Positions 1 to 64,000 of a stretch of DNA of 64,000 bases are shown piece by piece. How positions within the stretch are numbered: position 1 is the first letter of the stretch; each line of letters begins with the position of its first letter. This DNA is from a virus. Under the pieces are notes generated by a model. The model was not told where the DNA came from. It saw only the letters and a list, made by a program, of their open reading frames with translations, and did not search any database. Both the position numbers and the translations under genes were made by a program. Where the stretch lies: positions 1 to 64,000 of IMG/VR virus record IMGVR_UViG_3300012348_000111; one strand, 5' to 3'.

Positions 1-135
1 AGAGGATGTATTGTTCAAGTAGGCTGTAAAGAAATTCCTTTTGAAGATGTATCAAGAGCAATGGCTGAACTTAATGCGTATGTAACAGGAGATACATACG
101 AGATACAAAAGAAATGGCGTAAATTGCTAGATTAA
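1..135 (+). CDS. hypothetical protein, 5'-truncated by the window edge
   Basis: Frame 1 is open (RGCIVQVGCKEIPF...RKLLD*) and ends in a TAATG overlap with the next start. Confidence 0.6.
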   Translation, partial: RGCIVQVGCKEIPFEDVSRAMAELNAYVTGDTYEIQKKWRKLLD

Positions 136-410
136 TGAACAACACAGAAACAACAAAAGAGTTGACACTTGGAGAAAAAAGATGTCACATTAACTTCAAT
201 CCATCAAGCGATGATAAGATTGGAACATTCAAACGTATGATGGCTGATGCTATTGACTTTTGCGAAAGAGAAGTAATGCTATCAAGAAGTTCAACTACAT
301 TAACTTCTGATGAATACATGGAGCAAGTAAGATGTTTTAAGATTGCCCAAGAGCACCTAGAAACGGCACAAATGTATGCGGTAAAAGGAATCGCTAAAGG
401 GTTAAAGTAA
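135..410 (+). CDS. Acb2/Tad1-like helical-hairpin protein, candidate nucleotide-signal sponge
   Basis: FNPS...KIGTFKRMMADAID plus a C-terminal helix RCFKIAQEHLETAQMYAVKGIA resembling the Acb2/Tad1 hairpin. Confidence 0.55.
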   Translation: MNNTETTKELTLGEKRCHINFNPSSDDKIGTFKRMMADAIDFCEREVMLSRSSTTLTSDEYMEQVRCFKIAQEHLETAQMYAVKGIAKGLK

Positions 411-760
411 TGGAACTTACACAAACTCAATACTACATTGCCGTAGCGTGTCACGAAGCCAATAAGGTTTGGTGTGAAGCAAATGGTGATTTTTCTCAAA
501 AGCATTGGTATGCTTCCGAAGGTTGGCAACAAGATTCGGCAATCAATGGAGTAAAATTCCGATTAGAAAATCCAGATGCCAAAGAAGATGCTCAACACAA
601 TGCTTGGATGGAAGACAAAATCAAAGATGGTTGGGTATATGGAGAAGTAAAGGATGCAGAAAAGAAAACTCACCCTTGTTTAGTTCCGTTTGACCAATTA
701 CCTTTGTTCCAACAAAAGAAAGACAAGCTATTCTGTGCAATAGTTGATGCTTTAAAATAG
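410..760 (+). CDS. stand-alone RyR (ryanodine receptor repeat) domain protein
   Basis: HNAWMEDKIKDGWVYGEVKDAEKKTHPCLVPFDQLP is the RyR repeat signature. Confidence 0.85.
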   Translation: MELTQTQYYIAVACHEANKVWCEANGDFSQKHWYASEGWQQDSAINGVKFRLENPDAKEDAQHNAWMEDKIKDGWVYGEVKDAEKKTHPCLVPFDQLPLFQQKKDKLFCAIVDALK

Positions 761-880
761 TTAGCCAGCAGGCCACTGGATCGAAAACAAGGAAGCTTCC
801 CGTAAGATCAGCAGACCTTCTGAATCGTTAGTCAGCATAGTTATCAGGTTCTATGGATGCTTAATGCAAAAACCTGGCAT

Positions 881-968
881 ACCAGAGTGGTGGAATTGGT
901 AGACACATGCGGTGGATTTTAATTGGAATTGCTGCTAAATTACAGGTTCGAGTCCTGTTTCTGGTACA
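881..968 (+). ncRNA. tRNA-like RNA with no canonical anticodon arm
   Basis: Acceptor ACCAGAG/TTCTGGT; Leu/Ser-type D arm GTGGAATTGGTAGACAC; T arm ACAGG-TTCGAGT-CCTGT; centre folds as one G-U-rich hairpin. Confidence 0.7.
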
Positions 969-1106
969 AAAAGAATTAGAAGGTAAACGTGAAATGAAGA
1001 ATTGGAGAATAGGAAGCTGATATTAGTATCAGAAGTTCGCTGGGCTACCCATCCAGACTGCTAAGCAGATAAATCCTCTCACCTATAAGGAATCTAATTC
1101 TTTTTT
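968..1106 (+). ncRNA. candidate multibranch structured RNA
   Basis: 13-bp closing inverted repeat AAAAAGAATTAGA/TCTAATTCTTTTT around hairpins CTGATA-TTAG-TATCAG, CTGG..CCAG and CTGC-TAA-GCAG. Confidence 0.5.
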
Positions 1107-1111
1107 TAAAT

Positions 1112-1286
1112 AGTCAGGTGGCGGAATTGGTATACGCAGTGGTGTGTTAAATGTGGGAATAGACATAATCCCTAACCTGATTAACCAACCGATACAACAT
1201 AAGAAATTAGGTTGTTCATTTGCAGGAAGGTTATTCAGGCTAACTGCTTGTCTTTTATGTAGGTTTGAATCCTACCCTGACTGCCA
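1112..1286 (+). ncRNA. tRNA-like RNA with a ~120-nt folded insert replacing the anticodon arm
   Basis: Acceptor AGTCAGG/CCTGACT plus G-CCA; D arm GCGGAATTGGTATACGC; T arm GTAGG-TTTGAAT-CCTAC. Confidence 0.75.
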
Positions 1287-1337
1287 AGTTAACCCACTAA
1301 GACAAGAAACGGGTGACTGCTGGAAAGACAGCAACAT

Positions 1338-1408
1338 TGCCCTGTAGAATAATGGCAGTTCACCTCACTTTGACTGAGGGCGTTGAGGTTCGAGTCCTCA
1401 CGGGGCAA
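1338..1408 (+). tRNA. tRNA-Gln(UUG)
   Basis: Cloverleaf TGCCCTG/CGGGGCA; D stem GAAT/GTTC; anticodon arm CCTCA-CTTTGAC-TGAGG; T arm TGAGG-TTCGAGT-CCTCA; CCA not encoded. Confidence 0.92.
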
Positions 1409-1441
1409 CAAAGGGGCAGCGATGTCCCTCTGTTAAAATAT

Positions 1442-1604
1442 AGTCAGATAGCACAGGAGTGCACACAATAGACCGCAAGTCTTTTATTACTGAAGGGAGG
1501 TAAGCGGACCTTCAGTAGGAGTGGCCAAACGCTGGTGGTACCTTTGCAAGGGTAAATTAGAGAAAACCACAAATGGTGTGGGGGTTCAAGTCCCCCTCTG
1601 ACTT
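1442..1604 (+). ncRNA. second large tRNA-like RNA with a ~115-nt folded insert
   Basis: Acceptor AGTCAGA/TCTGACT; mini D arm GCAC-AGGA-GTGC; T arm GGGGG-TTCAAGT-CCCCC; internal hairpins such as TACTGAAGG..CCTTCAGTA. Confidence 0.7.
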
Positions 1605-1626
1605 CTATAACCAAATTTATAAATAT

Positions 1627-1914
1627 ATGTATTCATTAAGAGAAATCAACAACAACACAAGATTTATTGAAACAAATCATCAAATCGGAGAAAGTTATTC
1701 ATTCTATGACAGAGGGAGAATGAATGATGATGCAAAGTTCCTTAACTATTTAAATTTTTATGATGAAAGGAATTACACGATGGAAGAAATTGATGATTTA
1801 AATGTAAAAGGTTTTATTCTTGGAGAAAAATCTTTACGTTTACTTTATCCTGATTCAGAGTATTATATTATGACAGAATCAGGGAAAACATTTGAATCTA
1901 TAAGATTTAAATAG
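1627..1914 (+). CDS. hypothetical protein (start likely MYSLREI, downstream of the RNA)
   Basis: The ORF-track start at 1573 lies inside the tRNA-like RNA; ATG at 1627 has an A-rich leader. Confidence 0.65.
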   Translation: MYSLREINNNTRFIETNHQIGESYSFYDRGRMNDDAKFLNYLNFYDERNYTMEEIDDLNVKGFILGEKSLRLLYPDSEYYIMTESGKTFESIRFK

Positions 1915-2088
1915 TAAAACAAAAATAGGTGATCTGATACTGACATTAAGTTGGGTGTGAAAGCAGATTAATGGCTACATCGTACAGCCTGTTTTAATTT
2001 ATTGCTTATATTTATACTCTAAGTATAAAAATAAGATTAATTTTAAACAACCACTTAAAAAGATAAGTTTTAACAAAATATAAAAACT

Positions 2089-2517
2089 ATGGCAACAATA
2101 ACAATAACAGAAGAACAATTAAGATTAATTCAGGATGCATTAGATATGTATTCCAGAATAGGTATTGGACAATTTTGGGTGATTAAAGACCATCCTACAT
2201 TTCAAGAAATTCTCCATAAAAAATCTACATTTGATGGTAAAGTTGATTATAACATCTATCATGACATGAGAGAAAGAGCAGACAAATACTTTACATTAGG
2301 CAGAGATACTTTATTGATAGACTTTACACTAGGACAACATGGTAGCTTTGGTATTTATAATAAAGAAGTAGATGAATCTTGTAGAGTAGCTTATGACTTA
2401 GTTCAAGTAATTAGACATGAGTTTTGGAAAGCTGATCCAAATAGGTCAGAACATGTAGTAATGTCAAGTGTACACTTAAGTAGTAAGGATTCAAATCAAA
2501 TAAAAGTAGAACTATGA
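2089..2517 (+). CDS. hypothetical protein
   Basis: 142-aa ORF with A-rich leader and ATGA coupling to the next gene. Confidence 0.75.
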   Translation: MATITITEEQLRLIQDALDMYSRIGIGQFWVIKDHPTFQEILHKKSTFDGKVDYNIYHDMRERADKYFTLGRDTLLIDFTLGQHGSFGIYNKEVDESCRVAYDLVQVIRHEFWKADPNRSEHVVMSSVHLSSKDSNQIKVEL

Positions 2518-2702
2518 GCAACAATAAACAAAGTAGCGTAAGATACATTATCGTAGACATCGTAAATAAAAAGTTCTTTTTAGATGCTGATGGGAATGTT
2601 AAAATCTTTGACAACTATGATGATTCAGTTTTGCATTGCAATATTTACGAATTACCTAACGCTTGGATATGTCACTTAATGTATAATTATATAGAACAAT
2701 GA
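2514..2702 (+). CDS. small hypothetical protein with MSNNKQ N-terminus
   Basis: ATGA overlaps at both ends. Confidence 0.65.
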   Translation: MSNNKQSSVRYIIVDIVNKKFFLDADGNVKIFDNYDDSVLHCNIYELPNAWICHLMYNYIEQ

Positions 2703-2818
2703 ACAACAATAAACAAAGTAGTAGTATTGATTTTTTTTGGAATCAATTAATATGTTTTATGTGGAATTTTAAATGGCATCCAACCAGCTACAGAGAATTT
2801 ATGTCAGAATATTTTTAA
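2699..2818 (+). CDS. 39-aa hypothetical protein (MNNNKQSSS...), not in the ORF track
   Basis: ATGA-coupled start; shares the 5' repeat with 2514 and 3531. Confidence 0.45.
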   Translation: MNNNKQSSSIDFFWNQLICFMWNFKWHPTSYREFMSEYF

Positions 2819-2874
2819 TATGAAACTGTTAACTATTTTAATATTGTTATGGTATATTTTTTTAATTAAACCTA

Positions 2875-3234
2875 ATGCTAAAAATAAAAGAAACAAAACC
2901 ACGTGAGTATAACTCTTCAAGACTGCAAGAACTCCTTGATGAAACAACACCTGAAGAAATGGAAGCAACTGAACAAAAAATATTGCAGGAAATAGAAAAT
3001 GATAATTCACCATATTGTCCTGTATGTAGTGGATGTGGTGAGGATCTTTGTTGTCCAGCTACAATGTGCCAGCAACATCCAGATGGTAGCTACTGCAATA
3101 TGTATCTTAAAGACTTAAAATTTGCTTACAAAATGAATAAATGGGTAACAGATAATTTGTATCACAAAATGCCTAAAGAGCTACAAGCGGAATATGATTT
3201 AGCTTGTAATGAAATTTATAAAGATTATGAGTAA
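2875..3234 (+). CDS. Cys-rich hypothetical protein
   Basis: CPVCSGCGEDLCCPATMC motif, possible Zn binding. Confidence 0.7.
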   Translation: MLKIKETKPREYNSSRLQELLDETTPEEMEATEQKILQEIENDNSPYCPVCSGCGEDLCCPATMCQQHPDGSYCNMYLKDLKFAYKMNKWVTDNLYHKMPKELQAEYDLACNEIYKDYE

Positions 3235-3544
3235 AATACCACAAATTAAAATACCTCTAGCAATTTTACCAGAAAAATGGAAACTTGTTAGAGAAAGAGA
3301 CGGTTTAACCAAAGCATCAGCAGATATTCGTTGGATAGAATTTGATGAAAACGGCAGGGGAAAAGCATTGCACAAATACCCTGCTGTTGGATATTCACTT
3401 ATTATGTCTCCATTCAATGAATTTTTTACATGGCAGACAACTTCTGTAACAGAAATTCTGTATATGGGAGAAGATGGATCAGTAAGATTCAAAACAGAAA
3501 ACTCAGTTTACACACTAACTAAAATAGAAGATGAGCAACAATAA
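3227..3544 (+). CDS. hypothetical protein
   Basis: ORF with likely start MSKIPQ overlapping the upstream stop. Confidence 0.7.
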   Translation: MSKIPQIKIPLAILPEKWKLVRERDGLTKASADIRWIEFDENGRGKALHKYPAVGYSLIMSPFNEFFTWQTTSVTEILYMGEDGSVRFKTENSVYTLTKIEDEQQ

Positions 3545-3731
3545 ACAACCACTAGGATTAATGCCACACAGTGTATTTTTACTAAGAAGATTGGAAGAAA
3601 TTTTTGAAGCAATTGAAAGGTATTATCAAGCCAACATGCAAATACCTGTAGAATGGATTACAGAGTATAACTTACTTATAGATATGTATAAAAATAATTT
3701 AGGTAACAATGAACAATCAACAACAACCTAA
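3531..3731 (+). CDS. small hypothetical protein with MSNNKQ N-terminus
   Basis: ORF in a tightly packed operon. Confidence 0.65.
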   Translation: MSNNKQPLGLMPHSVFLLRRLEEIFEAIERYYQANMQIPVEWITEYNLLIDMYKNNLGNNEQSTTT

Positions 3732-3876
3732 AATAATATTTACTACCAAAGAAGAAAATGGTGTAAGTGATATGAATAATGCATTTCAAAACTTTGAAGA
3801 GATTTGCAACCATTATGGATTTACAATTAAAGATATTAAAATAGTAAAAATAGAAGATGAAAACGAAACCATTTAA
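3709..3876 (+). CDS. 55-aa hypothetical protein (MNNQQQPKIIF...), not in the ORF track
   Basis: Fills the gap and overlaps both neighbours. Confidence 0.5.
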   Translation: MNNQQQPKIIFTTKEENGVSDMNNAFQNFEEICNHYGFTIKDIKIVKIEDENETI

Positions 3877-4231
3877 TTTAGAAGAAGCCCTTAATGGAGC
3901 AAAAGTTGTTACCCGCGATGGGCGTGAGGTTACACAGTTAACAAAATTTAATGTAAGAGAAGGAATAAGAATAGTAGGAGTAATTGAAGGATATAGGTCA
4001 ACTTTAGAATGGGATAATATTGAAGGTTTTACTTATTCAGGATGTGAATCAACAACTGATTTATTTCTTGTTAAAGAACCAAAAAGTGTTTGGGTGAATG
4101 TTTATGTAAGTGACAAAGGAAATTTATTGTTATCTTCTCCAAACGATACTAAACAAGATGCATTGCAAACTATTACCAAAGGAGAATACTACACTTATTT
4201 AAAAACAATTGAAATAACAGACGAACCATGA
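3857..4231 (+). CDS. hypothetical protein (KPFNLEEALNGAKVVTRDGR type)
   Basis: N-terminal motif I recall from phage small proteins; coupled ORF. Confidence 0.75.
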   Translation: MKTKPFNLEEALNGAKVVTRDGREVTQLTKFNVREGIRIVGVIEGYRSTLEWDNIEGFTYSGCESTTDLFLVKEPKSVWVNVYVSDKGNLLLSSPNDTKQDALQTITKGEYYTYLKTIEITDEP

Positions 4232-4464
4232 AAGCAATACTAGAATTTGATTTTGACAAAGAAGACAGTGATGACCGTTTAGAGTTTCAAGACGCTATAA
4301 ACGGCACTAAATGGAAAATGCTTGTGTGGGATTTAGACCAACACTTAAGAGCTAAAACTAAATATGCATCAGATAATGATAATCCTGAAGCAGTTAACGC
4401 TCTTTATGTGTTAAGAGAATACTTACATAAATTAATGGTAGAACGTAACTTAGACATAAATTAA
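4228..4464 (+). CDS. hypothetical protein (MKAILEF type)
   Basis: Coupled ORF. Confidence 0.75.
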   Translation: MKAILEFDFDKEDSDDRLEFQDAINGTKWKMLVWDLDQHLRAKTKYASDNDNPEAVNALYVLREYLHKLMVERNLDIN

Positions 4465-4883
4465 TGATATTTATAAATAGATATAGAGATAGGTTCAAAT
4501 TTGAATTAGACTCTGATGGAAACATCTTATGGAAAGGAGATTTTAAATACTGTAGACTTGGATGGCCTAATGATTATACAGAAGCATATAGTAAATATGT
4601 TGAAGATGATTGTGACAGTAGTTCAATGATGACAATAGGAGAATTTAAAAAAGCTATACATGAATCAGATGAACATGGTTACACAGATTTTGCTTTAAAA
4701 TACATGAAACATGTAAGATCAGACACTTCAAAAATCCATATGGTAGATCCTAGTGGTGGACCATATCTTACAGAAGGAAGCGATATGGGTTACATTGATG
4801 ATGAGTTTAAAGGAATGATTGTAAAAGAATTTCAATCAATAGATAAAGATACTTGGAAAATAATTATAAATGAAAAACAATAA
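4464..4883 (+). CDS. hypothetical protein (VDPSGGPYL motif)
   Basis: Coupled ORF. Confidence 0.75.
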   Translation: MIFINRYRDRFKFELDSDGNILWKGDFKYCRLGWPNDYTEAYSKYVEDDCDSSSMMTIGEFKKAIHESDEHGYTDFALKYMKHVRSDTSKIHMVDPSGGPYLTEGSDMGYIDDEFKGMIVKEFQSIDKDTWKIIINEKQ

Positions 4884-5478
4884 ATTTTATAAGCCTCCAA
4901 CATTTAGAGAACGCTTAACTAACCTAAAATATACTTTTCTATTCTGGAAAGGTAGAAGTAAAGGTATGGTTTATACTCGTGATATTAAATTAGATGACTT
5001 TAGATACATTTTCTTCCCTAAAGATTTTTCTGAAAAATATGGTTATTTAGGATCCGTTCCAGATTACAAATACTATGACCAAGCTATGGTTGCTTTAGTA
5101 TTAGCAATGGATTATGAAGCAAAACCAAAATGGTGTCCAAGATGTTTTTTAAGATTTCTACATGTATTTGGTGATGATAAATCTATTGTAAGAGTTCGTA
5201 ATTGGACTTTACATAATTTATCAAATAAACTAACCAAAGGTATTGCATTTATAGATTACAAAACTAAATGGTCACATTATGATTTACGTATATCAATTCA
5301 TGGACCTAAATATTTACAAGATTTAGCGGATGGAATAGAGTATAAGTTTTACCAAAATGGTAGAGAGGAAGAACTATTTCAACAAATTAAAAGATTAGAT
5401 CCTTCAGCAAATCCTATAAGAGGAAGTATCTCTTATCTAGAAGAAGAATTAATTAAATTAAAAAATAAGAAAAAATGA
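4870..5478 (+). CDS. hypothetical protein
   Basis: 202-aa coupled ORF. Confidence 0.75.
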   Translation: MKNNKFYKPPTFRERLTNLKYTFLFWKGRSKGMVYTRDIKLDDFRYIFFPKDFSEKYGYLGSVPDYKYYDQAMVALVLAMDYEAKPKWCPRCFLRFLHVFGDDKSIVRVRNWTLHNLSNKLTKGIAFIDYKTKWSHYDLRISIHGPKYLQDLADGIEYKFYQNGREEELFQQIKRLDPSANPIRGSISYLEEELIKLKNKKK

Positions 5479-5702
5479 GCAAATTAGTATTTACTCCTAA
5501 AAATTTAGAAAACTTAATTAAAGATTGGGTAGAAGAAAGAATAACCTATGGTAGAATGATAGAGATTATGAATGATATGGTTGAACCACATATTTTAAAA
5601 GCTTTTGAAGAAGGAACAAAATACAAAGAAAACCATAAAAACCCAGCAGAAGTCTATTACAGACGTAATTACACTAAAAAAATATTACCAAACACAAAAT
5701 GA
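5475..5702 (+). CDS. hypothetical protein
   Basis: ATGA coupling. Confidence 0.7.
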   Translation: MSKLVFTPKNLENLIKDWVEERITYGRMIEIMNDMVEPHILKAFEEGTKYKENHKNPAEVYYRRNYTKKILPNTK

Positions 5703-5968
5703 AAGAAACTGACTTTATTACATTAGGTTTTGAAAAACAACAAGAGACTATTGAATCATCAGGATGTGAAACAGATTGGCATTACTATACTTTAAAAATA
5801 GGAGATATAACATTAATTTCTAATGAAAATGAAAAAGCTAAAAAAGAAGGATGGTGTGTCTATATTTTTGATTCATTAGAACTTTATTTTATTGATTTTG
5901 AAGATGTCTACAACCTAATTCAAATACTTAAGAAAGGATTACAAAATGGAACAGTCACTAAGAGATAA
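5699..5968 (+). CDS. hypothetical protein
   Basis: ATGA coupling. Confidence 0.7.
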   Translation: MKETDFITLGFEKQQETIESSGCETDWHYYTLKIGDITLISNENEKAKKEGWCVYIFDSLELYFIDFEDVYNLIQILKKGLQNGTVTKR

Positions 5969-7067
5969 ACTACAACAAGAAGCATTAACAGAAGCTTGTA
6001 AATTTAGAAGATCTGGATTAAATCTATCAGTAGGTTTTGGTAAAACTAAAGTAGGTTTAATGTATCTTGAAAAAGCAGGAGGAAATACTCTTATAGTTGT
6101 TCCTAAACTAGACATTATTAAGTCTTGGCAAGACGATGCTGTAAAATTTGGCTATGAGGAGATAATTGAAAAATGTTCATTCAGTACTTATTTGTCTCTT
6201 CACAAATTAGATCCATCAGACTATCAAAATATAGTCCTAGATGAGGCACATAACCTTAAATTATCTCATGATGTATTTCTTTCTCAATTCAATGGTAATG
6301 TTCTTGGACTAACAGGTACTCCTCCTAAGTGGAGAAATAACGAAAAAGGTAAGATGATGATTAAATATTATCCTATTCGTTACAACTATAGTACTGATGA
6401 TGCAGTAGAAGACAATATTCTAAACGATTATGAGGTTAAACTACATTACTTACCATTATCTAGTGAAAACAATTTTAAAGTAGAAAACAAAGGTAAATTT
6501 TTCTATACCAGTGAACAGAAAGCATATGCTTATGCTACAAAACGAGTAATGGAATCAAGTGGAGGTAAAGATGAAATGTTTGCCCACATTAATCGTATTA
6601 ACAAATTAAAACAATTTACTTCAAAAGAACATTATGTCAAACAGCTACTAAAGTATATACCTAAAGATGAAAAAGTAATTATCTTCTGTAATACGATAGA
6701 ACAAGCTGAAAGACTATGTGAGTACTCTCACCATTCAAAGAAGGTAGATAGTCCCTTAGAAGACTTTAAACAAGGTAATATTACAAGATTATCATGTGTA
6801 GAGCAATTAAGTGAAGGTATTAACATACCAAACTTAAAACATGCTATTATTTTACATACTTATTCTGGAGGTTCTCCAAAAAGCAAACAAAAGTTTGGAC
6901 GATTGATGCGTCTTTCAGTAGATGAATTAGCTACAGTTCACATACTTTGTTATTCAGACACGGTAGATGAAAAGTGGGTAGAAGGAAATCTAGAAAATTT
7001 TAACCAAGAAAAAATAGAAATAGTAACTTTAGAACAATTAAAACAAGACCATGACAAACACAATTAA
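5946..7067 (+). CDS. superfamily 2 DEAH helicase
   Basis: SVGFGKT (Walker A), LDEAH, GLTGT, IIFCN, EGINIP, QKFGRLMR. Confidence 0.9.
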   Translation: MEQSLRDKLQQEALTEACKFRRSGLNLSVGFGKTKVGLMYLEKAGGNTLIVVPKLDIIKSWQDDAVKFGYEEIIEKCSFSTYLSLHKLDPSDYQNIVLDEAHNLKLSHDVFLSQFNGNVLGLTGTPPKWRNNEKGKMMIKYYPIRYNYSTDDAVEDNILNDYEVKLHYLPLSSENNFKVENKGKFFYTSEQKAYAYATKRVMESSGGKDEMFAHINRINKLKQFTSKEHYVKQLLKYIPKDEKVIIFCNTIEQAERLCEYSHHSKKVDSPLEDFKQGNITRLSCVEQLSEGINIPNLKHAIILHTYSGGSPKSKQKFGRLMRLSVDELATVHILCYSDTVDEKWVEGNLENFNQEKIEIVTLEQLKQDHDKHN

Positions 7068-7266
7068 ACAGACACAGCAATTATTAGCTGAACTAGATGC
7101 TCTTATTGAAAAAGATTACAATGAAGCATTACAACTTATTGAACAGTTTAAACAAGAAACTGAATCTATGAGAGAATACAATACACTTTCTAATCAAGAA
7201 CTATTTGATTTGACAGAAAAAATTGATATCTTTGATAGAAATTTAGATTTAATTGACCAAGACTAA
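7051..7266 (+). CDS. hypothetical coiled-coil protein
   Basis: ORF in operon. Confidence 0.6.
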   Translation: MTNTIKQTQQLLAELDALIEKDYNEALQLIEQFKQETESMREYNTLSNQELFDLTEKIDIFDRNLDLIDQD

Positions 7267-7453
7267 TAACATAGAACAAGAGATTATGAATAAGGTTCAA
7301 AGTCTTACAGGTAAAATTACCCCTGAGTTTATAGATTATTGTAATCTTAGGGGTATTGACCTTGTAAAATGGTATAAGTGGCAATTACATTTAATTTGGG
7401 AACAAAGAAACCTTAACAGAAAAATGAGCGGTAGACGATATGGGAAAGGTTAA
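7253..7453 (+). CDS. hypothetical protein
   Basis: ORF in operon; start uncertain. Confidence 0.5.
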   Translation: MTKTNNIEQEIMNKVQSLTGKITPEFIDYCNLRGIDLVKWYKWQLHLIWEQRNLNRKMSGRRYGKG

Positions 7454-7525
7454 AGATTATTATATGGATTTAGAAAACAATTCATATCAAAAAACTAAAA
7501 AAAGATATTCTAAAACATTTACATT

Positions 7526-7885
7526 ATGGAAATTTCAAATAACACTAACAATCTTAAAAACGAAGAAGTAAATCTTCTAGATCAATTATCTAAAGTCTCT
7601 AAAGATGAAATATTATTTTCAGCTAATAAAAAAGTTGAAGAAATAATTAATGATTCCAAAGAAATTGTTTTTGAATATCTTTCTTATAGTACAGAAGAAA
7701 CTAATCTAAGCGAACTAGAAATTAGTTTAATTAGAAATATTGCTTTATTTTCTGTTAAAGAAGTACAAAAAGGTTTATTGTCTGATACATCTCAAATAGA
7801 TAATCCATTTATGAAAAATATTTTGTATTTTTGGACAGAAGTTATCAATCAACTAAAAGAATGGACTCCAACAACAAAGCTTTAG
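7526..7885 (+). CDS. hypothetical protein
   Basis: 119-aa ORF. Confidence 0.65.
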   Translation: MEISNNTNNLKNEEVNLLDQLSKVSKDEILFSANKKVEEIINDSKEIVFEYLSYSTEETNLSELEISLIRNIALFSVKEVQKGLLSDTSQIDNPFMKNILYFWTEVINQLKEWTPTTKL

Positions 7886-8067
7886 ACAATTGGTTATTTC
7901 ATTACAACTCATACAATGAAACATGGTATGGTTTTGTAAGAGAAGACCACAATGATTATTTTAATGGTAATTGTTTTACTGTAAAATCTAAAAATATCTC
8001 AGTTCTAATGGAATTAATTACTAGAGCTAATGGAGATAAAAATAAAATTAAAGAAGTAATATACTAA
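7861..8067 (+). CDS. hypothetical protein (WLFHYNSY motif)
   Basis: Likely ATG start at 7861 (MDSNNK). Confidence 0.65.
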   Translation: MDSNNKALDNWLFHYNSYNETWYGFVREDHNDYFNGNCFTVKSKNISVLMELITRANGDKNKIKEVIY

Positions 8068-8096
8068 ACTAACCAAATCAAATAACCAAATCCGAG

Positions 8097-8122
8097 AAGA
8101 GGGGCAGAAATGCCCCTTTTTT
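8097..8122 (+). terminator. intrinsic terminator
   Basis: GGGGCA-GAAA-TGCCCC followed by T6. Confidence 0.85.
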
Positions 8123-8140
8123 CGTTTAAAAAATTAAATT

Positions 8141-10033
8141 ATGCCAATACAAGAAATTCAAATTAACGATCCATTTCAAGAAACAAATTTAATTACTCCT
8201 ACACACATAGTAGAAGAAAACAGGGTACTTAGACCTACAACTTATTCTAATTCTTTAGAAGAATTAAATATTAAAAAGAAAGTAAAGAAAAATAAATTTT
8301 CTATATCTAAAGATTTAAAGAAAAGACTTCTTACTTTAATAGAAAAAACAGAAAACGAAGATGCTAAAACAATAGCCCAAGCTATTTTAGATCTTAAACA
8401 CGAACCAGAATCAGGATATAATTATTTAGGCTTAAGTAAAGCCGATTTTACAAAAATATCTTATTTAGATGCTGACCGTATAGAAAAGTTTAAAGACGAG
8501 ACCTTAGAATATGAATGTTTTGATAAAGATTCTAAACTTATTAGAGGATATTTTTCTTATGATTATCGTAATGGTCACTATGATGTAATGTATAAAAAAA
8601 TAAACTTATACGCAAGACAGTTTGATCACATACTTAAACTTGAACATATAAATAATTTTGATTTAGAATCTCCAAAACTTTTAAAACAGAAAACTAACAA
8701 TGAGTTAAAATTTGAAGATTTTTCAAACACTGTAAATTTTAGAAAAGAAAATCTAAATTTAAATGCAGACAAACTGAAAATCACATATGATGGTGAAACA
8801 TATTACTCTATTAGATCTTATGTTATTTTACCAGATACCGAACTCGTTGATAAGGTAATAGAAGCAAATAATAGATCTGCACGAAGTTATTCTTTTTATG
8901 TTAGTCAAAATGCAACATTAAAAATATATGGACCTAATTGTAGTTCAGAGTTTTTATACTGGCTATCTGGTCAACAAGACGAGATATACATTATTCCTAC
9001 TAAAAAAGTAGAAAGCAAGCTATGGGATTATAGTATTAGATATCACACTAAAGTAGGTAAGATAGTAAGAAAAATATTCGGAAACGTTTATGATGATAGC
9101 ATGATTAGTGCATTTTCTGAAGAATATCAAAAACTTACTACAATTAACAAGAAAGATCAAGATTATTTTGAATTATCAGGAGAAGCAATAAGACATGCTT
9201 ATCACGAGGATAATTCAGTTAATAATGGTACTTTAGGTAATTCTTGTATGCGTTATGAAAAATGTCAAAGCTACTTAAACATTTATGTAGAAAATAAGTT
9301 TTGCAAGTTAGCTGTAGTTAAATATAGAAACAAAGTAATAGCAAGAGCACTTCTTTGGGAAATAGAAGGCATTACTTATTATGATAGAATCTATTATTCT
9401 AATAACGAAGCATTGTATACTTTAGAGAACATTCTTAAGTCAAAAAACTACATAAACTGTTACAGTAAAGGTTTAAGCTTACAAATACCTATCCCTCTAG
9501 AAACATTTAAAAGCTATGGTAAATATCCTTACATGGATAGCTTTTCTTTTTATCACGAAGATGCTGAAGTTCTTGCTACTTACGAAGGCGGTACTACATA
9601 TTATACTTTACGTAGAACATCTGGTGATTATGAAACAAATGGTGATTATATGTACTGTTCACGCTGTGATGAAAGATCAGATAGTGATGACTTAGTAGAA
9701 ATAGATAGAGGATTTTATCGTGGTGACTATATGTGTACAAACTGTGCTGTTTGCACATCGAATGATGAATGGATTCTAGAAGATGATGCTCAAACAGATA
9801 TTTACGGTGAAATCATTTATAATGGACACGCTATTAGATTATTTGATGGATCTTATGTTCATGAAGAAGATGATCACATACAACAATTTCAAAATAACTA
9901 TGGTTTGTTTCACCCAGAATATCATAACTATAACGAGCATCCTACTAGACCTGGAGTTTATTACCATATGAATGATCCAGAATATGACGAAATAATTGAA
10001 GAACAAATTAAAGAAGAAACACAAAATGACTAA
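8141..10033 (+). CDS. phage protein with SCMR/ARALLW/YDRIY/YPYMD motifs and C-terminal CxxC repeats
   Basis: GTLGNSCMRY, IARALLW, YYDRIYY, YPYMDSF, CSRC/CTNC; I recall this motif set next to M20/M28 peptidases in phages. Confidence 0.7.
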   Translation: MPIQEIQINDPFQETNLITPTHIVEENRVLRPTTYSNSLEELNIKKKVKKNKFSISKDLKKRLLTLIEKTENEDAKTIAQAILDLKHEPESGYNYLGLSKADFTKISYLDADRIEKFKDETLEYECFDKDSKLIRGYFSYDYRNGHYDVMYKKINLYARQFDHILKLEHINNFDLESPKLLKQKTNNELKFEDFSNTVNFRKENLNLNADKLKITYDGETYYSIRSYVILPDTELVDKVIEANNRSARSYSFYVSQNATLKIYGPNCSSEFLYWLSGQQDEIYIIPTKKVESKLWDYSIRYHTKVGKIVRKIFGNVYDDSMISAFSEEYQKLTTINKKDQDYFELSGEAIRHAYHEDNSVNNGTLGNSCMRYEKCQSYLNIYVENKFCKLAVVKYRNKVIARALLWEIEGITYYDRIYYSNNEALYTLENILKSKNYINCYSKGLSLQIPIPLETFKSYGKYPYMDSFSFYHEDAEVLATYEGGTTYYTLRRTSGDYETNGDYMYCSRCDERSDSDDLVEIDRGFYRGDYMCTNCAVCTSNDEWILEDDAQTDIYGEIIYNGHAIRLFDGSYVHEEDDHIQQFQNNYGLFHPEYHNYNEHPTRPGVYYHMNDPEYDEIIEEQIKEETQND

Positions 10034-11342
10034 AAACACATACAACATAAGAAAGAGCATTGCTCATTTAAATCAAGATTTAAACTCGTATCATATACAA
10101 CCAGACATAAACTATCTATTAAGTATTCTTAATGTACGTAGACACTCTAGAAGTATAGAACAAGATGAATTTGTAGACGATCTAGAAAAATTTTACGCCA
10201 ACAAAGGTGCTATTGTAGAAAGAGATGAATATGGTAATCTATATGTAACTAAAGGAAATGCTTTACAATATCCTTGTGTTGTAGCACATACTGATATTAA
10301 TCAATCTAGAAAACAAGATGTAAGCGTTATCATAAACAAAGACATTATTTTTGGTTTTGATAATCAAACATGTGAACAAGCAGGTATTGGTGCTGATGAT
10401 GGTTGCGGTATAGCATTAGCTTATGAAATGTTTGAACGTTTCGATAATATCAAACTTTTCTTCCCTAAGGACGAAGAAATTGGCTTAGTCGGTACTAATG
10501 CTTGTGACACAACATTTTTTAGTGATTGTACTATGCTTCTTCAAGGCGATAGACGTTCTTACACAACAGATCTAATTACTTATACCAATGGTATAGAAAC
10601 TTGTTCTAAAGAGTTTGTAGACGCTGCTTCAGGTATTATGACTAAATATGGTTATAGTGAGAATAGAGGTGTCTGTACAGATATTGGTGGGTTGAAAAAA
10701 GATTCTAAAGTAGATTGTATAGCATGTAACTTGTCTATAGGTTATTATAACGAACACAGTGATGAAGAAGTAATTAGTATGGTTGGTTATTATAATGCTG
10801 TAAACTTTGTTTATGATCTTATTTTCTATTTAGGAGATACTAAATGGCACCATACCTATACACCAAGTACTAAAAGCATATTTGATGAATACGAAATGGA
10901 TACTAATGGTTGGGGTCGTGTATATTATCCTAAAAAAAGCTCTATTGATTGGGAAGATGAAAGAGGAAAACAATATGATCTTTTTGATGAACTACATCAA
11001 CCTGATTCTAAATTAGATGATCCTTTTGGTTATCAAAAAGCAGATAAATACATGCCAATAGATAAAGAATATGATGATTACGTATGTGAAGTGTATGCAA
11101 ATTTCATAGAACCTAAAGAAAGAGAAAACTTAATTAGTCAAGGTCCTTATGGTCAAGATCTAAAAATAGATATGGATCAAGACGATCTTGATTCTATTGT
11201 AGAACAAAATCTTTGTCCTTATTGCTATGAAGACATACACATTACTAATAGTTTATTGCTTAATTTATCATGTGGTCTATGTGGATCTGTATTGAATTCT
11301 ACAGCAAAAGTTGATTTTCCAAATGAAATTGATAGATTTTAA
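10026..11342 (+). CDS. M28/M20-family zinc peptidase with C-terminal Zn ribbon
   Basis: VAHTD, GADD, DEEIG, DRR, GYYNEH; CPYC..CGLC. Confidence 0.85.
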   Translation: MTKNTYNIRKSIAHLNQDLNSYHIQPDINYLLSILNVRRHSRSIEQDEFVDDLEKFYANKGAIVERDEYGNLYVTKGNALQYPCVVAHTDINQSRKQDVSVIINKDIIFGFDNQTCEQAGIGADDGCGIALAYEMFERFDNIKLFFPKDEEIGLVGTNACDTTFFSDCTMLLQGDRRSYTTDLITYTNGIETCSKEFVDAASGIMTKYGYSENRGVCTDIGGLKKDSKVDCIACNLSIGYYNEHSDEEVISMVGYYNAVNFVYDLIFYLGDTKWHHTYTPSTKSIFDEYEMDTNGWGRVYYPKKSSIDWEDERGKQYDLFDELHQPDSKLDDPFGYQKADKYMPIDKEYDDYVCEVYANFIEPKERENLISQGPYGQDLKIDMDQDDLDSIVEQNLCPYCYEDIHITNSLLLNLSCGLCGSVLNSTAKVDFPNEIDRF

Positions 11343-11353
11343 TTGTTATGGAG

Positions 11354-11382
11354 AAAGCCTGGATTCAACCCCAGGCTTTTTT
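11354..11382 (+). terminator. intrinsic terminator
   Basis: AAAGCCTGG..CCAGGCTTT followed by a T run. Confidence 0.7.
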
Positions 11383-11385
11383 CTT

Positions 11386-11544
11386 ATGAAAAGACAGTAT
11401 GAGGAAGAATTAGAGTACATAAATTCTGTAGATTTTTTGGAAGAACAGACTGATTTTACTATCTTCGTAGACCCTATTAACTTAGAAGAGAACAACTTAA
11501 ACAAACTTAAAGAAAATGAAGAAAGCGAAGAAAAGTTTTTATGA
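11386..11544 (+). CDS. small acidic hypothetical protein
   Basis: ATG follows the terminator; overlaps the next gene. Confidence 0.45.
   Translation: MKRQYEEELEYINSVDFLEEQTDFTIFVDPINLEENNLNKLKENEESEEKFL
11460..11467 (+). promoter_or_regulatory. Bacteroidota-type -7 element (variant) before the replication operon
   Basis: TATCTTCG with a TTGG element about 20 nt upstream. Confidence 0.45.
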
Positions 11545-12103
11545 CATCCTATGGTTGATGGTTGAAAAAGAAAACCTCATAACTAAATGGATAATGGATG
11601 ATTACTTAAGTAAGTCTAAAGATACATTCTTTTGGACACCTAAAACACTAAATCTATTTGATTCAGAGGTTATAGGTGAGAAAATAATAGAAGTACCTTT
11701 AGAAAAACCAGAATTAAGTGAATACAAACTAGAATCAAAAGTTAAATCACCTATAGATGAGTTTCCTCACGAACAAAACAAATTAGAAGAGTTTATCAAT
11801 CTATTCAATAGAAAGAATATAGGACTTGCAGGTAAAACAACACCAAAAATAACAGTAGTTAAGAAGCTAATGAAATTCTTTAAAGACTATCCTGACTATA
11901 ATATGGATGATGTTGTTGAAGGAACTAAACTTTACATTGCAAATCTTAAAAAACAAGGCTCTATTAGATTTATTCGTGAATGTGGATACTTCATATCTAA
12001 AAAGATAGATGGAGTAGATCAAAGTGATTTAGCTAAATGGTGTCAAGAACACAAAGACGGAGGTCAAAACTATACAGACTATACAAGTCATAACCTACTT
12101 TAA
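11516..12103 (+). CDS. putative replication initiator or helicase loader
   Basis: Immediately upstream of the DnaB-like gene; helical C-domain (KKLMKFFKDYPDY..YFISK); function inferred from position. Confidence 0.5.
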   Translation: MKKAKKSFYDILWLMVEKENLITKWIMDDYLSKSKDTFFWTPKTLNLFDSEVIGEKIIEVPLEKPELSEYKLESKVKSPIDEFPHEQNKLEEFINLFNRKNIGLAGKTTPKITVVKKLMKFFKDYPDYNMDDVVEGTKLYIANLKKQGSIRFIRECGYFISKKIDGVDQSDLAKWCQEHKDGGQNYTDYTSHNLL

Positions 12104-12104
12104 A

Positions 12105-13220
12105 ATGAAATTTGAATCTTTAGTACACGAAATAGATAAAAATAGGCTTATCAAAGCCTCTGGTGGATTAACTTCAGTACCACCTCCCTTTGCTAGATTA
12201 TCTCAAAGCTATGGTGGATTTACAAGAGGATCTATCACCTGTATAACTTCATCATCAGGTACAGGAAAAACTAAACTAACCAAATATCTAACAGTACTTA
12301 ATATCTATAAGCAAACGTTTAATTCTAATATTAAACCTAAAATATTTTATTTTGCTTTAGAAGAAAGTGCTACAGATTTTTGGTTATCATTTATTTCATT
12401 TTTCTTATATGAAAAATACAAGCTTACCATAAGTGTAGCTCAATTAAAATCATTTGGTAATTACACCATTGATTCAGCAACAATGGAAAAAATTAAAGAT
12501 GCTGAAAAATTTATTAATCAACTACAACAGATTGTAGAAGTAGTTGACTTTATTAGAAATCCTACGGGTATTGCCAAATATATCAAAAGATATTTTGACA
12601 ATGCAGAAATAGGAGAACATATCTATAAAGAAATTGAAGATAAAGATACAGGATACTCTAAAAGATATCTTTCTCACTATAAGTATAATGAAGATAACCA
12701 TTGGGTATTTTTTGTTTTAGATCACATCAGTTTGCTTTCTAATGAAACAGCACCAGATACTAAAATGAAACTTACCTCTTATCAAACTTTTGACTTTATG
12801 GTAAAAGATTACGTATTAGATGTATTCTCAAAAAGATATAACATGGTAAATGTTATCGTACATCAACAAACACCTTCATCAGAAAAAGCAGTATTTAGTT
12901 CAAAAGGTAATCTTATTGAAGAAAAACTAGAACCTTCTCTTGAAGAACTACATATCAATAAAGGTGTACATCAAGACTATGAGATAGTCATAGGTTTGTT
13001 TAATCCTTCAAGATACGATATATCTACTCATAACAGATATGATATATCTCTCTTAGGAAGAAACTATCGTGCTTTAAAGTTTCTTAAAGACAGACATTTT
13101 GGATTAGAAAATTCAAGCGTAGGTTTATATTTCAATGGAGCTAATGGCGAATTTGAAGAATTACCTAGACCAGAAGAAATGATTTCTGGAAACTATTATG
13201 AAAAATACAGACAAAAATAA
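12105..13220 (+). CDS. DnaB-like replicative helicase (RecA fold)
   Basis: SSSGTGKT, YFALEE, LDHISLL, VHQQ, LKDR. Confidence 0.85.
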   Translation: MKFESLVHEIDKNRLIKASGGLTSVPPPFARLSQSYGGFTRGSITCITSSSGTGKTKLTKYLTVLNIYKQTFNSNIKPKIFYFALEESATDFWLSFISFFLYEKYKLTISVAQLKSFGNYTIDSATMEKIKDAEKFINQLQQIVEVVDFIRNPTGIAKYIKRYFDNAEIGEHIYKEIEDKDTGYSKRYLSHYKYNEDNHWVFFVLDHISLLSNETAPDTKMKLTSYQTFDFMVKDYVLDVFSKRYNMVNVIVHQQTPSSEKAVFSSKGNLIEEKLEPSLEELHINKGVHQDYEIVIGLFNPSRYDISTHNRYDISLLGRNYRALKFLKDRHFGLENSSVGLYFNGANGEFEELPRPEEMISGNYYEKYRQK

Positions 13221-13231
13221 ATTAAATTAAA

Positions 13232-13534
13232 ATGGCAGGAATTACAAATACGTTTCCACCTGCTTTACAAGACATATTAAGAGATATGTGTGAAAGAGTA
13301 GGTGCGGATTATGAATCAATCGACTTTGGTAAAGAAGGTTGGTTTCAAGAGTACACTTGGTCTATACAAGATCAAGAAACATTTAAAAAAGAATTACTTG
13401 AAAAAATAAGAGACACTAGGGACTATTATAAACCCGTATTTAAATCAATAAGTTTGAAAACATTGGAAAAAGAAGTAGATTTGTTTCTAATGCAGTACGG
13501 ATGGAAGTACAATGAAGAATCACAAATAAATTAA
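13232..13534 (+). CDS. hypothetical protein
   Basis: ORF with A-rich leader. Confidence 0.7.
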   Translation: MAGITNTFPPALQDILRDMCERVGADYESIDFGKEGWFQEYTWSIQDQETFKKELLEKIRDTRDYYKPVFKSISLKTLEKEVDLFLMQYGWKYNEESQIN

Positions 13535-13550
13535 AATAAAAATAAAAATT

Positions 13551-14387
13551 ATGTCAATTTTACCAACCAATTTAGTAAAAGCTAGTGAAGTAGCACCAAA
13601 AGATCTAATCGTTTATTCTCAACCTAAAATGGGTAAAACAACCATTATGGCTGAACTAACAAAAAAGTTAAACGGTAAAGGTCTAATTATTAATTTAGAA
13701 TCTGGAGGAACAGATTATGTAGACGGTTACTATGTTAACTGCTATGAGAAAACAACAGATAGCTTTAATGATGCTATCTCTAGATACAAAGCAGTAATCA
13801 AAGAACTAAAAGAAAACCCTGGAGTATATGATTACATTATTATCGATAGTCTTACAGTATTAGACGCTTGGTCTGATATTGCAGGTACTTATAAATATAT
13901 GAACTCTCCAGTAGGTAAAAACTTTAACAAAGATGCTCGTACAGGTAGAGTATTTACTCATAACGATGCTGAATGGAAATCAGTAACTACTGTAGGTGAT
14001 GGTAATGGTTGGAGATGGCCTAGAACTTGGTTTATGGATCAAGTAGAAATGCTTAGTACATTAGCACCATATCGCATTTGGGTAGGTCACGTTAAAGACA
14101 AGTTTATCAAACAAGATGGTGGAGCAGATATGATATCTGGTCAAGAAATCAACTTAACAGGCAAACTTAAAAATATGTTAACTGTAAGAGTTAGTACATT
14201 AGCTAAACTTGTAGCTGATGGAGACAAACGTTACCTTTCTTTTGAAATTGATAACGATAACTTGATTGGTGGATCTCGTGTTCCCCACTTAACAGGTAAA
14301 GTACTTATCTCTGAAAAAACAGATAAAGGTTATGAAACACATTGGGAATCGATTTATCCCACATTAAATAAAAAATCAACTAAATAA
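13551..14387 (+). CDS. AAA_24/Sak4-like ATPase
   Basis: YSQPKMGKTT, INLESG, IIIDSLT, GHVKD. Confidence 0.85.
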   Translation: MSILPTNLVKASEVAPKDLIVYSQPKMGKTTIMAELTKKLNGKGLIINLESGGTDYVDGYYVNCYEKTTDSFNDAISRYKAVIKELKENPGVYDYIIIDSLTVLDAWSDIAGTYKYMNSPVGKNFNKDARTGRVFTHNDAEWKSVTTVGDGNGWRWPRTWFMDQVEMLSTLAPYRIWVGHVKDKFIKQDGGADMISGQEINLTGKLKNMLTVRVSTLAKLVADGDKRYLSFEIDNDNLIGGSRVPHLTGKVLISEKTDKGYETHWESIYPTLNKKSTK

Positions 14388-14419
14388 ACAAATAAAAAAC
14401 CAATTTAAAAATTAAAATT

Positions 14420-15256
14420 ATGAATTTAAACGAATTAGAAATCGGATCAGGCTTTTCAGGAAGCAGCAAAACATTGTACATGGGTATCGCACCTATTCAA
14501 ATCGTAATGGTTAATCCTACGGTAAGTAAACTAGCAGAATTTTATGGTACAGACGAAGAGAAAATCAAAGAACCTGTATACATTAAAGATGGAGAAAACC
14601 CATCAACTCGCTTAGACTTTTATTATGTTAATCATCCTGACTTTGGAACAGAATTTAAAGGTAAGTTCTCAATCTTTGTTCAAAATGTTACACGTACAGC
14701 TAAAAGTGGTAAGAAACAATTTATTGATGCTTACACTAAAACAGGTTGGGCTGAAACATTATCTGAATTGAGTGCTAAACAAGATGGGGTTAAAGATTTT
14801 CTTAAAATGGATATGTTCACTGTTCGTGAAGCTAAACCAGGTGAAGAAACTATTTACAGCCTTCTTAAAGGATATGGTAATATTGTTCCAAAAACAAAAC
14901 CACTTGAACTGAATGACTTCAAACAATTAGTTAAAGGTAATGGTAAAGAATTAGAAGACTTCTTCCTTTACTTTAATCAAACTGGTGGAGGTGTAAATGT
15001 AATGATGGGTGTTAAAGATGCTAAATATCAAGACATCTACACAGGTGTATTCATGCCTTTAAAATCTAAATTAACAGATTATGTTAAGAAAAGTATTGAA
15101 GGTGAATATGGTTTCAAATCATATCATGAAGGTTATTCTTTCAAAGAATTTATTCCTTCTGAAGCACCACAAGAAAATGAAGTAAATGAAACTTACTCTG
15201 AAGAAACTGCTGATAGTCCTTTTATCAGTAATTCAAATGATTCAGTTTTATTTTAA
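14420..15256 (+). CDS. putative single-stranded DNA-binding protein
   Basis: Lies between the ATPase and primase; VNPT, RLDF, GKKQFID; acidic tail ending in F. Confidence 0.65.
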   Translation: MNLNELEIGSGFSGSSKTLYMGIAPIQIVMVNPTVSKLAEFYGTDEEKIKEPVYIKDGENPSTRLDFYYVNHPDFGTEFKGKFSIFVQNVTRTAKSGKKQFIDAYTKTGWAETLSELSAKQDGVKDFLKMDMFTVREAKPGEETIYSLLKGYGNIVPKTKPLELNDFKQLVKGNGKELEDFFLYFNQTGGGVNVMMGVKDAKYQDIYTGVFMPLKSKLTDYVKKSIEGEYGFKSYHEGYSFKEFIPSEAPQENEVNETYSEETADSPFISNSNDSVLF

Positions 15257-15278
15257 ATAAACTCTTGACATCTAATTT

Positions 15279-15311
15279 AATAGGGGGTACATTTGTATCC
15301 CCTATTTTTTT
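15279..15311 (+). terminator. intrinsic terminator
   Basis: AATAGGGGGTAC-ATTT-GTATCCCCTATT followed by a T run. Confidence 0.85.
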
Positions 15312-16301
15312 ATGAACTTAGATGAATTAGAAATCCGACCAAGTGTACAACAACTATATAGTATTTTAGGACAGGAAAGAATAATGGCTTTTTACTTTCA
15401 CGACATAATAGTTATGGGTAAAAAATATGTCAATCCTTTTAGAGACGATAGTAATCCAGGTTGTTATTTCAAATGGAGTAAAGTAGGAAACATCTATTTT
15501 ATAGATCATGCTACTCAAAAAGTCTACTATAATCCTATAGATGTTGCTTGTATGGCTACTGGATATGATTACCCAGATATTCTATATAAAATAGAAGCAG
15601 ATTTTAATATTAAAAATCTAGATTTAGAAAATAAGAAACAGCTAGCATTAGAAACAGCAGCGTTTCAAAAACCAGAATTAAAACCAGCTACAATAAAAGT
15701 AAGTACATCTAAATTCAATAAGAAAGATTACGATTATTGGGCACAATTTGGTGTTACACCAAACATTCTTTCATTTTATAACGTAAAGAAAGTATCTAAA
15801 GTATGGATTGCTGAACAACTATGGTATATTCATAACGATATAGATCCTTGTTATCGTTATACAGAAAAAGAGAAATTTAAAATATATAGACCTTTTGCAG
15901 ACAAAAAATATAAATTTAGAACAAATTATTTTGGCGGGTTACTTGAAGGGTATACTCAATTACCACATAGAGGTTCTTTATTGATAATAACAAAAGGTTT
16001 AAAAGATGTAATGACATTACACGCTATGGGTTATAATGCTGTAGCTGTAAGAAGTGAAAACACACCAGTATCTGAAAATGCTTTCAAACTATTAAGCAAT
16101 AGATTTGATAATCTATTTATATGGTTTGATGCAGATGAAGCTGGATTAATTGGTGCTTACAAACTTTCACAAATGTATAACTTACCTGTTATCTATCATG
16201 ATAAAGAGTTAGGTAAAGATCCAAGTGAAATTTATAAAAATCATGGAAAAGATAAACTAATAGAAATAATCAAACAAAACACAACTAATGACAAAATCTA
16301 A
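15312..16301 (+). CDS. DnaG-like Toprim primase, crAss type
   Basis: NPFRDD.NP, KIYRP, IITKGLKD, WFDADEAG, KDPSE. Confidence 0.85.
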   Translation: MNLDELEIRPSVQQLYSILGQERIMAFYFHDIIVMGKKYVNPFRDDSNPGCYFKWSKVGNIYFIDHATQKVYYNPIDVACMATGYDYPDILYKIEADFNIKNLDLENKKQLALETAAFQKPELKPATIKVSTSKFNKKDYDYWAQFGVTPNILSFYNVKKVSKVWIAEQLWYIHNDIDPCYRYTEKEKFKIYRPFADKKYKFRTNYFGGLLEGYTQLPHRGSLLIITKGLKDVMTLHAMGYNAVAVRSENTPVSENAFKLLSNRFDNLFIWFDADEAGLIGAYKLSQMYNLPVIYHDKELGKDPSEIYKNHGKDKLIEIIKQNTTNDKI

Positions 16302-16977
16302 AATATCAGCAAAAGCTGAGCAAGACATTGCAATATCGATTGATAAAAACTTAATGAAACCAATCGATTTTAAGTATGTAAACGATCTAGTGAAAAGTAT
16401 AATTCAAGAAACCATTTTAAAGTTAGATCCAGAAGAAGAAATGGCTTCTTTAAAAGCAGAAAAAATCTATGCTGAATTAGTTAGAAAAGCTGCTTTTGGT
16501 CCATATATCTACGGTAAGATTTACAAGAAACAAAAACTTACTATGTGGAATAGAAGAAAAGAGTACTTTGACAGACTTGAAAGACTTAACAGTATTACAT
16601 TAGGTAAACTTTCTAATAACGATGAAAAAATACTAAACAATGTAACAAAAGAACTTCAAGTAGATAAAGATCTTCTTAGAAGAGGTTTTAGACAAGTAGA
16701 CTATACTGATGCTAGAAAAATGTTATGTTTCATTTACTACAAATTTATGGGATATACATTAACAAGAGTGGGTTCAATACTAAATAGAGATCACAGTACA
16801 GTAATTCACGCTATAACTTCTCATGAAGATTTAGTAGAAACAGATAAAAGATATAGAACAAAATTCTATAACGTATTACAGATAATCAAATCTAAAGCAT
16901 CTGATTTAATTGATCCTAGTGATGTAGACAAACTAATAGATTACTACTCTAAAAATAGAGACGTTAAATTTACTTAA
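16288..16977 (+). CDS. protein with a DnaA C-terminal (domain IV) HTH
   Basis: DARKMLCF..TLTRVGSILNRDHSTVIHA matches the DnaA domain IV signature. Confidence 0.8.
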   Translation: MTKSKISAKAEQDIAISIDKNLMKPIDFKYVNDLVKSIIQETILKLDPEEEMASLKAEKIYAELVRKAAFGPYIYGKIYKKQKLTMWNRRKEYFDRLERLNSITLGKLSNNDEKILNNVTKELQVDKDLLRRGFRQVDYTDARKMLCFIYYKFMGYTLTRVGSILNRDHSTVIHAITSHEDLVETDKRYRTKFYNVLQIIKSKASDLIDPSDVDKLIDYYSKNRDVKFT

Positions 16978-16978
16978 T

Positions 16979-17176
16979 ATGAAACTAATTAATATACACG
17001 ATAGCTGGTATAACAAACTAAAACATGTTATCGAGTCTGATTCTTTTAAAGAATTAGGAATGTTTGTAGCTGAAGAAAGAAAAACAAAAAAAATATATCC
17101 TCTTCAACAAGAAGTATTTCGCATCTTCAACGATCTTTCTTTTAACGATGTTAAGGTAGTTCTAATTGGTCAGGAT
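16979..17176 (+). CDS. ung: uracil-DNA glycosylase, exon 1
   Basis: IYP..EVFRIF..DVKVVLIGQD, interrupted inside the GQDPY motif. Confidence 0.9.
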
Positions 17177-17184
17177 TAAAACAC

Positions 17185-17214
17185 TTGCATAAAAAAGTAA
17201 TTAAGTTATATTTG
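17185..17214 (+). promoter_or_regulatory. intron-internal Bacteroidota promoter for the endonuclease
   Basis: TTG-N19-TATATTTG with ATG 5 nt downstream. Confidence 0.75.
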
Positions 17215-17219
17215 TAGGT

Positions 17220-18164
17220 ATGGAAACATTATCTACACTAACAACTTGGAAAGATAAAATCATTTATCTTGTAAATAAAGGTTTAACTAATTTAGAAATA
17301 TCTGAAATTTTAAACACCACACCAAAACATATTTGTACACTTAATAATGCTTATAAAATAAAAGCAAACAAATTAAGAATTATAAATGTAGATGTTGAAT
17401 TAGAACAATTTTTTATAGGAAGTTTCTTAGGAGATGGTTCTTTTAGAAAAAGTTCAAAAACAAAAAGTAAAAACGCTAAGTTTACAGTGGGTCATGGTGA
17501 AAAACAAACAGAATATTTAAATTGGAAATTAAGTTTTTTAAAAGAAAAAGGAATAAAAGCTAATATTTATTATCATACAGTTAAAGATAGTAGAATTAAA
17601 AAAGGATATTATACTTCTGGTTTTTTAAAAACAGAAACAAATCCTATTTTTAATATTTATGATGAACAATACATACCAAAAAAATCTATAGATTATGATT
17701 TAATTAAAAAATTAGATAATTTTGGTTTAGCTGTATGGTTTATGGATGATGGGTTTGTTACTAAAAATTCATTTCAAATTAGCACTTGTGGTTTTGAAAT
17801 TAAAGAAATTGAAATACTTCAAAAAATTCTTTTAGAAAATTTTAACATTAAATCAAATATGGTCCAAAGTAAAGAAATATATATAAAAGCTGAATCAAGA
17901 GATCTTTTTATTAAATTAATTGAACCATATATTATACCAAGTTTAAAATATAAATTAATTCCTTATGCAAATAGGGTCCTGAATAAACAGGGAGAATTGC
18001 TGGAACATCCTACAAATGAGGACAATCAGCAGCCGAGCTTAGACAGTAATGTCTTTGAAGGTTCAACGACTAACAACCGAGTCCAAACAGATAATGCTGA
18101 GGACAGTAATGTTGACACGAGCACCCTGCCTGATAAAATTTTTATCAGTGATGATATAGTCTGA
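17220..18164 (+). CDS. intron-encoded LAGLIDADG homing endonuclease
   Basis: FIGSFLGDG and LAVWFMDDG motifs; N-terminal HTH. Confidence 0.9.
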   Translation: METLSTLTTWKDKIIYLVNKGLTNLEISEILNTTPKHICTLNNAYKIKANKLRIINVDVELEQFFIGSFLGDGSFRKSSKTKSKNAKFTVGHGEKQTEYLNWKLSFLKEKGIKANIYYHTVKDSRIKKGYYTSGFLKTETNPIFNIYDEQYIPKKSIDYDLIKKLDNFGLAVWFMDDGFVTKNSFQISTCGFEIKEIEILQKILLENFNIKSNMVQSKEIYIKAESRDLFIKLIEPYIIPSLKYKLIPYANRVLNKQGELLEHPTNEDNQQPSLDSNVFEGSTTNNRVQTDNAEDSNVDTSTLPDKIFISDDIV

Positions 18165-18219
18165 ACTATACAGTAATGTATAGAAGTATGAGATAAAGAA
18201 CTTATACGATAACAAATTG

Positions 18220-18753
18220 CCATACCCTTCAGTTTATAAGAATGAACCAGTTGCTTGTGGGTATTCTTTTGCTCCTAGACATAATGAGTTTATGCCTCCT
18301 AGCTTAAAACAAATATTCAAAGCATTAAAGAGTGATCTTTATTATGACATAGCTGCATTTCCCCAAGACTTAGATCTTAAAGACTGGGTTAAACAAGGAA
18401 TAATGCTTCTTAATATGGGACTTACTGTAGAAGAAGGTAAGCCTGGTTCTCATTTAAAACAATGGGAATTCTTTACTAAAGAGGTAATTAAATCTTTTGA
18501 CAATAGCTCAGGTATTATTTTTATGCTTTGGGGTAAATATGCGCAAGAATTAAAACCTCTTATCAATACAGACTTACATTATGTATTAGAATGTACTCAT
18601 CCTGCATCTGCTATCTATAGTGGAACAGAATGGAAATGTAACAACTTTAGAAAAGTAAATGAAATTCTTTACAGCAATCATGGTGATATTATCAGATGGT
18701 TAGACGTAATAGAATTAGAATCACAAGAAGACTTAACAGTATTAATCAAATGA
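18220..18753 (+). CDS. ung: uracil-DNA glycosylase, exon 2 (spliced product 243 aa)
   Basis: PYP, ACGYSF, PPSL, QGIMLLN, GSH, LWG, HPAS. Confidence 0.9.
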   Translation, partial: PYPSVYKNEPVACGYSFAPRHNEFMPPSLKQIFKALKSDLYYDIAAFPQDLDLKDWVKQGIMLLNMGLTVEEGKPGSHLKQWEFFTKEVIKSFDNSSGIIFMLWGKYAQELKPLINTDLHYVLECTHPASAIYSGTEWKCNNFRKVNEILYSNHGDIIRWLDVIELESQEDLTVLIK

Positions 18754-18998
18754 AAACAATTAAAATCACAACCACACAACATTACACTAAAACAGCAGTA
18801 GTAGAAATTCCATTTCCAGATGATATTCACAATTTGGATGAGGTAGCAGACTTTCTCTATGATAATGAAGATTTGTATAGAGATAAATTAGAAACAAAGT
18901 TTGCATCAATTCGACCTGAGTTTGATGTAGAACAATCTCGCTACGATGTAATTGAAACTGTAGTACTAACTAAACAATTGTGGGGAGGTACACTATAA
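18750..18998 (+). CDS. hypothetical protein
   Basis: ATGA-coupled start MKTIKI. Confidence 0.7.
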   Translation: MKTIKITTTQHYTKTAVVEIPFPDDIHNLDEVADFLYDNEDLYRDKLETKFASIRPEFDVEQSRYDVIETVVLTKQLWGGTL

Positions 18999-19017
18999 AA
19001 ATTAATTAAATAAAATA

Positions 19018-19224
19018 ATGAACTGGATGGATTATGAATCAAATATGTCTAACAAATTAGATATGTTAGAACTAAAAGGTAAGTTAATAGAATATATTCT
19101 TGGAAGAATTAAATCATTAACTGCAATCAAAACAACAACTGAATATGAGTATACTGAAATACTCGGAAGAATTAAAGAACTAGAACTAATACTAAACGAA
19201 TTAAAACAAACAACCAATGAATAA
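19018..19224 (+). CDS. hypothetical protein
   Basis: ORF with A-rich leader. Confidence 0.6.
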   Translation: MNWMDYESNMSNKLDMLELKGKLIEYILGRIKSLTAIKTTTEYEYTEILGRIKELELILNELKQTTNE

Positions 19225-20068
19225 ATTAGAATTTTTAAAAGAAACTAAAACAGATTTTATAGTTTCTAAAAGACCACTTTTTGACGAGCATAACAATCCT
19301 TCTGGAGGATATGGTATCTATCGTAATGACACTAACAATTGTTTGGGTCTTGTTGGATCCAAATATACTCCTTCTCAAAATGAAGAGATTTTAGATCTTC
19401 TCATTGAAGCATCATCACAAATGAACATTGAAGCTAAAAGTGGTGGTGTTATTGAAAACGGTAAAAAAGTTTACTATCAGTTTCCAATAGAAGATACTCA
19501 AATTGGAAACTATGGTGTAAAACGTTTTATTACAGCATTAACCTCTCATGATGGATCATCACCAATAGGATTTGGTGTAAGTAACGTAAATGTTTATTGT
19601 TCTAATACTTTTTATAGAGCAATGACAGAACTTTCTAAAGTAAAGCATACTGCTTCTTACAAACAAAGACTAAATCTTATTGTTGAGAATTTAAGAAATA
19701 CTCTTATGGAAGAAACTATGGTTATAGATAACTTAAGAAAGATGAGTGAAATCTCTATACCTTCTTTTGTAACAGATGACTTTCTTCTAAATATTATGGG
19801 AGGATCTGAAGAATCAACTAGAACTAAAAACAGATTAGAATTAGTTAAAAGTGCTATTTCTATAGAAGAAAATGTACATGGTAGTAATCTATATGCTGTA
19901 TTTAATGGTATAACAAGATTTACCAATCACTTAACTAATTACTCAGACATAGACGCTAAGAGAAAATCTATTGTTTATGGTACAGGATACAAAATCAACA
20001 ATAATGCTTATGACAGAATTGTTGAAAACATCTTGAATCAAAAACAGACACAGGTTACTGTACTATAA
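19217..20068 (+). CDS. DUF932-family protein
   Basis: YRNDT..LGLVGSKYTPSQN, TSHDGS, VYCSN, NLYAVFNGIT. Confidence 0.85.
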   Translation: MNKLEFLKETKTDFIVSKRPLFDEHNNPSGGYGIYRNDTNNCLGLVGSKYTPSQNEEILDLLIEASSQMNIEAKSGGVIENGKKVYYQFPIEDTQIGNYGVKRFITALTSHDGSSPIGFGVSNVNVYCSNTFYRAMTELSKVKHTASYKQRLNLIVENLRNTLMEETMVIDNLRKMSEISIPSFVTDDFLLNIMGGSEESTRTKNRLELVKSAISIEENVHGSNLYAVFNGITRFTNHLTNYSDIDAKRKSIVYGTGYKINNNAYDRIVENILNQKQTQVTVL

Positions 20069-20078
20069 ATATTATTTA

Positions 20079-20188
20079 TATATTTGTACTCAGATACTCT
20101 TGTGTCTTGCTTTTCCTACTGTTTTTGTTTTAATTTTCCATTTCTGTTTGACATGAAGGGGGGTGTAAAAACCCTCCTTTTTGTTTTT
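20079..20188 (+). ncRNA. candidate U-rich small RNA bounded by a promoter and a terminator
   Basis: TATATTTG at 20079, a pyrimidine tract at 20096-20150, then AAGGGGGGT-GTAAAA-ACCCTCCTT plus T run. Confidence 0.5.
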
Positions 20189-20225
20189 ATAGAATTTCCT
20201 AAACCCAAATTATTATCTTTGTATT

Positions 20226-20867
20226 ATGATGAGAAAGAAAACAGAAAAAAAAGTTCCCATAAAAGGTGAACCAAAAGCAAAACCAACTATTATAAGAGAA
20301 CCTAAACAAGAAAAAGAACCAAAAGAAGAACCTTCTTGTTCTATCTGTAATAAGAAGAGACCCTTAGCTGTTAAGTCTAAGAAGATATGTATGGTCTGTA
20401 ACAAAAAGATTAAAGACCAACGAATAAAACACAGCAAGCAGATTAAAAGAGAACGTAAACAACAAAGTATAAGCTTTCTCACAACTAAACTAGATAGAAT
20501 ATTTAGTATATATGTTCGATTAAAGTATTCAGATAGCTACGGTAATGTTAAATGCTATACTTGTGATAACAGTCATCATTACAAAGCTATTCAAAATGGA
20601 CACTTTCAATCAAGAAGGTATATGTCTACTAGATTTCATGAAAATAATACTCGTCCTCAATGTTATGCTTGTAACGTAGGTTTACATGGTCAACAATATG
20701 TTTTTGGTGCAAACCTAGATAGAGAAGTTGGTTCTGGTACAGCAGAAAACATAATCTTACTTTCTAAACAACAAAAAAAGTTTTCTAGTTTAGAACTACA
20801 AGAACTTATTGATGAATATACACTCAAAGTAGATAACTTAAAGCTTCAGAAAGGGATTGTAGACTAA
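20226..20867 (+). CDS. NinG/Rap-like HNH-fold recombination nuclease
   Basis: LDRIFSIYVR, CYTC, QNGHF.SR, RFHENN..QCYACN; promoter TATCTTTG at 20214. Confidence 0.85.
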   Translation: MMRKKTEKKVPIKGEPKAKPTIIREPKQEKEPKEEPSCSICNKKRPLAVKSKKICMVCNKKIKDQRIKHSKQIKRERKQQSISFLTTKLDRIFSIYVRLKYSDSYGNVKCYTCDNSHHYKAIQNGHFQSRRYMSTRFHENNTRPQCYACNVGLHGQQYVFGANLDREVGSGTAENIILLSKQQKKFSSLELQELIDEYTLKVDNLKLQKGIVD

Positions 20868-21733
20868 TGAACAAATATTGTTGGGATATAGAAACATTCC
20901 CTAATTACTTTCTTGTAGTGTATAAAGACTACAAAACAAAAACATTTATTGAATTTGAAATAAGTGAGTGGCAAAACGACATAGATAAGTTATTAGCTTT
21001 TATTAAGAACGATTACTATGTGGGATTTAATTCACTTCACTTTGACGGACCTGTTCTTAACTACATAATTAAAGAGTATAGAATGCTTAAAGCCAAAGAT
21101 GGTTTTAATGCTGCATTTAAGATATGGGAATTTGCTCAACTAATTATTAACGATAGAGACGTTAAGATTGAAGGTGAAGAAGAAAACCTACAACTTGAAC
21201 TATTTGAAAAAGATTTAGATAAAGCAATTCCATTTGATACCAGTAAGTATATAGGAAACAATTTTGAACTCTATAAAAAATATAGATGGAATATGCCTTG
21301 GATTACTATAGATCTTTTTATGTACTGGTCTAAACTTATTAGACAAGCTAGAAAAATATCTTTAAAGGGTTTAGCTTGTCATCTAAATTGGGAGTGGATA
21401 CAAGAACTTCCTTTACATCCTACAAGCTTTGTAACAAAAGATATTCGTAAAGATGTAATCGACTATTGTCGTAACGACGTTAATGTCACAGAAAGGCTAT
21501 TAGAAGCCTTAAAAGATGATGTTAACTTTAGAAACACATTAGTAGGTGAATTTGGACATAGAGTTTTATGTTGGGATGGTCCAAAAATAGGTATGGAAGC
21601 ATTGGCAAAGTCTGTTGCTGATAAATCTGGACTACCTATAGAAGAGATTAAAGGTCACAAAACAATAAGAAAATCTTTAGCTCTTTCAGAAATAGTTATT
21701 AATGTAGAATTTAAAGAAAATACTTATGAGTAA
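20867..21733 (+). CDS. family B DNA polymerase, N-terminal 3'-5' exonuclease part
   Basis: WDIET (ExoI), GFNSLHFD (ExoII), SLK, YCRND (ExoIII). Confidence 0.85.
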   Translation: MNKYCWDIETFPNYFLVVYKDYKTKTFIEFEISEWQNDIDKLLAFIKNDYYVGFNSLHFDGPVLNYIIKEYRMLKAKDGFNAAFKIWEFAQLIINDRDVKIEGEEENLQLELFEKDLDKAIPFDTSKYIGNNFELYKKYRWNMPWITIDLFMYWSKLIRQARKISLKGLACHLNWEWIQELPLHPTSFVTKDIRKDVIDYCRNDVNVTERLLEALKDDVNFRNTLVGEFGHRVLCWDGPKIGMEALAKSVADKSGLPIEEIKGHKTIRKSLALSEIVINVEFKENTYE

Positions 21734-22859
21734 GAGTAAAGACGCTATTGTATTTAGAGAAATAAAACCAGCTTACGAGTGGCTTAAATCTCAAGTAGTA
21801 CCAAACACTAAAAGTATTAACTATTCTGTTATTCTTAAAAATCCTAATGGTACAATATTAAGATTTGATGGTGGTGGAGGTGGTGCTCATGCGTTAATAA
21901 ATAAAAAAGTAATCATTCCTAAAGAAAATGAAATTTTAGAAACCGCAGACGTAGGTTCATATTATCCCGCATCATTAATCAATCTTAAAGCTGTACCTGA
22001 TCATTTACCAATAGAAGACTTTATCAATGTCTACGATGGTAAAAGAAATGAAAGGATTGAAGTAAAGAAAAAAGGACTTAAAGATAAAGCAGACTTCTTA
22101 AAGCTTCAGCTTAACTCTGTATATGGTAACTTGAATAATTCATATTCTTGGTTATATGATTGGAAACAAACATTAAAAATTACTGTTAATGGTCAAATCA
22201 TCTTTTTGAAGATGGTTCAAGAATTCATAAATAACGGTATTAATGTTGTTTCAGTAAATACAGACGGTTTGGAAATCCTTTATGATCAATCACTTAAAGA
22301 AAAAGTAGCATCAATATTTGAACAAATAGGTAATCAGTTTGATTATGAATTTGAATATGATGAATACACAGCTATTTACTATCTTAACATTAATAATTAT
22401 TTGGCTATAACAAAAAAAGGTAAAGCCAAAAAGAAAGGTGTTTTTGTAACAGATCCTTCTTTAGAAAATGGACATGACTCTTTAATTATACCTAAGGCAT
22501 TAGAAGCACACCTTACTGGAGTAAAAGATTATAAAGATTTCATTTTAGAACACAATAATATTTACGACTTTTGTAATGCGTTTAAGATCGCCAAAAAGTA
22601 TCAAGTATACCACAATGGTGAAGTAGTTCAAAACTTAAATAGATTCTATGCGGCAATTAATGCTCCATATCTTTACAAGAAGAAAAAAGAATCTAAAGAC
22701 TTTGAACATGTATTTTCTCCAAGTGGTGTAACAATCTTTAATAGACACGTAGAAAAACCAATGAAAGAGTATAAAATAAACTATGCTTATTACATAGAAG
22801 AAGCAAGAAAAGTACTCATTGACCTAGAACTTTTATCAACACAACAAAAATTATTATAA
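21726..22859 (+). CDS. family B DNA polymerase, C-terminal catalytic part
   Basis: DVGSYYP (motif A), KLQLNSVYG (motif B), NTDG (motif C), KKKG. Confidence 0.9.
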   Translation: MSKSKDAIVFREIKPAYEWLKSQVVPNTKSINYSVILKNPNGTILRFDGGGGGAHALINKKVIIPKENEILETADVGSYYPASLINLKAVPDHLPIEDFINVYDGKRNERIEVKKKGLKDKADFLKLQLNSVYGNLNNSYSWLYDWKQTLKITVNGQIIFLKMVQEFINNGINVVSVNTDGLEILYDQSLKEKVASIFEQIGNQFDYEFEYDEYTAIYYLNINNYLAITKKGKAKKKGVFVTDPSLENGHDSLIIPKALEAHLTGVKDYKDFILEHNNIYDFCNAFKIAKKYQVYHNGEVVQNLNRFYAAINAPYLYKKKKESKDFEHVFSPSGVTIFNRHVEKPMKEYKINYAYYIEEARKVLIDLELLSTQQKLL

Positions 22860-22861
22860 TT

Positions 22862-23188
22862 ATGAATTTAAACGACTATCAAAAAGAAGCAACAGCTACA
22901 GCTGTTTACGGAGAAGGAAGTAAAATCATCTACCCTACATTAGGACTTGTAGGTGAAGCTGGTGAAGTTGCAAACAAAGTAAAAAAAGTATTAAGAGACA
23001 ACAATGGTGAATTTGATGAATGGAGAAAGCTTCAAATCATTGATGAAATCGGAGATGTTCTTTGGTACATTGCAGCATTAACTGGTGATTTAGGTTACAA
23101 TCTAGAAGATGTAGCCAAAATAAACATAACTAAGTTACAAAATAGAAGAAAAAACAATACCATTCATGGTGAAGGCGATAACAGATAA
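22862..23188 (+). CDS. MazG-like NTP pyrophosphohydrolase
   Basis: LGLVGEAGEVANKVKK..EIGDVLWY. Confidence 0.9.
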   Translation: MNLNDYQKEATATAVYGEGSKIIYPTLGLVGEAGEVANKVKKVLRDNNGEFDEWRKLQIIDEIGDVLWYIAALTGDLGYNLEDVAKINITKLQNRRKNNTIHGEGDNR

Positions 23189-23197
23189 ATAAAAATT

Positions 23198-23518
23198 ATG
23201 GAAAGTGTAGAGAGAAAAAAAGAAATTCTCTTAGATATTAAAAGGGCTTTTGTACTTGCAAAGGCCCTTAATTATCAGTACATGTATGTACGAGAATTTT
23301 TATCTCCAGAATTAAAGAAATCGGTAAATGAAGCTAAAGCAAAAAATTCGCACTTTATAAAACTTATAGAAGATGGGTTCATACGAAAAGGTATGAGTAA
23401 AGAATTTATAGATGCTGAAGATGAATTATCATTCCAGATTCTAGAGGAATTAGAAAAAATAAATAAACTTAAAACAGAAATAAAAGATGTCAATCAACAG
23501 AATTTACATTCCAGCTAG
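23198..23518 (+). CDS. hypothetical protein
   Basis: ORF in operon. Confidence 0.7.
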   Translation: MESVERKKEILLDIKRAFVLAKALNYQYMYVREFLSPELKKSVNEAKAKNSHFIKLIEDGFIRKGMSKEFIDAEDELSFQILEELEKINKLKTEIKDVNQQNLHSS

Positions 23519-23933
23519 GCTGGTACTAAATATTGATGGTACAATCCATCTTAAAGCAGACAGAGAACTTATGCAATCTTATTTTAATGAGATTCTAGAT
23601 TCTAACGATGAAGTAGATGTAGAAGTATCTATATCAAGAGTAGACAGCAAAAAAACTAATCCTCAGTTAGCTTACTTTTTTGCTGTAGTACTTCCTATTA
23701 TTAAAGCAAGATTTGAAGATTTAGAAGGATCAACATTCACCAAAGGAGAGATAATGACTATTCTTAAAGATAGATACTTCTTTGAGGAAGTTTATTATGG
23801 AGGAGAGTTTGTTAAAGAACATCTCTCTATCTCTAAAGCAAGTAAAAACGAAGTTAAGAAATTTATCGAAGATTGTATTGAATTTGCAACTACAATTCTA
23901 GATGTAGAAATACCAGAACCAACTAAAAATTAA
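23487..23933 (+). CDS. hypothetical protein, possibly NinB-like
   Basis: KTNPQLAYFFAVV and S.SKAS..E...FIE pattern. Confidence 0.5.
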   Translation: MSINRIYIPARLVLNIDGTIHLKADRELMQSYFNEILDSNDEVDVEVSISRVDSKKTNPQLAYFFAVVLPIIKARFEDLEGSTFTKGEIMTILKDRYFFEEVYYGGEFVKEHLSISKASKNEVKKFIEDCIEFATTILDVEIPEPTKN

Positions 23934-23936
23934 TTT

Positions 23937-24263
23937 ATGGAACAAGCATTAAGATACAACAAAGGAAAATTAAAATGGTCTCTAGTAGATTGGAAATCAC
24001 TAGAACCTATGGTAAGAGTATTAGAAATGGGAGCAGAAAAATATGCTCCCTATAATTGGACGAAAGGTATGCCTGTAACAGAAGTAAGCGAAAGTTTACT
24101 TAGACATATGTTTGCTTATTTAGAAGGAGAAGATTCTGATAAAGAAAGCAAAATTGAACATCTTGGGCATGTGATGTGCAACTGTATGTTTCTGATACAT
24201 ATTATGAGAGAGAAACCAGAGTTTGACGATAGAACAATAATAAATAAAAATGATAACGGATAA
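23937..24263 (+). CDS. dATP/dGTP diphosphohydrolase domain protein (DUF5664-like)
   Basis: RYNKGKLKWSL, GAEKYAPYNW.KG, SLLRH, D.ES...HLGH. Confidence 0.85.
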   Translation: MEQALRYNKGKLKWSLVDWKSLEPMVRVLEMGAEKYAPYNWTKGMPVTEVSESLLRHMFAYLEGEDSDKESKIEHLGHVMCNCMFLIHIMREKPEFDDRTIINKNDNG

Positions 24264-25227
24264 TCAATACCTAGAAGATGGCGCAGAAAGCCAAAGTAAA
24301 CTCAAAAAGATTTTAAAACATCCTTTCTTCTATCTCAATAATAAGTATTCTGATGATGATGAACCAGCAGAAGTAACACTTATAGGTGATGGAGTAGATA
24401 TGATTCTTACACAAGGAGAAGATAGCTTTAATGAAAATATACTTGTTGCTTCTGTAGAAAGACCTACTGGACAAATGGGTGATTATGTTTGGGCACTTTA
24501 TGTAAATAGACATAGAGAAGATCCTGAACAAATTGCATATGACATTGTAGGATTCAAAAGAGATACTCTAGACAAGGTAAAAGAAAGATTTAAATTAGAA
24601 GGTCAAGAGTACTATAATCAACTTTTAGAATCTGAAAATAAAAAAGTAATTACTCCAACTCAATATGAGACTATTCAAAACATTGTAGAAAGTTTAAAAC
24701 ATAATCAATTTACTCAAAGTATATTCTCAAACCCAAAATATCAAAGAGCATATCAAGTTCCTTTATATGGAATATGGGGTAGATTTAAAATGAAAGGTCT
24801 TTTAGATATGATTGTTTATGACTCTTCTACAAATACTATTCATCCTATAGATATAAAGACTACTTCTAAGTCATTACACTTCTTTGACGACACTATCTTT
24901 GATCATAGGTATGATTTTCAAGCTGCTTATTATTTAGAGCTTATAAACCAAAATTTGGGGCTTCTTAAAGCGCATTTTCAATGTAAGAGTGTACCCAACA
25001 TAGGTCACTTTAAATTTGTAGTAGAAAGCCAAGTTTATGTAAATGCCCCATTAATATTTGAAATGAGTGACGAATCCATTAACATAGGTAGAATAGGCGG
25101 TAAAAGAAAGAATAGAACATATGAAGGATTTACTCAAGCTTTTGAAAGGTTGGCTTATCACTTAGATACAGACTTGTGGGACTATAGAAAAGAAGATTAC
25201 GAATCTAAAGGAGTAAGATTAGTATGA
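24250..25227 (+). CDS. PD-(D/E)XK exonuclease (exo VIII/DUF3799-like)
   Basis: SQSKLK, KGLLD, IDIKTT, YDFQAAYY. Confidence 0.85.
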   Translation: MITDNQYLEDGAESQSKLKKILKHPFFYLNNKYSDDDEPAEVTLIGDGVDMILTQGEDSFNENILVASVERPTGQMGDYVWALYVNRHREDPEQIAYDIVGFKRDTLDKVKERFKLEGQEYYNQLLESENKKVITPTQYETIQNIVESLKHNQFTQSIFSNPKYQRAYQVPLYGIWGRFKMKGLLDMIVYDSSTNTIHPIDIKTTSKSLHFFDDTIFDHRYDFQAAYYLELINQNLGLLKAHFQCKSVPNIGHFKFVVESQVYVNAPLIFEMSDESINIGRIGGKRKNRTYEGFTQAFERLAYHLDTDLWDYRKEDYESKGVRLV

Positions 25228-25697
25228 AAAGATTTACTGACTTAAACAATACTGGAAAATATCTTTCTCATATTATATTTAAGCCAGGATCTATGAATAT
25301 TCTTTTAGAATATGGTTTAGAAAACGTCTATCTAGATGATTATAACCACAGATGTAAGTATATAGATTGTCTTTTCTTTTTAGTAAAACCCAAATACCCT
25401 AGAACAACTGATACTTATGGGGAATTTGAAGCTAAAATAACAAACTTTATCAGCTTCTATGATTATTATGAATTAGAAGAAGGTGTTGTTTATATTTTTA
25501 AAATTCCAGATAACTTAATTCCTGATGTTCACTTGTTTAAAGAAGGACTATATAAACAATTAAGTGATGATTTTTGGAAATCTATTGGAGCTAAAACAGC
25601 TTTAGATTTTTCACATGTGAAATTCGATATTAAAAAAGAAATCCTAAATTTTAATTACGGTCTTTTAATACCAGAACAAAACAAAATAGGGGGATAA
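25224..25697 (+). CDS. hypothetical protein
   Basis: ATGA-coupled ORF. Confidence 0.7.
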   Translation: MKRFTDLNNTGKYLSHIIFKPGSMNILLEYGLENVYLDDYNHRCKYIDCLFFLVKPKYPRTTDTYGEFEAKITNFISFYDYYELEEGVVYIFKIPDNLIPDVHLFKEGLYKQLSDDFWKSIGAKTALDFSHVKFDIKKEILNFNYGLLIPEQNKIGG

Positions 25698-25709
25698 TTT
25701 CCCCCTATT
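25685..25709. terminator. probable bidirectional terminator
   Basis: AATAGGGGGA-TAATT-TCCCCCTATT between convergent genes. Confidence 0.7.
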
Positions 25710-25746
25710 AACTACTATGAATGTAATATTATTTGTTTGCTACTTC

Positions 25747-26022
25747 TTACTCAGCTGCTATCTGCATTACAGGTTCAGAAGAAGAAGGTGATGGTTGATC
25801 ACTTAACAAACCTTGATTGTTCATACGTTCAATAATTGCTGATTTTACTTGATTAGCAGCATTAAGAACTTCAGCTAACGCTGAAAAAGGAACGGAACTT
25901 AAATTAACATGTTGAAGATCAAGCACTTGAATAAGAGCAGCTAACTCAACACCATTAATAGTAATTTCAGCATTAGGATCCCAATAAACGGTTTCTACTT
26001 GTTGATTTTTTTGTTCAGACAT
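25747..26022 (-). CDS. hypothetical protein on the opposite strand with its own promoter
   Basis: Start MSEQKNQ; TATATTTG at 26048-26041 (-) with TTG 20 nt upstream. Confidence 0.7.
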   Translation of the reverse strand: MSEQKNQQVETVYWDPNAEITINGVELAALIQVLDLQHVNLSSVPFSALAEVLNAANQVKSAIIERMNNQGLLSDQPSPSSSEPVMQIAAE

Positions 26023-26061
26023 AATTATTAATTTTGTATTCAAATATACAATAAAAAACAA

Positions 26062-26550
26062 ATGATAACAAGATATCCTATTCAGTACAAAAGCTTTGAT
26101 AAAAAAGCACCATTATTTTTAGACATTGCTAAAAGAGTAGCAGAAGAGTCTTATTGTAAGAGACTAAAAGTAGGTTCAGTAATAGTAAAAGATGGTAACA
26201 TACTATCTTTTGGTTATAATGGAGCTATTGGTGGTCATCCAAACAATTGTGAAGAAACAGTAGATGGACAATTAGTAACTCTTCCTACAGTTCTTCATTC
26301 AGAATCTAACGCTATTACAAAGGCATGTAAGTCACCAATTAGTACAAAGGGTGCAACAATGTATTGCACTCACTCATGTTGCGTAGAATGCGCTAAATTA
26401 ATTATTCAAAGTGGTATATCCACTTTTATTTATTTAAACGATTACAGAGACGATAAAGGTCTTGAACTTTTATTAAAATCTGACATTTATGTTATTAAAG
26501 CTACTAGTAGTCTAGATGAAAATAAATTAGAAATCTTAAGTAGCATGTAA
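26062..26550 (+). CDS. dCMP deaminase
   Basis: SYCKRLKVGS, GYNG, LHSESNAI, CCVECAK. Confidence 0.9.
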   Translation: MITRYPIQYKSFDKKAPLFLDIAKRVAEESYCKRLKVGSVIVKDGNILSFGYNGAIGGHPNNCEETVDGQLVTLPTVLHSESNAITKACKSPISTKGATMYCTHSCCVECAKLIIQSGISTFIYLNDYRDDKGLELLLKSDIYVIKATSSLDENKLEILSSM

Positions 26551-26577
26551 TATCTTTGCTAAAAACCAATTAAACAT

Positions 26578-26892
26578 ATGCCAAATTTATTTTATTACAC
26601 AGAAGTAGAACTTAAAGAAGATTCTACCACAATTACAACAGGTCATTCATTTAACCTCGACGACGTACTTCTTACCTATCCTAACGATGGTGTATTAGAT
26701 GTTGTTTTATCTGTAGGTGCAGATAAACTTAATCCAATAGACTATCAATTCAAAGTAGATCCTAAAACTAAACAAAGAGTTCCAGTTAAAGTTTCTAAAT
26801 TTGAAATCACAAATGAACCAATTACCATTAAACTTACAGTAAAAGAAGAAATTAACAAATTTTTTGAATTAACAGGAGGTCCTCAATGGTAA
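26578..26892 (+). CDS. hypothetical protein
   Basis: ORF after promoter TATCTTTG at 26551. Confidence 0.7.
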   Translation: MPNLFYYTEVELKEDSTTITTGHSFNLDDVLLTYPNDGVLDVVLSVGADKLNPIDYQFKVDPKTKQRVPVKVSKFEITNEPITIKLTVKEEINKFFELTGGPQW

Positions 26893-27359
26893 ATGATAAC
26901 GAAGACGATATGTTTGAAGATGGTTTTTTTGAAGACGACGATTTTTCAGATGACGATCAAGACTTTGAAGACTTCTTAAACGAAGTTGAAAAAGAACAAG
27001 GTTTAAATAAGATGGAAAACTTTGACGAATTACTAAAACAATTCTTTTTAGAAGACGGTCAAGTTAATCCTGAAGGTAAACTTATTCAATCTATCAAAGT
27101 AGAAAAAGGAGCAGATACTTATACTGAAGAAACTTGGATGTTTGGAGAGACTAAAGTGTCTAAAGTAACATTAGATACTAAAAGAACTCAAGAAGAACAA
27201 GATAAAGTTGAAAAAGAAAGGTATGTAGAATATCTTCAATCAACACTTGAACTTATCAGACATGAACTTCAAGTTGCTGTAAAAGAAGAAGATTATACTA
27301 GAGCAGCTGAGTTAAAGAAACGACTTCAAAAGATAGAAGAGTTTATCAAAAATTCATAA
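26886..27359 (+). CDS. acidic protein with C-terminal UVR (UvrB/C) coiled coil
   Basis: LQVAVKEEDYTRAAELKKRL. Confidence 0.8.
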   Translation: MVNDNEDDMFEDGFFEDDDFSDDDQDFEDFLNEVEKEQGLNKMENFDELLKQFFLEDGQVNPEGKLIQSIKVEKGADTYTEETWMFGETKVSKVTLDTKRTQEEQDKVEKERYVEYLQSTLELIRHELQVAVKEEDYTRAAELKKRLQKIEEFIKNS

Positions 27360-27362
27360 TAT

Positions 27363-27388
27363 AAGGGGGAGTAACATCCCCCTTTTTT
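27363..27388 (+). terminator. intrinsic terminator
   Basis: AAGGGGGA-GTAACA-TCCCCCTT followed by a T run. Confidence 0.85.
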
Positions 27389-27401
27389 ATTAAGACTTAA
27401 C

Positions 27402-27431
27402 TTGCAAAAATGATTTATAAGACTATATTTG
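27402..27431 (+). promoter_or_regulatory. Bacteroidota promoter for phoH
   Basis: TTG-N19-TATATTTG. Confidence 0.75.
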
Positions 27432-27438
27432 TAATCAG

Positions 27439-28122
27439 ATGATGCAAGTAAACGATGAGGTTTTCAAAGCAAAAAGAAAACCTAAAAATCCAATCACGTT
27501 TAAAATTCAATTAAATGAAGAACAAAAAATTGCTAAAGCAATTATTCTCGAAAACCCTATCACTGTTCTTACAGGGTCAGCCGGTAGTGGGAAAACACTT
27601 TTGGCCACAATAACAGGATTAGATCTTTTATTTAGAAACGAAGTTGAAAAACTTATTATAACAAGACCTGCAGTTCATGCTGGTGAAGATCTTGGTTTTA
27701 TACCTGGAGGATTAGATGAAAAAATGGATCCTTGGTTGCAACCTATTTATCAAAACTTCTATGCCGCTTACGGTAAAGAAAAGATTGATAAAGAAATTGC
27801 AGAAGGAAACATACAACTTCTTCCTATGGGTTATATAAGAGGTCTTACATTTACAGATTCTTTTATTATAGCAGACGAAGTACAGAACTTAACACATACT
27901 CAAATGCAAGCCTTATTAGGTCGTTTAGGTAAAGGTTCTAAAATGATTCTTTGTGGAGATGTTAGTCAGATAGATCTTAAGAATAAAAAAACCTCAGGGT
28001 TATCATTCCTGAGGCGTATAGAAGAAGAAGTATCTGGATTCAAAATTGTTAATTTACATCAAAACCATAGACATGACATTGTTCAGCCTATACTTGACGT
28101 ATACAAACTTTACGAAGATTAA
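27439..28122 (+). CDS. phoH: PhoH-family ATPase
   Basis: GSAGSGKT, ITRP, LGFIPG, RGLTF, DEVQN, GDVSQID, RH. Confidence 0.92.
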   Translation: MMQVNDEVFKAKRKPKNPITFKIQLNEEQKIAKAIILENPITVLTGSAGSGKTLLATITGLDLLFRNEVEKLIITRPAVHAGEDLGFIPGGLDEKMDPWLQPIYQNFYAAYGKEKIDKEIAEGNIQLLPMGYIRGLTFTDSFIIADEVQNLTHTQMQALLGRLGKGSKMILCGDVSQIDLKNKKTSGLSFLRRIEEEVSGFKIVNLHQNHRHDIVQPILDVYKLYED

Positions 28123-28280
28123 ACTTCGTCGTCTGCAATACTAGCTTTTTCTATTTTTAATTTTTCTAGATAAGCTTTAGCTTCTTCCTCGGTTTTGAAC
28201 TGAGTAATCCACTCTGTGTTTACATAAATACGGTATTCTTCTTTACCGTTAGTCCATCCTTTTACAATCTGAGTAATCAT
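28119..28280 (-). CDS. 53-aa hypothetical protein, not in the ORF track
   Basis: MITQIVKGWTNGKEEYRIYV..DDEV*; its stop overlaps the phoH stop. Confidence 0.5.
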   Translation of the reverse strand: MITQIVKGWTNGKEEYRIYVNTEWITQFKTEEEAKAYLEKLKIEKASIADDEV

Positions 28281-28281
28281 T

Positions 28282-28512
28282 TTATATTTTAATTAGTCTT
28301 GGTGAATCTATATAGTCAGTAAGTATTACTTTTAATCCATGTAGGGATTCTATTTTCAAATCTGTTTCTTTGATATCTGGATAGAAAGAATACAAATGAT
28401 CTTTTGTTAGTATTACTGCGTTAGGATATACGTTTGCCTTATCGGTTAAATAAAACTCGTTTATTTTATGTACCATATATTCTTCGGTAAAGATATTAAT
28501 ATTATTTGTCAT
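28282..28512 (-). CDS. hypothetical protein
   Basis: ORF in the - strand operon. Confidence 0.6.
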   Translation of the reverse strand: MTNNINIFTEEYMVHKINEFYLTDKANVYPNAVILTKDHLYSFYPDIKETDLKIESLHGLKVILTDYIDSPRLIKI

Positions 28513-28521
28513 TTTGAAATT

Positions 28522-29835
28522 TTAAAAAGTTAAGTAAAAAGAATAAACGTTAGGTGAATGTTTATCTACTATATCAAATGACACTCCTGCGATTCCTGGT
28601 CCAAAGTTACTGTGTATCCATTTAGAAGAACCATACAAAGATAAAACATTTCTGTATCTGAATGTTTGACCTAATTGTTGACTTTCATTATGAAGATCTC
28701 CTTTAATTAAATGTATGTTTTTTGTTTTATCTAAACCGTGATGATTTATGTATTTGTTTACAAAGTTTTCTGTTTTGTCGTTTAACTGAAGGGGAAGACC
28801 AAATTTACGATCCTCGCTATCCTTTCCATGAGTAAATATAAAGATATGTTGTCCATATTCAAAATGTTCTAAGAATTTTTCCATTAAAATAACTTCTACG
28901 TCATATATGCCTTCAATATAATACTGAAGTGCTTTAGCAGATATATATGAGAAGTCTCCACCGTGATTATCGTTTGTTTGTGTAATTACTTTGTAATTAC
29001 TTGCAAAGTCTGATCTGAATAAAGTATCAAAAAAGACTTTATGTTCTTCTACATATGTTTCAAACACTTCTTTGTTTGACATATTTTGAGGTAACTTGTG
29101 TCCTCCTCTAGTAGTGTAACCATTCCAACCATCTACGCTATCACCTAAATCACAAATATAAATACAATCAAAGGCTCCAAAATCATTTACAGTAGATTGA
29201 ATCTTATCGTATACTATTTTGAGTCTGTGTTTGAAAACATTTCTATTATATTCGTTAGAATAAATAGAATCCTCCTTTGTCATTGCACCTATATGTTTGT
29301 CACTCATATAAACAAAAAGTGACTTTTCGTTGTTAGTAATTGATTTTGATTCATATATTTCAAAATCATTTCCTAAAAACACCTTATTAAGTATTTGCTC
29401 TATTGTTTCAGAATCAATATCTTCATTTTTGATTCTAGTAAACATTGCAGATACCTGCCAACCATTGCTTTTTTCTTTAGACCAATATTGAGAAAGTTTC
29501 CAAACAGAAGTATCTATCTTATGAAGTGCTATTATTTCATCTGATGTTCTTGGAGTATCAAAGTATTGGTCTATTTTTATTTCTCCCTTATCTATATTTT
29601 CATAGAATGAGGATTTAGATGGTAATTCTTTTTGAATACTTTCAATAACTTGTTGACTATCAGTTTTTAGCAATTGAATCATTGCATTTCTCTTAATACC
29701 TCTTACAGATTTAGCTCTTTTGATTTGTTCTAAGTCTGGTCTATAATCAAACTTAACGGCAATATCGTAAGCTAATTCATCTGTATTAGGATTTTGAAGA
29801 TAGTAATCAAATATGAGATCTTTAGGTGATTTCAT
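28522..29835 (-). CDS. calcineurin-like metallophosphoesterase
   Basis: SDKHIG, LGDSVDG, NDNH, THG, GDLH. Confidence 0.85.
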   Translation of the reverse strand: MKSPKDLIFDYYLQNPNTDELAYDIAVKFDYRPDLEQIKRAKSVRGIKRNAMIQLLKTDSQQVIESIQKELPSKSSFYENIDKGEIKIDQYFDTPRTSDEIIALHKIDTSVWKLSQYWSKEKSNGWQVSAMFTRIKNEDIDSETIEQILNKVFLGNDFEIYESKSITNNEKSLFVYMSDKHIGAMTKEDSIYSNEYNRNVFKHRLKIVYDKIQSTVNDFGAFDCIYICDLGDSVDGWNGYTTRGGHKLPQNMSNKEVFETYVEEHKVFFDTLFRSDFASNYKVITQTNDNHGGDFSYISAKALQYYIEGIYDVEVILMEKFLEHFEYGQHIFIFTHGKDSEDRKFGLPLQLNDKTENFVNKYINHHGLDKTKNIHLIKGDLHNESQQLGQTFRYRNVLSLYGSSKWIHSNFGPGIAGVSFDIVDKHSPNVYSFYLTF

Positions 29836-29837
29836 AA

Positions 29838-30185
29838 TTAAAACATTAAACCTATAACAAATATTGCCAACCCAAGAGTAGTGTACTTAAACATTTGTAA
29901 CACTTGTCTTGTTTGATATAGTTCCCAATCTAATCTTGTTATCTCATCTTTACTCTTATTTAAAGATGTTTGCATAGAAGGAACAATACTGTCCTTATAC
30001 AAAGAAAGTTGGATTGAGTCCAACTTTACTACGTCTTTTAATATATGTAATTTTTCTCTTGCTTCAATACCTTTTAGAAATTCGTTATTCAATTCCTTTA
30101 TCGGTAAGCTGTCTTGACTTTGAGAGAAGGAATAGTGTGGCATCCAAAGGAGGCATACTATCAATAATGATCTTAATCGTATCAT
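29838..30185 (-). CDS. spanin-like membrane protein
   Basis: Signal-like N-terminus, coiled coil, C-terminal TM; overlaps 30085..30456. Confidence 0.5.
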   Translation of the reverse strand: MIRLRSLLIVCLLWMPHYSFSQSQDSLPIKELNNEFLKGIEAREKLHILKDVVKLDSIQLSLYKDSIVPSMQTSLNKSKDEITRLDWELYQTRQVLQMFKYTTLGLAIFVIGLMF

Positions 30186-30456
30186 ATTTTGTTGTTGTTT
30201 TGTGATAAACAGTAAGCTTTTCTTTTTTGTTCAAATCTAAAGAATCTATTTTAGAAATCAAAATTTTATTTTGAGCAGTAATAGAATCAATATGTTTTAC
30301 AATCTCGTTTTGATTTGAATTAACAGAATCTTTAGTTTCTAAAGTGGTATGATACCAGTAAATAACTAAAGAAATAATAATAAGAGTGTAAAGATTAGTA
30401 TATATTTTAATTGAAAATATAGATAAAAAAGATTTGAATAAAGATGTAATATTCAT
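30085..30456 (-). CDS. i-spanin-like membrane protein
   Basis: N-terminal TM plus coiled coil; follows the holin. Confidence 0.5.
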   Translation of the reverse strand: MNITSLFKSFLSIFSIKIYTNLYTLIIISLVIYWYHTTLETKDSVNSNQNEIVKHIDSITAQNKILISKIDSLDLNKKEKLTVYHKTTTKYDTIKIIIDSMPPLDATLFLLSKSRQLTDKGIE

Positions 30457-30869
30457 TATTTAAGATTTATTTCTTTGTGCTGATCTATTTTATCTAAAAT
30501 AGTAGTAAGTAATTCATTTTGTATTAATCCAGCACGTTCAGCATTCTTTAAAGCAGATATAAGTTGAAATAAAATAAAAGGTGCACATACTGTTTCACTT
30601 AACCATGATGTTCCTTCAAATCCTTTTTCAATCATTAATATCCCTGTAAGCATAAATACCCAAACCATAAGTGTTTTAAGTACTTTAAGAGCTTTATATG
30701 TTTTAAAACCTTCAGTTTTAGTACCAGCCCATATACCAAAGAAACCATCCATAAACACTATTGCAACTACCGCTAAATATTGTTCAGAGTTATTAGCTGT
30801 CAAGTTTAAGAAGTAGGAACCCACAAAAGCACATAGTGTTGTTAGACTGTACAATAGTGTAGATTTCAT
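30456..30869 (-). CDS. holin
   Basis: About 3-4 TM segments, MDGFFGIWA, QLISALKNA; promoter TTG-N19-TAACTTTG at 30904-30875. Confidence 0.75.
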   Translation of the reverse strand: MKSTLLYSLTTLCAFVGSYFLNLTANNSEQYLAVVAIVFMDGFFGIWAGTKTEGFKTYKALKVLKTLMVWVFMLTGILMIEKGFEGTSWLSETVCAPFILFQLISALKNAERAGLIQNELLTTILDKIDQHKEINLK

Positions 30870-30917
30870 AGTTTCAAAGTTATAGATTTTAAAAAATAAA
30901 TCAAGAGATTTTAAGCA

Positions 30918-32582
30918 TTAAAGTAAACTAGTTAATTGATCTCCAGTACTATCCACGGTAGCTGTATTCTTCAGTCGGTTTCCTATAGATCCAGCTGTAT
31001 TCATTGTACTTGTTTGCGCATTCCATACATCTTCCGGTGTTAGCACAGCAAGTCCTGTGGTGTTGTCTGTCGGAACCCCAAATGCTACAGAGTTTGGCGA
31101 TGGCACTTTTAATGTTCCAGTCAGCGTTCCAAGAGCATAAGAAACCCCATTCCTTACGTTTGCAGGAATTGGGGCGTCAACAACCGTGTCAGGTGAAACG
31201 AGGCGTGCTGCAGGCGCTGCCGTTGCTGGTGGCAATGCTCCGTTGGTTGTTTCGTCCCGAAATTCAAAATAAGAACCAATAGTTCTCCTATAGTGCATAC
31301 GAACCACTAACATCGGCATTGTGCCGTAGACGTCTGATATAAACGGTCCGGTCATTATATGAATCGATGAAGCATTTGTAGACGAAAAAACTACAGAACT
31401 AACGTTGGCATTATTAACTCTAGCTATCATAATTCCTGTTTGGTTAAAATTAATAACCTGTGTGGTGTTTATCACAGCAGCTCTTCCACCATAAATAGCA
31501 CCGACAATATTAAAAGTAAAAGAAGTGTTAATAGCAAAAGGGGAACCTGAAATATTATTTCCAGATGATTGAAGAAAATCAATATCACCTGTCATATTAA
31601 AAGTAAATATTTTATTTATATTGATTACGGGCCTTATAGAAGAAGAGTTGATTGTCATGTTACCTGTGAAATTTACAATTCCACCATTCGTTCCTGCATT
31701 AATAAATATTGCTTCCGAGTTTAAACCACTACCAACACTTTCCCAATTTCCTACCCAGTTTAATGTGCCAGTCCCATTAAAATAAACAACTCGTGCGTTA
31801 CTCAAAATAGTAACTTGCGCGTTCCCTATCAATGTTGCAGACTGTCCTGTATTCAAACTAAATACAATCAACCCATTTATAGAGTTGCTTCCTGAATTAA
31901 AACCGTTAACAGAGTTAGTGCAAGTCACGGTAACTCCATTATTTAAAACAAATCCACCACCTGCTACTGCTGGTGATGTAGTTCCAGTTTCGTATAAAAT
32001 AATATTTACAACTCCAATGCTTGTACTTAAACTTGCAGTTATTAACAACCTATAACTCAAGTATGCCGTTGAGTTGCCTATCAAAGGACTCGTGTAGTTA
32101 TTGCTATTGTGTCCAGCAACTGTATGTAAAGTTACCCAGTTAGAACCATTCCATCCTTGAAATTCCCAGTCTTTAGGTCCTTGTTCATTTCCGTTGTTTA
32201 CTCCCTGTATTACGTATTGATTTATCGGTATTGCATTAGGAAATTGATATGAAATCCACCTTGGATTGGAAATATTTACAGCACCGCCACTCCACCAAGT
32301 AGAAAGGCTGTTATCAAAAGCTCTAAACGCATCGTTTGTTGTTGGATTAGGAATATCGCTAGCAGAAACTATTCCAGAAGGACTAGTATTTGAAGTCATA
32401 TCTGGAACCGCATCAACAATAGATTGTGCAGCATTTGTAAGCGTATCTACATTGATGTTTTGATCAATTGTTACAGTAAAATTGTTGGAAGCAACAACAT
32501 CTCCTGCGGCAGGTTTTAAACCACCGTTCCACGTCGCAGGATTGCTCCAGTTGCCATTTGCTACAGCTACTCTTAATCCCAT
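30918..32582 (-). CDS. tail fibre/receptor-binding protein with discoidin (F5/8 type C) domain
   Basis: G/S/T/N-rich; GNWSNPATW; AFRAFDN..WISYQF..PKDWEFQG..W..L..YRL; P.PANVR.GV.Y repeats. Confidence 0.7.
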   Translation of the reverse strand: MGLRVAVANGNWSNPATWNGGLKPAAGDVVASNNFTVTIDQNINVDTLTNAAQSIVDAVPDMTSNTSPSGIVSASDIPNPTTNDAFRAFDNSLSTWWSGGAVNISNPRWISYQFPNAIPINQYVIQGVNNGNEQGPKDWEFQGWNGSNWVTLHTVAGHNSNNYTSPLIGNSTAYLSYRLLITASLSTSIGVVNIILYETGTTSPAVAGGGFVLNNGVTVTCTNSVNGFNSGSNSINGLIVFSLNTGQSATLIGNAQVTILSNARVVYFNGTGTLNWVGNWESVGSGLNSEAIFINAGTNGGIVNFTGNMTINSSSIRPVININKIFTFNMTGDIDFLQSSGNNISGSPFAINTSFTFNIVGAIYGGRAAVINTTQVINFNQTGIMIARVNNANVSSVVFSSTNASSIHIMTGPFISDVYGTMPMLVVRMHYRRTIGSYFEFRDETTNGALPPATAAPAARLVSPDTVVDAPIPANVRNGVSYALGTLTGTLKVPSPNSVAFGVPTDNTTGLAVLTPEDVWNAQTSTMNTAGSIGNRLKNTATVDSTGDQLTSLL

Positions 32583-32584
32583 GC

Positions 32585-32875
32585 TTACAGACCTTTATCG
32601 TTTATAAACTCTTGCAGTGTATTCATAATACCTGTAACCGCTTTCTCAAATGCAGGGTCGCTCTCTGCTACCTCAAATACGTCTAGTATAGACACAGCTT
32701 TAGCGTAGTCAGGCTGAGCCTCTATTCCTCCCAACTCCAAGTCTCTGTATGGAGTTAATCTCAACGCAACAGATGCTCCCCTTGGAGGATCATACGGGCT
32801 AATAGAAAGATTTACCAAAAAGTAAGGGTACTCTACCCCATCTACTATTGTTGGATTTGAACTTATTAATGGCAT
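32585..32875 (-). CDS. hypothetical tail-associated protein
   Basis: Adjacent to the fibre gene. Confidence 0.6.
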   Translation of the reverse strand: MPLISSNPTIVDGVEYPYFLVNLSISPYDPPRGASVALRLTPYRDLELGGIEAQPDYAKAVSILDVFEVAESDPAFEKAVTGIMNTLQEFINDKGL

Positions 32876-32877
32876 AA

Positions 32878-33186
32878 TTATGTGTATATGTGTGTATATC
32901 GATTTGTCCAGTTTACATTGTTTGCTGTAAGTACAGTTGTTGTTCCGTCTTCTAGAATTTCTATTCTATTTATTGTCCAAAGAGAGTCTGATTCAGAAGC
33001 AGAAGAACTTGCTTTACCGCAATAAGAATAAATATTAAAATCGTGTTTTCTTTGAACAAAGATATTACCTACTGGGTATTTAACTGTTTTTCCTGTATCT
33101 AAAGAAATACCTACTAAATGAGTGGGTTGACCATCATTTAACTCTGATATTTTAACAGCATTAGCAGGAATATGATTGTTTTGCAT
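32878..33186 (-). CDS. tail-associated protein
   Basis: VKISEL N-motif; YCGKA..W.I.RI..W.NR C-motif. Confidence 0.6.
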   Translation of the reverse strand: MQNNHIPANAVKISELNDGQPTHLVGISLDTGKTVKYPVGNIFVQRKHDFNIYSYCGKASSSASESDSLWTINRIEILEDGTTTVLTANNVNWTNRYTHIYT

Positions 33187-33189
33187 AAC

Positions 33190-33549
33190 TTAAAGAATTA
33201 TATACTTTCCATTCTCAGTAATTAAAGCTATACTTTCTAATCTATTGGAAGGTAGTTTACTATATGTAAAAAGTAGATTTTGTGTTGGATATTTACTTTC
33301 AAATCTAAGATCTTCATTAGCTCTTGCATTGTCTAAAATTAACTCACAGGTTAATTCTAAAGTTATTTTAGGACCATTAAACTTTACTAAGTTATTCCCA
33401 ATAAACTTAATGTGTGATAATTCTTCTTTAAACTTTTGAAGAATATGTAAGTCATGACTATTAAGATATACTTTAGATGAAAACGAATTAAATATCTTTT
33501 CAGATAGTTTTAAAGCATACCCATTTGTCTGAAAGTACATATTTCTCAT
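33190..33549 (-). CDS. hypothetical protein
   Basis: ORF ending LITENGKYIIL, a tail-fibre anchor-like motif. Confidence 0.6.
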   Translation of the reverse strand: MRNMYFQTNGYALKLSEKIFNSFSSKVYLNSHDLHILQKFKEELSHIKFIGNNLVKFNGPKITLELTCELILDNARANEDLRFESKYPTQNLLFTYSKLPSNRLESIALITENGKYIIL

Positions 33550-33571
33550 TAGTACGACAATTCAGATTATA

Positions 33572-33763
33572 TTATTTTGAGTAAAAATATTTTTGAATCA
33601 AAAGACTATCATTTGTATTATGCAATTCAATTAAAACTTTCATTGCACTATCATGCATCTCTTGACTTTCCTCCACTTGCTCTTCTACTTTTTCTTCAAT
33701 TGTTGGTTGATTTGTAAGGGCTAAAATTAAAACAACAAGCCCTAACGCTGCTAAAAATTTCAT
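33572..33763 (-). CDS. small exported or membrane protein
   Basis: Signal-peptide-like N-terminus. Confidence 0.6.
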   Translation of the reverse strand: MKFLAALGLVVLILALTNQPTIEEKVEEQVEESQEMHDSAMKVLIELHNTNDSLLIQKYFYSK

Positions 33764-34017
33764 ATTTTACCTAATTTTTTATATAACGTAATTTCAGTAA
33801 CTAACGCACTACACAACGAATCTTGCGTTTTTAGTTGCTTGGATAGTTTTTCAAGTTTAGCCTCGCACTCCAACAACCTCTTCTCGCAGCGGTCATTGAT
33901 GCTTTTAGATTGACTTTCTGTGCGGTAGTATAACACGCTTACGACAACCAATAAAAGGAACATAATTGCCTTACTTGGGTCGCTCTTAAATTGTTCAAAG
34001 TCTATGGGTAGTTTCAT
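33760..34017 (-). CDS. single-TM coiled-coil membrane protein
   Basis: AIMFLLLVVVSVLYY followed by a coiled coil. Confidence 0.65.
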   Translation of the reverse strand: MKLPIDFEQFKSDPSKAIMFLLLVVVSVLYYRTESQSKSINDRCEKRLLECEAKLEKLSKQLKTQDSLCSALVTEITLYKKLGKI

Positions 34018-34022
34018 TGGTA

Positions 34023-34265
34023 TCAGTTAGTTTCATCGAATGGGTTAGGTTGGATTACTTCAAATTCTGTTGGTTCTCCCAAAATAGGCAATAAAGATTC
34101 GTCAAATGCAATATACCAAAATTGCGGATTATTTAATTCTGCAAAGTTGTAATCCACCCAATGTTGAGTGACATCGGTAGGACTTGCAGGAATGCCGTAG
34201 TATGCGTCACATTGTTGACGTGATGCTATTGCTTCCGCTTCGGTGTTGTATTTGTATCCTTGCAT
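34023..34265 (-). CDS. small partner of the upstream receptor-binding protein
   Basis: TAATG-type coupling to 34265..35137. Confidence 0.6.
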   Translation of the reverse strand: MQGYKYNTEAEAIASRQQCDAYYGIPASPTDVTQHWVDYNFAELNNPQFWYIAFDESLLPILGEPTEFEVIQPNPFDETN

Positions 34266-35137
34266 TAGTAGATAGAGTAAAAGTCGTTAATATTAGAATT
34301 AATATTAGTTAAATTTGATAATATTGAACTATCGTAATAAATTATTTCTGGGATATTACCATCCAAATATTGTAAGTTAGTTCCTAATGAGCCTATTAAA
34401 CATTTATTAGAAGCATTTTGCATTTGGTCGACAGAAACTCCTGCCCTTGTAACACTCTGCAATGAGTTGTTGTTATATATTGATGTCTCGTTAGCAAAAG
34501 ATTGATTTCCGTCATATAGTAATGATGTTACATATAATTGATTTAAACTAATAATATTCCCTGAAATGATATTATTTGAACTTGCTAATGCTGAATAAAC
34601 TTGAAAATCTATTGACCCTAATGAATTAAAAGTGCGTATTAAAAAATTTCTATTATCCCACCTCGAAAACAAAGTTGAATTTTCTTTATTAGAATTAATA
34701 GCATATACTAAAAAAATACTTGCTAAAGTTCTTGATACTGTAAAGGCTGCAATATCTAAAAAGTCATTTATCCCATCAAATTTTAAGCAAGGTTTACCAT
34801 TGTCTAAAATTACATTACCACTACTAACTATCTGTGGTTGATTTGCTGCCGTTGTTTGTGTTGCATTTCTACCATTACCACTTTGGTCATACCAAGTTGT
34901 TACAAATCCATTTGTACCACTGCAAAAACTTGTAATTGAAGATGTATCAAGTACATTATTTACAAATCCAATGTTTTGCTCTGTGTTATCGGAAGCCCTA
35001 CGCACACGAATAGCACTACCTGTGTATGCCGTGCGTAATTTACGCAATGAATAGGCAGCCGCTGCTCCGCTATATGTGTCAAGTAATAAATTACTTAACG
35101 TCGTAACTGATATGGTATTTGAATATGGGGTTATCAT
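34265..35137 (-). CDS. ConA/LamG-like receptor-binding protein
   Basis: AAYSLRKL...AIRVRR, TWYDQSGNG.NA.Q..QP, FDG..D.L, G.I.EII.Y. Confidence 0.75.
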   Translation of the reverse strand: MITPYSNTISVTTLSNLLLDTYSGAAAAYSLRKLRTAYTGSAIRVRRASDNTEQNIGFVNNVLDTSSITSFCSGTNGFVTTWYDQSGNGRNATQTTAANQPQIVSSGNVILDNGKPCLKFDGINDFLDIAAFTVSRTLASIFLVYAINSNKENSTLFSRWDNRNFLIRTFNSLGSIDFQVYSALASSNNIISGNIISLNQLYVTSLLYDGNQSFANETSIYNNNSLQSVTRAGVSVDQMQNASNKCLIGSLGTNLQYLDGNIPEIIYYDSSILSNLTNINSNINDFYSIY

Positions 35138-35364
35138 TATTCGCTAAATGGGAATTCAGGTGATGGTGGTGGTGTGTATTCGCCTTGTGGCAAATCAAAT
35201 AACCACATATATTCGGTATCTTGAAATAGTTCCTTGTCTTGCTCGGTTGCAAAGAAAAAAGGTATTCCATTTATGTCTTGAACGCAGTTAATAAAAAGGT
35301 AAGGTGTAATAAATTTACCTTGTACCTCGTTGTATTGTTCTACAGTTAAAATATAGCCTATCAT
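35137..35364 (-). CDS. small partner of a receptor-binding protein
   Basis: NCVQDING motif; Pro-rich end like 34023..34265. Confidence 0.6.
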   Translation of the reverse strand: MIGYILTVEQYNEVQGKFITPYLFINCVQDINGIPFFFATEQDKELFQDTEYMWLFDLPQGEYTPPPSPEFPFSE

Positions 35365-36098
35365 ACTTGACGTTTTAAATTATTTATTATTTCTTTAAAT
35401 ATATCATTATCATAACTTCCTCTTGCTTTATTTGCCCACACACAAACAAACTGAACATTACCTTCCTCATATCCTAAATCGTTATTAATTCTATCTAACG
35501 ATATTAAATAAGGGCTAGATGTCATTTCACGCTTTTCGGTATATGTTTTAGGGCAAAGTAATTCAGAGCCAGTTAAAGCACATTTGTAATTTTGTAATTC
35601 TAAAACACTTTGCAGATATTCTATGCTTATATTAAATGGATAATTTCTTGACTTGGCATTCGCTTTCCATCTGTTAAATAAAGCATTATGTATGTCTTGT
35701 GTTCCTCCTTTATTGCAATTTCTTGCTTGACGCTTTCCATTAGCCCAAACTTTTGCCATAAAAGAACCTTTACCTTTCAACCTATCTATCCCGTTTCGGT
35801 CTAATAAAAACTTTACTTTTTCAGCACCGATTTTGTATTTTTTTGACAAGCCATTTTGAGATATACCATTTTTATAATCATCACACAAAGCATCCTCGTA
35901 ATCAAACTTTAATTGTTTAATGTTAGCGTACATTTCAGATTTGCCCATCATTGGTACACCTTGCATTTTTAATACTCTTCGAACCCTGTCTGTAGTGGCA
36001 TTTAAATCAGTTGCAATTTGTTGTACGGTTTTTTTGCCATAGTTACTTACAATGTAATTAGCATCTAATGGTTTTAATGTTGTCCATTGTCTTCCCAT
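35361..36098 (-). CDS. free-standing HNH-type endonuclease with N-terminal HTH repeats
   Basis: QNYKCALTG, SLDRINNDLGYEEGNVQFV..N; promoter TATATTTG 36110-36103 just before ATG 36098. Confidence 0.75.
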   Translation of the reverse strand: MGRQWTTLKPLDANYIVSNYGKKTVQQIATDLNATTDRVRRVLKMQGVPMMGKSEMYANIKQLKFDYEDALCDDYKNGISQNGLSKKYKIGAEKVKFLLDRNGIDRLKGKGSFMAKVWANGKRQARNCNKGGTQDIHNALFNRWKANAKSRNYPFNISIEYLQSVLELQNYKCALTGSELLCPKTYTEKREMTSSPYLISLDRINNDLGYEEGNVQFVCVWANKARGSYDNDIFKEIINNLKRQV

Positions 36099-36130
36099 AA
36101 TACAAATATACAATAGTGTAATCATATTAC

Positions 36131-37180
36131 CTACACATTTCTATTTAAAGTGGTTTGAAATGCCTGTACTGCGGTGTAAAAGTTTGATTGTTCAGTATCC
36201 GTAAATCCTTCACCTATTGACGCAAACGCATTTTGTCTTGTATCATAATTAGATGCGGTCCCATTGTTATTGTTTGCCCCTAAATATATATTTTGCGATG
36301 CTGGTGAATTTGAATTATTTGCTTTTGAAGTTTTTGTTGTATTTTGAAAAAATTGCTCTGAAGTAGATGCAATTCTTGAAACAGTAAATAACCCTAATGA
36401 TGAGGTTACATTCGCACTCGTATTTCCTGAGGTATTATTAAAAGCTGAAAAATATGCGAGAACAGAACTTAATCGGGGATATATATACATACCTTTGCTC
36501 AATGCTTGTGAAGTAGCACCAATTGATGTAGTTGCTGATGTAGCATCGGTTCTTAAATAAACGCTAATATGACAATTATTTTGACTTAATTCAGATGCCA
36601 TATTTAAGCCTGTATTCATAAAAGCACTACTTGGAGTAACTCCTGTACTTGCAAAAGTCCAACCCGTAGAAAATGTACCAGTAAAACTTGAACTCTTTAA
36701 ATTTTGAGCACACGCTGCCGCACTTGCACCAACCATAGGGTAGATGGCTTTCATTTTAGTCCATAAAGAATAAGATTTTAAATCCAATACTAATTGGTTT
36801 ACCGCAGTTTGTTCAGTTGCTGAAAGTGAACCCCCAGCAGTAGTAACTCTATTAAAAAAGGCTTGTGCGTCTGGATCAGTTAATGATTCTGTACTTGCTC
36901 TTACTCTATAATAATAAGTTGTGTTTGGGTTTAATCCTATAACTACATAAGATGTAGTAGGGGCATTTACTTGTTGGTTTTCGTATATATTTATACCTGT
37001 TAATATATCGAAGGTAGGAGATGTACTAACATCTAATAGATAAACAACAGCACCTGGATAAGCGTTCCAATTAGCAGTAAATGAGGTTTGACCTATACCA
37101 GTAGCAGCAGTTGCTATTGGTGCAACTAAACCATAACCACCAACCTTTTGTTGTTTTACACCTATACCTATACCGATCAT
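36131..37180 (-). CDS. FN3 plus lectin-like tail/receptor-binding protein
   Basis: FN3 (TSFTANW..Y.LDVS..GLNPNTTYYYRVRA) followed by a DPDAQAF domain. Confidence 0.75.
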   Translation of the reverse strand: MIGIGIGVKQQKVGGYGLVAPIATAATGIGQTSFTANWNAYPGAVVYLLDVSTSPTFDILTGINIYENQQVNAPTTSYVVIGLNPNTTYYYRVRASTESLTDPDAQAFFNRVTTAGGSLSATEQTAVNQLVLDLKSYSLWTKMKAIYPMVGASAAACAQNLKSSSFTGTFSTGWTFASTGVTPSSAFMNTGLNMASELSQNNCHISVYLRTDATSATTSIGATSQALSKGMYIYPRLSSVLAYFSAFNNTSGNTSANVTSSLGLFTVSRIASTSEQFFQNTTKTSKANNSNSPASQNIYLGANNNNGTASNYDTRQNAFASIGEGFTDTEQSNFYTAVQAFQTTLNRNV

Positions 37181-37181
37181 A

Positions 37182-37490
37182 TTAGTATGCGATTACACTA
37201 CCTGAAGTAATAGTCCAACCTGTGATATCTTGTCCACCTGGAAGAAAAGCACCTTGTTTAAAAGTTACTCCACTCATACCACGAGCAGTAAGTACATCTA
37301 CACCATTTACAAAAAATGCAGAAAATACTGTGTCTTCTTGTACTACTAATGCTTCGTGTGTTACTCCAGTTACTACACCAGCTCCATAACGCATGAAACC
37401 TGATGTTCCTACAGCTAAAGATGTGCTGTCTTGAATTCTTCTTAAACGTTTTGCTTGTTCTCTAAGCAAATCATTGTTTTCCATTCCCAT
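37182..37490 (-). CDS. small virion structural protein
   Basis: Beta-rich, ends TSGSVIAY; promoter TTG-N19-TATTTTTG at 37583-37554. Confidence 0.6.
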   Translation of the reverse strand: MGMENNDLLREQAKRLRRIQDSTSLAVGTSGFMRYGAGVVTGVTHEALVVQEDTVFSAFFVNGVDVLTARGMSGVTFKQGAFLPGGQDITGWTITSGSVIAY

Positions 37491-37607
37491 AATATTTTTA
37501 TTTAAAGTTTTCGATTATAAAATCCGATCTAATTAGATCCGAATGAATTAGTACAAAAATAATCTAATTAAAATTTTTGTCAAGAAAGTTAAAGATAACC
37601 CTGATAA

Positions 37608-40600
37608 TTAATTATCAAGGTCATCTTCGTTCAACTTTTCTATTTTTTTATCACTGATATTTCCCATTATACTTACTTTAGGTACAAATGGCAAATCTTG
37701 ACCATCCCATTTGTTACCAGATTTAGAAATATCTCTTCTCTTTTTTGTATAATTAGAAATTAAATTATTGATTTTTTCATTTGTTTCTTTATTGTCTTTA
37801 CCTAATGCTCTATTTATTCTTTGTTTTTCTCTTAATACTTTTATTTGTTTTTTAAATTGTCTTTCAAGAGAAGGTAAAGGTAATCTAGAAGGCATTTTTT
37901 CAATTTCATAATCTTTTTTGAATCTAGTTTGAAGATTATTACTATATGTTTTAGGCATATAATCATTGATTCTTCTGTTATTAAATTCCATTGCATCAGG
38001 ACTAATATCTACACCTCTTAAACCAAGATATTCAATTGCACCTACAGCCAATGCTGGTAAACCAGCAAGAAAAGGATGTGTTTTATCCCAATCTATTTTA
38101 GATTGATTCCAACGATAATAAGGATCCATATTAGTAAAATCATCAAGGTCCTTAAAGTATCTTCCTAAAATACCCACTGGTCCTGATAAAGCACCAAACA
38201 GTTTATCAGCGATACTAATACCGTTACTTTGTTCAATATAGTAAGTGTAAACAGCTTCGTTCATACCCCAAAGAGTAAACGCACCTTCTACTTCGTTTAC
38301 TATACGTTTCATAAAGTAACAAGCATAGTCTGCCCAATCAGCTTCTCCATCTTCTTCACAATTTGTTGCTTTCTGAAGAGCTATTAAAGTATTTACCATA
38401 GCATACCATACAGCAGCATTTAATGTTCCTTTAACTACTCCACCTTTAACTGCTTGAGATGACGTTCTATAAGCAGCAAATACATTTCCATTATAACGAT
38501 AAGAATCTCTTATCAATTGGGTAAATGCAGACCAAGAGCCTTCTGTTTCAAAACCAGCACCATAGTGAATAGTCGATCTACCGTAAATAGATTTTATATC
38601 ACCTAACACCCATTTCTTTAAAAATAGAACTAATTTTCCTAATGTATATCTGTTTGCTTCTGGTTGTGACATAGAATCGTATACACCTTGAGATCTTCTT
38701 ACAGCAACATAAATTTTATTTCTTACAAATTGAACTAGGTTGTCAAAGTTTTCTCCAAGTTCTACATCAGGTCTAGGCTGTAAAATACCATCTTTAATTT
38801 CAAACGCATCTTTTAAAGTAATAGTTTGATCTGAATCTTTTAATTTAACTCTGTATTGATTTAGATAAGCAAATCCAACCTGAGCTGCTATTTCAAATTC
38901 AGTATATTCTCGTATAGTATTTACAATCGATAAAACATCTCCATACTTTCTAAGACCAGTGTTGCCTGCTTTTTCACCTTGAAAGAAACTTTCTTTTTGT
39001 TCTACTCCAAAATAATCTAAAAGTTGTAAAGACTTAGGTTTGTTTCCTAATTGCCCATGATACAAAAAGAAATCTTTAGAAGCCATAGTAGCGTCTATAG
39101 TTCCTTTACGTAAACTACTAAGAGTTATACCATGACTTACGACATTTATAAGATTTTGTTTTAAACCTGTTACTAAGTTCTGAGGAATAGATAATAAGTT
39201 ATACCCTAATGATTTTCTACCCGCACTTGCTGTAGCCATTCTACTTATAGCATTAAAAGATTTAGATAATTTATCAGTACCTTTTAAAGACTGCCCGTAG
39301 AATAGTTTTTCAATCATTTTATCTATTTGGGTTTTATCTGATTCTGCAGTTGTTTTTTGACTAGCACTTAATACAACAGCTTGCATTTTTCTTAATGCTC
39401 TAAATTGATGCGATGCTCCTCCATAGTTAGCAATAGCTCCCAAGATATCATCTGATTGTTTAGATACGTCTAAAGGTTTTGCAAAACGCATAAAGATTTT
39501 TCTACTTTTAGAAAGATTATCAGTACCATAATCTAATTGAGAAAAATCAGATTCTTGTTCACCATAGCTTTCTTCTATATCAACATCTTGATCGCTTCTT
39601 GCTTGCCACCAATTTTTAACATTAGCCCGCCAAGAGCTAAAAGGATTACGTCTAAAACTAACAGCATCTATAAATCTATCTCTTCCAGATTTAAGTTGAC
39701 CTGGAATAACATCTCCTAATCTATCTTTAGCATAAAGACCCTTTTGGTTTTCCAAATGAAGACTTCTTAAATCATTTACAATAGACTTTTGATTATCTGT
39801 TAATTTAGAATAATCTTTATTAAGGTAAGGTCCACTTGTAACTTCTTTAAATTGTACTTGACCTTGTTTATAATTAGGATTTCTAAACTTAGGATTAACA
39901 ACAGCTCTATACCAATTGAATCCTGGTTGATTCTTTTCTACAAAATCAGGATTATTAGGTCTTGTTACACGCCAAACAAATAGTGGCTCATATACTTGTA
40001 CCATTGTTTGTGTATCGCTATCCCAACGATTCTTTAATATGTGATTATCTTTATACCATTGAGAATTAACATATTGTTGGTGAACTTGTCTATTAAGTTC
40101 TTCTTCTGTTATACTTGGATTCTTAGATACTATTTCAGATCTTAATTCATTTTGAATAGTTTCTTTGGTTTCTGTATAGTAAGAAGATACTGCAGTAGAT
40201 TGCAATTCGTCTAATTGTTTAAATAAAGGAAGAAGCTTGGTTTTTATATCAGCATCTAAAGGACTTCCCTCTTTCATCAATTGTTTGATACTTTCAATAC
40301 GTTGTTCTATTTCTTTAGACTTTGCAATAAGTTCTTTAGAATAATTAGAAGGTATATAGACACCACTTGTGTCTTTCTGACCTTTAAGTATGTTAAAGAG
40401 TTCTTCGTATTCTTTGGAGATATCCCCCCTACCTTTTAAATAGTATGAAATACCATCTAAGATTCTTTGTCTCTGATCGTAAAACTCTTGTTTATATGTA
40501 ATCCTTACGTTAATAGAACTCCAAGCATCAAAAACTTCTTGAGCTACTCTTCTTTCTTCATCTGTAGTAGCTTTACTTAAATTGTTTTGATAGGCTTCAA

Positions 40601-43496
40601 ATTGTTTTTTATATTCAATTTCAAAAGCTTGTCTTGAAGCGTCTGTTAATTCATAAGAAACTAACTCTTTTGCTTTTTTATCTTTCTTCCACTCAATAAT
40701 AGCTTCTGCATCTTGTAATGCTTTACCTGTTTTCTTATTACCTTTAGAATCATAAAGTCTCTCCATATCATCAAGTTCATATTGAAGAGTTTTAATTGAT
40801 TCTATAATAATAACATCATTTAAAGAATTACCATCAAAGTTACCTATACCTATTTGTTCTCTAAGAGAGTTTATTTTAGTATAGATTTCATTTCTACGTA
40901 TAGCGATATCTTCTGGGAGAGATTCTGATATTTGATAATACTCATCTGTAAACGGTCTTTCAGTATAATTTTTATAGAAATCGTTTATTTTCTTAGTAAG
41001 TTCTAGTTTTTCACTTTGTTCTGTAGCTTGAGATAATGCAAACTTAAGTTTAGTTATTTCGTTTTGAAGAGCAACTGTGTCTGTTTGAGTGTTTAAAGCT
41101 AAAACTTTTATTTTCCTAAGTTCATTTTCTTCTACGTAAAAATAATCTACTTCTCTAGTAACAAAGGAGTACATCTTATGCCTGTCTATAACAGCTCCAA
41201 ATGTTTCTCCGTTTTCTTTATTAATTCTTTCTTGAATTTTTTGAAGACGATTATTCATATTTTGTAGTTCAGGAATAACACCTTGCATTCCTTTTAGAAT
41301 ATAATCGGCTACAATTCTTACTGTAGGAGTATCTGTTAAGAAAGCACTATCAAAAGATTGTTTAAACCAATTGTTCTTGCTTTTTGGATCTAGAAGTAAA
41401 TTTTTTATGTCTTCAGGACCTTTAGGTAATTCGTTTAACCTTTTATTAATTTCTTTTATTTTTTGAGTTTTTGCTTGAGCAGGTATATTTTCTTTTTCAA
41501 TTTGTTTAATTTGATTTTTTAATTCAAAAGTCAACTCATCTATACCATTTTTAATACCAGCATAAAGTTCTTCACTTAAAGGTATTAGAGTACCTCTATT
41601 TGATTCTTCTTTAATAATATTAATCGTATCTTGAATTACTTTAATATTATAGAATACTAAATTGTTGTTTCGTTTCTGTCTGTCTTCAGTGGTAATTGCA
41701 TCTATAGTTTCCCTTACTCTTTCAGGAAACATATTTTTTAAGGCATTTATTTGTTTTTCAAAAGCTTCAGCTTGTTGATTTGCAAAATAAAGTGCTGATA
41801 ATTTAATTTGAGAAGGTAGTTCATCGTTTTCTTTATTTTCTCTTATCCTATGAACGACATTTCTTAAATGAAGATTCGATGTTGTTAGATAGTTAGCAAG
41901 CTCGTAGTAAGCTTCTGCTACGTCTTCTTTAGTTACAAGATTTTTAATTTTCTCTAAAGACTTTGCAGATTCATCTAGAAGTTTACTTTCTCCTTTTAAT
42001 CTTAATTTTTTAGTAGAGAAACGAATAGCATTTAAATCTTTGTCTGTTATTTTATCAGCTAATGTTTTTACTTTTTCTCCAAAAGACTGTTGTTCGTTAG
42101 TAGGTAAAAGTTCTATAGCTTCTTTAAACATTCTTCCTTTATCTTCAGAAGTAAAACGAGAAAACATATATTCAGCAAACTCTGGACTATATTGTTTTTC
42201 TATTAAATCTACTTCTTCTTTACTTAAAAGACTGTCTACTAAGTTACCAATGTTTGTTTTTTCACTTACTTCAAATGAAAAAAGATTTTTAAAATAGTCG
42301 TATATTTTTTGCCAGATAGTTTTAGAATCTCTATTTCTATACTCTACATCAGCTTGTTTTCCTAATTCTGTTGTTATTACCTCTTCCCAGAATGAATCAC
42401 TCAATCCATATTCAGGATATAAGGCCTTTACAATAGCATAGGACGAACTTATTGGATTGTCCTTATGTAAGTCTTCAATTTCTTTTTTAAGTTCGTTAAA
42501 TAGCTCAGGATTGTTTTGTCTAATACTTCTTACTAAGATGTGACCAAATTCATGCCAAGGTGTTTCACTTGTTATAAGGTTCGGATTAAACATTATTTCT
42601 CCAGTAGTTAGATTGATTTTAGCTACTTGATCTAAATAAGGATTATAAGACCAAGTTGTTCCTTTAAATTTAGTGCTTAGGAAATTTATTACTTTACTAA
42701 ACTTTTCAAATTGAGGATTATTTACAGCAAGTCCTGTATGGAATCTAGAATCAAACCATTGACCATCGAAAGGTAATACTTCACCATCAACAACAATAGT
42801 ATTAGATTCTTTCATTAAATTTAAGAAGTCAGCATCTTGATTAGCTAATGCTTCAAGAGCCTGCATTGCTTCTATTTCTGCATATAATGATTCTTCTTGA
42901 ACTTCATCTATAACTTCAATTAGTTTTTCATAATATCTATTGTTAACTGTAAGAACAAGTTCGTAACCACCATCTTCCAAACTTTCTAGTTTTGCTACTA
43001 CTGGTTCGTGAGTAAACCCATAGGTTTTATTTAGATTTGTTGCAATAGCATATGCATACCCTCTAAAGTTTTTATATGATTTATTTTTAGTGTCACCTCT
43101 AAATGTTTTATCAGTAGGTTTTATAAATACTCTATATCCATCTATTGTAACTGATTCTCTAGATTCTAATGGTCTTATTTCCCTATCAAAAATTAATCTT
43201 TGAATATATTTAGATTTTTGTGCAAGACTAAGCTCATTGTACTCTATATTGTTTGATAATTCTAAAATTAAATCTTTTACTTTTTCTTGCTGTAAATATT
43301 TAGAAATGATTTGTTCTTCTACTTGTTTAGAGTACATAGTAGAACGCATTTGTTGAGAAACAAAGTTCTTAAATCCTTCTATATCTTGTTTATTACCTAA
43401 AAAATTACCAGCAAACTCAAAAAAATGAGATTTAAAGTATTCATTAAACTCTGATTGAGAGTATTTTTTATTATTATATGTTATTATGCAAGCCAT
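37608..43496 (-). CDS. giant virion cargo/ejection protein (1962 aa) with zincin HExxH motif
   Basis: TPWHEFGH..EEVIT (42554-42540); helical body; hydrophobic C-region; MACIITY N-terminal module. Confidence 0.7.
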   Translation of the reverse strand: MACIITYNNKKYSQSEFNEYFKSHFFEFAGNFLGNKQDIEGFKNFVSQQMRSTMYSKQVEEQIISKYLQQEKVKDLILELSNNIEYNELSLAQKSKYIQRLIFDREIRPLESRESVTIDGYRVFIKPTDKTFRGDTKNKSYKNFRGYAYAIATNLNKTYGFTHEPVVAKLESLEDGGYELVLTVNNRYYEKLIEVIDEVQEESLYAEIEAMQALEALANQDADFLNLMKESNTIVVDGEVLPFDGQWFDSRFHTGLAVNNPQFEKFSKVINFLSTKFKGTTWSYNPYLDQVAKINLTTGEIMFNPNLITSETPWHEFGHILVRSIRQNNPELFNELKKEIEDLHKDNPISSSYAIVKALYPEYGLSDSFWEEVITTELGKQADVEYRNRDSKTIWQKIYDYFKNLFSFEVSEKTNIGNLVDSLLSKEEVDLIEKQYSPEFAEYMFSRFTSEDKGRMFKEAIELLPTNEQQSFGEKVKTLADKITDKDLNAIRFSTKKLRLKGESKLLDESAKSLEKIKNLVTKEDVAEAYYELANYLTTSNLHLRNVVHRIRENKENDELPSQIKLSALYFANQQAEAFEKQINALKNMFPERVRETIDAITTEDRQKRNNNLVFYNIKVIQDTINIIKEESNRGTLIPLSEELYAGIKNGIDELTFELKNQIKQIEKENIPAQAKTQKIKEINKRLNELPKGPEDIKNLLLDPKSKNNWFKQSFDSAFLTDTPTVRIVADYILKGMQGVIPELQNMNNRLQKIQERINKENGETFGAVIDRHKMYSFVTREVDYFYVEENELRKIKVLALNTQTDTVALQNEITKLKFALSQATEQSEKLELTKKINDFYKNYTERPFTDEYYQISESLPEDIAIRRNEIYTKINSLREQIGIGNFDGNSLNDVIIIESIKTLQYELDDMERLYDSKGNKKTGKALQDAEAIIEWKKDKKAKELVSYELTDASRQAFEIEYKKQFEAYQNNLSKATTDEERRVAQEVFDAWSSINVRITYKQEFYDQRQRILDGISYYLKGRGDISKEYEELFNILKGQKDTSGVYIPSNYSKELIAKSKEIEQRIESIKQLMKEGSPLDADIKTKLLPLFKQLDELQSTAVSSYYTETKETIQNELRSEIVSKNPSITEEELNRQVHQQYVNSQWYKDNHILKNRWDSDTQTMVQVYEPLFVWRVTRPNNPDFVEKNQPGFNWYRAVVNPKFRNPNYKQGQVQFKEVTSGPYLNKDYSKLTDNQKSIVNDLRSLHLENQKGLYAKDRLGDVIPGQLKSGRDRFIDAVSFRRNPFSSWRANVKNWWQARSDQDVDIEESYGEQESDFSQLDYGTDNLSKSRKIFMRFAKPLDVSKQSDDILGAIANYGGASHQFRALRKMQAVVLSASQKTTAESDKTQIDKMIEKLFYGQSLKGTDKLSKSFNAISRMATASAGRKSLGYNLLSIPQNLVTGLKQNLINVVSHGITLSSLRKGTIDATMASKDFFLYHGQLGNKPKSLQLLDYFGVEQKESFFQGEKAGNTGLRKYGDVLSIVNTIREYTEFEIAAQVGFAYLNQYRVKLKDSDQTITLKDAFEIKDGILQPRPDVELGENFDNLVQFVRNKIYVAVRRSQGVYDSMSQPEANRYTLGKLVLFLKKWVLGDIKSIYGRSTIHYGAGFETEGSWSAFTQLIRDSYRYNGNVFAAYRTSSQAVKGGVVKGTLNAAVWYAMVNTLIALQKATNCEEDGEADWADYACYFMKRIVNEVEGAFTLWGMNEAVYTYYIEQSNGISIADKLFGALSGPVGILGRYFKDLDDFTNMDPYYRWNQSKIDWDKTHPFLAGLPALAVGAIEYLGLRGVDISPDAMEFNNRRINDYMPKTYSNNLQTRFKKDYEIEKMPSRLPLPSLERQFKKQIKVLREKQRINRALGKDNKETNEKINNLISNYTKKRRDISKSGNKWDGQDLPFVPKVSIMGNISDKKIEKLNEDDLDN

Positions 43497-44128
43497 ATTT
43501 GATTATTTTTTATTTTATAAATTGTTGTAGTTGAAACATTAAACTTATTGGCTAACTCTTTTACTGGTTTATTAGAACTTCTAATAAAAGAAACTTTATT
43601 CCAATTCAATTTAGCAGAATTATTATTTTCTCCTTTTTTAGATTCTGATAAATCTTTGGCTCTCTTTTGAGCAGCTAATTTAAGGTTTAATTTATGTTCT
43701 TCTGAAAATATTTTTCTCTTACCAGATTCAGACATTTTATTTTTAGTTTCTTCTGAAACTGTAAATCCATAACCTCTTACAGCTTTACCTTTTCTTTTTT
43801 CTGACATCTTTTGTTTAGTTTCATCTGATGCTTTTAAACCATAATTACTTTCTGCAATTAATCTAATATTAAACTTATTACTATACTGGTCTAAAAACCA
43901 CTGTTCTAATTTGATACAATATTCAGAAGGACAAGTAGCTAACACTTTAAAATCTATATTCTCAATTCCATATTTGTTTACAAAGTTTTGTAAGAGTTTG
44001 TTTACATGAAAATTAGACCTTAATTTATCAAAATGTGTTTTCTTTCTTAAAGAAAGATTAGTTGCAGAGCCTATATAAACTCTATCATCTATTTTAGAAA
44101 ATATTCCGTAAACTCCTGAATTTAACAT
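43484..44128 (-). CDS. GIY-YIG homing endonuclease with NUMOD3 and HTH
   Basis: SGVYGI..VYIGSA..R..H; ETKQKMS repeats; C-terminal HTH. Confidence 0.9.
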   Translation of the reverse strand: MLNSGVYGIFSKIDDRVYIGSATNLSLRKKTHFDKLRSNFHVNKLLQNFVNKYGIENIDFKVLATCPSEYCIKLEQWFLDQYSNKFNIRLIAESNYGLKASDETKQKMSEKRKGKAVRGYGFTVSEETKNKMSESGKRKIFSEEHKLNLKLAAQKRAKDLSESKKGENNNSAKLNWNKVSFIRSSNKPVKELANKFNVSTTTIYKIKNNQIWLA

Positions 44129-44913
44129 ACTCTATCGATTTTACCAGTTTCTATTAATCTGTTTTCTATTTGCATAGAAGACTTACTTATAATAAATTGT
44201 CTAAATTGCTCATAAGTTCCATATTTAGCAAATTCACTATTTTGAAAAGCCATATAATCTTTGAAACCTTGAATATCAGCTTTAGATGAAAGTATGTAGA
44301 TTTGTTCTGGTTCAAATACTATATATTGATGAGCAAAATCTATATCCCCTACTATTCCATTATCAGCAAGTTTATCTATAGTTCTCAGTACCGCATCTCC
44401 TTGTCTATCCTGAGCCTGGGGATTATCAACTAGTTTTAAATTTTTAGCATTTAAAATCGCAGAAAAAACCTTTGCTGTTTTAACTGCATTGTATTCTTCT
44501 AAAGATTCAAACTGACTAAAGTCTATAGAACCTTCTGCATAAAAATCTGCAGTTTTTTTACTATCAGTAAAGTAAATTCCTTGGGTAGATTGTTTTGTAT
44601 TTTTACCAGCTTGGTTAATATCAAAACTATCAAAGCGACCATCAGGTGTTCCATGATAAACTATTTCTTTTACTTGGCTGGTTTTAAAAATAGTAGAAAG
44701 ATATTGCATGTATTGAGCTTTAGTACCAATAGCTGCAAGGTCTGGTGACTCTTTAAATACACTATCAATAGCTTCCATTTTCCTTTTAAATGAATCTATA
44801 ACATCTTTATTTTTACTAATAGATGTAGCAAATTCATTTTTATTATTAATAAAGTATTCTTTAAATTTTTCTTCAGAATACTGTTTCCCTTTATATGTTA
44901 TTATACAACTCAT
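44122..44913 (-). CDS. ADP-ribosyltransferase-fold (ART-PolyVal-like) protein
   Basis: VYHGT, FDSFD, GIYFT, QYIVFEPEQI. Confidence 0.75.
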   Translation of the reverse strand: MSCIITYKGKQYSEEKFKEYFINNKNEFATSISKNKDVIDSFKRKMEAIDSVFKESPDLAAIGTKAQYMQYLSTIFKTSQVKEIVYHGTPDGRFDSFDINQAGKNTKQSTQGIYFTDSKKTADFYAEGSIDFSQFESLEEYNAVKTAKVFSAILNAKNLKLVDNPQAQDRQGDAVLRTIDKLADNGIVGDIDFAHQYIVFEPEQIYILSSKADIQGFKDYMAFQNSEFAKYGTYEQFRQFIISKSSMQIENRLIETGKIDRVC

Positions 44914-45575
44914 GCTTTTTTCCAGATTTTATTATTTTTAATTTGGTTTATGGTAGCTCTTGAACAACTAAATAATTCTGCTATTTCTTTATCTGTTTTA
45001 CTACCCACTAAAGATTTAATTTTTTTAACTTGTTCTATTGTAAGTTTAGAATATTTACCACCATTGGCTTTGGCTTCTTTCATTTTTTGTTTAGTTTCTT
45101 CACTTATTATTCTACCAGTTAATGCTTTACTCATTTTATCAAGAGTTTCTTGTGAATGAGTGTAATTACTTCTATCTACTTTCTGTCCAGTTTTAGCTTT
45201 GCTAATATTTAACTTAGCTTTTTCTGACATTTTATAACCTCTTTTTCTGTTTGCAGGAGGTCTTCCTACTGTTTGAGCTAAGTTTAATTCAGGTTTTAGT
45301 TTATCTACAAACCATTGTTCAGCTTTTAATAAATACTCTTGTGGGCATTTAATTAGTATTTCAAATTTAAGATTTTCTATTCCTAATTTTAAACAAAGTC
45401 TTTGAAAGTATCTATTAAAATGTTTTTGTTTTAGTATAGCTCTGTTGTGAGCTTGTAATCTTTCTTGTAAATTATTAGTAGAACCAATATAAAATCTGCT
45501 ATCATTATCAAAGTAAAGTTTATAAATAGCACAAACTCCTGTATATTGCCCTCTTTGTAAATCTTTTACGAACAT
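44910..45575 (-). CDS. GIY-YIG homing endonuclease with NUMOD3 and HTH
   Basis: AIYKL..FYIGST..R..H; HSQETLDKMS and SEETKQKM. Confidence 0.9.
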   Translation of the reverse strand: MFVKDLQRGQYTGVCAIYKLYFDNDSRFYIGSTNNLQERLQAHNRAILKQKHFNRYFQRLCLKLGIENLKFEILIKCPQEYLLKAEQWFVDKLKPELNLAQTVGRPPANRKRGYKMSEKAKLNISKAKTGQKVDRSNYTHSQETLDKMSKALTGRIISEETKQKMKEAKANGGKYSKLTIEQVKKIKSLVGSKTDKEIAELFSCSRATINQIKNNKIWKKA

Positions 45576-46339
45576 TGTTTATCAATTATTTTTTGAGATT
45601 TTAAATCATTTAACATACTATTATACAAATTGTCATCTATTTCTTCAACTTTACTATCAGGAAAGATAGTATCTAAATATGCAGAGTATTGTTGTATAGC
45701 TTGTTGTTTCTGTTGGGGGCTTATTTGTTGAATTTCATCAGAAGTTTTAATTCTAAAAGCTCTTTCTTCTGTACTATATCTACCATCTTTTTCAACTCCA
45801 TAATCTCCAATTTTTTCAGCAAATCCTTTTTTAGTTAATGCCAATAAAGTATTTATTTCAGCTTTTGAGTTATCAAAATCAGAATACAGTGTATCTCCAA
45901 ATTCATTTTTAGCCCAATCTGCAACAAGAGTATGAACTATTTGCCCATAACCTTGATTTTGGAACTCTTCATTTAATTTAATAGATAAACCTACTTCTTT
46001 ACTTCTTCTATCATTTTTTACAAGTTTTACTTCACCTATATTTTTTCCATTAAGTTTTATCCATTTCCAACCATCTCTTTCTTTAGTATCTAAAGATATA
46101 CCTTTAGTATTAAAACTTTTAAATCCTGAAGCTTCATACACAGCATTAGCTAACTCAGGATTAGATTCAAATAGTTCTACAATACCTTCTTTAATAACTG
46201 CGTTAGATAAATTATAATACTTAGCGGGAACTTCTCCTTCGTATTTATCCCATAGATAATATGCTAGATCAGGATGAACTTGTTCTAGTTTAGTAAATTG
46301 TTCTTTTATTTTAGGATCAGATAGATTTGGACAAAACAT
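45566..46339 (-). CDS. GNAT acetyltransferase-domain protein
   Basis: IKLNEEFQNQGYGQ (acetyl-CoA motif A), L.SD..S..L.KKG; promoter TATATTTG at 46367-46360. Confidence 0.7.
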   Translation of the reverse strand: MFCPNLSDPKIKEQFTKLEQVHPDLAYYLWDKYEGEVPAKYYNLSNAVIKEGIVELFESNPELANAVYEASGFKSFNTKGISLDTKERDGWKWIKLNGKNIGEVKLVKNDRRSKEVGLSIKLNEEFQNQGYGQIVHTLVADWAKNEFGDTLYSDFDNSKAEINTLLALTKKGFAEKIGDYGVEKDGRYSTEERAFRIKTSDEIQQISPQQKQQAIQQYSAYLDTIFPDSKVEEIDDNLYNSMLNDLKSQKIIDKQCS

Positions 46340-46383
46340 TTTTATTTAAATTAATATTACAAATATAGTTACGAAGTAAACTT

Positions 46384-49300
46384 TTAGCAATTATCCTTAT
46401 TCTTTTTGTTTTTATTTCTAATAGACATGAATGAATCTTGAGCTGCTTGATTGTATTCGGCAGATAGATCTAGTTGTTCAGAAACAATAGAAATAGGTGT
46501 AGTAGATTGTGTTTCAGTAGTAGCGGTATCTACTTCTTCATCTACTTTAGTTATTGTTTCACCATTAGATTTAGAAGGAGTAATATTTGGCCTACTTAAT
46601 ACGTAGTCTTTATAGAAGTTTAAGTCAGGATTAATATCTTTAACTTTTGCAAACTCTGGGTGATTTTCTCTAAAACGTTTAGTAAACTCACTTAACTTAG
46701 CTCTTTGTTCTTCTTCTGAAAGATTTGCAAAGTTTTCCAAGACAGTACTCATTGGATAAGTATAGATCTGTTCTGGGATAAGTGGTAAGTAAGAGTCAAA
46801 CTTTTTGTTTAATTGAGAACCCAATATACCAGCATAAGCAAAGTTCTTAAAGAATGTTTGCATATTTTCTATAAGTTGAGTATCTACTACTGGATCTAAT
46901 TGGGGGTGTGAATAATTAAACCCTTGATTAAACTGTTCTCTATAGAAATCTACACTGTAATCAAAAGAGTTTTGCTTTAGTCCTGTTCTTAAGAAGTTAG
47001 ATTTTTCATCTGTGTTAAAACGAACTAAATCAAAGATTCTATTTTGAGAAGTAATTTTCTTTTCAGCTAATTTCTTCTTAAGATATTCATATTGAGCTTT
47101 TAGATTTTTAGAATTTCTTTTATCTAGTAAAGATTCATATTGAATAATATTTGGAACTTCATTGATGTACATTGAATACAAGAAGTCATTCTTAAATACT
47201 CTAGATAAAGTTTCGTATTGTAAAAATTTATTTTTCTTCGCATATTGCTGATGTAGCTTAACAATACCATCTGTTACTGTTTTACTAGCTGATACAGGGA
47301 ATATCTCAACAAACTTATCTAAAACAGATGTTTGTACTTGGAATGGAGATACTACAGATTCAAAAATAACTTTATCGAATGCTTCTTCTTCAAAGAACTT
47401 TTCTTCTTTTAACTTTAATAGTTCACCGTCATTGGCTCTAAGTGATTCAAAGTTTTGAGGAGACAAAGTATCAAAGTCTGTGTTGGCAGAAAGTCTACGA
47501 ACTTTATCAGCTTGATTTTTCATTTCAAGGAAAAGACCTAATCTGTAAACATCAGAAATAACGTTTTCTTTAAATAGTCCTTTTAGAATAGTTTCAGTAT
47601 CGTACTTTTCTACAAGACCTCCTATTGTTAGGTTGATAAATTTCTTTTCTGAATATCCAAATTTACTTCTTGACTTTTGAACTATGTTTTTAATTGTTGG
47701 ATCTTGAATTTGTTCAACAATATTCATTATAGAACCAAAGTCATTTAACTTACTGTATTGAGCAATAAGAGAATCTTTACCTTTTTCTGAACTCATGTTA
47801 ACCAAGTTAACCATTGCTTCAAAAGGTGTTCCCAACATAGTAGCATAGTTGACAATAGGTGTTACTACGTTATTAAAGTTGATTAACGCAATTCTATCGT
47901 CTTTCTCAATATCTACGTGAGCACTAATCATTTGACCCTGTACAAGAGAAATAGGTTTACCTTTAGTATCTTTAGTTCCTTCAAATGTTAAGTTACCTTC
48001 TACTCTATTTGCAGGAAGAACATAGCGACTATTAGCTTGTTTGTCTACAATAGTCAATTTAGCTTTCTGTAAGATAGAATGAAGTACGTTGTTTTTAGCA
48101 TCTGTACCTAAAGCTTTCTTATATGTGTTAAGAGAGAATACATAAAGCTGATAGTTAGGATTAACTATGTTTGTGTAGTTTGCTTCGTTTGTAGGATTTT
48201 TAGTTAAACCATCAGCAGCTTTTTCTATTTCAGAAATAGAGTTAGGTGTAATTAAGTCTTCAAATATCTCTTCGTTAGTTAAACGATCAGACATATTAAA
48301 TAGAATGTTATTAGAAAATCTATTTCTTATTGCTTTTAATTCGTTTTTACTATCTGTTAACTCTTGATAGATTTCAGCCAAAGCGTCATTAGCTTCTTGA
48401 AGTCTAAAACTAAGTTTGGTTTCAGAATAATCTTGAAGAATAGAAGAAAGATTTTTAAGTTTAGCTTTTCTTTCAGCAAGTTTAGCTTTTTGATCTTTAG
48501 ATAAGTTCTTTTCAAGAATTTCTTTTCTTGATAAACCATTCTTAAACTTATCTAAAAGCATTTGCTTAGCATCCATCTCTTCATCTACTTCTACATCACC
48601 TTCAAACTTTTCAGCTCTAAGTTGTTTAAGTTGTTTGTAAACTTCGCTTACGCTTGAAATATTTTTAGATTTTAAAAACTCTTCTATTTCATTAAGAGTG
48701 TTTTGTTTTTCTTCTAAGTACTCTTTTACAATTTCTTTATTTGTTTGAATATCTAAAGCTAATTGTTTTTTGCGAGCAAACGCTTCTTTAGGTGTAAGAT
48801 TGTTTGTCATTACGCTTCCATCAGCTTCGATGAAAGGATCGTAACAGAACAACTTATCAATATCATAGTCAGAACCAGACTTAACAACCATCTCATCAGG
48901 AACTAAAATAATATCTCCTGTTTCTTCAGGTAAGAATTCTACTATTTCAAAACTTTCAATAGAGTTATATCCTTGTCCTGGAATACGAATAGCTACAATG
49001 TTTAATTGTCTTTCGTATTGTTTTCTAAAAGCAGGATCATTTAAAGCCTCATTAAGACGTTTTAAAGCAGTATGAGGATTGATGGGTTCACCTTTAGCGT
49101 TTAGTTCGCCTATAGGGCTTCCATTGTACTCTAAATTAAAAAGAGGATAGTAAAGCTTAGAGAAAGAAATCATTATTTCTGCTTTTGTTACCTTTCCGTC
49201 TTTTAAGTCATAGTACTTAAGTTTACGATCACTCATTAAAGATACAGGAAACTGTACTCTTTGAGCACCATTTACTTTTTGTCTAATAACTTTGTTTTTA

Positions 49301-52300
49301 ACAGAAGATACAATCGCACTTTCCATTACTGTTCTGTCTACTAAAGCGTCTAATAAGTATTGTAGTTTACCATCTTCTTTTATTTGAATTAAATCTTTTG
49401 TTGCTTGTGCAGCACCTTTACGGGATAATTCACCTACGATAAATTCTACAAGCTTTTCTTTATTGTCAAGTTTTTCTAAGAATTCGTTTGAATCGTATTC
49501 TACTAAGTTCTTAACGTAGTTTCTATAAAGTTCATATGCTTCTAATTCAGCATTTGTAGTTGCATCTTTGTAGATAAGTTTTCTTAACTGAGAAGAGAAT
49601 ATATTTTGGAAAGATTCTTTGTTTTCAACTATTACTTGTTCTTTAAGATATTTGATTTCAATAATACCTGGAGCACTTGGTGCAGTATCTACTTGACCAT
49701 CTTTAAATAAATCAATAGCTGGAACTGTTTCAGCAATCTTAGTTCCACTACTAAACACACCATAGTCTGCTCCTGAAGCATAAAGCTTAAATAAAATATC
49801 AGCTGCTCTAGGATTAGTTACTGCCTCTGAAGGAAGTAAAGGTTTAACTGAGTACTTATGGAAGATAGGAATAGAAGGACCAAATATAGACTGATTGTTT
49901 CCTGCATACTGAAGTTTCTTTACACTAAACTTAAATTTAGGTTTTTGGTTTAAAAGATTATCTAATTGTCTTTGAAGCATAACTGCTTCATACTGATTAG
50001 CATTCTTTAGTTGAAGATAAGTGCTCCAAATATTATTTTGGCGAGTAAACTCTTCTTCCATATCTAAAGTAATACCTGTAGACGTTGCATAGAATCTTCT
50101 AAAGAAATCCATAGTAGCTACAGACGCAGCGTCTTGTGCTTTAGAATCTTTATCTTTAGTGTAAGCGTCTCTTACTTTATCGTAAGCTGATGATTGAGCT
50201 GTTTCAGATACTACTGGATTATCATTAAATACTAAGTAAGAAAGTTTAGTAGGATCTTTAGGCAATACATTAATAGGAAGATTATTTTCTATTGCGTATT
50301 GTTGAAATGCTTTTTCTTGAGCATAAGAATCGTTTTCTACATTGTTTAAAGCAGCTACAGTAGTTCTATCCATATTGGTATATGTACCATAAGCATTCCA
50401 TGCAGACAAACGTTTCTCGATATCTTTAGCGTTTTTATAGTAGTAAGGATGATTAAAGAATAGTTTGTGTTGCTCTACACGCATTACAAAAGAATAGAAA
50501 TGATACTTAGCAAGTTGTTCGTTTGACAGATTGTATCCAGCTAAAGTGTCTTGACTTACTTCTACGTTGTTATTAAGATACTCGTTAAACTTAGAATAAA
50601 CTTCTTGAGCATAACTAAGTTTTAAGAAAGCATCTTCAAGTGTTGTGTTAGCAGGAAGTTCTTTAAGATCATTTATAAGACTTTGTTTTAAATCAGGACT
50701 GTCGATAATTTTTTCAAAGTAAGCAAGTTTTACATTTTCAAGTTTAGATTTAAATAAATTTTGATTAACCTTGCTATTTTGAGTGTCTATTTCTGATTTA
50801 AGAATAGGAAGAATGAATTGTGAAAATAAACGGAAGTCTATTCTTACTTCATTTTCTTTAGTAAAAGTGTATTCAATGTTGTCTGATTTAGCAAGACCTA
50901 AGAACTTTCTAGCTGATAGATCTAAACCAATACCTCTTGTTGTACTTTTACCTGATAGACGATTTAATTCTTCCACACCACCATTAAGTAATCCTACTAT
51001 GTCAGCATAGTGTTTCATGCTTGACAGAGAGTCAATGGTTTTTTCTCCATCAAATCCGTCTTCAATACCTAATAAGTTAACGATTTCAACTTTTCTAGGT
51101 TTACCGTTTTCAACTATTCTATTACCAGCTACATTAAAAAGATATTTTAATACCCAAGATCCTCTAGCGTTGGTATTCATTGCTTGATTCAAATGTGGTA
51201 TTTCTTTTTCTACATCTTCTAAAGTTTTATAGTTGGTACTATCATTCAAGATAGATAGAACTTTAGTCATGTAAGTATGTTGGTTAACACTCCATATTTG
51301 CTTTCCTACAGCATTATAACGCATGTCATTAGCGTATGTAGGGTTAGCATCTATTTCAAGATTTAAAAAGTAATTAACAGCACTTACTTCGGATTTAATT
51401 TTACCTGTTTCAGTTTTGTGTTCTTTACTTATTAAACCTAAAGGAGTAAGCATAGGTGTTCCTACATCAGAAAGAGATTTAAGTTTAGTTCTAATTAAAT
51501 TTAAGTTTTGAATTACTGTTTCTGGTTTTTCAGTTCTTAATGACTCCAGACCTAAAGAAGTATAGTTTAAACCTAAAGCTTGTAATTGTAAATAAACTTG
51601 ATCATAAAATCCTCTTAACGCATCAGGATCTCCTGTAGGAATGGATGGTGTCTTTTCAAACATACTAAAGAACTCTTCAGTATTTAATGCATAAGAACCA
51701 TTAGTAGTCAATACTTTAAATGGACCAGCCTCTGTATAGAAATCAGAATCTAACTGACTTCTTAATTGTACAGCATCTAATGAAAGTGCTTTAAGAACTT
51801 TAGTTTCTGTAATATTACCTTTGTCGTCTCTTTCTATTTTTACAGTAGAACCGTCTATGTAAGGCATAGTAAAGAGATTAAAGAATTGTACTTTAAATGC
51901 TAAATCTGTAATTCTTGTTATTGTATTATCAGCTTTAGGTAAGTAATCTAAGAAGGTATTAAATTGAGGAAACTTAACAGCAACTTCTTTGATTTTATTG
52001 TACATTTCATTGTACGTATTTAGTCCTGTTAATTCTCTTTGTAGAATAGTCCAGTTGCTTTCAAAATCACCAAGTAATGCAAAACCTAATACGGGATCAG
52101 TTACTTTTTCAGTTCCTTCATATCTAGGTAGTGTTCGTATAGCATTAATGATTACATCACTAGCCATATCTTTTTGAGACATTTCCTCTATAGATTTTTC
52201 AAACTCACCTATACCTTCATTCTCAGGTTCGTTAAGTACTTCATCTATAGCATTAAGAATGTTTGTAGACTTAATTTTATTGTCAAAAAGAGTAGAGTTA

Positions 52301-55300
52301 TTTTTATGAAAGTCTAAGATAGTTGCAATATTAACTATCTTTAGAGCTAAGTGATCTACTTTTTCAGCTTGATTAAAGTCATCTGGGTTCTGCTCAAGTA
52401 TTTCATATTCTTCTTGATATACAGTATCTAGATATTTTACTACGTTTTGATAGACTGTCTTTACTTGTTTAGGATTAAGAAGTACGTTTACTACACTTGC
52501 GTTGTAAGGCTTAAGGATAGCATTTGCAATATCTACAAATAAGCCATCAAACTCTTCTATTGTTTTTTGTGTTTCTGTATAAGAAAGAGCAAGAGGTTGA
52601 TCATTCTCATCTAAGATAACTAGTTTAGAAGAGTAAAGCTTTTTAAAGTAAGCGTTTTGTTCGTTACGTTTATAACGAGTAATGTTTCCTTTGTAAAGCT
52701 GATCAAAGTATTTATCTACTGTTTTTTTATCAGAGATTAAGTTAGTAATGAAGTCCCAAATCTTTTGAAAGATAGATTTAGTCTCTTTGTATTTTGCAAT
52801 CTCAGAAGGTATTGTTTGTCCTCCTGTTAAAGCATATTGACGGAAAGACTCAGCAATCTTTTCTTCAAGTTCCACAAAAGGTAAATCTCCCCATATCTTA
52901 CGTGCTTCAGAATAAAGTTTTTCTTTCTGATCACCATTAAGATATAATTGAGAAAACTCATGCCATGCTTCGTGATAAGCTTCTGCATAGTTAGCACCTT
53001 CAAATAATTGAATACCTGCTTTAGACCATATAGCATATGCTTCTGGATGAGCAATGGTAGTATCAAATATAAAAGGTGTATTCTTAAATATAGGATGACT
53101 TTCTACCCAAGCTTTAGCTGCTTCGTTTTCTTGTTTGGTTATTTTGTTAGAAAGTGTTCTAGCTCTTTTTAATGAATTAGGATCTATACCTGCGTCTTCA
53201 CCTCTACCTTTTATTTGAGAATTTGCACGTTCTATTAAACTTCTTCTTTTAGATACTGGTTTATTTTCTACTACAGGTTGAGTAGATTGTTCTAAAGCAG
53301 CTAGTTCTGCGTCGTACTTATCGTCTATCTGCTGACTTGTTAGGAACTCATTAAAACCCTGGTCAATAAATTCCGTAAACTGAATAAAACTTCCTTTAGT
53401 AAATCTTAATACTTTATTATTATTTACTTTAGTAATAATTGCTTTTCCTATCTGTGCATTACTCATACCTTTAATACGAGCTAGTTTGATAAAGTCATTA
53501 ATAGCCTTTAATCCTTTTTCATACTCTTCTTGTATTTCAGAATCAGACCAATCCTTGAATACAGAATTGGGATCTGTTTCTCTATCAATTTTAGCACTAT
53601 TAACGGTTACAATTACTCTAAGTCTTACACTGTTTGATTGTTCTTTTTGTCTTCTTGTTTCTATCTCAGCTTTAGCGTCTATAGATTGAGTAGATTCTTC
53701 TTTAGCTAAAGGATCTACAATGTTTTCTTCTACATCTTGAACAGACTTAGATGTTTCTGGTTGAGTAGGAACCATAGGTAAAGGTTGTTCAGCCTTTAAG
53801 GTTTTTTGCCAATCTTTTTTAACAGTGGCTCCAAAGTCAGAACTTAATACAAATTCTTTATATGTTTTGAACTCTTTAATAGTAGGTTGACCATTTACAA
53901 ACATAATTGCTTTGAATGGTTGTTCACTATTAAGTCTATTTGCAAATAAAGGTTTACGTATTTCTGTTTTAGATAAAAGTTCTTTTTGAGTAGACTTACC
54001 TATTACTTTAGCTTTTCCTTCTGGAGTAACAGCTTTAATATTAAGTTTATCACTATCTCTATTTTTACCAATAAAGAATTGACCTTGAGGAAAGTATCTT
54101 AATGTTTTATTTTTTCTTTCACTAAAGAAATTGTCAGCTATAAGTTCTAAAAACTCCTGCGGATCTGTAGGAAATTCTTTAGGAAGAGTTCCATTATTAA
54201 ATGCTTCAACTAGGTTAAAAAGATTACTACCCTCTACTTGAGGTAAGTCTATACGACTATAAGGATAGATAGCACCTTCTCTTTCTAGATAAACTGCTCC
54301 CTTTTCAAGAGTATATTTATTTCCAAATGGTGATTCTCTTTCTATAGTATCTGCTATATGAACATATACTTTTGATTTATCGTTTACTAAGCCAGCTAAA
54401 GGTACCGCTTTAGTCGTAGATGTTCCTTCTGTGCCAGTAATTGTAGCTAACACAGGAGTGTTGTTATTAGTAATTGCTGTTACTTGGTCTTTAGCAGGAC
54501 CTGATTTTAAAGGTGTAATTAACGGTGCTCCTGTTTCAGATGTACCTATATAACCTTCAGGAGTAAAGTAAATTACTTCTCCTTCTTTATTTGTAATTAT
54601 AGTTAGAGCTGCTCCTTGATTATTTACAGCTGCAGGGTTTTTAGCAAAAAAGTCAATAAAAGCTTGATCTACTATTTTGATACCATTAAAAGTAAATATA
54701 CTTTCTAGTTCTTTTTTCTGTTCTGCATTAAGTGGTTTCTTTTCGTTAATAAAAGATTCTACTCTTCCAAATCTTTCTTTAGATAGAATAGTTTTTAAAG
54801 TATTTAAAGGTAATTGAATTAGAATAGCAACATCAGCATTTGCACCACCTCTTATTTTATTATCTATTACTTGAACAATATTTAATGCTCTTAAATTGAA
54901 TGGGTTTTCTGTTAGTCTATCCTGTCTATCTAATTCAACAATGTTTAACTGTAAAGTATTTTTATTTACAGCTTGGGTTTTATTGTCTTCTTGTTGATTA
55001 AGTTCGTTTTTATGATTAACGTTATTCTCTTCTATTTCAGATTCTGTAGGTTTACTGTCTGAAATAGTATCTCCTTCTTCTTCTTGTTTATCAACTTTTT
55101 CTTGTTCTTTAGGTGTTAGGTTATTTTTCAAACCCATCATACGAGTTTGAAAGTCTTCTAGCATTACTACAGGAAGAAAAGAAGTTCCTTCTAAACTAAA
55201 GTTAGGCTCATTAGAATAAAGAGAATCAAAAAACTTTGTAATTGCTTTCTCTTCACCTGGAAAGAATCCTAACATTGCTGCTTCAGCTTCAGCTAAAGAT

Positions 55301-58300
55301 TCTATTTCGGGATTATTTATTAGGTAATCAAAGAAGTCTATTCTTACACCACTATTGAATTTACTAGTTTCTACTTTTCTATCTTCTTCAGATTCTAAAG
55401 GTACTAACTGATCTTCTAAAGATTCCTGAGTTCTTAATCTTTCGTTTCTAAATTGATTATAAATATCTTCATTTAATGGTCTTTCAGAAACTACTACAGT
55501 TTTTTCTTCTTTGGGTTCTTTACTTGATGCAGGAGTAAATCCTCTTTCAAAAGGTTTTTCTTCTTCAGTTGGTTTTGATTTTTCTTCTTTAGGTTCTTCT
55601 TTAGGTTCTTCTTTCTTCTCTTCTTTTTTACTTTCTTCAGTTTTAGAAAGTTCTTCTTTAATTTCTTTATCTGTAACAGGTTTGATATTAGCTTTATCTA
55701 GAATAGATTTATTAATATCTTTTATTACTGTTAAAGATTCTTCTGGAGTAAGACCTTTAGTAGAAAGTTCATAAAAATTATTAGCATATTCTCTATATGC
55801 TTCTAGTTGTGTTTTTTTGTTAGGGTCTGTTTCTTTTGATGCAGCATGTCTTTCTAACATATTACCTAACAATAAACGTTGAGCATCTGTTAAATGTTGA
55901 TGTGCATCTGCTTCTAACTGACCAGATTCTAATTCAGCTTGAGATAATTCAGCCGATGTCATTACAGCAACCTGTGCATCTTTAGTTTCTGGATTAGTTA
56001 AGTTAAATGAACCTTCAGCTATAGATTGATCTCTATCTAATTTCTTTCTTGTTTCTATTTCACTATTTATAAGATCAATTAAATCTTGTTCATAAAAATT
56101 TTGAAGTTGTGGTCCTGATGTTGGTACAAAAGGTGCGTTAATAGCTTCTTGTCTTTTAGATCCTTTATATTGTTGTAAGAAAGGTATAAAGTTTGTTTTT
56201 GCTAATTCGAGTTCAAGAAGTGTTAATTTTTCAGGAGACTCTTCTAGTAGTTGTTGAAAACCATCTAACCTATCTGCAACTGTAGCCTCTACTTCTGTTA
56301 TAAACTTATCATATTCAGCACTTATAAAGTCTTGTCTTTCATCTTCTGGAGATACTAGAACTCTATTTACAGCTGTTTGATTTAATGTGTTTACAAGCGT
56401 TGTTAGGCTATTATCTGAACTAGTGGCCGTCTTAGCTTGTTTAGCAAACATATTAGAGATAATGCCTTTCTTTTCTTGTTCAGTAAGACCTACGTATTTT
56501 TCAATTCTTTTTTTAGAATTAAGAACAACATCGCTAGCATCTGAAAGTTGTTTTTCGTAAGCTGCTATTTGTTCAGGTGTAAAAGTAGAAGTATCAATAG
56601 AAAGTAAATCTTCTATGTCTTCTACACTATTAAAGTAATTGAACTGTGCGTCTCTATCGTCTAATAGTGTAGAAATATTCTTTAAAGAGTTTATATCTGT
56701 AATAGAGTCTAATCTTGTTTTTAATCCGTTTACAGCTGCTGTTCTTTCTACAGCCTGTTCTTTGGTTAATTTACCGTTTTGAACTTGTTTGTTAATAAAC
56801 GAAAGATATTGTTCAGGATTATTAGCTATATCCCATCTGGCTTGACTTCTTCTAGAACGAGAATCAAATGCTGCTGGAACACCAGAAATAAACAATGAAG
56901 GAATAAATCCACTTACAAATGTTTCTAATCCATTCTGTAAAGTAAGATCGTTTGATTCTTCTACTGTAAAGTCTTTACTTGCAGCATACTTATCTACAAA
57001 GTAATTACCTAGTAATGAAAATTCTTCTTCTAATGATTCCTGAACTGCACCAGATAAGGTTTTTCTAATAGCTGATGGTGCTACAAGTAAAGCAGCTTTA
57101 GTTGGTGATATTGCGTTTTTGGGCAATAGTCCTAATAATACATCACGATTGTAAGTCATTCGTGAAAAGTTAGTAGGATCTAATTTACCAGCTTTCTTAA
57201 GTAACCCGTCTAAAGGACCTAAACTTCTATCGGCTTTAAAGAAATCAGTATCGGGAATTATAGTTTCTGATAAAGCTTCTACACCAGATCTAAGCAAAGC
57301 TACATTACGAGCATCTCCATCATTTTTAAAGTTGTTTCTTTCTTCTGCATAAAATCTAGGAAATGTAGTAGCGAATGTATTACCAAAAGTAGATATCCTT
57401 GGAGCTACTTCTTTTAAAAATGTTTTTTGAGCAGTAGTAGATAGTCCAGCTGACTTACTTATATTAGACCAAGAAAGATTCATTCCTCTACCTGCAGCAC
57501 CTACACCTCTACTTAACAGAATTGTTTGAGCCACATCAATAGCTATAGGAAGTGTTTGTTCAGTTGCTGCTGATAAGTTCCAATGACCTTCTCCTTTTTC
57601 ATCTACCCAATGTACATTAGATACATATATAGGATTGTCTTGAGAATCTTTAATTACTTCATTAGATTCTATTAATGAGTTTTTATTTAAATCATTTACT
57701 CTACGATACTGTGGAGGAGCAAACGATTTAGCACCTAAGTTAAATCCAAATGCACCTACTTTATCTCCTGTTAAAGCTGCTATACCTGCTACTTGATTTG
57801 TAGCATTAGAAAGCATTTGTTCACCACCTCTATATGCAATACTTTTAGCTTTTCTAAGAGGGTGTTGATACCAGCTACTTGTCGCTAAATCATTATAAAG
57901 AATTTCTGATTTTTCTTTCTTTACTTCTTCTCTATATAGTTCAGGATAAGATAGCTTGTAAAATTCTTTTTTGTCCTGAAGTGGTTCAAGCTTTTTACTT
58001 AGATCTTTAGTGAAGAGTAGGTTTTCTTCAAGCTGTTTCTTTTGGTTTAAAACATTTTGATTATTAGGATCTTTTTCAAGTTGTTGATTTACTTCAATTA
58101 AAGATTGAGATAGTTCTTGTTCTTTATTTTTAGCAGCTACACCCATTAAATTAGTGTAGTTGTAGTTTATGTTTGCTAATTCAGTAACATATTCTTTTTG
58201 AGACTGTACACCTATCTTACCTCCTATACTTTGAGTAATAGGATTTACAGACATAAATTTTGCAAAAGTACTAGAACTAAATATAGGAGAAAGTTCTAAA

Positions 58301-59121
58301 GAACTATTTTTAACAGCATTAAGATTTTCAGTATTATATACAAATGACCCTGGCACATAAGACTGAACATCTAACATATCAGTTAAAAGTTTTTGTTTAC
58401 TTTCAGTATCGTTAGGATCTATACCTATATTGTAGGCAAAGTTGTACGCATTACTGGTAGCATTAGCTTGATTAATTTGATTAAGAAAACTTTGTTTTTG
58501 GTTTTTATCAGTACTTTCTAAAAACTTATTAAAGTTTTGTTCAGCAAAACCATAAACTTTTTTATCATTATAATATCTAGTTAAATCAGTATATTCTTTT
58601 TGAAGTTTTTCTCTTGCTTCATCAGATAATAGTCCTGAACCATATGCTTTTTGAAAATAAGTTTTTAGTTCTGTTAATGCGTTTAGATCACCTTCTTCTA
58701 ACTTACGACTTAATACACCAGCTACTGTTCCAAAAGAAGATTTAGTTTTAGGATCTAAAGATATTTTATCAAGATTGATAGTTTCAAAGTTTCTATCTTG
58801 AGTACCCATAAGTAAACCAGACCCTCCTATAGAACCACTTAAACTTTCAGTTCTTGTAGCAATTTTTTTATTATTAGGATTAGATAGTAACCCTTGTTGA
58901 TTGTCTACTAAATAATTTTTTTCTAATATATCAGATATACTTGAAACATAATCATTTTGTTTTATGGGCTGTTGTAGTGATTGTCTATTGTATTCTGAAA
59001 TTTGATTTATTTCATTGATTCCGCTAACAAGTCCTAATCTAGATTGTTCAGCTGTTTTACCTGTTTCAGCAATTGATAGGGCATCAATTTTTTGTAGAAA
59101 TAAACTTTTATCGCTTGGCAT
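46384..59121 (-). CDS. giant virion DNA-dependent RNA polymerase (4245 aa), crAss type
   Basis: RIPGQ..GSDYDIDK catalytic DxDxD (48870-48856); KRLS, HKYS, SSQLRK; zincin-like AYHEAWH (52974-52960). Confidence 0.9.
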   Translation of the reverse strand: MPSDKSLFLQKIDALSIAETGKTAEQSRLGLVSGINEINQISEYNRQSLQQPIKQNDYVSSISDILEKNYLVDNQQGLLSNPNNKKIATRTESLSGSIGGSGLLMGTQDRNFETINLDKISLDPKTKSSFGTVAGVLSRKLEEGDLNALTELKTYFQKAYGSGLLSDEAREKLQKEYTDLTRYYNDKKVYGFAEQNFNKFLESTDKNQKQSFLNQINQANATSNAYNFAYNIGIDPNDTESKQKLLTDMLDVQSYVPGSFVYNTENLNAVKNSSLELSPIFSSSTFAKFMSVNPITQSIGGKIGVQSQKEYVTELANINYNYTNLMGVAAKNKEQELSQSLIEVNQQLEKDPNNQNVLNQKKQLEENLLFTKDLSKKLEPLQDKKEFYKLSYPELYREEVKKEKSEILYNDLATSSWYQHPLRKAKSIAYRGGEQMLSNATNQVAGIAALTGDKVGAFGFNLGAKSFAPPQYRRVNDLNKNSLIESNEVIKDSQDNPIYVSNVHWVDEKGEGHWNLSAATEQTLPIAIDVAQTILLSRGVGAAGRGMNLSWSNISKSAGLSTTAQKTFLKEVAPRISTFGNTFATTFPRFYAEERNNFKNDGDARNVALLRSGVEALSETIIPDTDFFKADRSLGPLDGLLKKAGKLDPTNFSRMTYNRDVLLGLLPKNAISPTKAALLVAPSAIRKTLSGAVQESLEEEFSLLGNYFVDKYAASKDFTVEESNDLTLQNGLETFVSGFIPSLFISGVPAAFDSRSRRSQARWDIANNPEQYLSFINKQVQNGKLTKEQAVERTAAVNGLKTRLDSITDINSLKNISTLLDDRDAQFNYFNSVEDIEDLLSIDTSTFTPEQIAAYEKQLSDASDVVLNSKKRIEKYVGLTEQEKKGIISNMFAKQAKTATSSDNSLTTLVNTLNQTAVNRVLVSPEDERQDFISAEYDKFITEVEATVADRLDGFQQLLEESPEKLTLLELELAKTNFIPFLQQYKGSKRQEAINAPFVPTSGPQLQNFYEQDLIDLINSEIETRKKLDRDQSIAEGSFNLTNPETKDAQVAVMTSAELSQAELESGQLEADAHQHLTDAQRLLLGNMLERHAASKETDPNKKTQLEAYREYANNFYELSTKGLTPEESLTVIKDINKSILDKANIKPVTDKEIKEELSKTEESKKEEKKEEPKEEPKEEKSKPTEEEKPFERGFTPASSKEPKEEKTVVVSERPLNEDIYNQFRNERLRTQESLEDQLVPLESEEDRKVETSKFNSGVRIDFFDYLINNPEIESLAEAEAAMLGFFPGEEKAITKFFDSLYSNEPNFSLEGTSFLPVVMLEDFQTRMMGLKNNLTPKEQEKVDKQEEEGDTISDSKPTESEIEENNVNHKNELNQQEDNKTQAVNKNTLQLNIVELDRQDRLTENPFNLRALNIVQVIDNKIRGGANADVAILIQLPLNTLKTILSKERFGRVESFINEKKPLNAEQKKELESIFTFNGIKIVDQAFIDFFAKNPAAVNNQGAALTIITNKEGEVIYFTPEGYIGTSETGAPLITPLKSGPAKDQVTAITNNNTPVLATITGTEGTSTTKAVPLAGLVNDKSKVYVHIADTIERESPFGNKYTLEKGAVYLEREGAIYPYSRIDLPQVEGSNLFNLVEAFNNGTLPKEFPTDPQEFLELIADNFFSERKNKTLRYFPQGQFFIGKNRDSDKLNIKAVTPEGKAKVIGKSTQKELLSKTEIRKPLFANRLNSEQPFKAIMFVNGQPTIKEFKTYKEFVLSSDFGATVKKDWQKTLKAEQPLPMVPTQPETSKSVQDVEENIVDPLAKEESTQSIDAKAEIETRRQKEQSNSVRLRVIVTVNSAKIDRETDPNSVFKDWSDSEIQEEYEKGLKAINDFIKLARIKGMSNAQIGKAIITKVNNNKVLRFTKGSFIQFTEFIDQGFNEFLTSQQIDDKYDAELAALEQSTQPVVENKPVSKRRSLIERANSQIKGRGEDAGIDPNSLKRARTLSNKITKQENEAAKAWVESHPIFKNTPFIFDTTIAHPEAYAIWSKAGIQLFEGANYAEAYHEAWHEFSQLYLNGDQKEKLYSEARKIWGDLPFVELEEKIAESFRQYALTGGQTIPSEIAKYKETKSIFQKIWDFITNLISDKKTVDKYFDQLYKGNITRYKRNEQNAYFKKLYSSKLVILDENDQPLALSYTETQKTIEEFDGLFVDIANAILKPYNASVVNVLLNPKQVKTVYQNVVKYLDTVYQEEYEILEQNPDDFNQAEKVDHLALKIVNIATILDFHKNNSTLFDNKIKSTNILNAIDEVLNEPENEGIGEFEKSIEEMSQKDMASDVIINAIRTLPRYEGTEKVTDPVLGFALLGDFESNWTILQRELTGLNTYNEMYNKIKEVAVKFPQFNTFLDYLPKADNTITRITDLAFKVQFFNLFTMPYIDGSTVKIERDDKGNITETKVLKALSLDAVQLRSQLDSDFYTEAGPFKVLTTNGSYALNTEEFFSMFEKTPSIPTGDPDALRGFYDQVYLQLQALGLNYTSLGLESLRTEKPETVIQNLNLIRTKLKSLSDVGTPMLTPLGLISKEHKTETGKIKSEVSAVNYFLNLEIDANPTYANDMRYNAVGKQIWSVNQHTYMTKVLSILNDSTNYKTLEDVEKEIPHLNQAMNTNARGSWVLKYLFNVAGNRIVENGKPRKVEIVNLLGIEDGFDGEKTIDSLSSMKHYADIVGLLNGGVEELNRLSGKSTTRGIGLDLSARKFLGLAKSDNIEYTFTKENEVRIDFRLFSQFILPILKSEIDTQNSKVNQNLFKSKLENVKLAYFEKIIDSPDLKQSLINDLKELPANTTLEDAFLKLSYAQEVYSKFNEYLNNNVEVSQDTLAGYNLSNEQLAKYHFYSFVMRVEQHKLFFNHPYYYKNAKDIEKRLSAWNAYGTYTNMDRTTVAALNNVENDSYAQEKAFQQYAIENNLPINVLPKDPTKLSYLVFNDNPVVSETAQSSAYDKVRDAYTKDKDSKAQDAASVATMDFFRRFYATSTGITLDMEEEFTRQNNIWSTYLQLKNANQYEAVMLQRQLDNLLNQKPKFKFSVKKLQYAGNNQSIFGPSIPIFHKYSVKPLLPSEAVTNPRAADILFKLYASGADYGVFSSGTKIAETVPAIDLFKDGQVDTAPSAPGIIEIKYLKEQVIVENKESFQNIFSSQLRKLIYKDATTNAELEAYELYRNYVKNLVEYDSNEFLEKLDNKEKLVEFIVGELSRKGAAQATKDLIQIKEDGKLQYLLDALVDRTVMESAIVSSVKNKVIRQKVNGAQRVQFPVSLMSDRKLKYYDLKDGKVTKAEIMISFSKLYYPLFNLEYNGSPIGELNAKGEPINPHTALKRLNEALNDPAFRKQYERQLNIVAIRIPGQGYNSIESFEIVEFLPEETGDIILVPDEMVVKSGSDYDIDKLFCYDPFIEADGSVMTNNLTPKEAFARKKQLALDIQTNKEIVKEYLEEKQNTLNEIEEFLKSKNISSVSEVYKQLKQLRAEKFEGDVEVDEEMDAKQMLLDKFKNGLSRKEILEKNLSKDQKAKLAERKAKLKNLSSILQDYSETKLSFRLQEANDALAEIYQELTDSKNELKAIRNRFSNNILFNMSDRLTNEEIFEDLITPNSISEIEKAADGLTKNPTNEANYTNIVNPNYQLYVFSLNTYKKALGTDAKNNVLHSILQKAKLTIVDKQANSRYVLPANRVEGNLTFEGTKDTKGKPISLVQGQMISAHVDIEKDDRIALINFNNVVTPIVNYATMLGTPFEAMVNLVNMSSEKGKDSLIAQYSKLNDFGSIMNIVEQIQDPTIKNIVQKSRSKFGYSEKKFINLTIGGLVEKYDTETILKGLFKENVISDVYRLGLFLEMKNQADKVRRLSANTDFDTLSPQNFESLRANDGELLKLKEEKFFEEEAFDKVIFESVVSPFQVQTSVLDKFVEIFPVSASKTVTDGIVKLHQQYAKKNKFLQYETLSRVFKNDFLYSMYINEVPNIIQYESLLDKRNSKNLKAQYEYLKKKLAEKKITSQNRIFDLVRFNTDEKSNFLRTGLKQNSFDYSVDFYREQFNQGFNYSHPQLDPVVDTQLIENMQTFFKNFAYAGILGSQLNKKFDSYLPLIPEQIYTYPMSTVLENFANLSEEEQRAKLSEFTKRFRENHPEFAKVKDINPDLNFYKDYVLSRPNITPSKSNGETITKVDEEVDTATTETQSTTPISIVSEQLDLSAEYNQAAQDSFMSIRNKNKKNKDNC

Positions 59122-59154
59122 ATGTAAATGTAAATATAACTTTAAATTTTGATT

Positions 59155-60810
59155 TTAAGATTCGTCAGATTTTCTTTTTCTTCCTGAGAATGTTTCTATT
59201 GTGTTTGTTTGAGCTAAAGATTCTATATTTTTTAAACTAGATATAGGAATTGAAAGTAAATCATTTCCTGTTGCCATTTGAGTATCACCGTCTTTAAAGT
59301 TAACTACAAATGTTCTATTAGCTAATTGACTTGTATATTGATTTAAAGTTTTTTCATAATCTTTAATTTGAACAGAAGTTAAATCAGATTTATTTTGTAA
59401 AGCATCAATTGCTTCTTCAACATCCTCATTTATTATACCTTTATTTAAAAACTTAAAGAATTGAACAACAGCTTGTTTTTGATTTGTTGGAGCAACTCTA
59501 GTTGCTTCTTTACCCGCAATAACATCACCTAATACAAATTTGTCTATATCCATGTTAACTGTAGGATCTGAAAGAACCTGAGGAATTACAATTAGATCTT
59601 GAGTAGAAACATTACCCATGTTCCAAAGGGTTTCTTTTTTCTTTAGTAAGTTTTCAGGTTTAGCTGATTCTAATCTAGCTTTTACTTTTTCTTTTTCAAT
59701 ATCTAAGTTATTTTTCAAAACTTCAAGATTTTGTTTTTGAACTACATCCCAAACTTTATCATCTTTAAGATCTCTAGATACTTTTTGAGTAGTGTAAAGG
59801 TTAGCTAAATTAGTTACAAATTGATTTTGATATGTTTCAAAATAATCATTTGGATTGAATTCTTCAAACTTTTTAGATGAATTTTGTTTAGCTCCTAAAT
59901 AGTATTGAGATAGAACTTGAACGTTTTGTTTAGCGGCATCGATTTCTTTTTGTACAGAAGGTGATTTAACTCTAGCATTAGATGCTTCTAATATCGCAAG
60001 TTGCTCTTTTGCATTAGTAAGACTTTCATCAATAGCAACCATTTTAGTTGTTTGATCTTCTATGTACGACTGATATGCTCTCTGTGGTCCTAAAGCATTA
60101 TAATAATACTCTGTGTCTATTTGAAGTTGTCTAGCTGCTTTTGGATCAGTTGAAAGCATACCTTTGACTTTATTTGCTAACTGTGTTGTATTAAAACCCT
60201 GTTGAGTTATTTTTTCTATGTATCCAGTAGGTGTTCCTTCACCAACAGTATAGAATTCGTTTTGTTCTTCTTTAGATAATGTTTTAACAAAATCAAAAAC
60301 CTTTTCAGAAATATCATAAAACTCATCGTATTCTTTGTCTTGCAAAGATATACCTAATTTATTAGCACTTAAATAATCATTAACATCTTTAGTATAAAAC
60401 CAATCGTTAGTAGCAGATCTTTTAGAAGAATCTAACTCAGATAATGTTTTTTGTCTTTTCTGAATTATTCTACCATTTTTTACAGCATTGATAATGTTTC
60501 TGTCTTTTTCTAAAGGTTTACCTATACCAAGAACCGATTGAACATTTGCTTTTTTTGAAAAATCTAAACCAGCACTATCGTTAACAGCTTTAACCATGCT
60601 AGTCATGGTTTCATCAAAGTACTGTTGTTCAATAGGAGTATAGATTTGATTTCTTAACTCACTGTAAGCATCTATTTGTGACTGTACTTGAGTTACTCCT
60701 TCATCAAACATTTGTTGCTTATATAAAGCAACTTTAATTAAGTCTTCAGCTGGTAGTGGAGATATATAATCTGGGTATTCGAATTTCGTATGATTTGCAG
60801 AAATTGCCAT
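59155..60810 (-). CDS. virion cargo/ejection protein
   Basis: YISPLP.E....L..Q..FD N-terminus; helical; directly upstream of the RNAP. Confidence 0.6.
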   Translation of the reverse strand: MAISANHTKFEYPDYISPLPAEDLIKVALYKQQMFDEGVTQVQSQIDAYSELRNQIYTPIEQQYFDETMTSMVKAVNDSAGLDFSKKANVQSVLGIGKPLEKDRNIINAVKNGRIIQKRQKTLSELDSSKRSATNDWFYTKDVNDYLSANKLGISLQDKEYDEFYDISEKVFDFVKTLSKEEQNEFYTVGEGTPTGYIEKITQQGFNTTQLANKVKGMLSTDPKAARQLQIDTEYYYNALGPQRAYQSYIEDQTTKMVAIDESLTNAKEQLAILEASNARVKSPSVQKEIDAAKQNVQVLSQYYLGAKQNSSKKFEEFNPNDYFETYQNQFVTNLANLYTTQKVSRDLKDDKVWDVVQKQNLEVLKNNLDIEKEKVKARLESAKPENLLKKKETLWNMGNVSTQDLIVIPQVLSDPTVNMDIDKFVLGDVIAGKEATRVAPTNQKQAVVQFFKFLNKGIINEDVEEAIDALQNKSDLTSVQIKDYEKTLNQYTSQLANRTFVVNFKDGDTQMATGNDLLSIPISSLKNIESLAQTNTIETFSGRKRKSDES

Positions 60811-60817
60811 AGGTTGT

Positions 60818-63331
60818 TTATTTAGTTTTTCTTGTTGTTACTTTTTCTTCAGGAATAACATCTGTAGTTTTAGTCGATTTTGCATCAGTTTTTTTATTCT
60901 TTTTCAATAACTGATCTTCTTCTTTAGGAACTATTCCAAAATTAAATACAGGTCTTCCTTCAGGATCTACCGTCATAGAATAAGGCTTGTCTTTTCCTAT
61001 TTCAAAAGCTGACTGAAGATTATCTAAATAAAGAGATTTAAGATTTTCATCTTGATCGTATTTAGCTTTATTTTTAATAATACTAGTTATAGCTGCTTGT
61101 TGTTCTGCAGTAGCAGCATCTCTTGCTTCAGCTATTAAATTATTATATGTACGATCAAACAATTGCGCATTCATCATATCTGCACGTTGTTGTGATTGTG
61201 CATTAAACATGTCTGCTTGCATTCTACCTTGAGCATCAAAGTTTTGTTTAGATTGGAATGCTTTTTCTTTTCCACCAATACCTGCAATATAAGCTGATAG
61301 GGGATCTGCTCCTGCTCTTATTGATGCTTGACCCATATTATCTATGTCTTGTAATTGAGATTGAATATTAAGGGTTTGAGGACGTAAATAAGGACTATCT
61401 ATTTCAGGTATAGCATATGGAAAAGTTTCTTGAGCATTTGCTAATCCCATTATACCAGGTATAGCTTGTTCTAAAGGAAAAGCTTGTCTATAATACTTGC
61501 CTGAGTTTTTACCTTCTGCTTTTTCAAACTTTGGTGTTTGATATGTTTGATTTTCAACTTTAGTTTCTTCTGCTTTATTTTCCGTTGCTTTAGCTGGTTC
61601 AGTAGCTTCAGGTGTTGCTTCAACTGGTGTTTCTTCCTGTTTAGGCATTAGTGTTCTTGTACCTAATTTACCATCAACGTATGCTTTTTTAAGTTTAGCT
61701 AAATTTTCATTAGTAAGAGCACTTGGATCAAACTTACCATCTTTAGTTAATTTAACTAAAGTAGAATCTTTCTTTCCTTCGTTAGTAAGTCCATATTCTA
61801 ACCACATTTGCTTAATAGACTCTGGATTATTTTTTAATGCATAATCATATATTGATGATTGAAAATCACCTTCTGTCATATTTTCAGCATTAGGAATAAT
61901 GTTTTTCCAAGGAGCAATGTATTCTTCTACTTTTTTAGTACGTGCAAAACTAGATTTACCTGTTGGTGTTTTAGCACCTTGAGCTGTTAAAGATTCTAGA
62001 TATAATTTTAATTTAGCTTTATCTTTAGGATCATTAGATTTAGAAAGATCGTTTATAATCTTAGCTGATTGCGGATCTATATTTTGATTATTATTTAATA
62101 CTAATTCTGGTCCAGACATAGGTAATGCTGGAGTTGTATTAGTGTTTCCCATAACATCAGGAACCTGCATTGTAGAAAACAAAGATTGTCCCATTGGAAG
62201 TCCTGGTGTTGTATTTGTAGATCCCATTAAATCAGGAACAGTCATTACACCATTTTGACTATTATTCCAGTCTTGTTCCGTATACCAATTATCACCGTCT
62301 TGAAGTTTAGGAAGACTATATCCTCCATACTCCATATTAGAGATGATTTTATTTTGTACTGCCTTAGGGAGTGCTCTAAATCCAGGATTGTTAATTGATG
62401 CTCCGTATTTAGCCATTGGCTCTCCATTGGAGTTACCGTTCATTAACTGTTGATCCATGAATAGTTTATCAAGAACCTTTTGATTCTTTTGTTTCATGAT
62501 CATTGCGGTATCTTTATCTACTTGTTTAGAAAACTTATTATTTAGTATTTCGTCGTATTTAGTATTGTCATACTTTTTAGCCATTTGGGCAAATGTCTTT
62601 TTTGAACCCATTGGTTTCATATGATTAGAAAATACTTTTGTACCATCAGGGAGAGATGTTTGTATTCCTCCATTACTATGAGATGGTCCATATGCCATTT
62701 CTGTTGACATATCTGGAAGTTGTAAGTATTCTCCACCTTCTATCTCTACATTATTAATAGAGTTTGGTGTATTGTATCTTTTGTTTATTTGTGCTCCCAT
62801 TTGTGCTTTTACTATAGGTTGATATTCTGTACCCCCATCTGTAGTTCTACCATACATGTAGTTGTAGTCGTATTGAGGTTGAGATTGTCTATCTTGTATA
62901 GAACTATAAAGGTCTTGTCTGTTTTGTAATTCTTGGTTTCTATTTAAACCCATACTAGTTAAACCCATACCTAAAGTTAAAAGAGAATATGGATCTACTG
63001 CTCTTTTACTTGTTTCAGTTTCTTCTTCTTCTTTTGGTTGTTCATTTTCAATATCTCTTTCATTATATTGACCTTGTGTAAGTGGTCCTAGATCTAATTG
63101 AGAGTTATTTAGATTAACATCATAAATATTTAAAGGAGATAAGAAAGGAGTATATGTGTTTTCTGCTTGTTTGTTACTAAATACACCAGGAGCAAAAGAA
63201 GCATCTTGTGTAGTAATAGTTCCTTCAGGTTGATCAGTTGTGGTATAATTACCAAAAGGAGCTGGTTTTTTAAACGCTCCATTTTGATATTTTTTTAACT
63301 TATTGTTTTTGTTCTGTTTAGATGATTTCAT
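60818..63331 (-). CDS. virion cargo/ejection protein (837 aa)
   Basis: VEIEGGE..GPSHSNGG domain, recurring G-terminated motifs, Q/A-rich C-region; promoter TTG-N19-TATATTTG at 63418-63389. Confidence 0.6.
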   Translation of the reverse strand: MKSSKQNKNNKLKKYQNGAFKKPAPFGNYTTTDQPEGTITTQDASFAPGVFSNKQAENTYTPFLSPLNIYDVNLNNSQLDLGPLTQGQYNERDIENEQPKEEEETETSKRAVDPYSLLTLGMGLTSMGLNRNQELQNRQDLYSSIQDRQSQPQYDYNYMYGRTTDGGTEYQPIVKAQMGAQINKRYNTPNSINNVEIEGGEYLQLPDMSTEMAYGPSHSNGGIQTSLPDGTKVFSNHMKPMGSKKTFAQMAKKYDNTKYDEILNNKFSKQVDKDTAMIMKQKNQKVLDKLFMDQQLMNGNSNGEPMAKYGASINNPGFRALPKAVQNKIISNMEYGGYSLPKLQDGDNWYTEQDWNNSQNGVMTVPDLMGSTNTTPGLPMGQSLFSTMQVPDVMGNTNTTPALPMSGPELVLNNNQNIDPQSAKIINDLSKSNDPKDKAKLKLYLESLTAQGAKTPTGKSSFARTKKVEEYIAPWKNIIPNAENMTEGDFQSSIYDYALKNNPESIKQMWLEYGLTNEGKKDSTLVKLTKDGKFDPSALTNENLAKLKKAYVDGKLGTRTLMPKQEETPVEATPEATEPAKATENKAEETKVENQTYQTPKFEKAEGKNSGKYYRQAFPLEQAIPGIMGLANAQETFPYAIPEIDSPYLRPQTLNIQSQLQDIDNMGQASIRAGADPLSAYIAGIGGKEKAFQSKQNFDAQGRMQADMFNAQSQQRADMMNAQLFDRTYNNLIAEARDAATAEQQAAITSIIKNKAKYDQDENLKSLYLDNLQSAFEIGKDKPYSMTVDPEGRPVFNFGIVPKEEDQLLKKNKKTDAKSTKTTDVIPEEKVTTRKTK
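62116..62247 (-). repeat. internal duplication of ~19 aa
   Basis: MTVPDLMGSTNTTPGLPM / MQVPDVMGNTNTTPALPM. Confidence 0.75.
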
Positions 63332-63423
63332 AACTTTAAAAGTTATAACATAATAAGTTATTAACTTATTAGTTTATAGATAGATATACAAATATACAAG
63401 ATTATGTAAAAAAAGCAAGATAA

Positions 63424-63567
63424 TTATCTACCTTGCCCTTTGTACGTTTTCTTATAGTTTTTGCTTTGTTTTAGTCCACTGGTTTTAGTTTTAGCATGTA
63501 CACCAGGTCTGTTAACTTTTGGTTTTTCTTTATGTAAAGAAGAGGTTTGGGTTTTTACTTTTGCCAT
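63424..63567 (-). CDS. 47-aa very basic peptide, not in the ORF track
   Basis: MAKVKTQ..KNYKKTYKGQGR*. Confidence 0.65.
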   Translation of the reverse strand: MAKVKTQTSSLHKEKPKVNRPGVHAKTKTSGLKQSKNYKKTYKGQGR

Positions 63568-63575
63568 TATATTAG

Positions 63576-64000
63576 TTATTTAAATTTTTTTGTTTTTAAG
63601 TAGGATCTCTGTAATCCACCATATTTCTTTTTTTCTAATTGAGATGCTCCTAAAGCTGTAGCTGCTGGTGCTCCCCACAATCTATTAAATAAAGCTGCTA
63701 ATTTTTTAGGATCTTTATCTATAACATTAAGAAATTTTGGATCTACAAATTTTGCATTTTCTGGAATTTCAATTTTTCTTATTATGTCTTTAGCCATTTC
63801 TGGAGTAACCATAGTAGATTGTTCTGGAGTCATTCCTAAAAGGTTTCTTAACTGCATAATTCTAGCATGCATTTCAGTTGGTTTAGCTAGATATTCTAAA
63901 TGAAAGGCTTCGGGTGAATAATCATATGTACCACTAGACATACTTTTCTTTAAATTATCAGAGTATAGATCTTTTATAAAATCGGTTTGTCCAGATTCTC
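63576..64000 (-). CDS. C-terminal part of a structural or cargo protein running off the window
   Basis: Frame is open to the window edge; YLAKPTEMHAR; ends KKKYGGL. Confidence 0.65.
   Translation of the reverse strand, partial: ESGQTDFIKDLYSDNLKKSMSSGTYDYSPEAFHLEYLAKPTEMHARIMQLRNLLGMTPEQSTMVTPEMAKDIIRKIEIPENAKFVDPKFLNVIDKDPKKLAALFNRLWGAPAATALGASQLEKKKYGGLQRSYLKTKKFK

Follow-up and report, generated by a model that had tools for sequence, protein, structure and literature searches.

Lone cysteines at the facing ends of predicted Crassvirales cargo proteins suggest an end-to-end disulfide chain, with homing-endonuclease cassettes at its matched junctions

How do crassviruses pack more than 6000 residues of protein and pass them through a narrow tail in a set sequence? 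In the crAss001 structure paper the order was considered likely to come from packing and mutual interactions. The locus analysed here poses this question in a particular form, namely whether neighbouring cargo proteins, which carry their rare Cys residues at the ends that face one another, are joined end to end by disulfides, an arrangement that would give a concrete mechanism for ordered ejection. It lies in a stretch of 64,000 nucleotides (the window; positions 1 to 64,000 of IMG/VR virus record IMGVR_UViG_3300012348_000111) and comprises the following predicted products:

59155..63331, minus strand: two proteins of 551 aa and 837 aa, upstream of the giant protein, both without Cys
46384..59121, minus strand: 4245-aa giant cargo protein, a gp47-like part fused to a gp50/gp66-like RNA polymerase (RNAP)
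45566..46339, minus strand: 257-aa GNAT-like protein with a head (N-terminus) of the 'CPN' type
44122..44913, minus strand: 263-aa ART-PolyVal ADP-ribosyltransferase (ART) with head A1 and tail arm 2
37608..43496, minus strand: 1962-aa gp49/gp65-like protein, the last in the chain, with head A2 and a zincin motif HEFGH at residue 315

Searches of PHROGs, Pfam and PDB sequences returned nothing for the 4245-aa protein. BLASTP alignments across its DxDxD catalytic motif (DYDID at residue 3418) relate it to phi14:2 g066 (E-value 2e-10), crAss001 gp50 (1e-8) and crAss002 gp33 (5e-11), and its zincin motif HEAWH at residue 2050 is aligned with HEAFH at residue 2157 of crAss001 gp47 (E-value 2e-8). 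The 1962-aa protein is matched by the C-terminal part of crAss002 gp33 and by phi14:2 g065. On these alignments the block is identified as the predicted virion cargo block of a crAss-like phage. It resembles the RNAP block of Crassvirales (g067-g066-g065 in phi14:2, gp47-gp50-gp49 in crAss001) in its homologous polymerase core and zincin regions and in the placement of Cys residues at facing ends; it differs in the fusion of the first two proteins and in the presence, between the cargo genes, of two genes for small enzymes and two for endonucleases. Mass spectrometry places the corresponding proteins of cultured phages in the virion (record notes; PMC10172136).

As to the small enzymes, the GNAT-like protein exhibits a QxxGxG-like motif and scores slightly below the cut-offs of two Pfam families (PF13302, 21.2 bits, cut-off 25.4; PF00583, 19.9 bits, cut-off 20.7). 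The ART protein matches PF18760 (ART-PolyVal) with 38.1 bits against a gathering cut-off of 31.2, and Foldseek searches with its AlphaFold2 model (pLDDT 83) identified the catalytic domains of tankyrase/PARP (the ART fold) with probability 1.0. A tblastn search with ART and with the C-terminus of the RNAP found no match in cultured phages. ART, acetyltransferase and zincin modules are known from the polyvalent proteins (Iyer et al. 2017, PMC5512222), in which they are strung together; injection along with the DNA was predicted for these proteins. The ART of the window belongs to the same ART-PolyVal family, and in one relative (L010) it lies within a single ORF of 1796 aa, whereas the modules of the window are separate products with Cys-bearing ends; PMC5512222 makes no mention of cysteine or disulfides.

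The termini and Cys counts given in the original prediction proved correct when the translations were checked. The two Cys of the 4245-aa protein are residue 3426 and the last residue, 4245; residues 1-3425, fusion point included, contain none. GNAT has Cys at 3 and 256 of its 257 residues, ART at 3 and 263 of 263, and the 1962-aa protein at 3, 1713 and 1726. An N-terminal Cys is lacking in the protein that starts the chain, and a C-terminal Cys in the one that ends it. Together the four proteins contain 9 Cys in 6727 residues, versus ~69 expected (binomial P ~7e-20), and 6 of the 9 are at facing ends. The other 103 ORFs of the 105,101-bp genome contain 1.03% Cys, with an end Cys in three (first 7 residues) and in four (last 6 residues). 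Against these ORFs, over the whole genome, six such end cysteines have a joint empirical probability of ~1e-9, and chance is excluded as the origin of the pattern.

The prediction that the terminal Cys would be conserved was borne out by a survey of 75 IMG/VR loci and the window. The 143 ORFs that measure at least 800 aa contain 0.07% Cys (0.89% in the other ORFs), and 136 of their 232 Cys residues fall within the terminal 8 residues. Both facing ends carry a Cys at 77 junctions and neither at 38, with only the C-terminal one present at 2 and only the N-terminal one at 15 (Fisher P 2e-18). An endonuclease gene is absent from 71 of the 77 both-Cys junctions, as it is from the RNAP-GNAT junction of the window. 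Exactly two Cys, at position 3 or 4 and among the last residues, were found in 92 of 119 ART homologues, the C-terminal one being carried on 46 different 7-residue tails. Heads of type A, whose profile matches begin at residues 1-4 in 149 of the 150 best clusters, occur in twelve proteins of 1300-4467 aa with a sole Cys at position 3 or 4; an ESM Atlas search with the head gave no useful look-alike. Mini-proteins of 70-110 aa, with exactly two Cys, and small enzymes follow the same facing-end rule, and along the block the counts of C-terminal and N-terminal Cys even out. In certain relatives the tail Cys stands 60-100 residues ahead of the ORF end. These comparisons show that separate genes carry the Cys pair and fused ones lack it, and that the rule is order-wide.

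Cultured crassviruses display the same arrangement. In phi14:2 the sole Cys residues are 1797 (the last residue) in g067, 3 and 2179 in g066, and 3 in g065. In crAss001, Cys 2339 is the sole one of gp47 (encoded on the opposite strand) and Cys 5 the sole one of gp49, and the 2412 residues of gp50 include Cys 5, 1334 and 2404. DAC15 is similar, except for internal Cys residues, three in gp076 and one in gp077, and crAss002 probably follows the rule as well; in its fusion protein gp33 there is no Cys near residue 2780. In some Crassvirales three cargo proteins are fused as one polyprotein (bioRxiv 10.1101/2020.03.07.982082). The published structure of the crAss001 virion contains inter-subunit disulfides, with the ends of the cargo proteins not resolved. 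The word 'cysteine' is absent from both that structure paper and the bioRxiv report, neither of which describes an inter-cargo disulfide, and we found no published description of a cysteine chain in Crassvirales.

The reading that we favour, and regard as fairly probable, is that these proteins form an end-to-end disulfide chain, the matched ends of which are parts of homing-endonuclease cassettes (described below). In the particle, a disulfide would connect the last Cys of each protein with the N-terminal Cys of its successor, so that separately made proteins would become one thread of ~6700 residues, which would exit via the tail in order and then be separated by reduction in the host cytoplasm. 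Because the host cytoplasm is reducing, the bonds would have to form during or after assembly.

The closest known case is the cyanopodophage A4 (Anabaena phage A-4L), where a Cys1715-Cys5 disulfide between gp27 and gp26 was seen by cryo-EM, with the C-terminal helix of gp27 docked in a cleft of gp26 (PMC12002296). Our check of the sequences located the sole Cys of gp27 at 1715 of 1717 residues and the sole Cys of gp26 at residue 5; the likeness to the window consists in ejected proteins of consecutive genes with lone Cys residues at facing ends. A4 belongs to a different phage family and has one such link, as opposed to three in the window, with neither small enzymes nor endonuclease cassettes, and PMC12002296 does not generalise the observation. 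BLASTP comparison of A-4L gp25-gp29 with the proteins of the window, phi14:2, crAss001 and crAss002 gave no match at E 0.01.

The original prediction placed the RNAP, GNAT, ART and 1962-aa genes in direct succession and regarded the ends at the last two junctions as matched. At precisely these two junctions, however, further genes are interposed:

44910..45575, minus strand: HEG1, a 221-aa homing endonuclease with GIY-YIG (PF01541, 35.0 bits, cut-off 22.6) and NUMOD3 (PF07460, 37.2 bits), between GNAT and ART
43484..44128, minus strand: HEG2, a 214-aa homing endonuclease with GIY-YIG (PF01541, 31.2 bits, cut-off 22.6), NUMOD3 and HTH (HTH_7), between ART and the 1962-aa gene
44651..45695, minus strand: cassette 1, consisting of a linker copy, a 23-aa tail arm ending Cys-Ser-stop, HEG1, head arm A1 and a second linker copy
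43350..44327, minus strand: cassette 2, consisting of a linker copy (ART residues 208-220), a 43-aa tail arm ending Cys-stop, HEG2, a 32-aa head arm A2 and a linker copy (residues 33-45 of the 1962-aa protein)

HEG1 has 4 Cys, none of them terminal, and is 35% identical to HEG2. The ATG of HEG1 overlaps the codon of GNAT Cys256 and its stop overlaps the ATG of ART, while the ATG of HEG2 overlaps the codon of ART Cys263 and the 1962-aa gene starts inside HEG2, with which it shares 13 bases. In DNA comparisons, the homology block of cassette 1 has the same limits in three loci (L007, L009 and L092), and that of cassette 2 has identical limits in ten. The linker of cassette 1 is found at residue 218 of GNAT and again at residue 68 of ART, compared with a single copy in the fused ORF of L010; likewise, relatives without cassette 2 (L009, L010, L011 and L023) have one linker copy in one ORF, where the parts are joined by a peptide bond and Cys is lacking. 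Relative to the unsplit relatives, the tail arms (23-43 aa) and head arms (32-65 aa) are extra sequence. Tail 1, HEG1 and head A1 travel together, as do tail 2, HEG2 and head A2, and between the two cassettes the tails are about one third identical (read by eye) and the heads 49%. These comparisons show the cassettes to be ~1-kb units that were inserted in a conserved linker of a predicted polyvalent cargo protein.

Two other types of element were considered for this region and rejected. A group I intron found no match in Rfam (E up to 1, positions 43000-46600), and the endonuclease ORFs overlap both neighbours, leaving no non-coding DNA. As for a split intein, there is no Pfam intein/Hint match, the arms are without a His-Asn junction, and the Cys residues stand at the break point and not at extein junctions.

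Free-standing GIY-YIG homing endonucleases are known to split phage genes, and inteins carry endonucleases, and the cassettes of the window resemble them: a selfish gene resides in a coding region, the host function survives, and the flanks are inherited along with the gene. The cassettes differ from these elements in having neither an intron nor a Hint or intein signature, and any bridging of the break would be due to a disulfide at the break point, not to splicing. Each supplies a tail arm ending with Cys-stop and a head arm starting M-x-C, and duplicates the linker; since each arm carries a Cys, the chain would stay intact despite the split, and small enzymes could exist as separate links. 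We speculate, quite tentatively, that the arms are dedicated re-tethering modules, docked and disulfide-stapled at the break point, with which a cassette could split the gene of a cargo polyprotein at whichever conserved linker and leave the ejected thread unbroken, an intein-like logic without splicing. As a side effect, polyvalent domains would be turned into exchangeable separate links, including the mini-adapters of 70-110 aa.

The cassettes bear directly on the 'docking code' of the original prediction, according to which the tail and head types are cognate modules that fix the order of the proteins, the Cys residues only locking a non-covalent dock. The likeness within the Lx5ID[KR]xC tails and within the MxCIITY heads is real, but the matched look arises because the two cassettes are paralogous units. 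As the matched tail and head are arms of one cassette, a code cannot be separated from the inheritance of the cassette: the tail type tracks the type of endonuclease and not the head alone, and no tail was found joined directly to a head without an endonuclease gene, compared with nine cases (4 + 5) of a tail leading into a HEG2 start. Moreover, head-A-like N-termini of giant proteins come after unrelated tails (L033, L054 and L081), and 'CPN' heads after many different tails, among them the Lys/Asn-rich tail in the window. Co-variation of tail and head is thus what would be expected of a co-inherited DNA unit, as adjacent DNA co-varies through linkage and orthology alone. On the other hand, the arms exceed what a stop and a start would need, they are far better conserved than the payloads, both arms of ART are modelled with confidence (pLDDT 82-86 for residues 1-20 and 81-96 for residues 201-260), and a terminal helix does dock in A4. 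On balance we consider a docking code unlikely.

It could also be argued that nothing is tethered, and that the end Cys residues are by-products of endonuclease insertion, through the ATG overlap and hitch-hiking flanks, combined with a general avoidance of Cys in ejected proteins. Both tail Cys codons do share two bases (TG) with the endonuclease ATG, which forces them to TGN, so that their conservation at the two cassette junctions is not independent evidence; the arms travel with the endonuclease gene, and cargo proteins that do not belong to the chain are devoid of Cys. ATG overlap is nevertheless rejected as the cause of every terminal Cys, because most junctions (RNAP-GNAT and 71 of the both-Cys junctions in relatives) have no endonuclease gene. 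In addition, no overlap forces the head Cys of ART, 46 different tails have retained the C-terminal Cys, the rule applies in crAss001 and DAC15 even with gp47 encoded on the opposite strand, and in A4 the disulfide was observed, which together make an untethered cargo highly improbable. Bonds with other partners, i.e. an intramolecular ring between Cys3 and the last Cys, like-with-like dimers, a metal bridge, or attachment to portal or capsid, would agree with the exactly two Cys of GNAT, ART and the mini-proteins. Yet the first and last proteins of a chain have a single end Cys that always faces a neighbour (the 1962-aa protein, the twelve large head-A proteins, phi14:2 g067 and g065, A4 gp27 and gp26), C-terminal Cys are matched in number by N-terminal ones along the block, and the pair disappears in fusions; we regard such partners as improbable, although less so than the absence of any tether. 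The disulfide chain itself has against it the 15 junctions with an N-terminal Cys only, the 2 with a C-terminal Cys only, and the relatives with an early tail Cys.

If the disulfide chain is correct, its Cys rule would predict, from sequence, which small enzymes are injected (ART, GNAT, kinase-like and others), and by this rule we infer that GNAT and ART are packaged in virions. The idea that effector enzymes can be plugged into the chain fits, since the small enzymes and mini-proteins keep the rule. The cassettes illustrate how selfish genes may split cargo genes at linkers with the product still connected, and in laboratory phages they could offer ready-made natural sites at which cargo might be tagged or loaded.

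The 551-aa and 837-aa proteins, for which BLASTP gave no match, stand outside the chain. Their positions match those of the crAss001 cargo proteins gp46 and gp45, a likeness of positional analogy only.

The proposed chain consists of a giant RNA polymerase (RNAP) protein, a GNAT-like protein, an ART protein and a 1962-aa protein, and its genes are interspersed with two GIY-YIG homing endonuclease genes (HEG1 and HEG2), in a genome represented by a single contig of 105,101 bp:

46384-59121, minus strand, giant protein, 4245 aa
45566-46339, minus strand, GNAT-like protein, 257 aa
44910-45575, minus strand, GIY-YIG endonuclease HEG1, 221 aa
44122-44913, minus strand, ART-PolyVal protein, 263 aa
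43484-44128, minus strand, GIY-YIG endonuclease HEG2, 214 aa
37608-43496, minus strand, last protein of the block, 1962 aa

The original prediction reported every terminus and Cys count of the four chain proteins correctly, and omitted from the gene order HEG1 (between GNAT and ART) and HEG2 (between ART and the 1962-aa protein). Each endonuclease gene overlaps the genes on either side: its ATG overlaps the Cys codon in the preceding tail by the two bases TG, and its 3' end overlaps the ATG of the next gene by 4 bases (HEG1) or 13 bases (HEG2).

The giant protein is a two-part fusion of a gp47-like protein (HEAWH at 2050) and a gp50/gp66-type polymerase (DYDID at 3418). Its sole internal Cys (residue 3426) lies four residues past the catalytic DYDID (3418-3422), and g066 of phage phi14:2 has no Cys at the corresponding position. 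The ART domain scores above the Pfam cut-off and its structural model (pLDDT 83) resembles tankyrase/PARP catalytic domains, while the GNAT Pfam scores of the GNAT-like protein are slightly below the cut-offs. The 1962-aa protein contains HEFGH, a zincin motif, at residue 315; it is matched by phi14:2 g065 and by the C-terminal portion of crAss002 gp33, and has internal Cys residues at 1713 and 1726, spaced by 13 residues. Three successive proteins upstream of the giant protein (551, 837 and 674 aa; window 59155-63331, genome 63576-65600) contain no Cys and occupy the position of the crAss001 cargo proteins gp46 and gp45.

The four chain proteins contain only 9 Cys in 6727 residues, versus 69 expected from the rate of the other 103 ORFs, and 6 of the 9 are located at the facing ends (the C-terminus and N-terminus that meet at a junction of consecutive proteins). 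End Cys residues are uncommon elsewhere in the genome (3/103 and 4/103 ORFs), and the pattern is not due to chance. The survey of 75 related IMG/VR loci together with the window revealed the same tendency: ORFs of 800 aa or more contain 0.07% Cys, with 136 of their 232 Cys residues terminal, and the junctions carry Cys on both sides in 77 cases, on neither in 38, on the C-terminal side only in 2 and on the N-terminal side only in 15 (P = 2e-18; 17 one-sided exceptions). Conservation of the facing-end Cys in homologs, as the original prediction requires, is confirmed by these 77 junctions, 71 of which lack an endonuclease gene, by 92 of 119 ART homologs with exactly two Cys (position 3 or 4 and the last residues), in which the C-terminal Cys is borne by 46 different tails, and by the cultured phages phi14:2, crAss001 and DAC15. 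In crAss001 and DAC15 the gene for the first chain protein lies on the opposite strand, thus the rule is a property of the proteins rather than of the local DNA. Where the genes are fused, the Cys pair is absent.

The comparison of DNA with relatives revealed that homology is limited to two blocks with fixed boundaries. Block 2 (window 43350-44327), common to ten loci, runs from about 67 residues before the C-terminus of ART, through the entire HEG2, to about residue 46 of the 1962-aa protein; block 1 (44651-45695) runs from about 40 residues before the C-terminus of GNAT, through HEG1, to about residue 87 of ART. Both ends of each block comprise one copy of a linker frequent in polyvalent proteins of these phages: a "GSK.DI.GFK.F" type in block 2 (ART 208 and residue 33 of the 1962-aa protein), and the conserved stretch leading into the ART domain in block 1 (GNAT 218 and ART 68). 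In contrast, relatives that lack the cassette carry linker 2 (L009, L010, L011 and L023) or linker 1 (L010 and dozens of giant ORFs) as a single copy within a single ORF, with neither Cys nor arm sequence there. The fixed blocks and duplicated linkers, versus the single copy in these relatives, indicate that the supposed tail and head are two arms of an inserted unit. The two units are paralogs (identity 35% for the endonucleases, 49% for the heads and about one third for the two tails, compared by eye). One cassette-free locus, L010 (= L003), encodes at 8831-14221 a 1796-aa ORF composed of a zincin, linker, ART core and gp49-like body; its ART core is near-identical to residues 84-205 of the window's ART and its flanks are far less alike, which suggests that the ART module was recently exchanged between phages.

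The original prediction regarded the matched ends as a cognate docking code. The likeness among tails and among heads is real; a specific pairing code is, however, indistinguishable from inheritance as one DNA unit, because the tails and heads are cassette arms, were never found joined without an endonuclease gene, and head-like starts on giant proteins follow unrelated tails. No tail joined straight to a head was found in IMG/VR or JGI metagenomes (tail fused to the HEG2 start: 4 + 5 occurrences), and no Cys-tail was found immediately before head A1, the M-x-C arm of ART. Giant proteins with head-like starts are preceded by unrelated tails, with no endonuclease gene. A search with a head profile yielded 206 clusters. 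Of the 150 best, 149 match from residues 1-4 onward, never internally, and the head Cys is present in 108 of the 109 new matches. Matches include twelve proteins of 1300-4467 aa whose sole Cys is residue 3 or 4, and many mini-proteins of 70-110 aa with only two Cys, both at the ends. Stand-alone mini-proteins (L093 2481-2750, L097 883-1104, L013 2317-2580; also P0125-P0127, P0141, P0152, P0154, P0161 and P0163) are made up of just head A, a linker and a short tail, with exactly two Cys, at position 3 and in the last or next-to-last residues, and look like payload-free adapters. Both arm types are confidently modeled in the predicted ART structure and exceed what a simple stop and restart of translation would require; they may have a docking role.

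A similar arrangement occurs in Anabaena phage A-4L, where the sole Cys of gp27 (1715/1717) is near the C-terminus and that of gp26 (residue 5) near the N-terminus, as at the chain junctions; cryo-EM of A4 revealed a gp27-gp26 disulfide with a docked C-terminal helix (PMC12002296). The crAss001 atlas describes structural disulfides in the tail and does not discuss the ends of cargo proteins (PMC10172136), the gp66 paper reports three cargo proteins packed in virions and fused in some phages, with cysteine unmentioned (bioRxiv 10.1101/2020.03.07.982082), and the polyvalent-protein paper does not mention cysteine either (PMC5512222). Text searches found no account of an end-Cys chain for Crassvirales.

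Starting from what is observed, namely a conserved Cys pattern that is linked to gene splitting, together with the make-up of the cassettes, we infer that end Cys residues of neighbors bond within the particle, where packaging is established for homologous cargo proteins of relatives (PMC10172136; bioRxiv 10.1101/2020.03.07.982082), and would tie RNAP, GNAT, ART and the 1962-aa protein into a single thread, to be freed when the host cytoplasm reduces the bonds. Cassette insertion could be tolerated because each arm supplies a Cys. GNAT and ART may be injected host-modifying enzymes, by analogy with T4 Alt, named in the polyvalent-protein paper (PMC5512222).

Several loci depart from the regular arrangement. 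The IMG/VR relatives L006, L009, L011 and L023 are an exception to the chain rule, with about 60-100 more residues and an extra ORF after the tail Cys: an arm resembling tail 1, with Cys at its end, lies inside the ORF, and a Gly-rich stretch leads from it to a Cys-free ORF end. Downstream are an ORF of 360-650 aa, a GIY-YIG gene and a gene for a head-A protein; the arrangement may represent an additional insertion within cassette 1. The Pfam search gave no match for the extra ORF of L009 and L011; that of L006 contains a YkuD L,D-transpeptidase domain. In L029 (11229-11242) a 3746-aa ORF without a terminal Cys overlaps by 14 bases the next ORF (Cys at residue 6); either a frameshift error or a genuine overlap may account for this. 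Bacteroides phage crAss002 (L089, NC_055828; locus 9270-9380) fits the rule if gp33 begins at Met33: the annotation places the start 32 codons before an in-frame M-S-C, which agrees with the common "CPN"-type head (the type found in GNAT). Met33 is probably the true start, and the N-terminal Cys would then pair with the end of gp32 (Cys 2019/2020).
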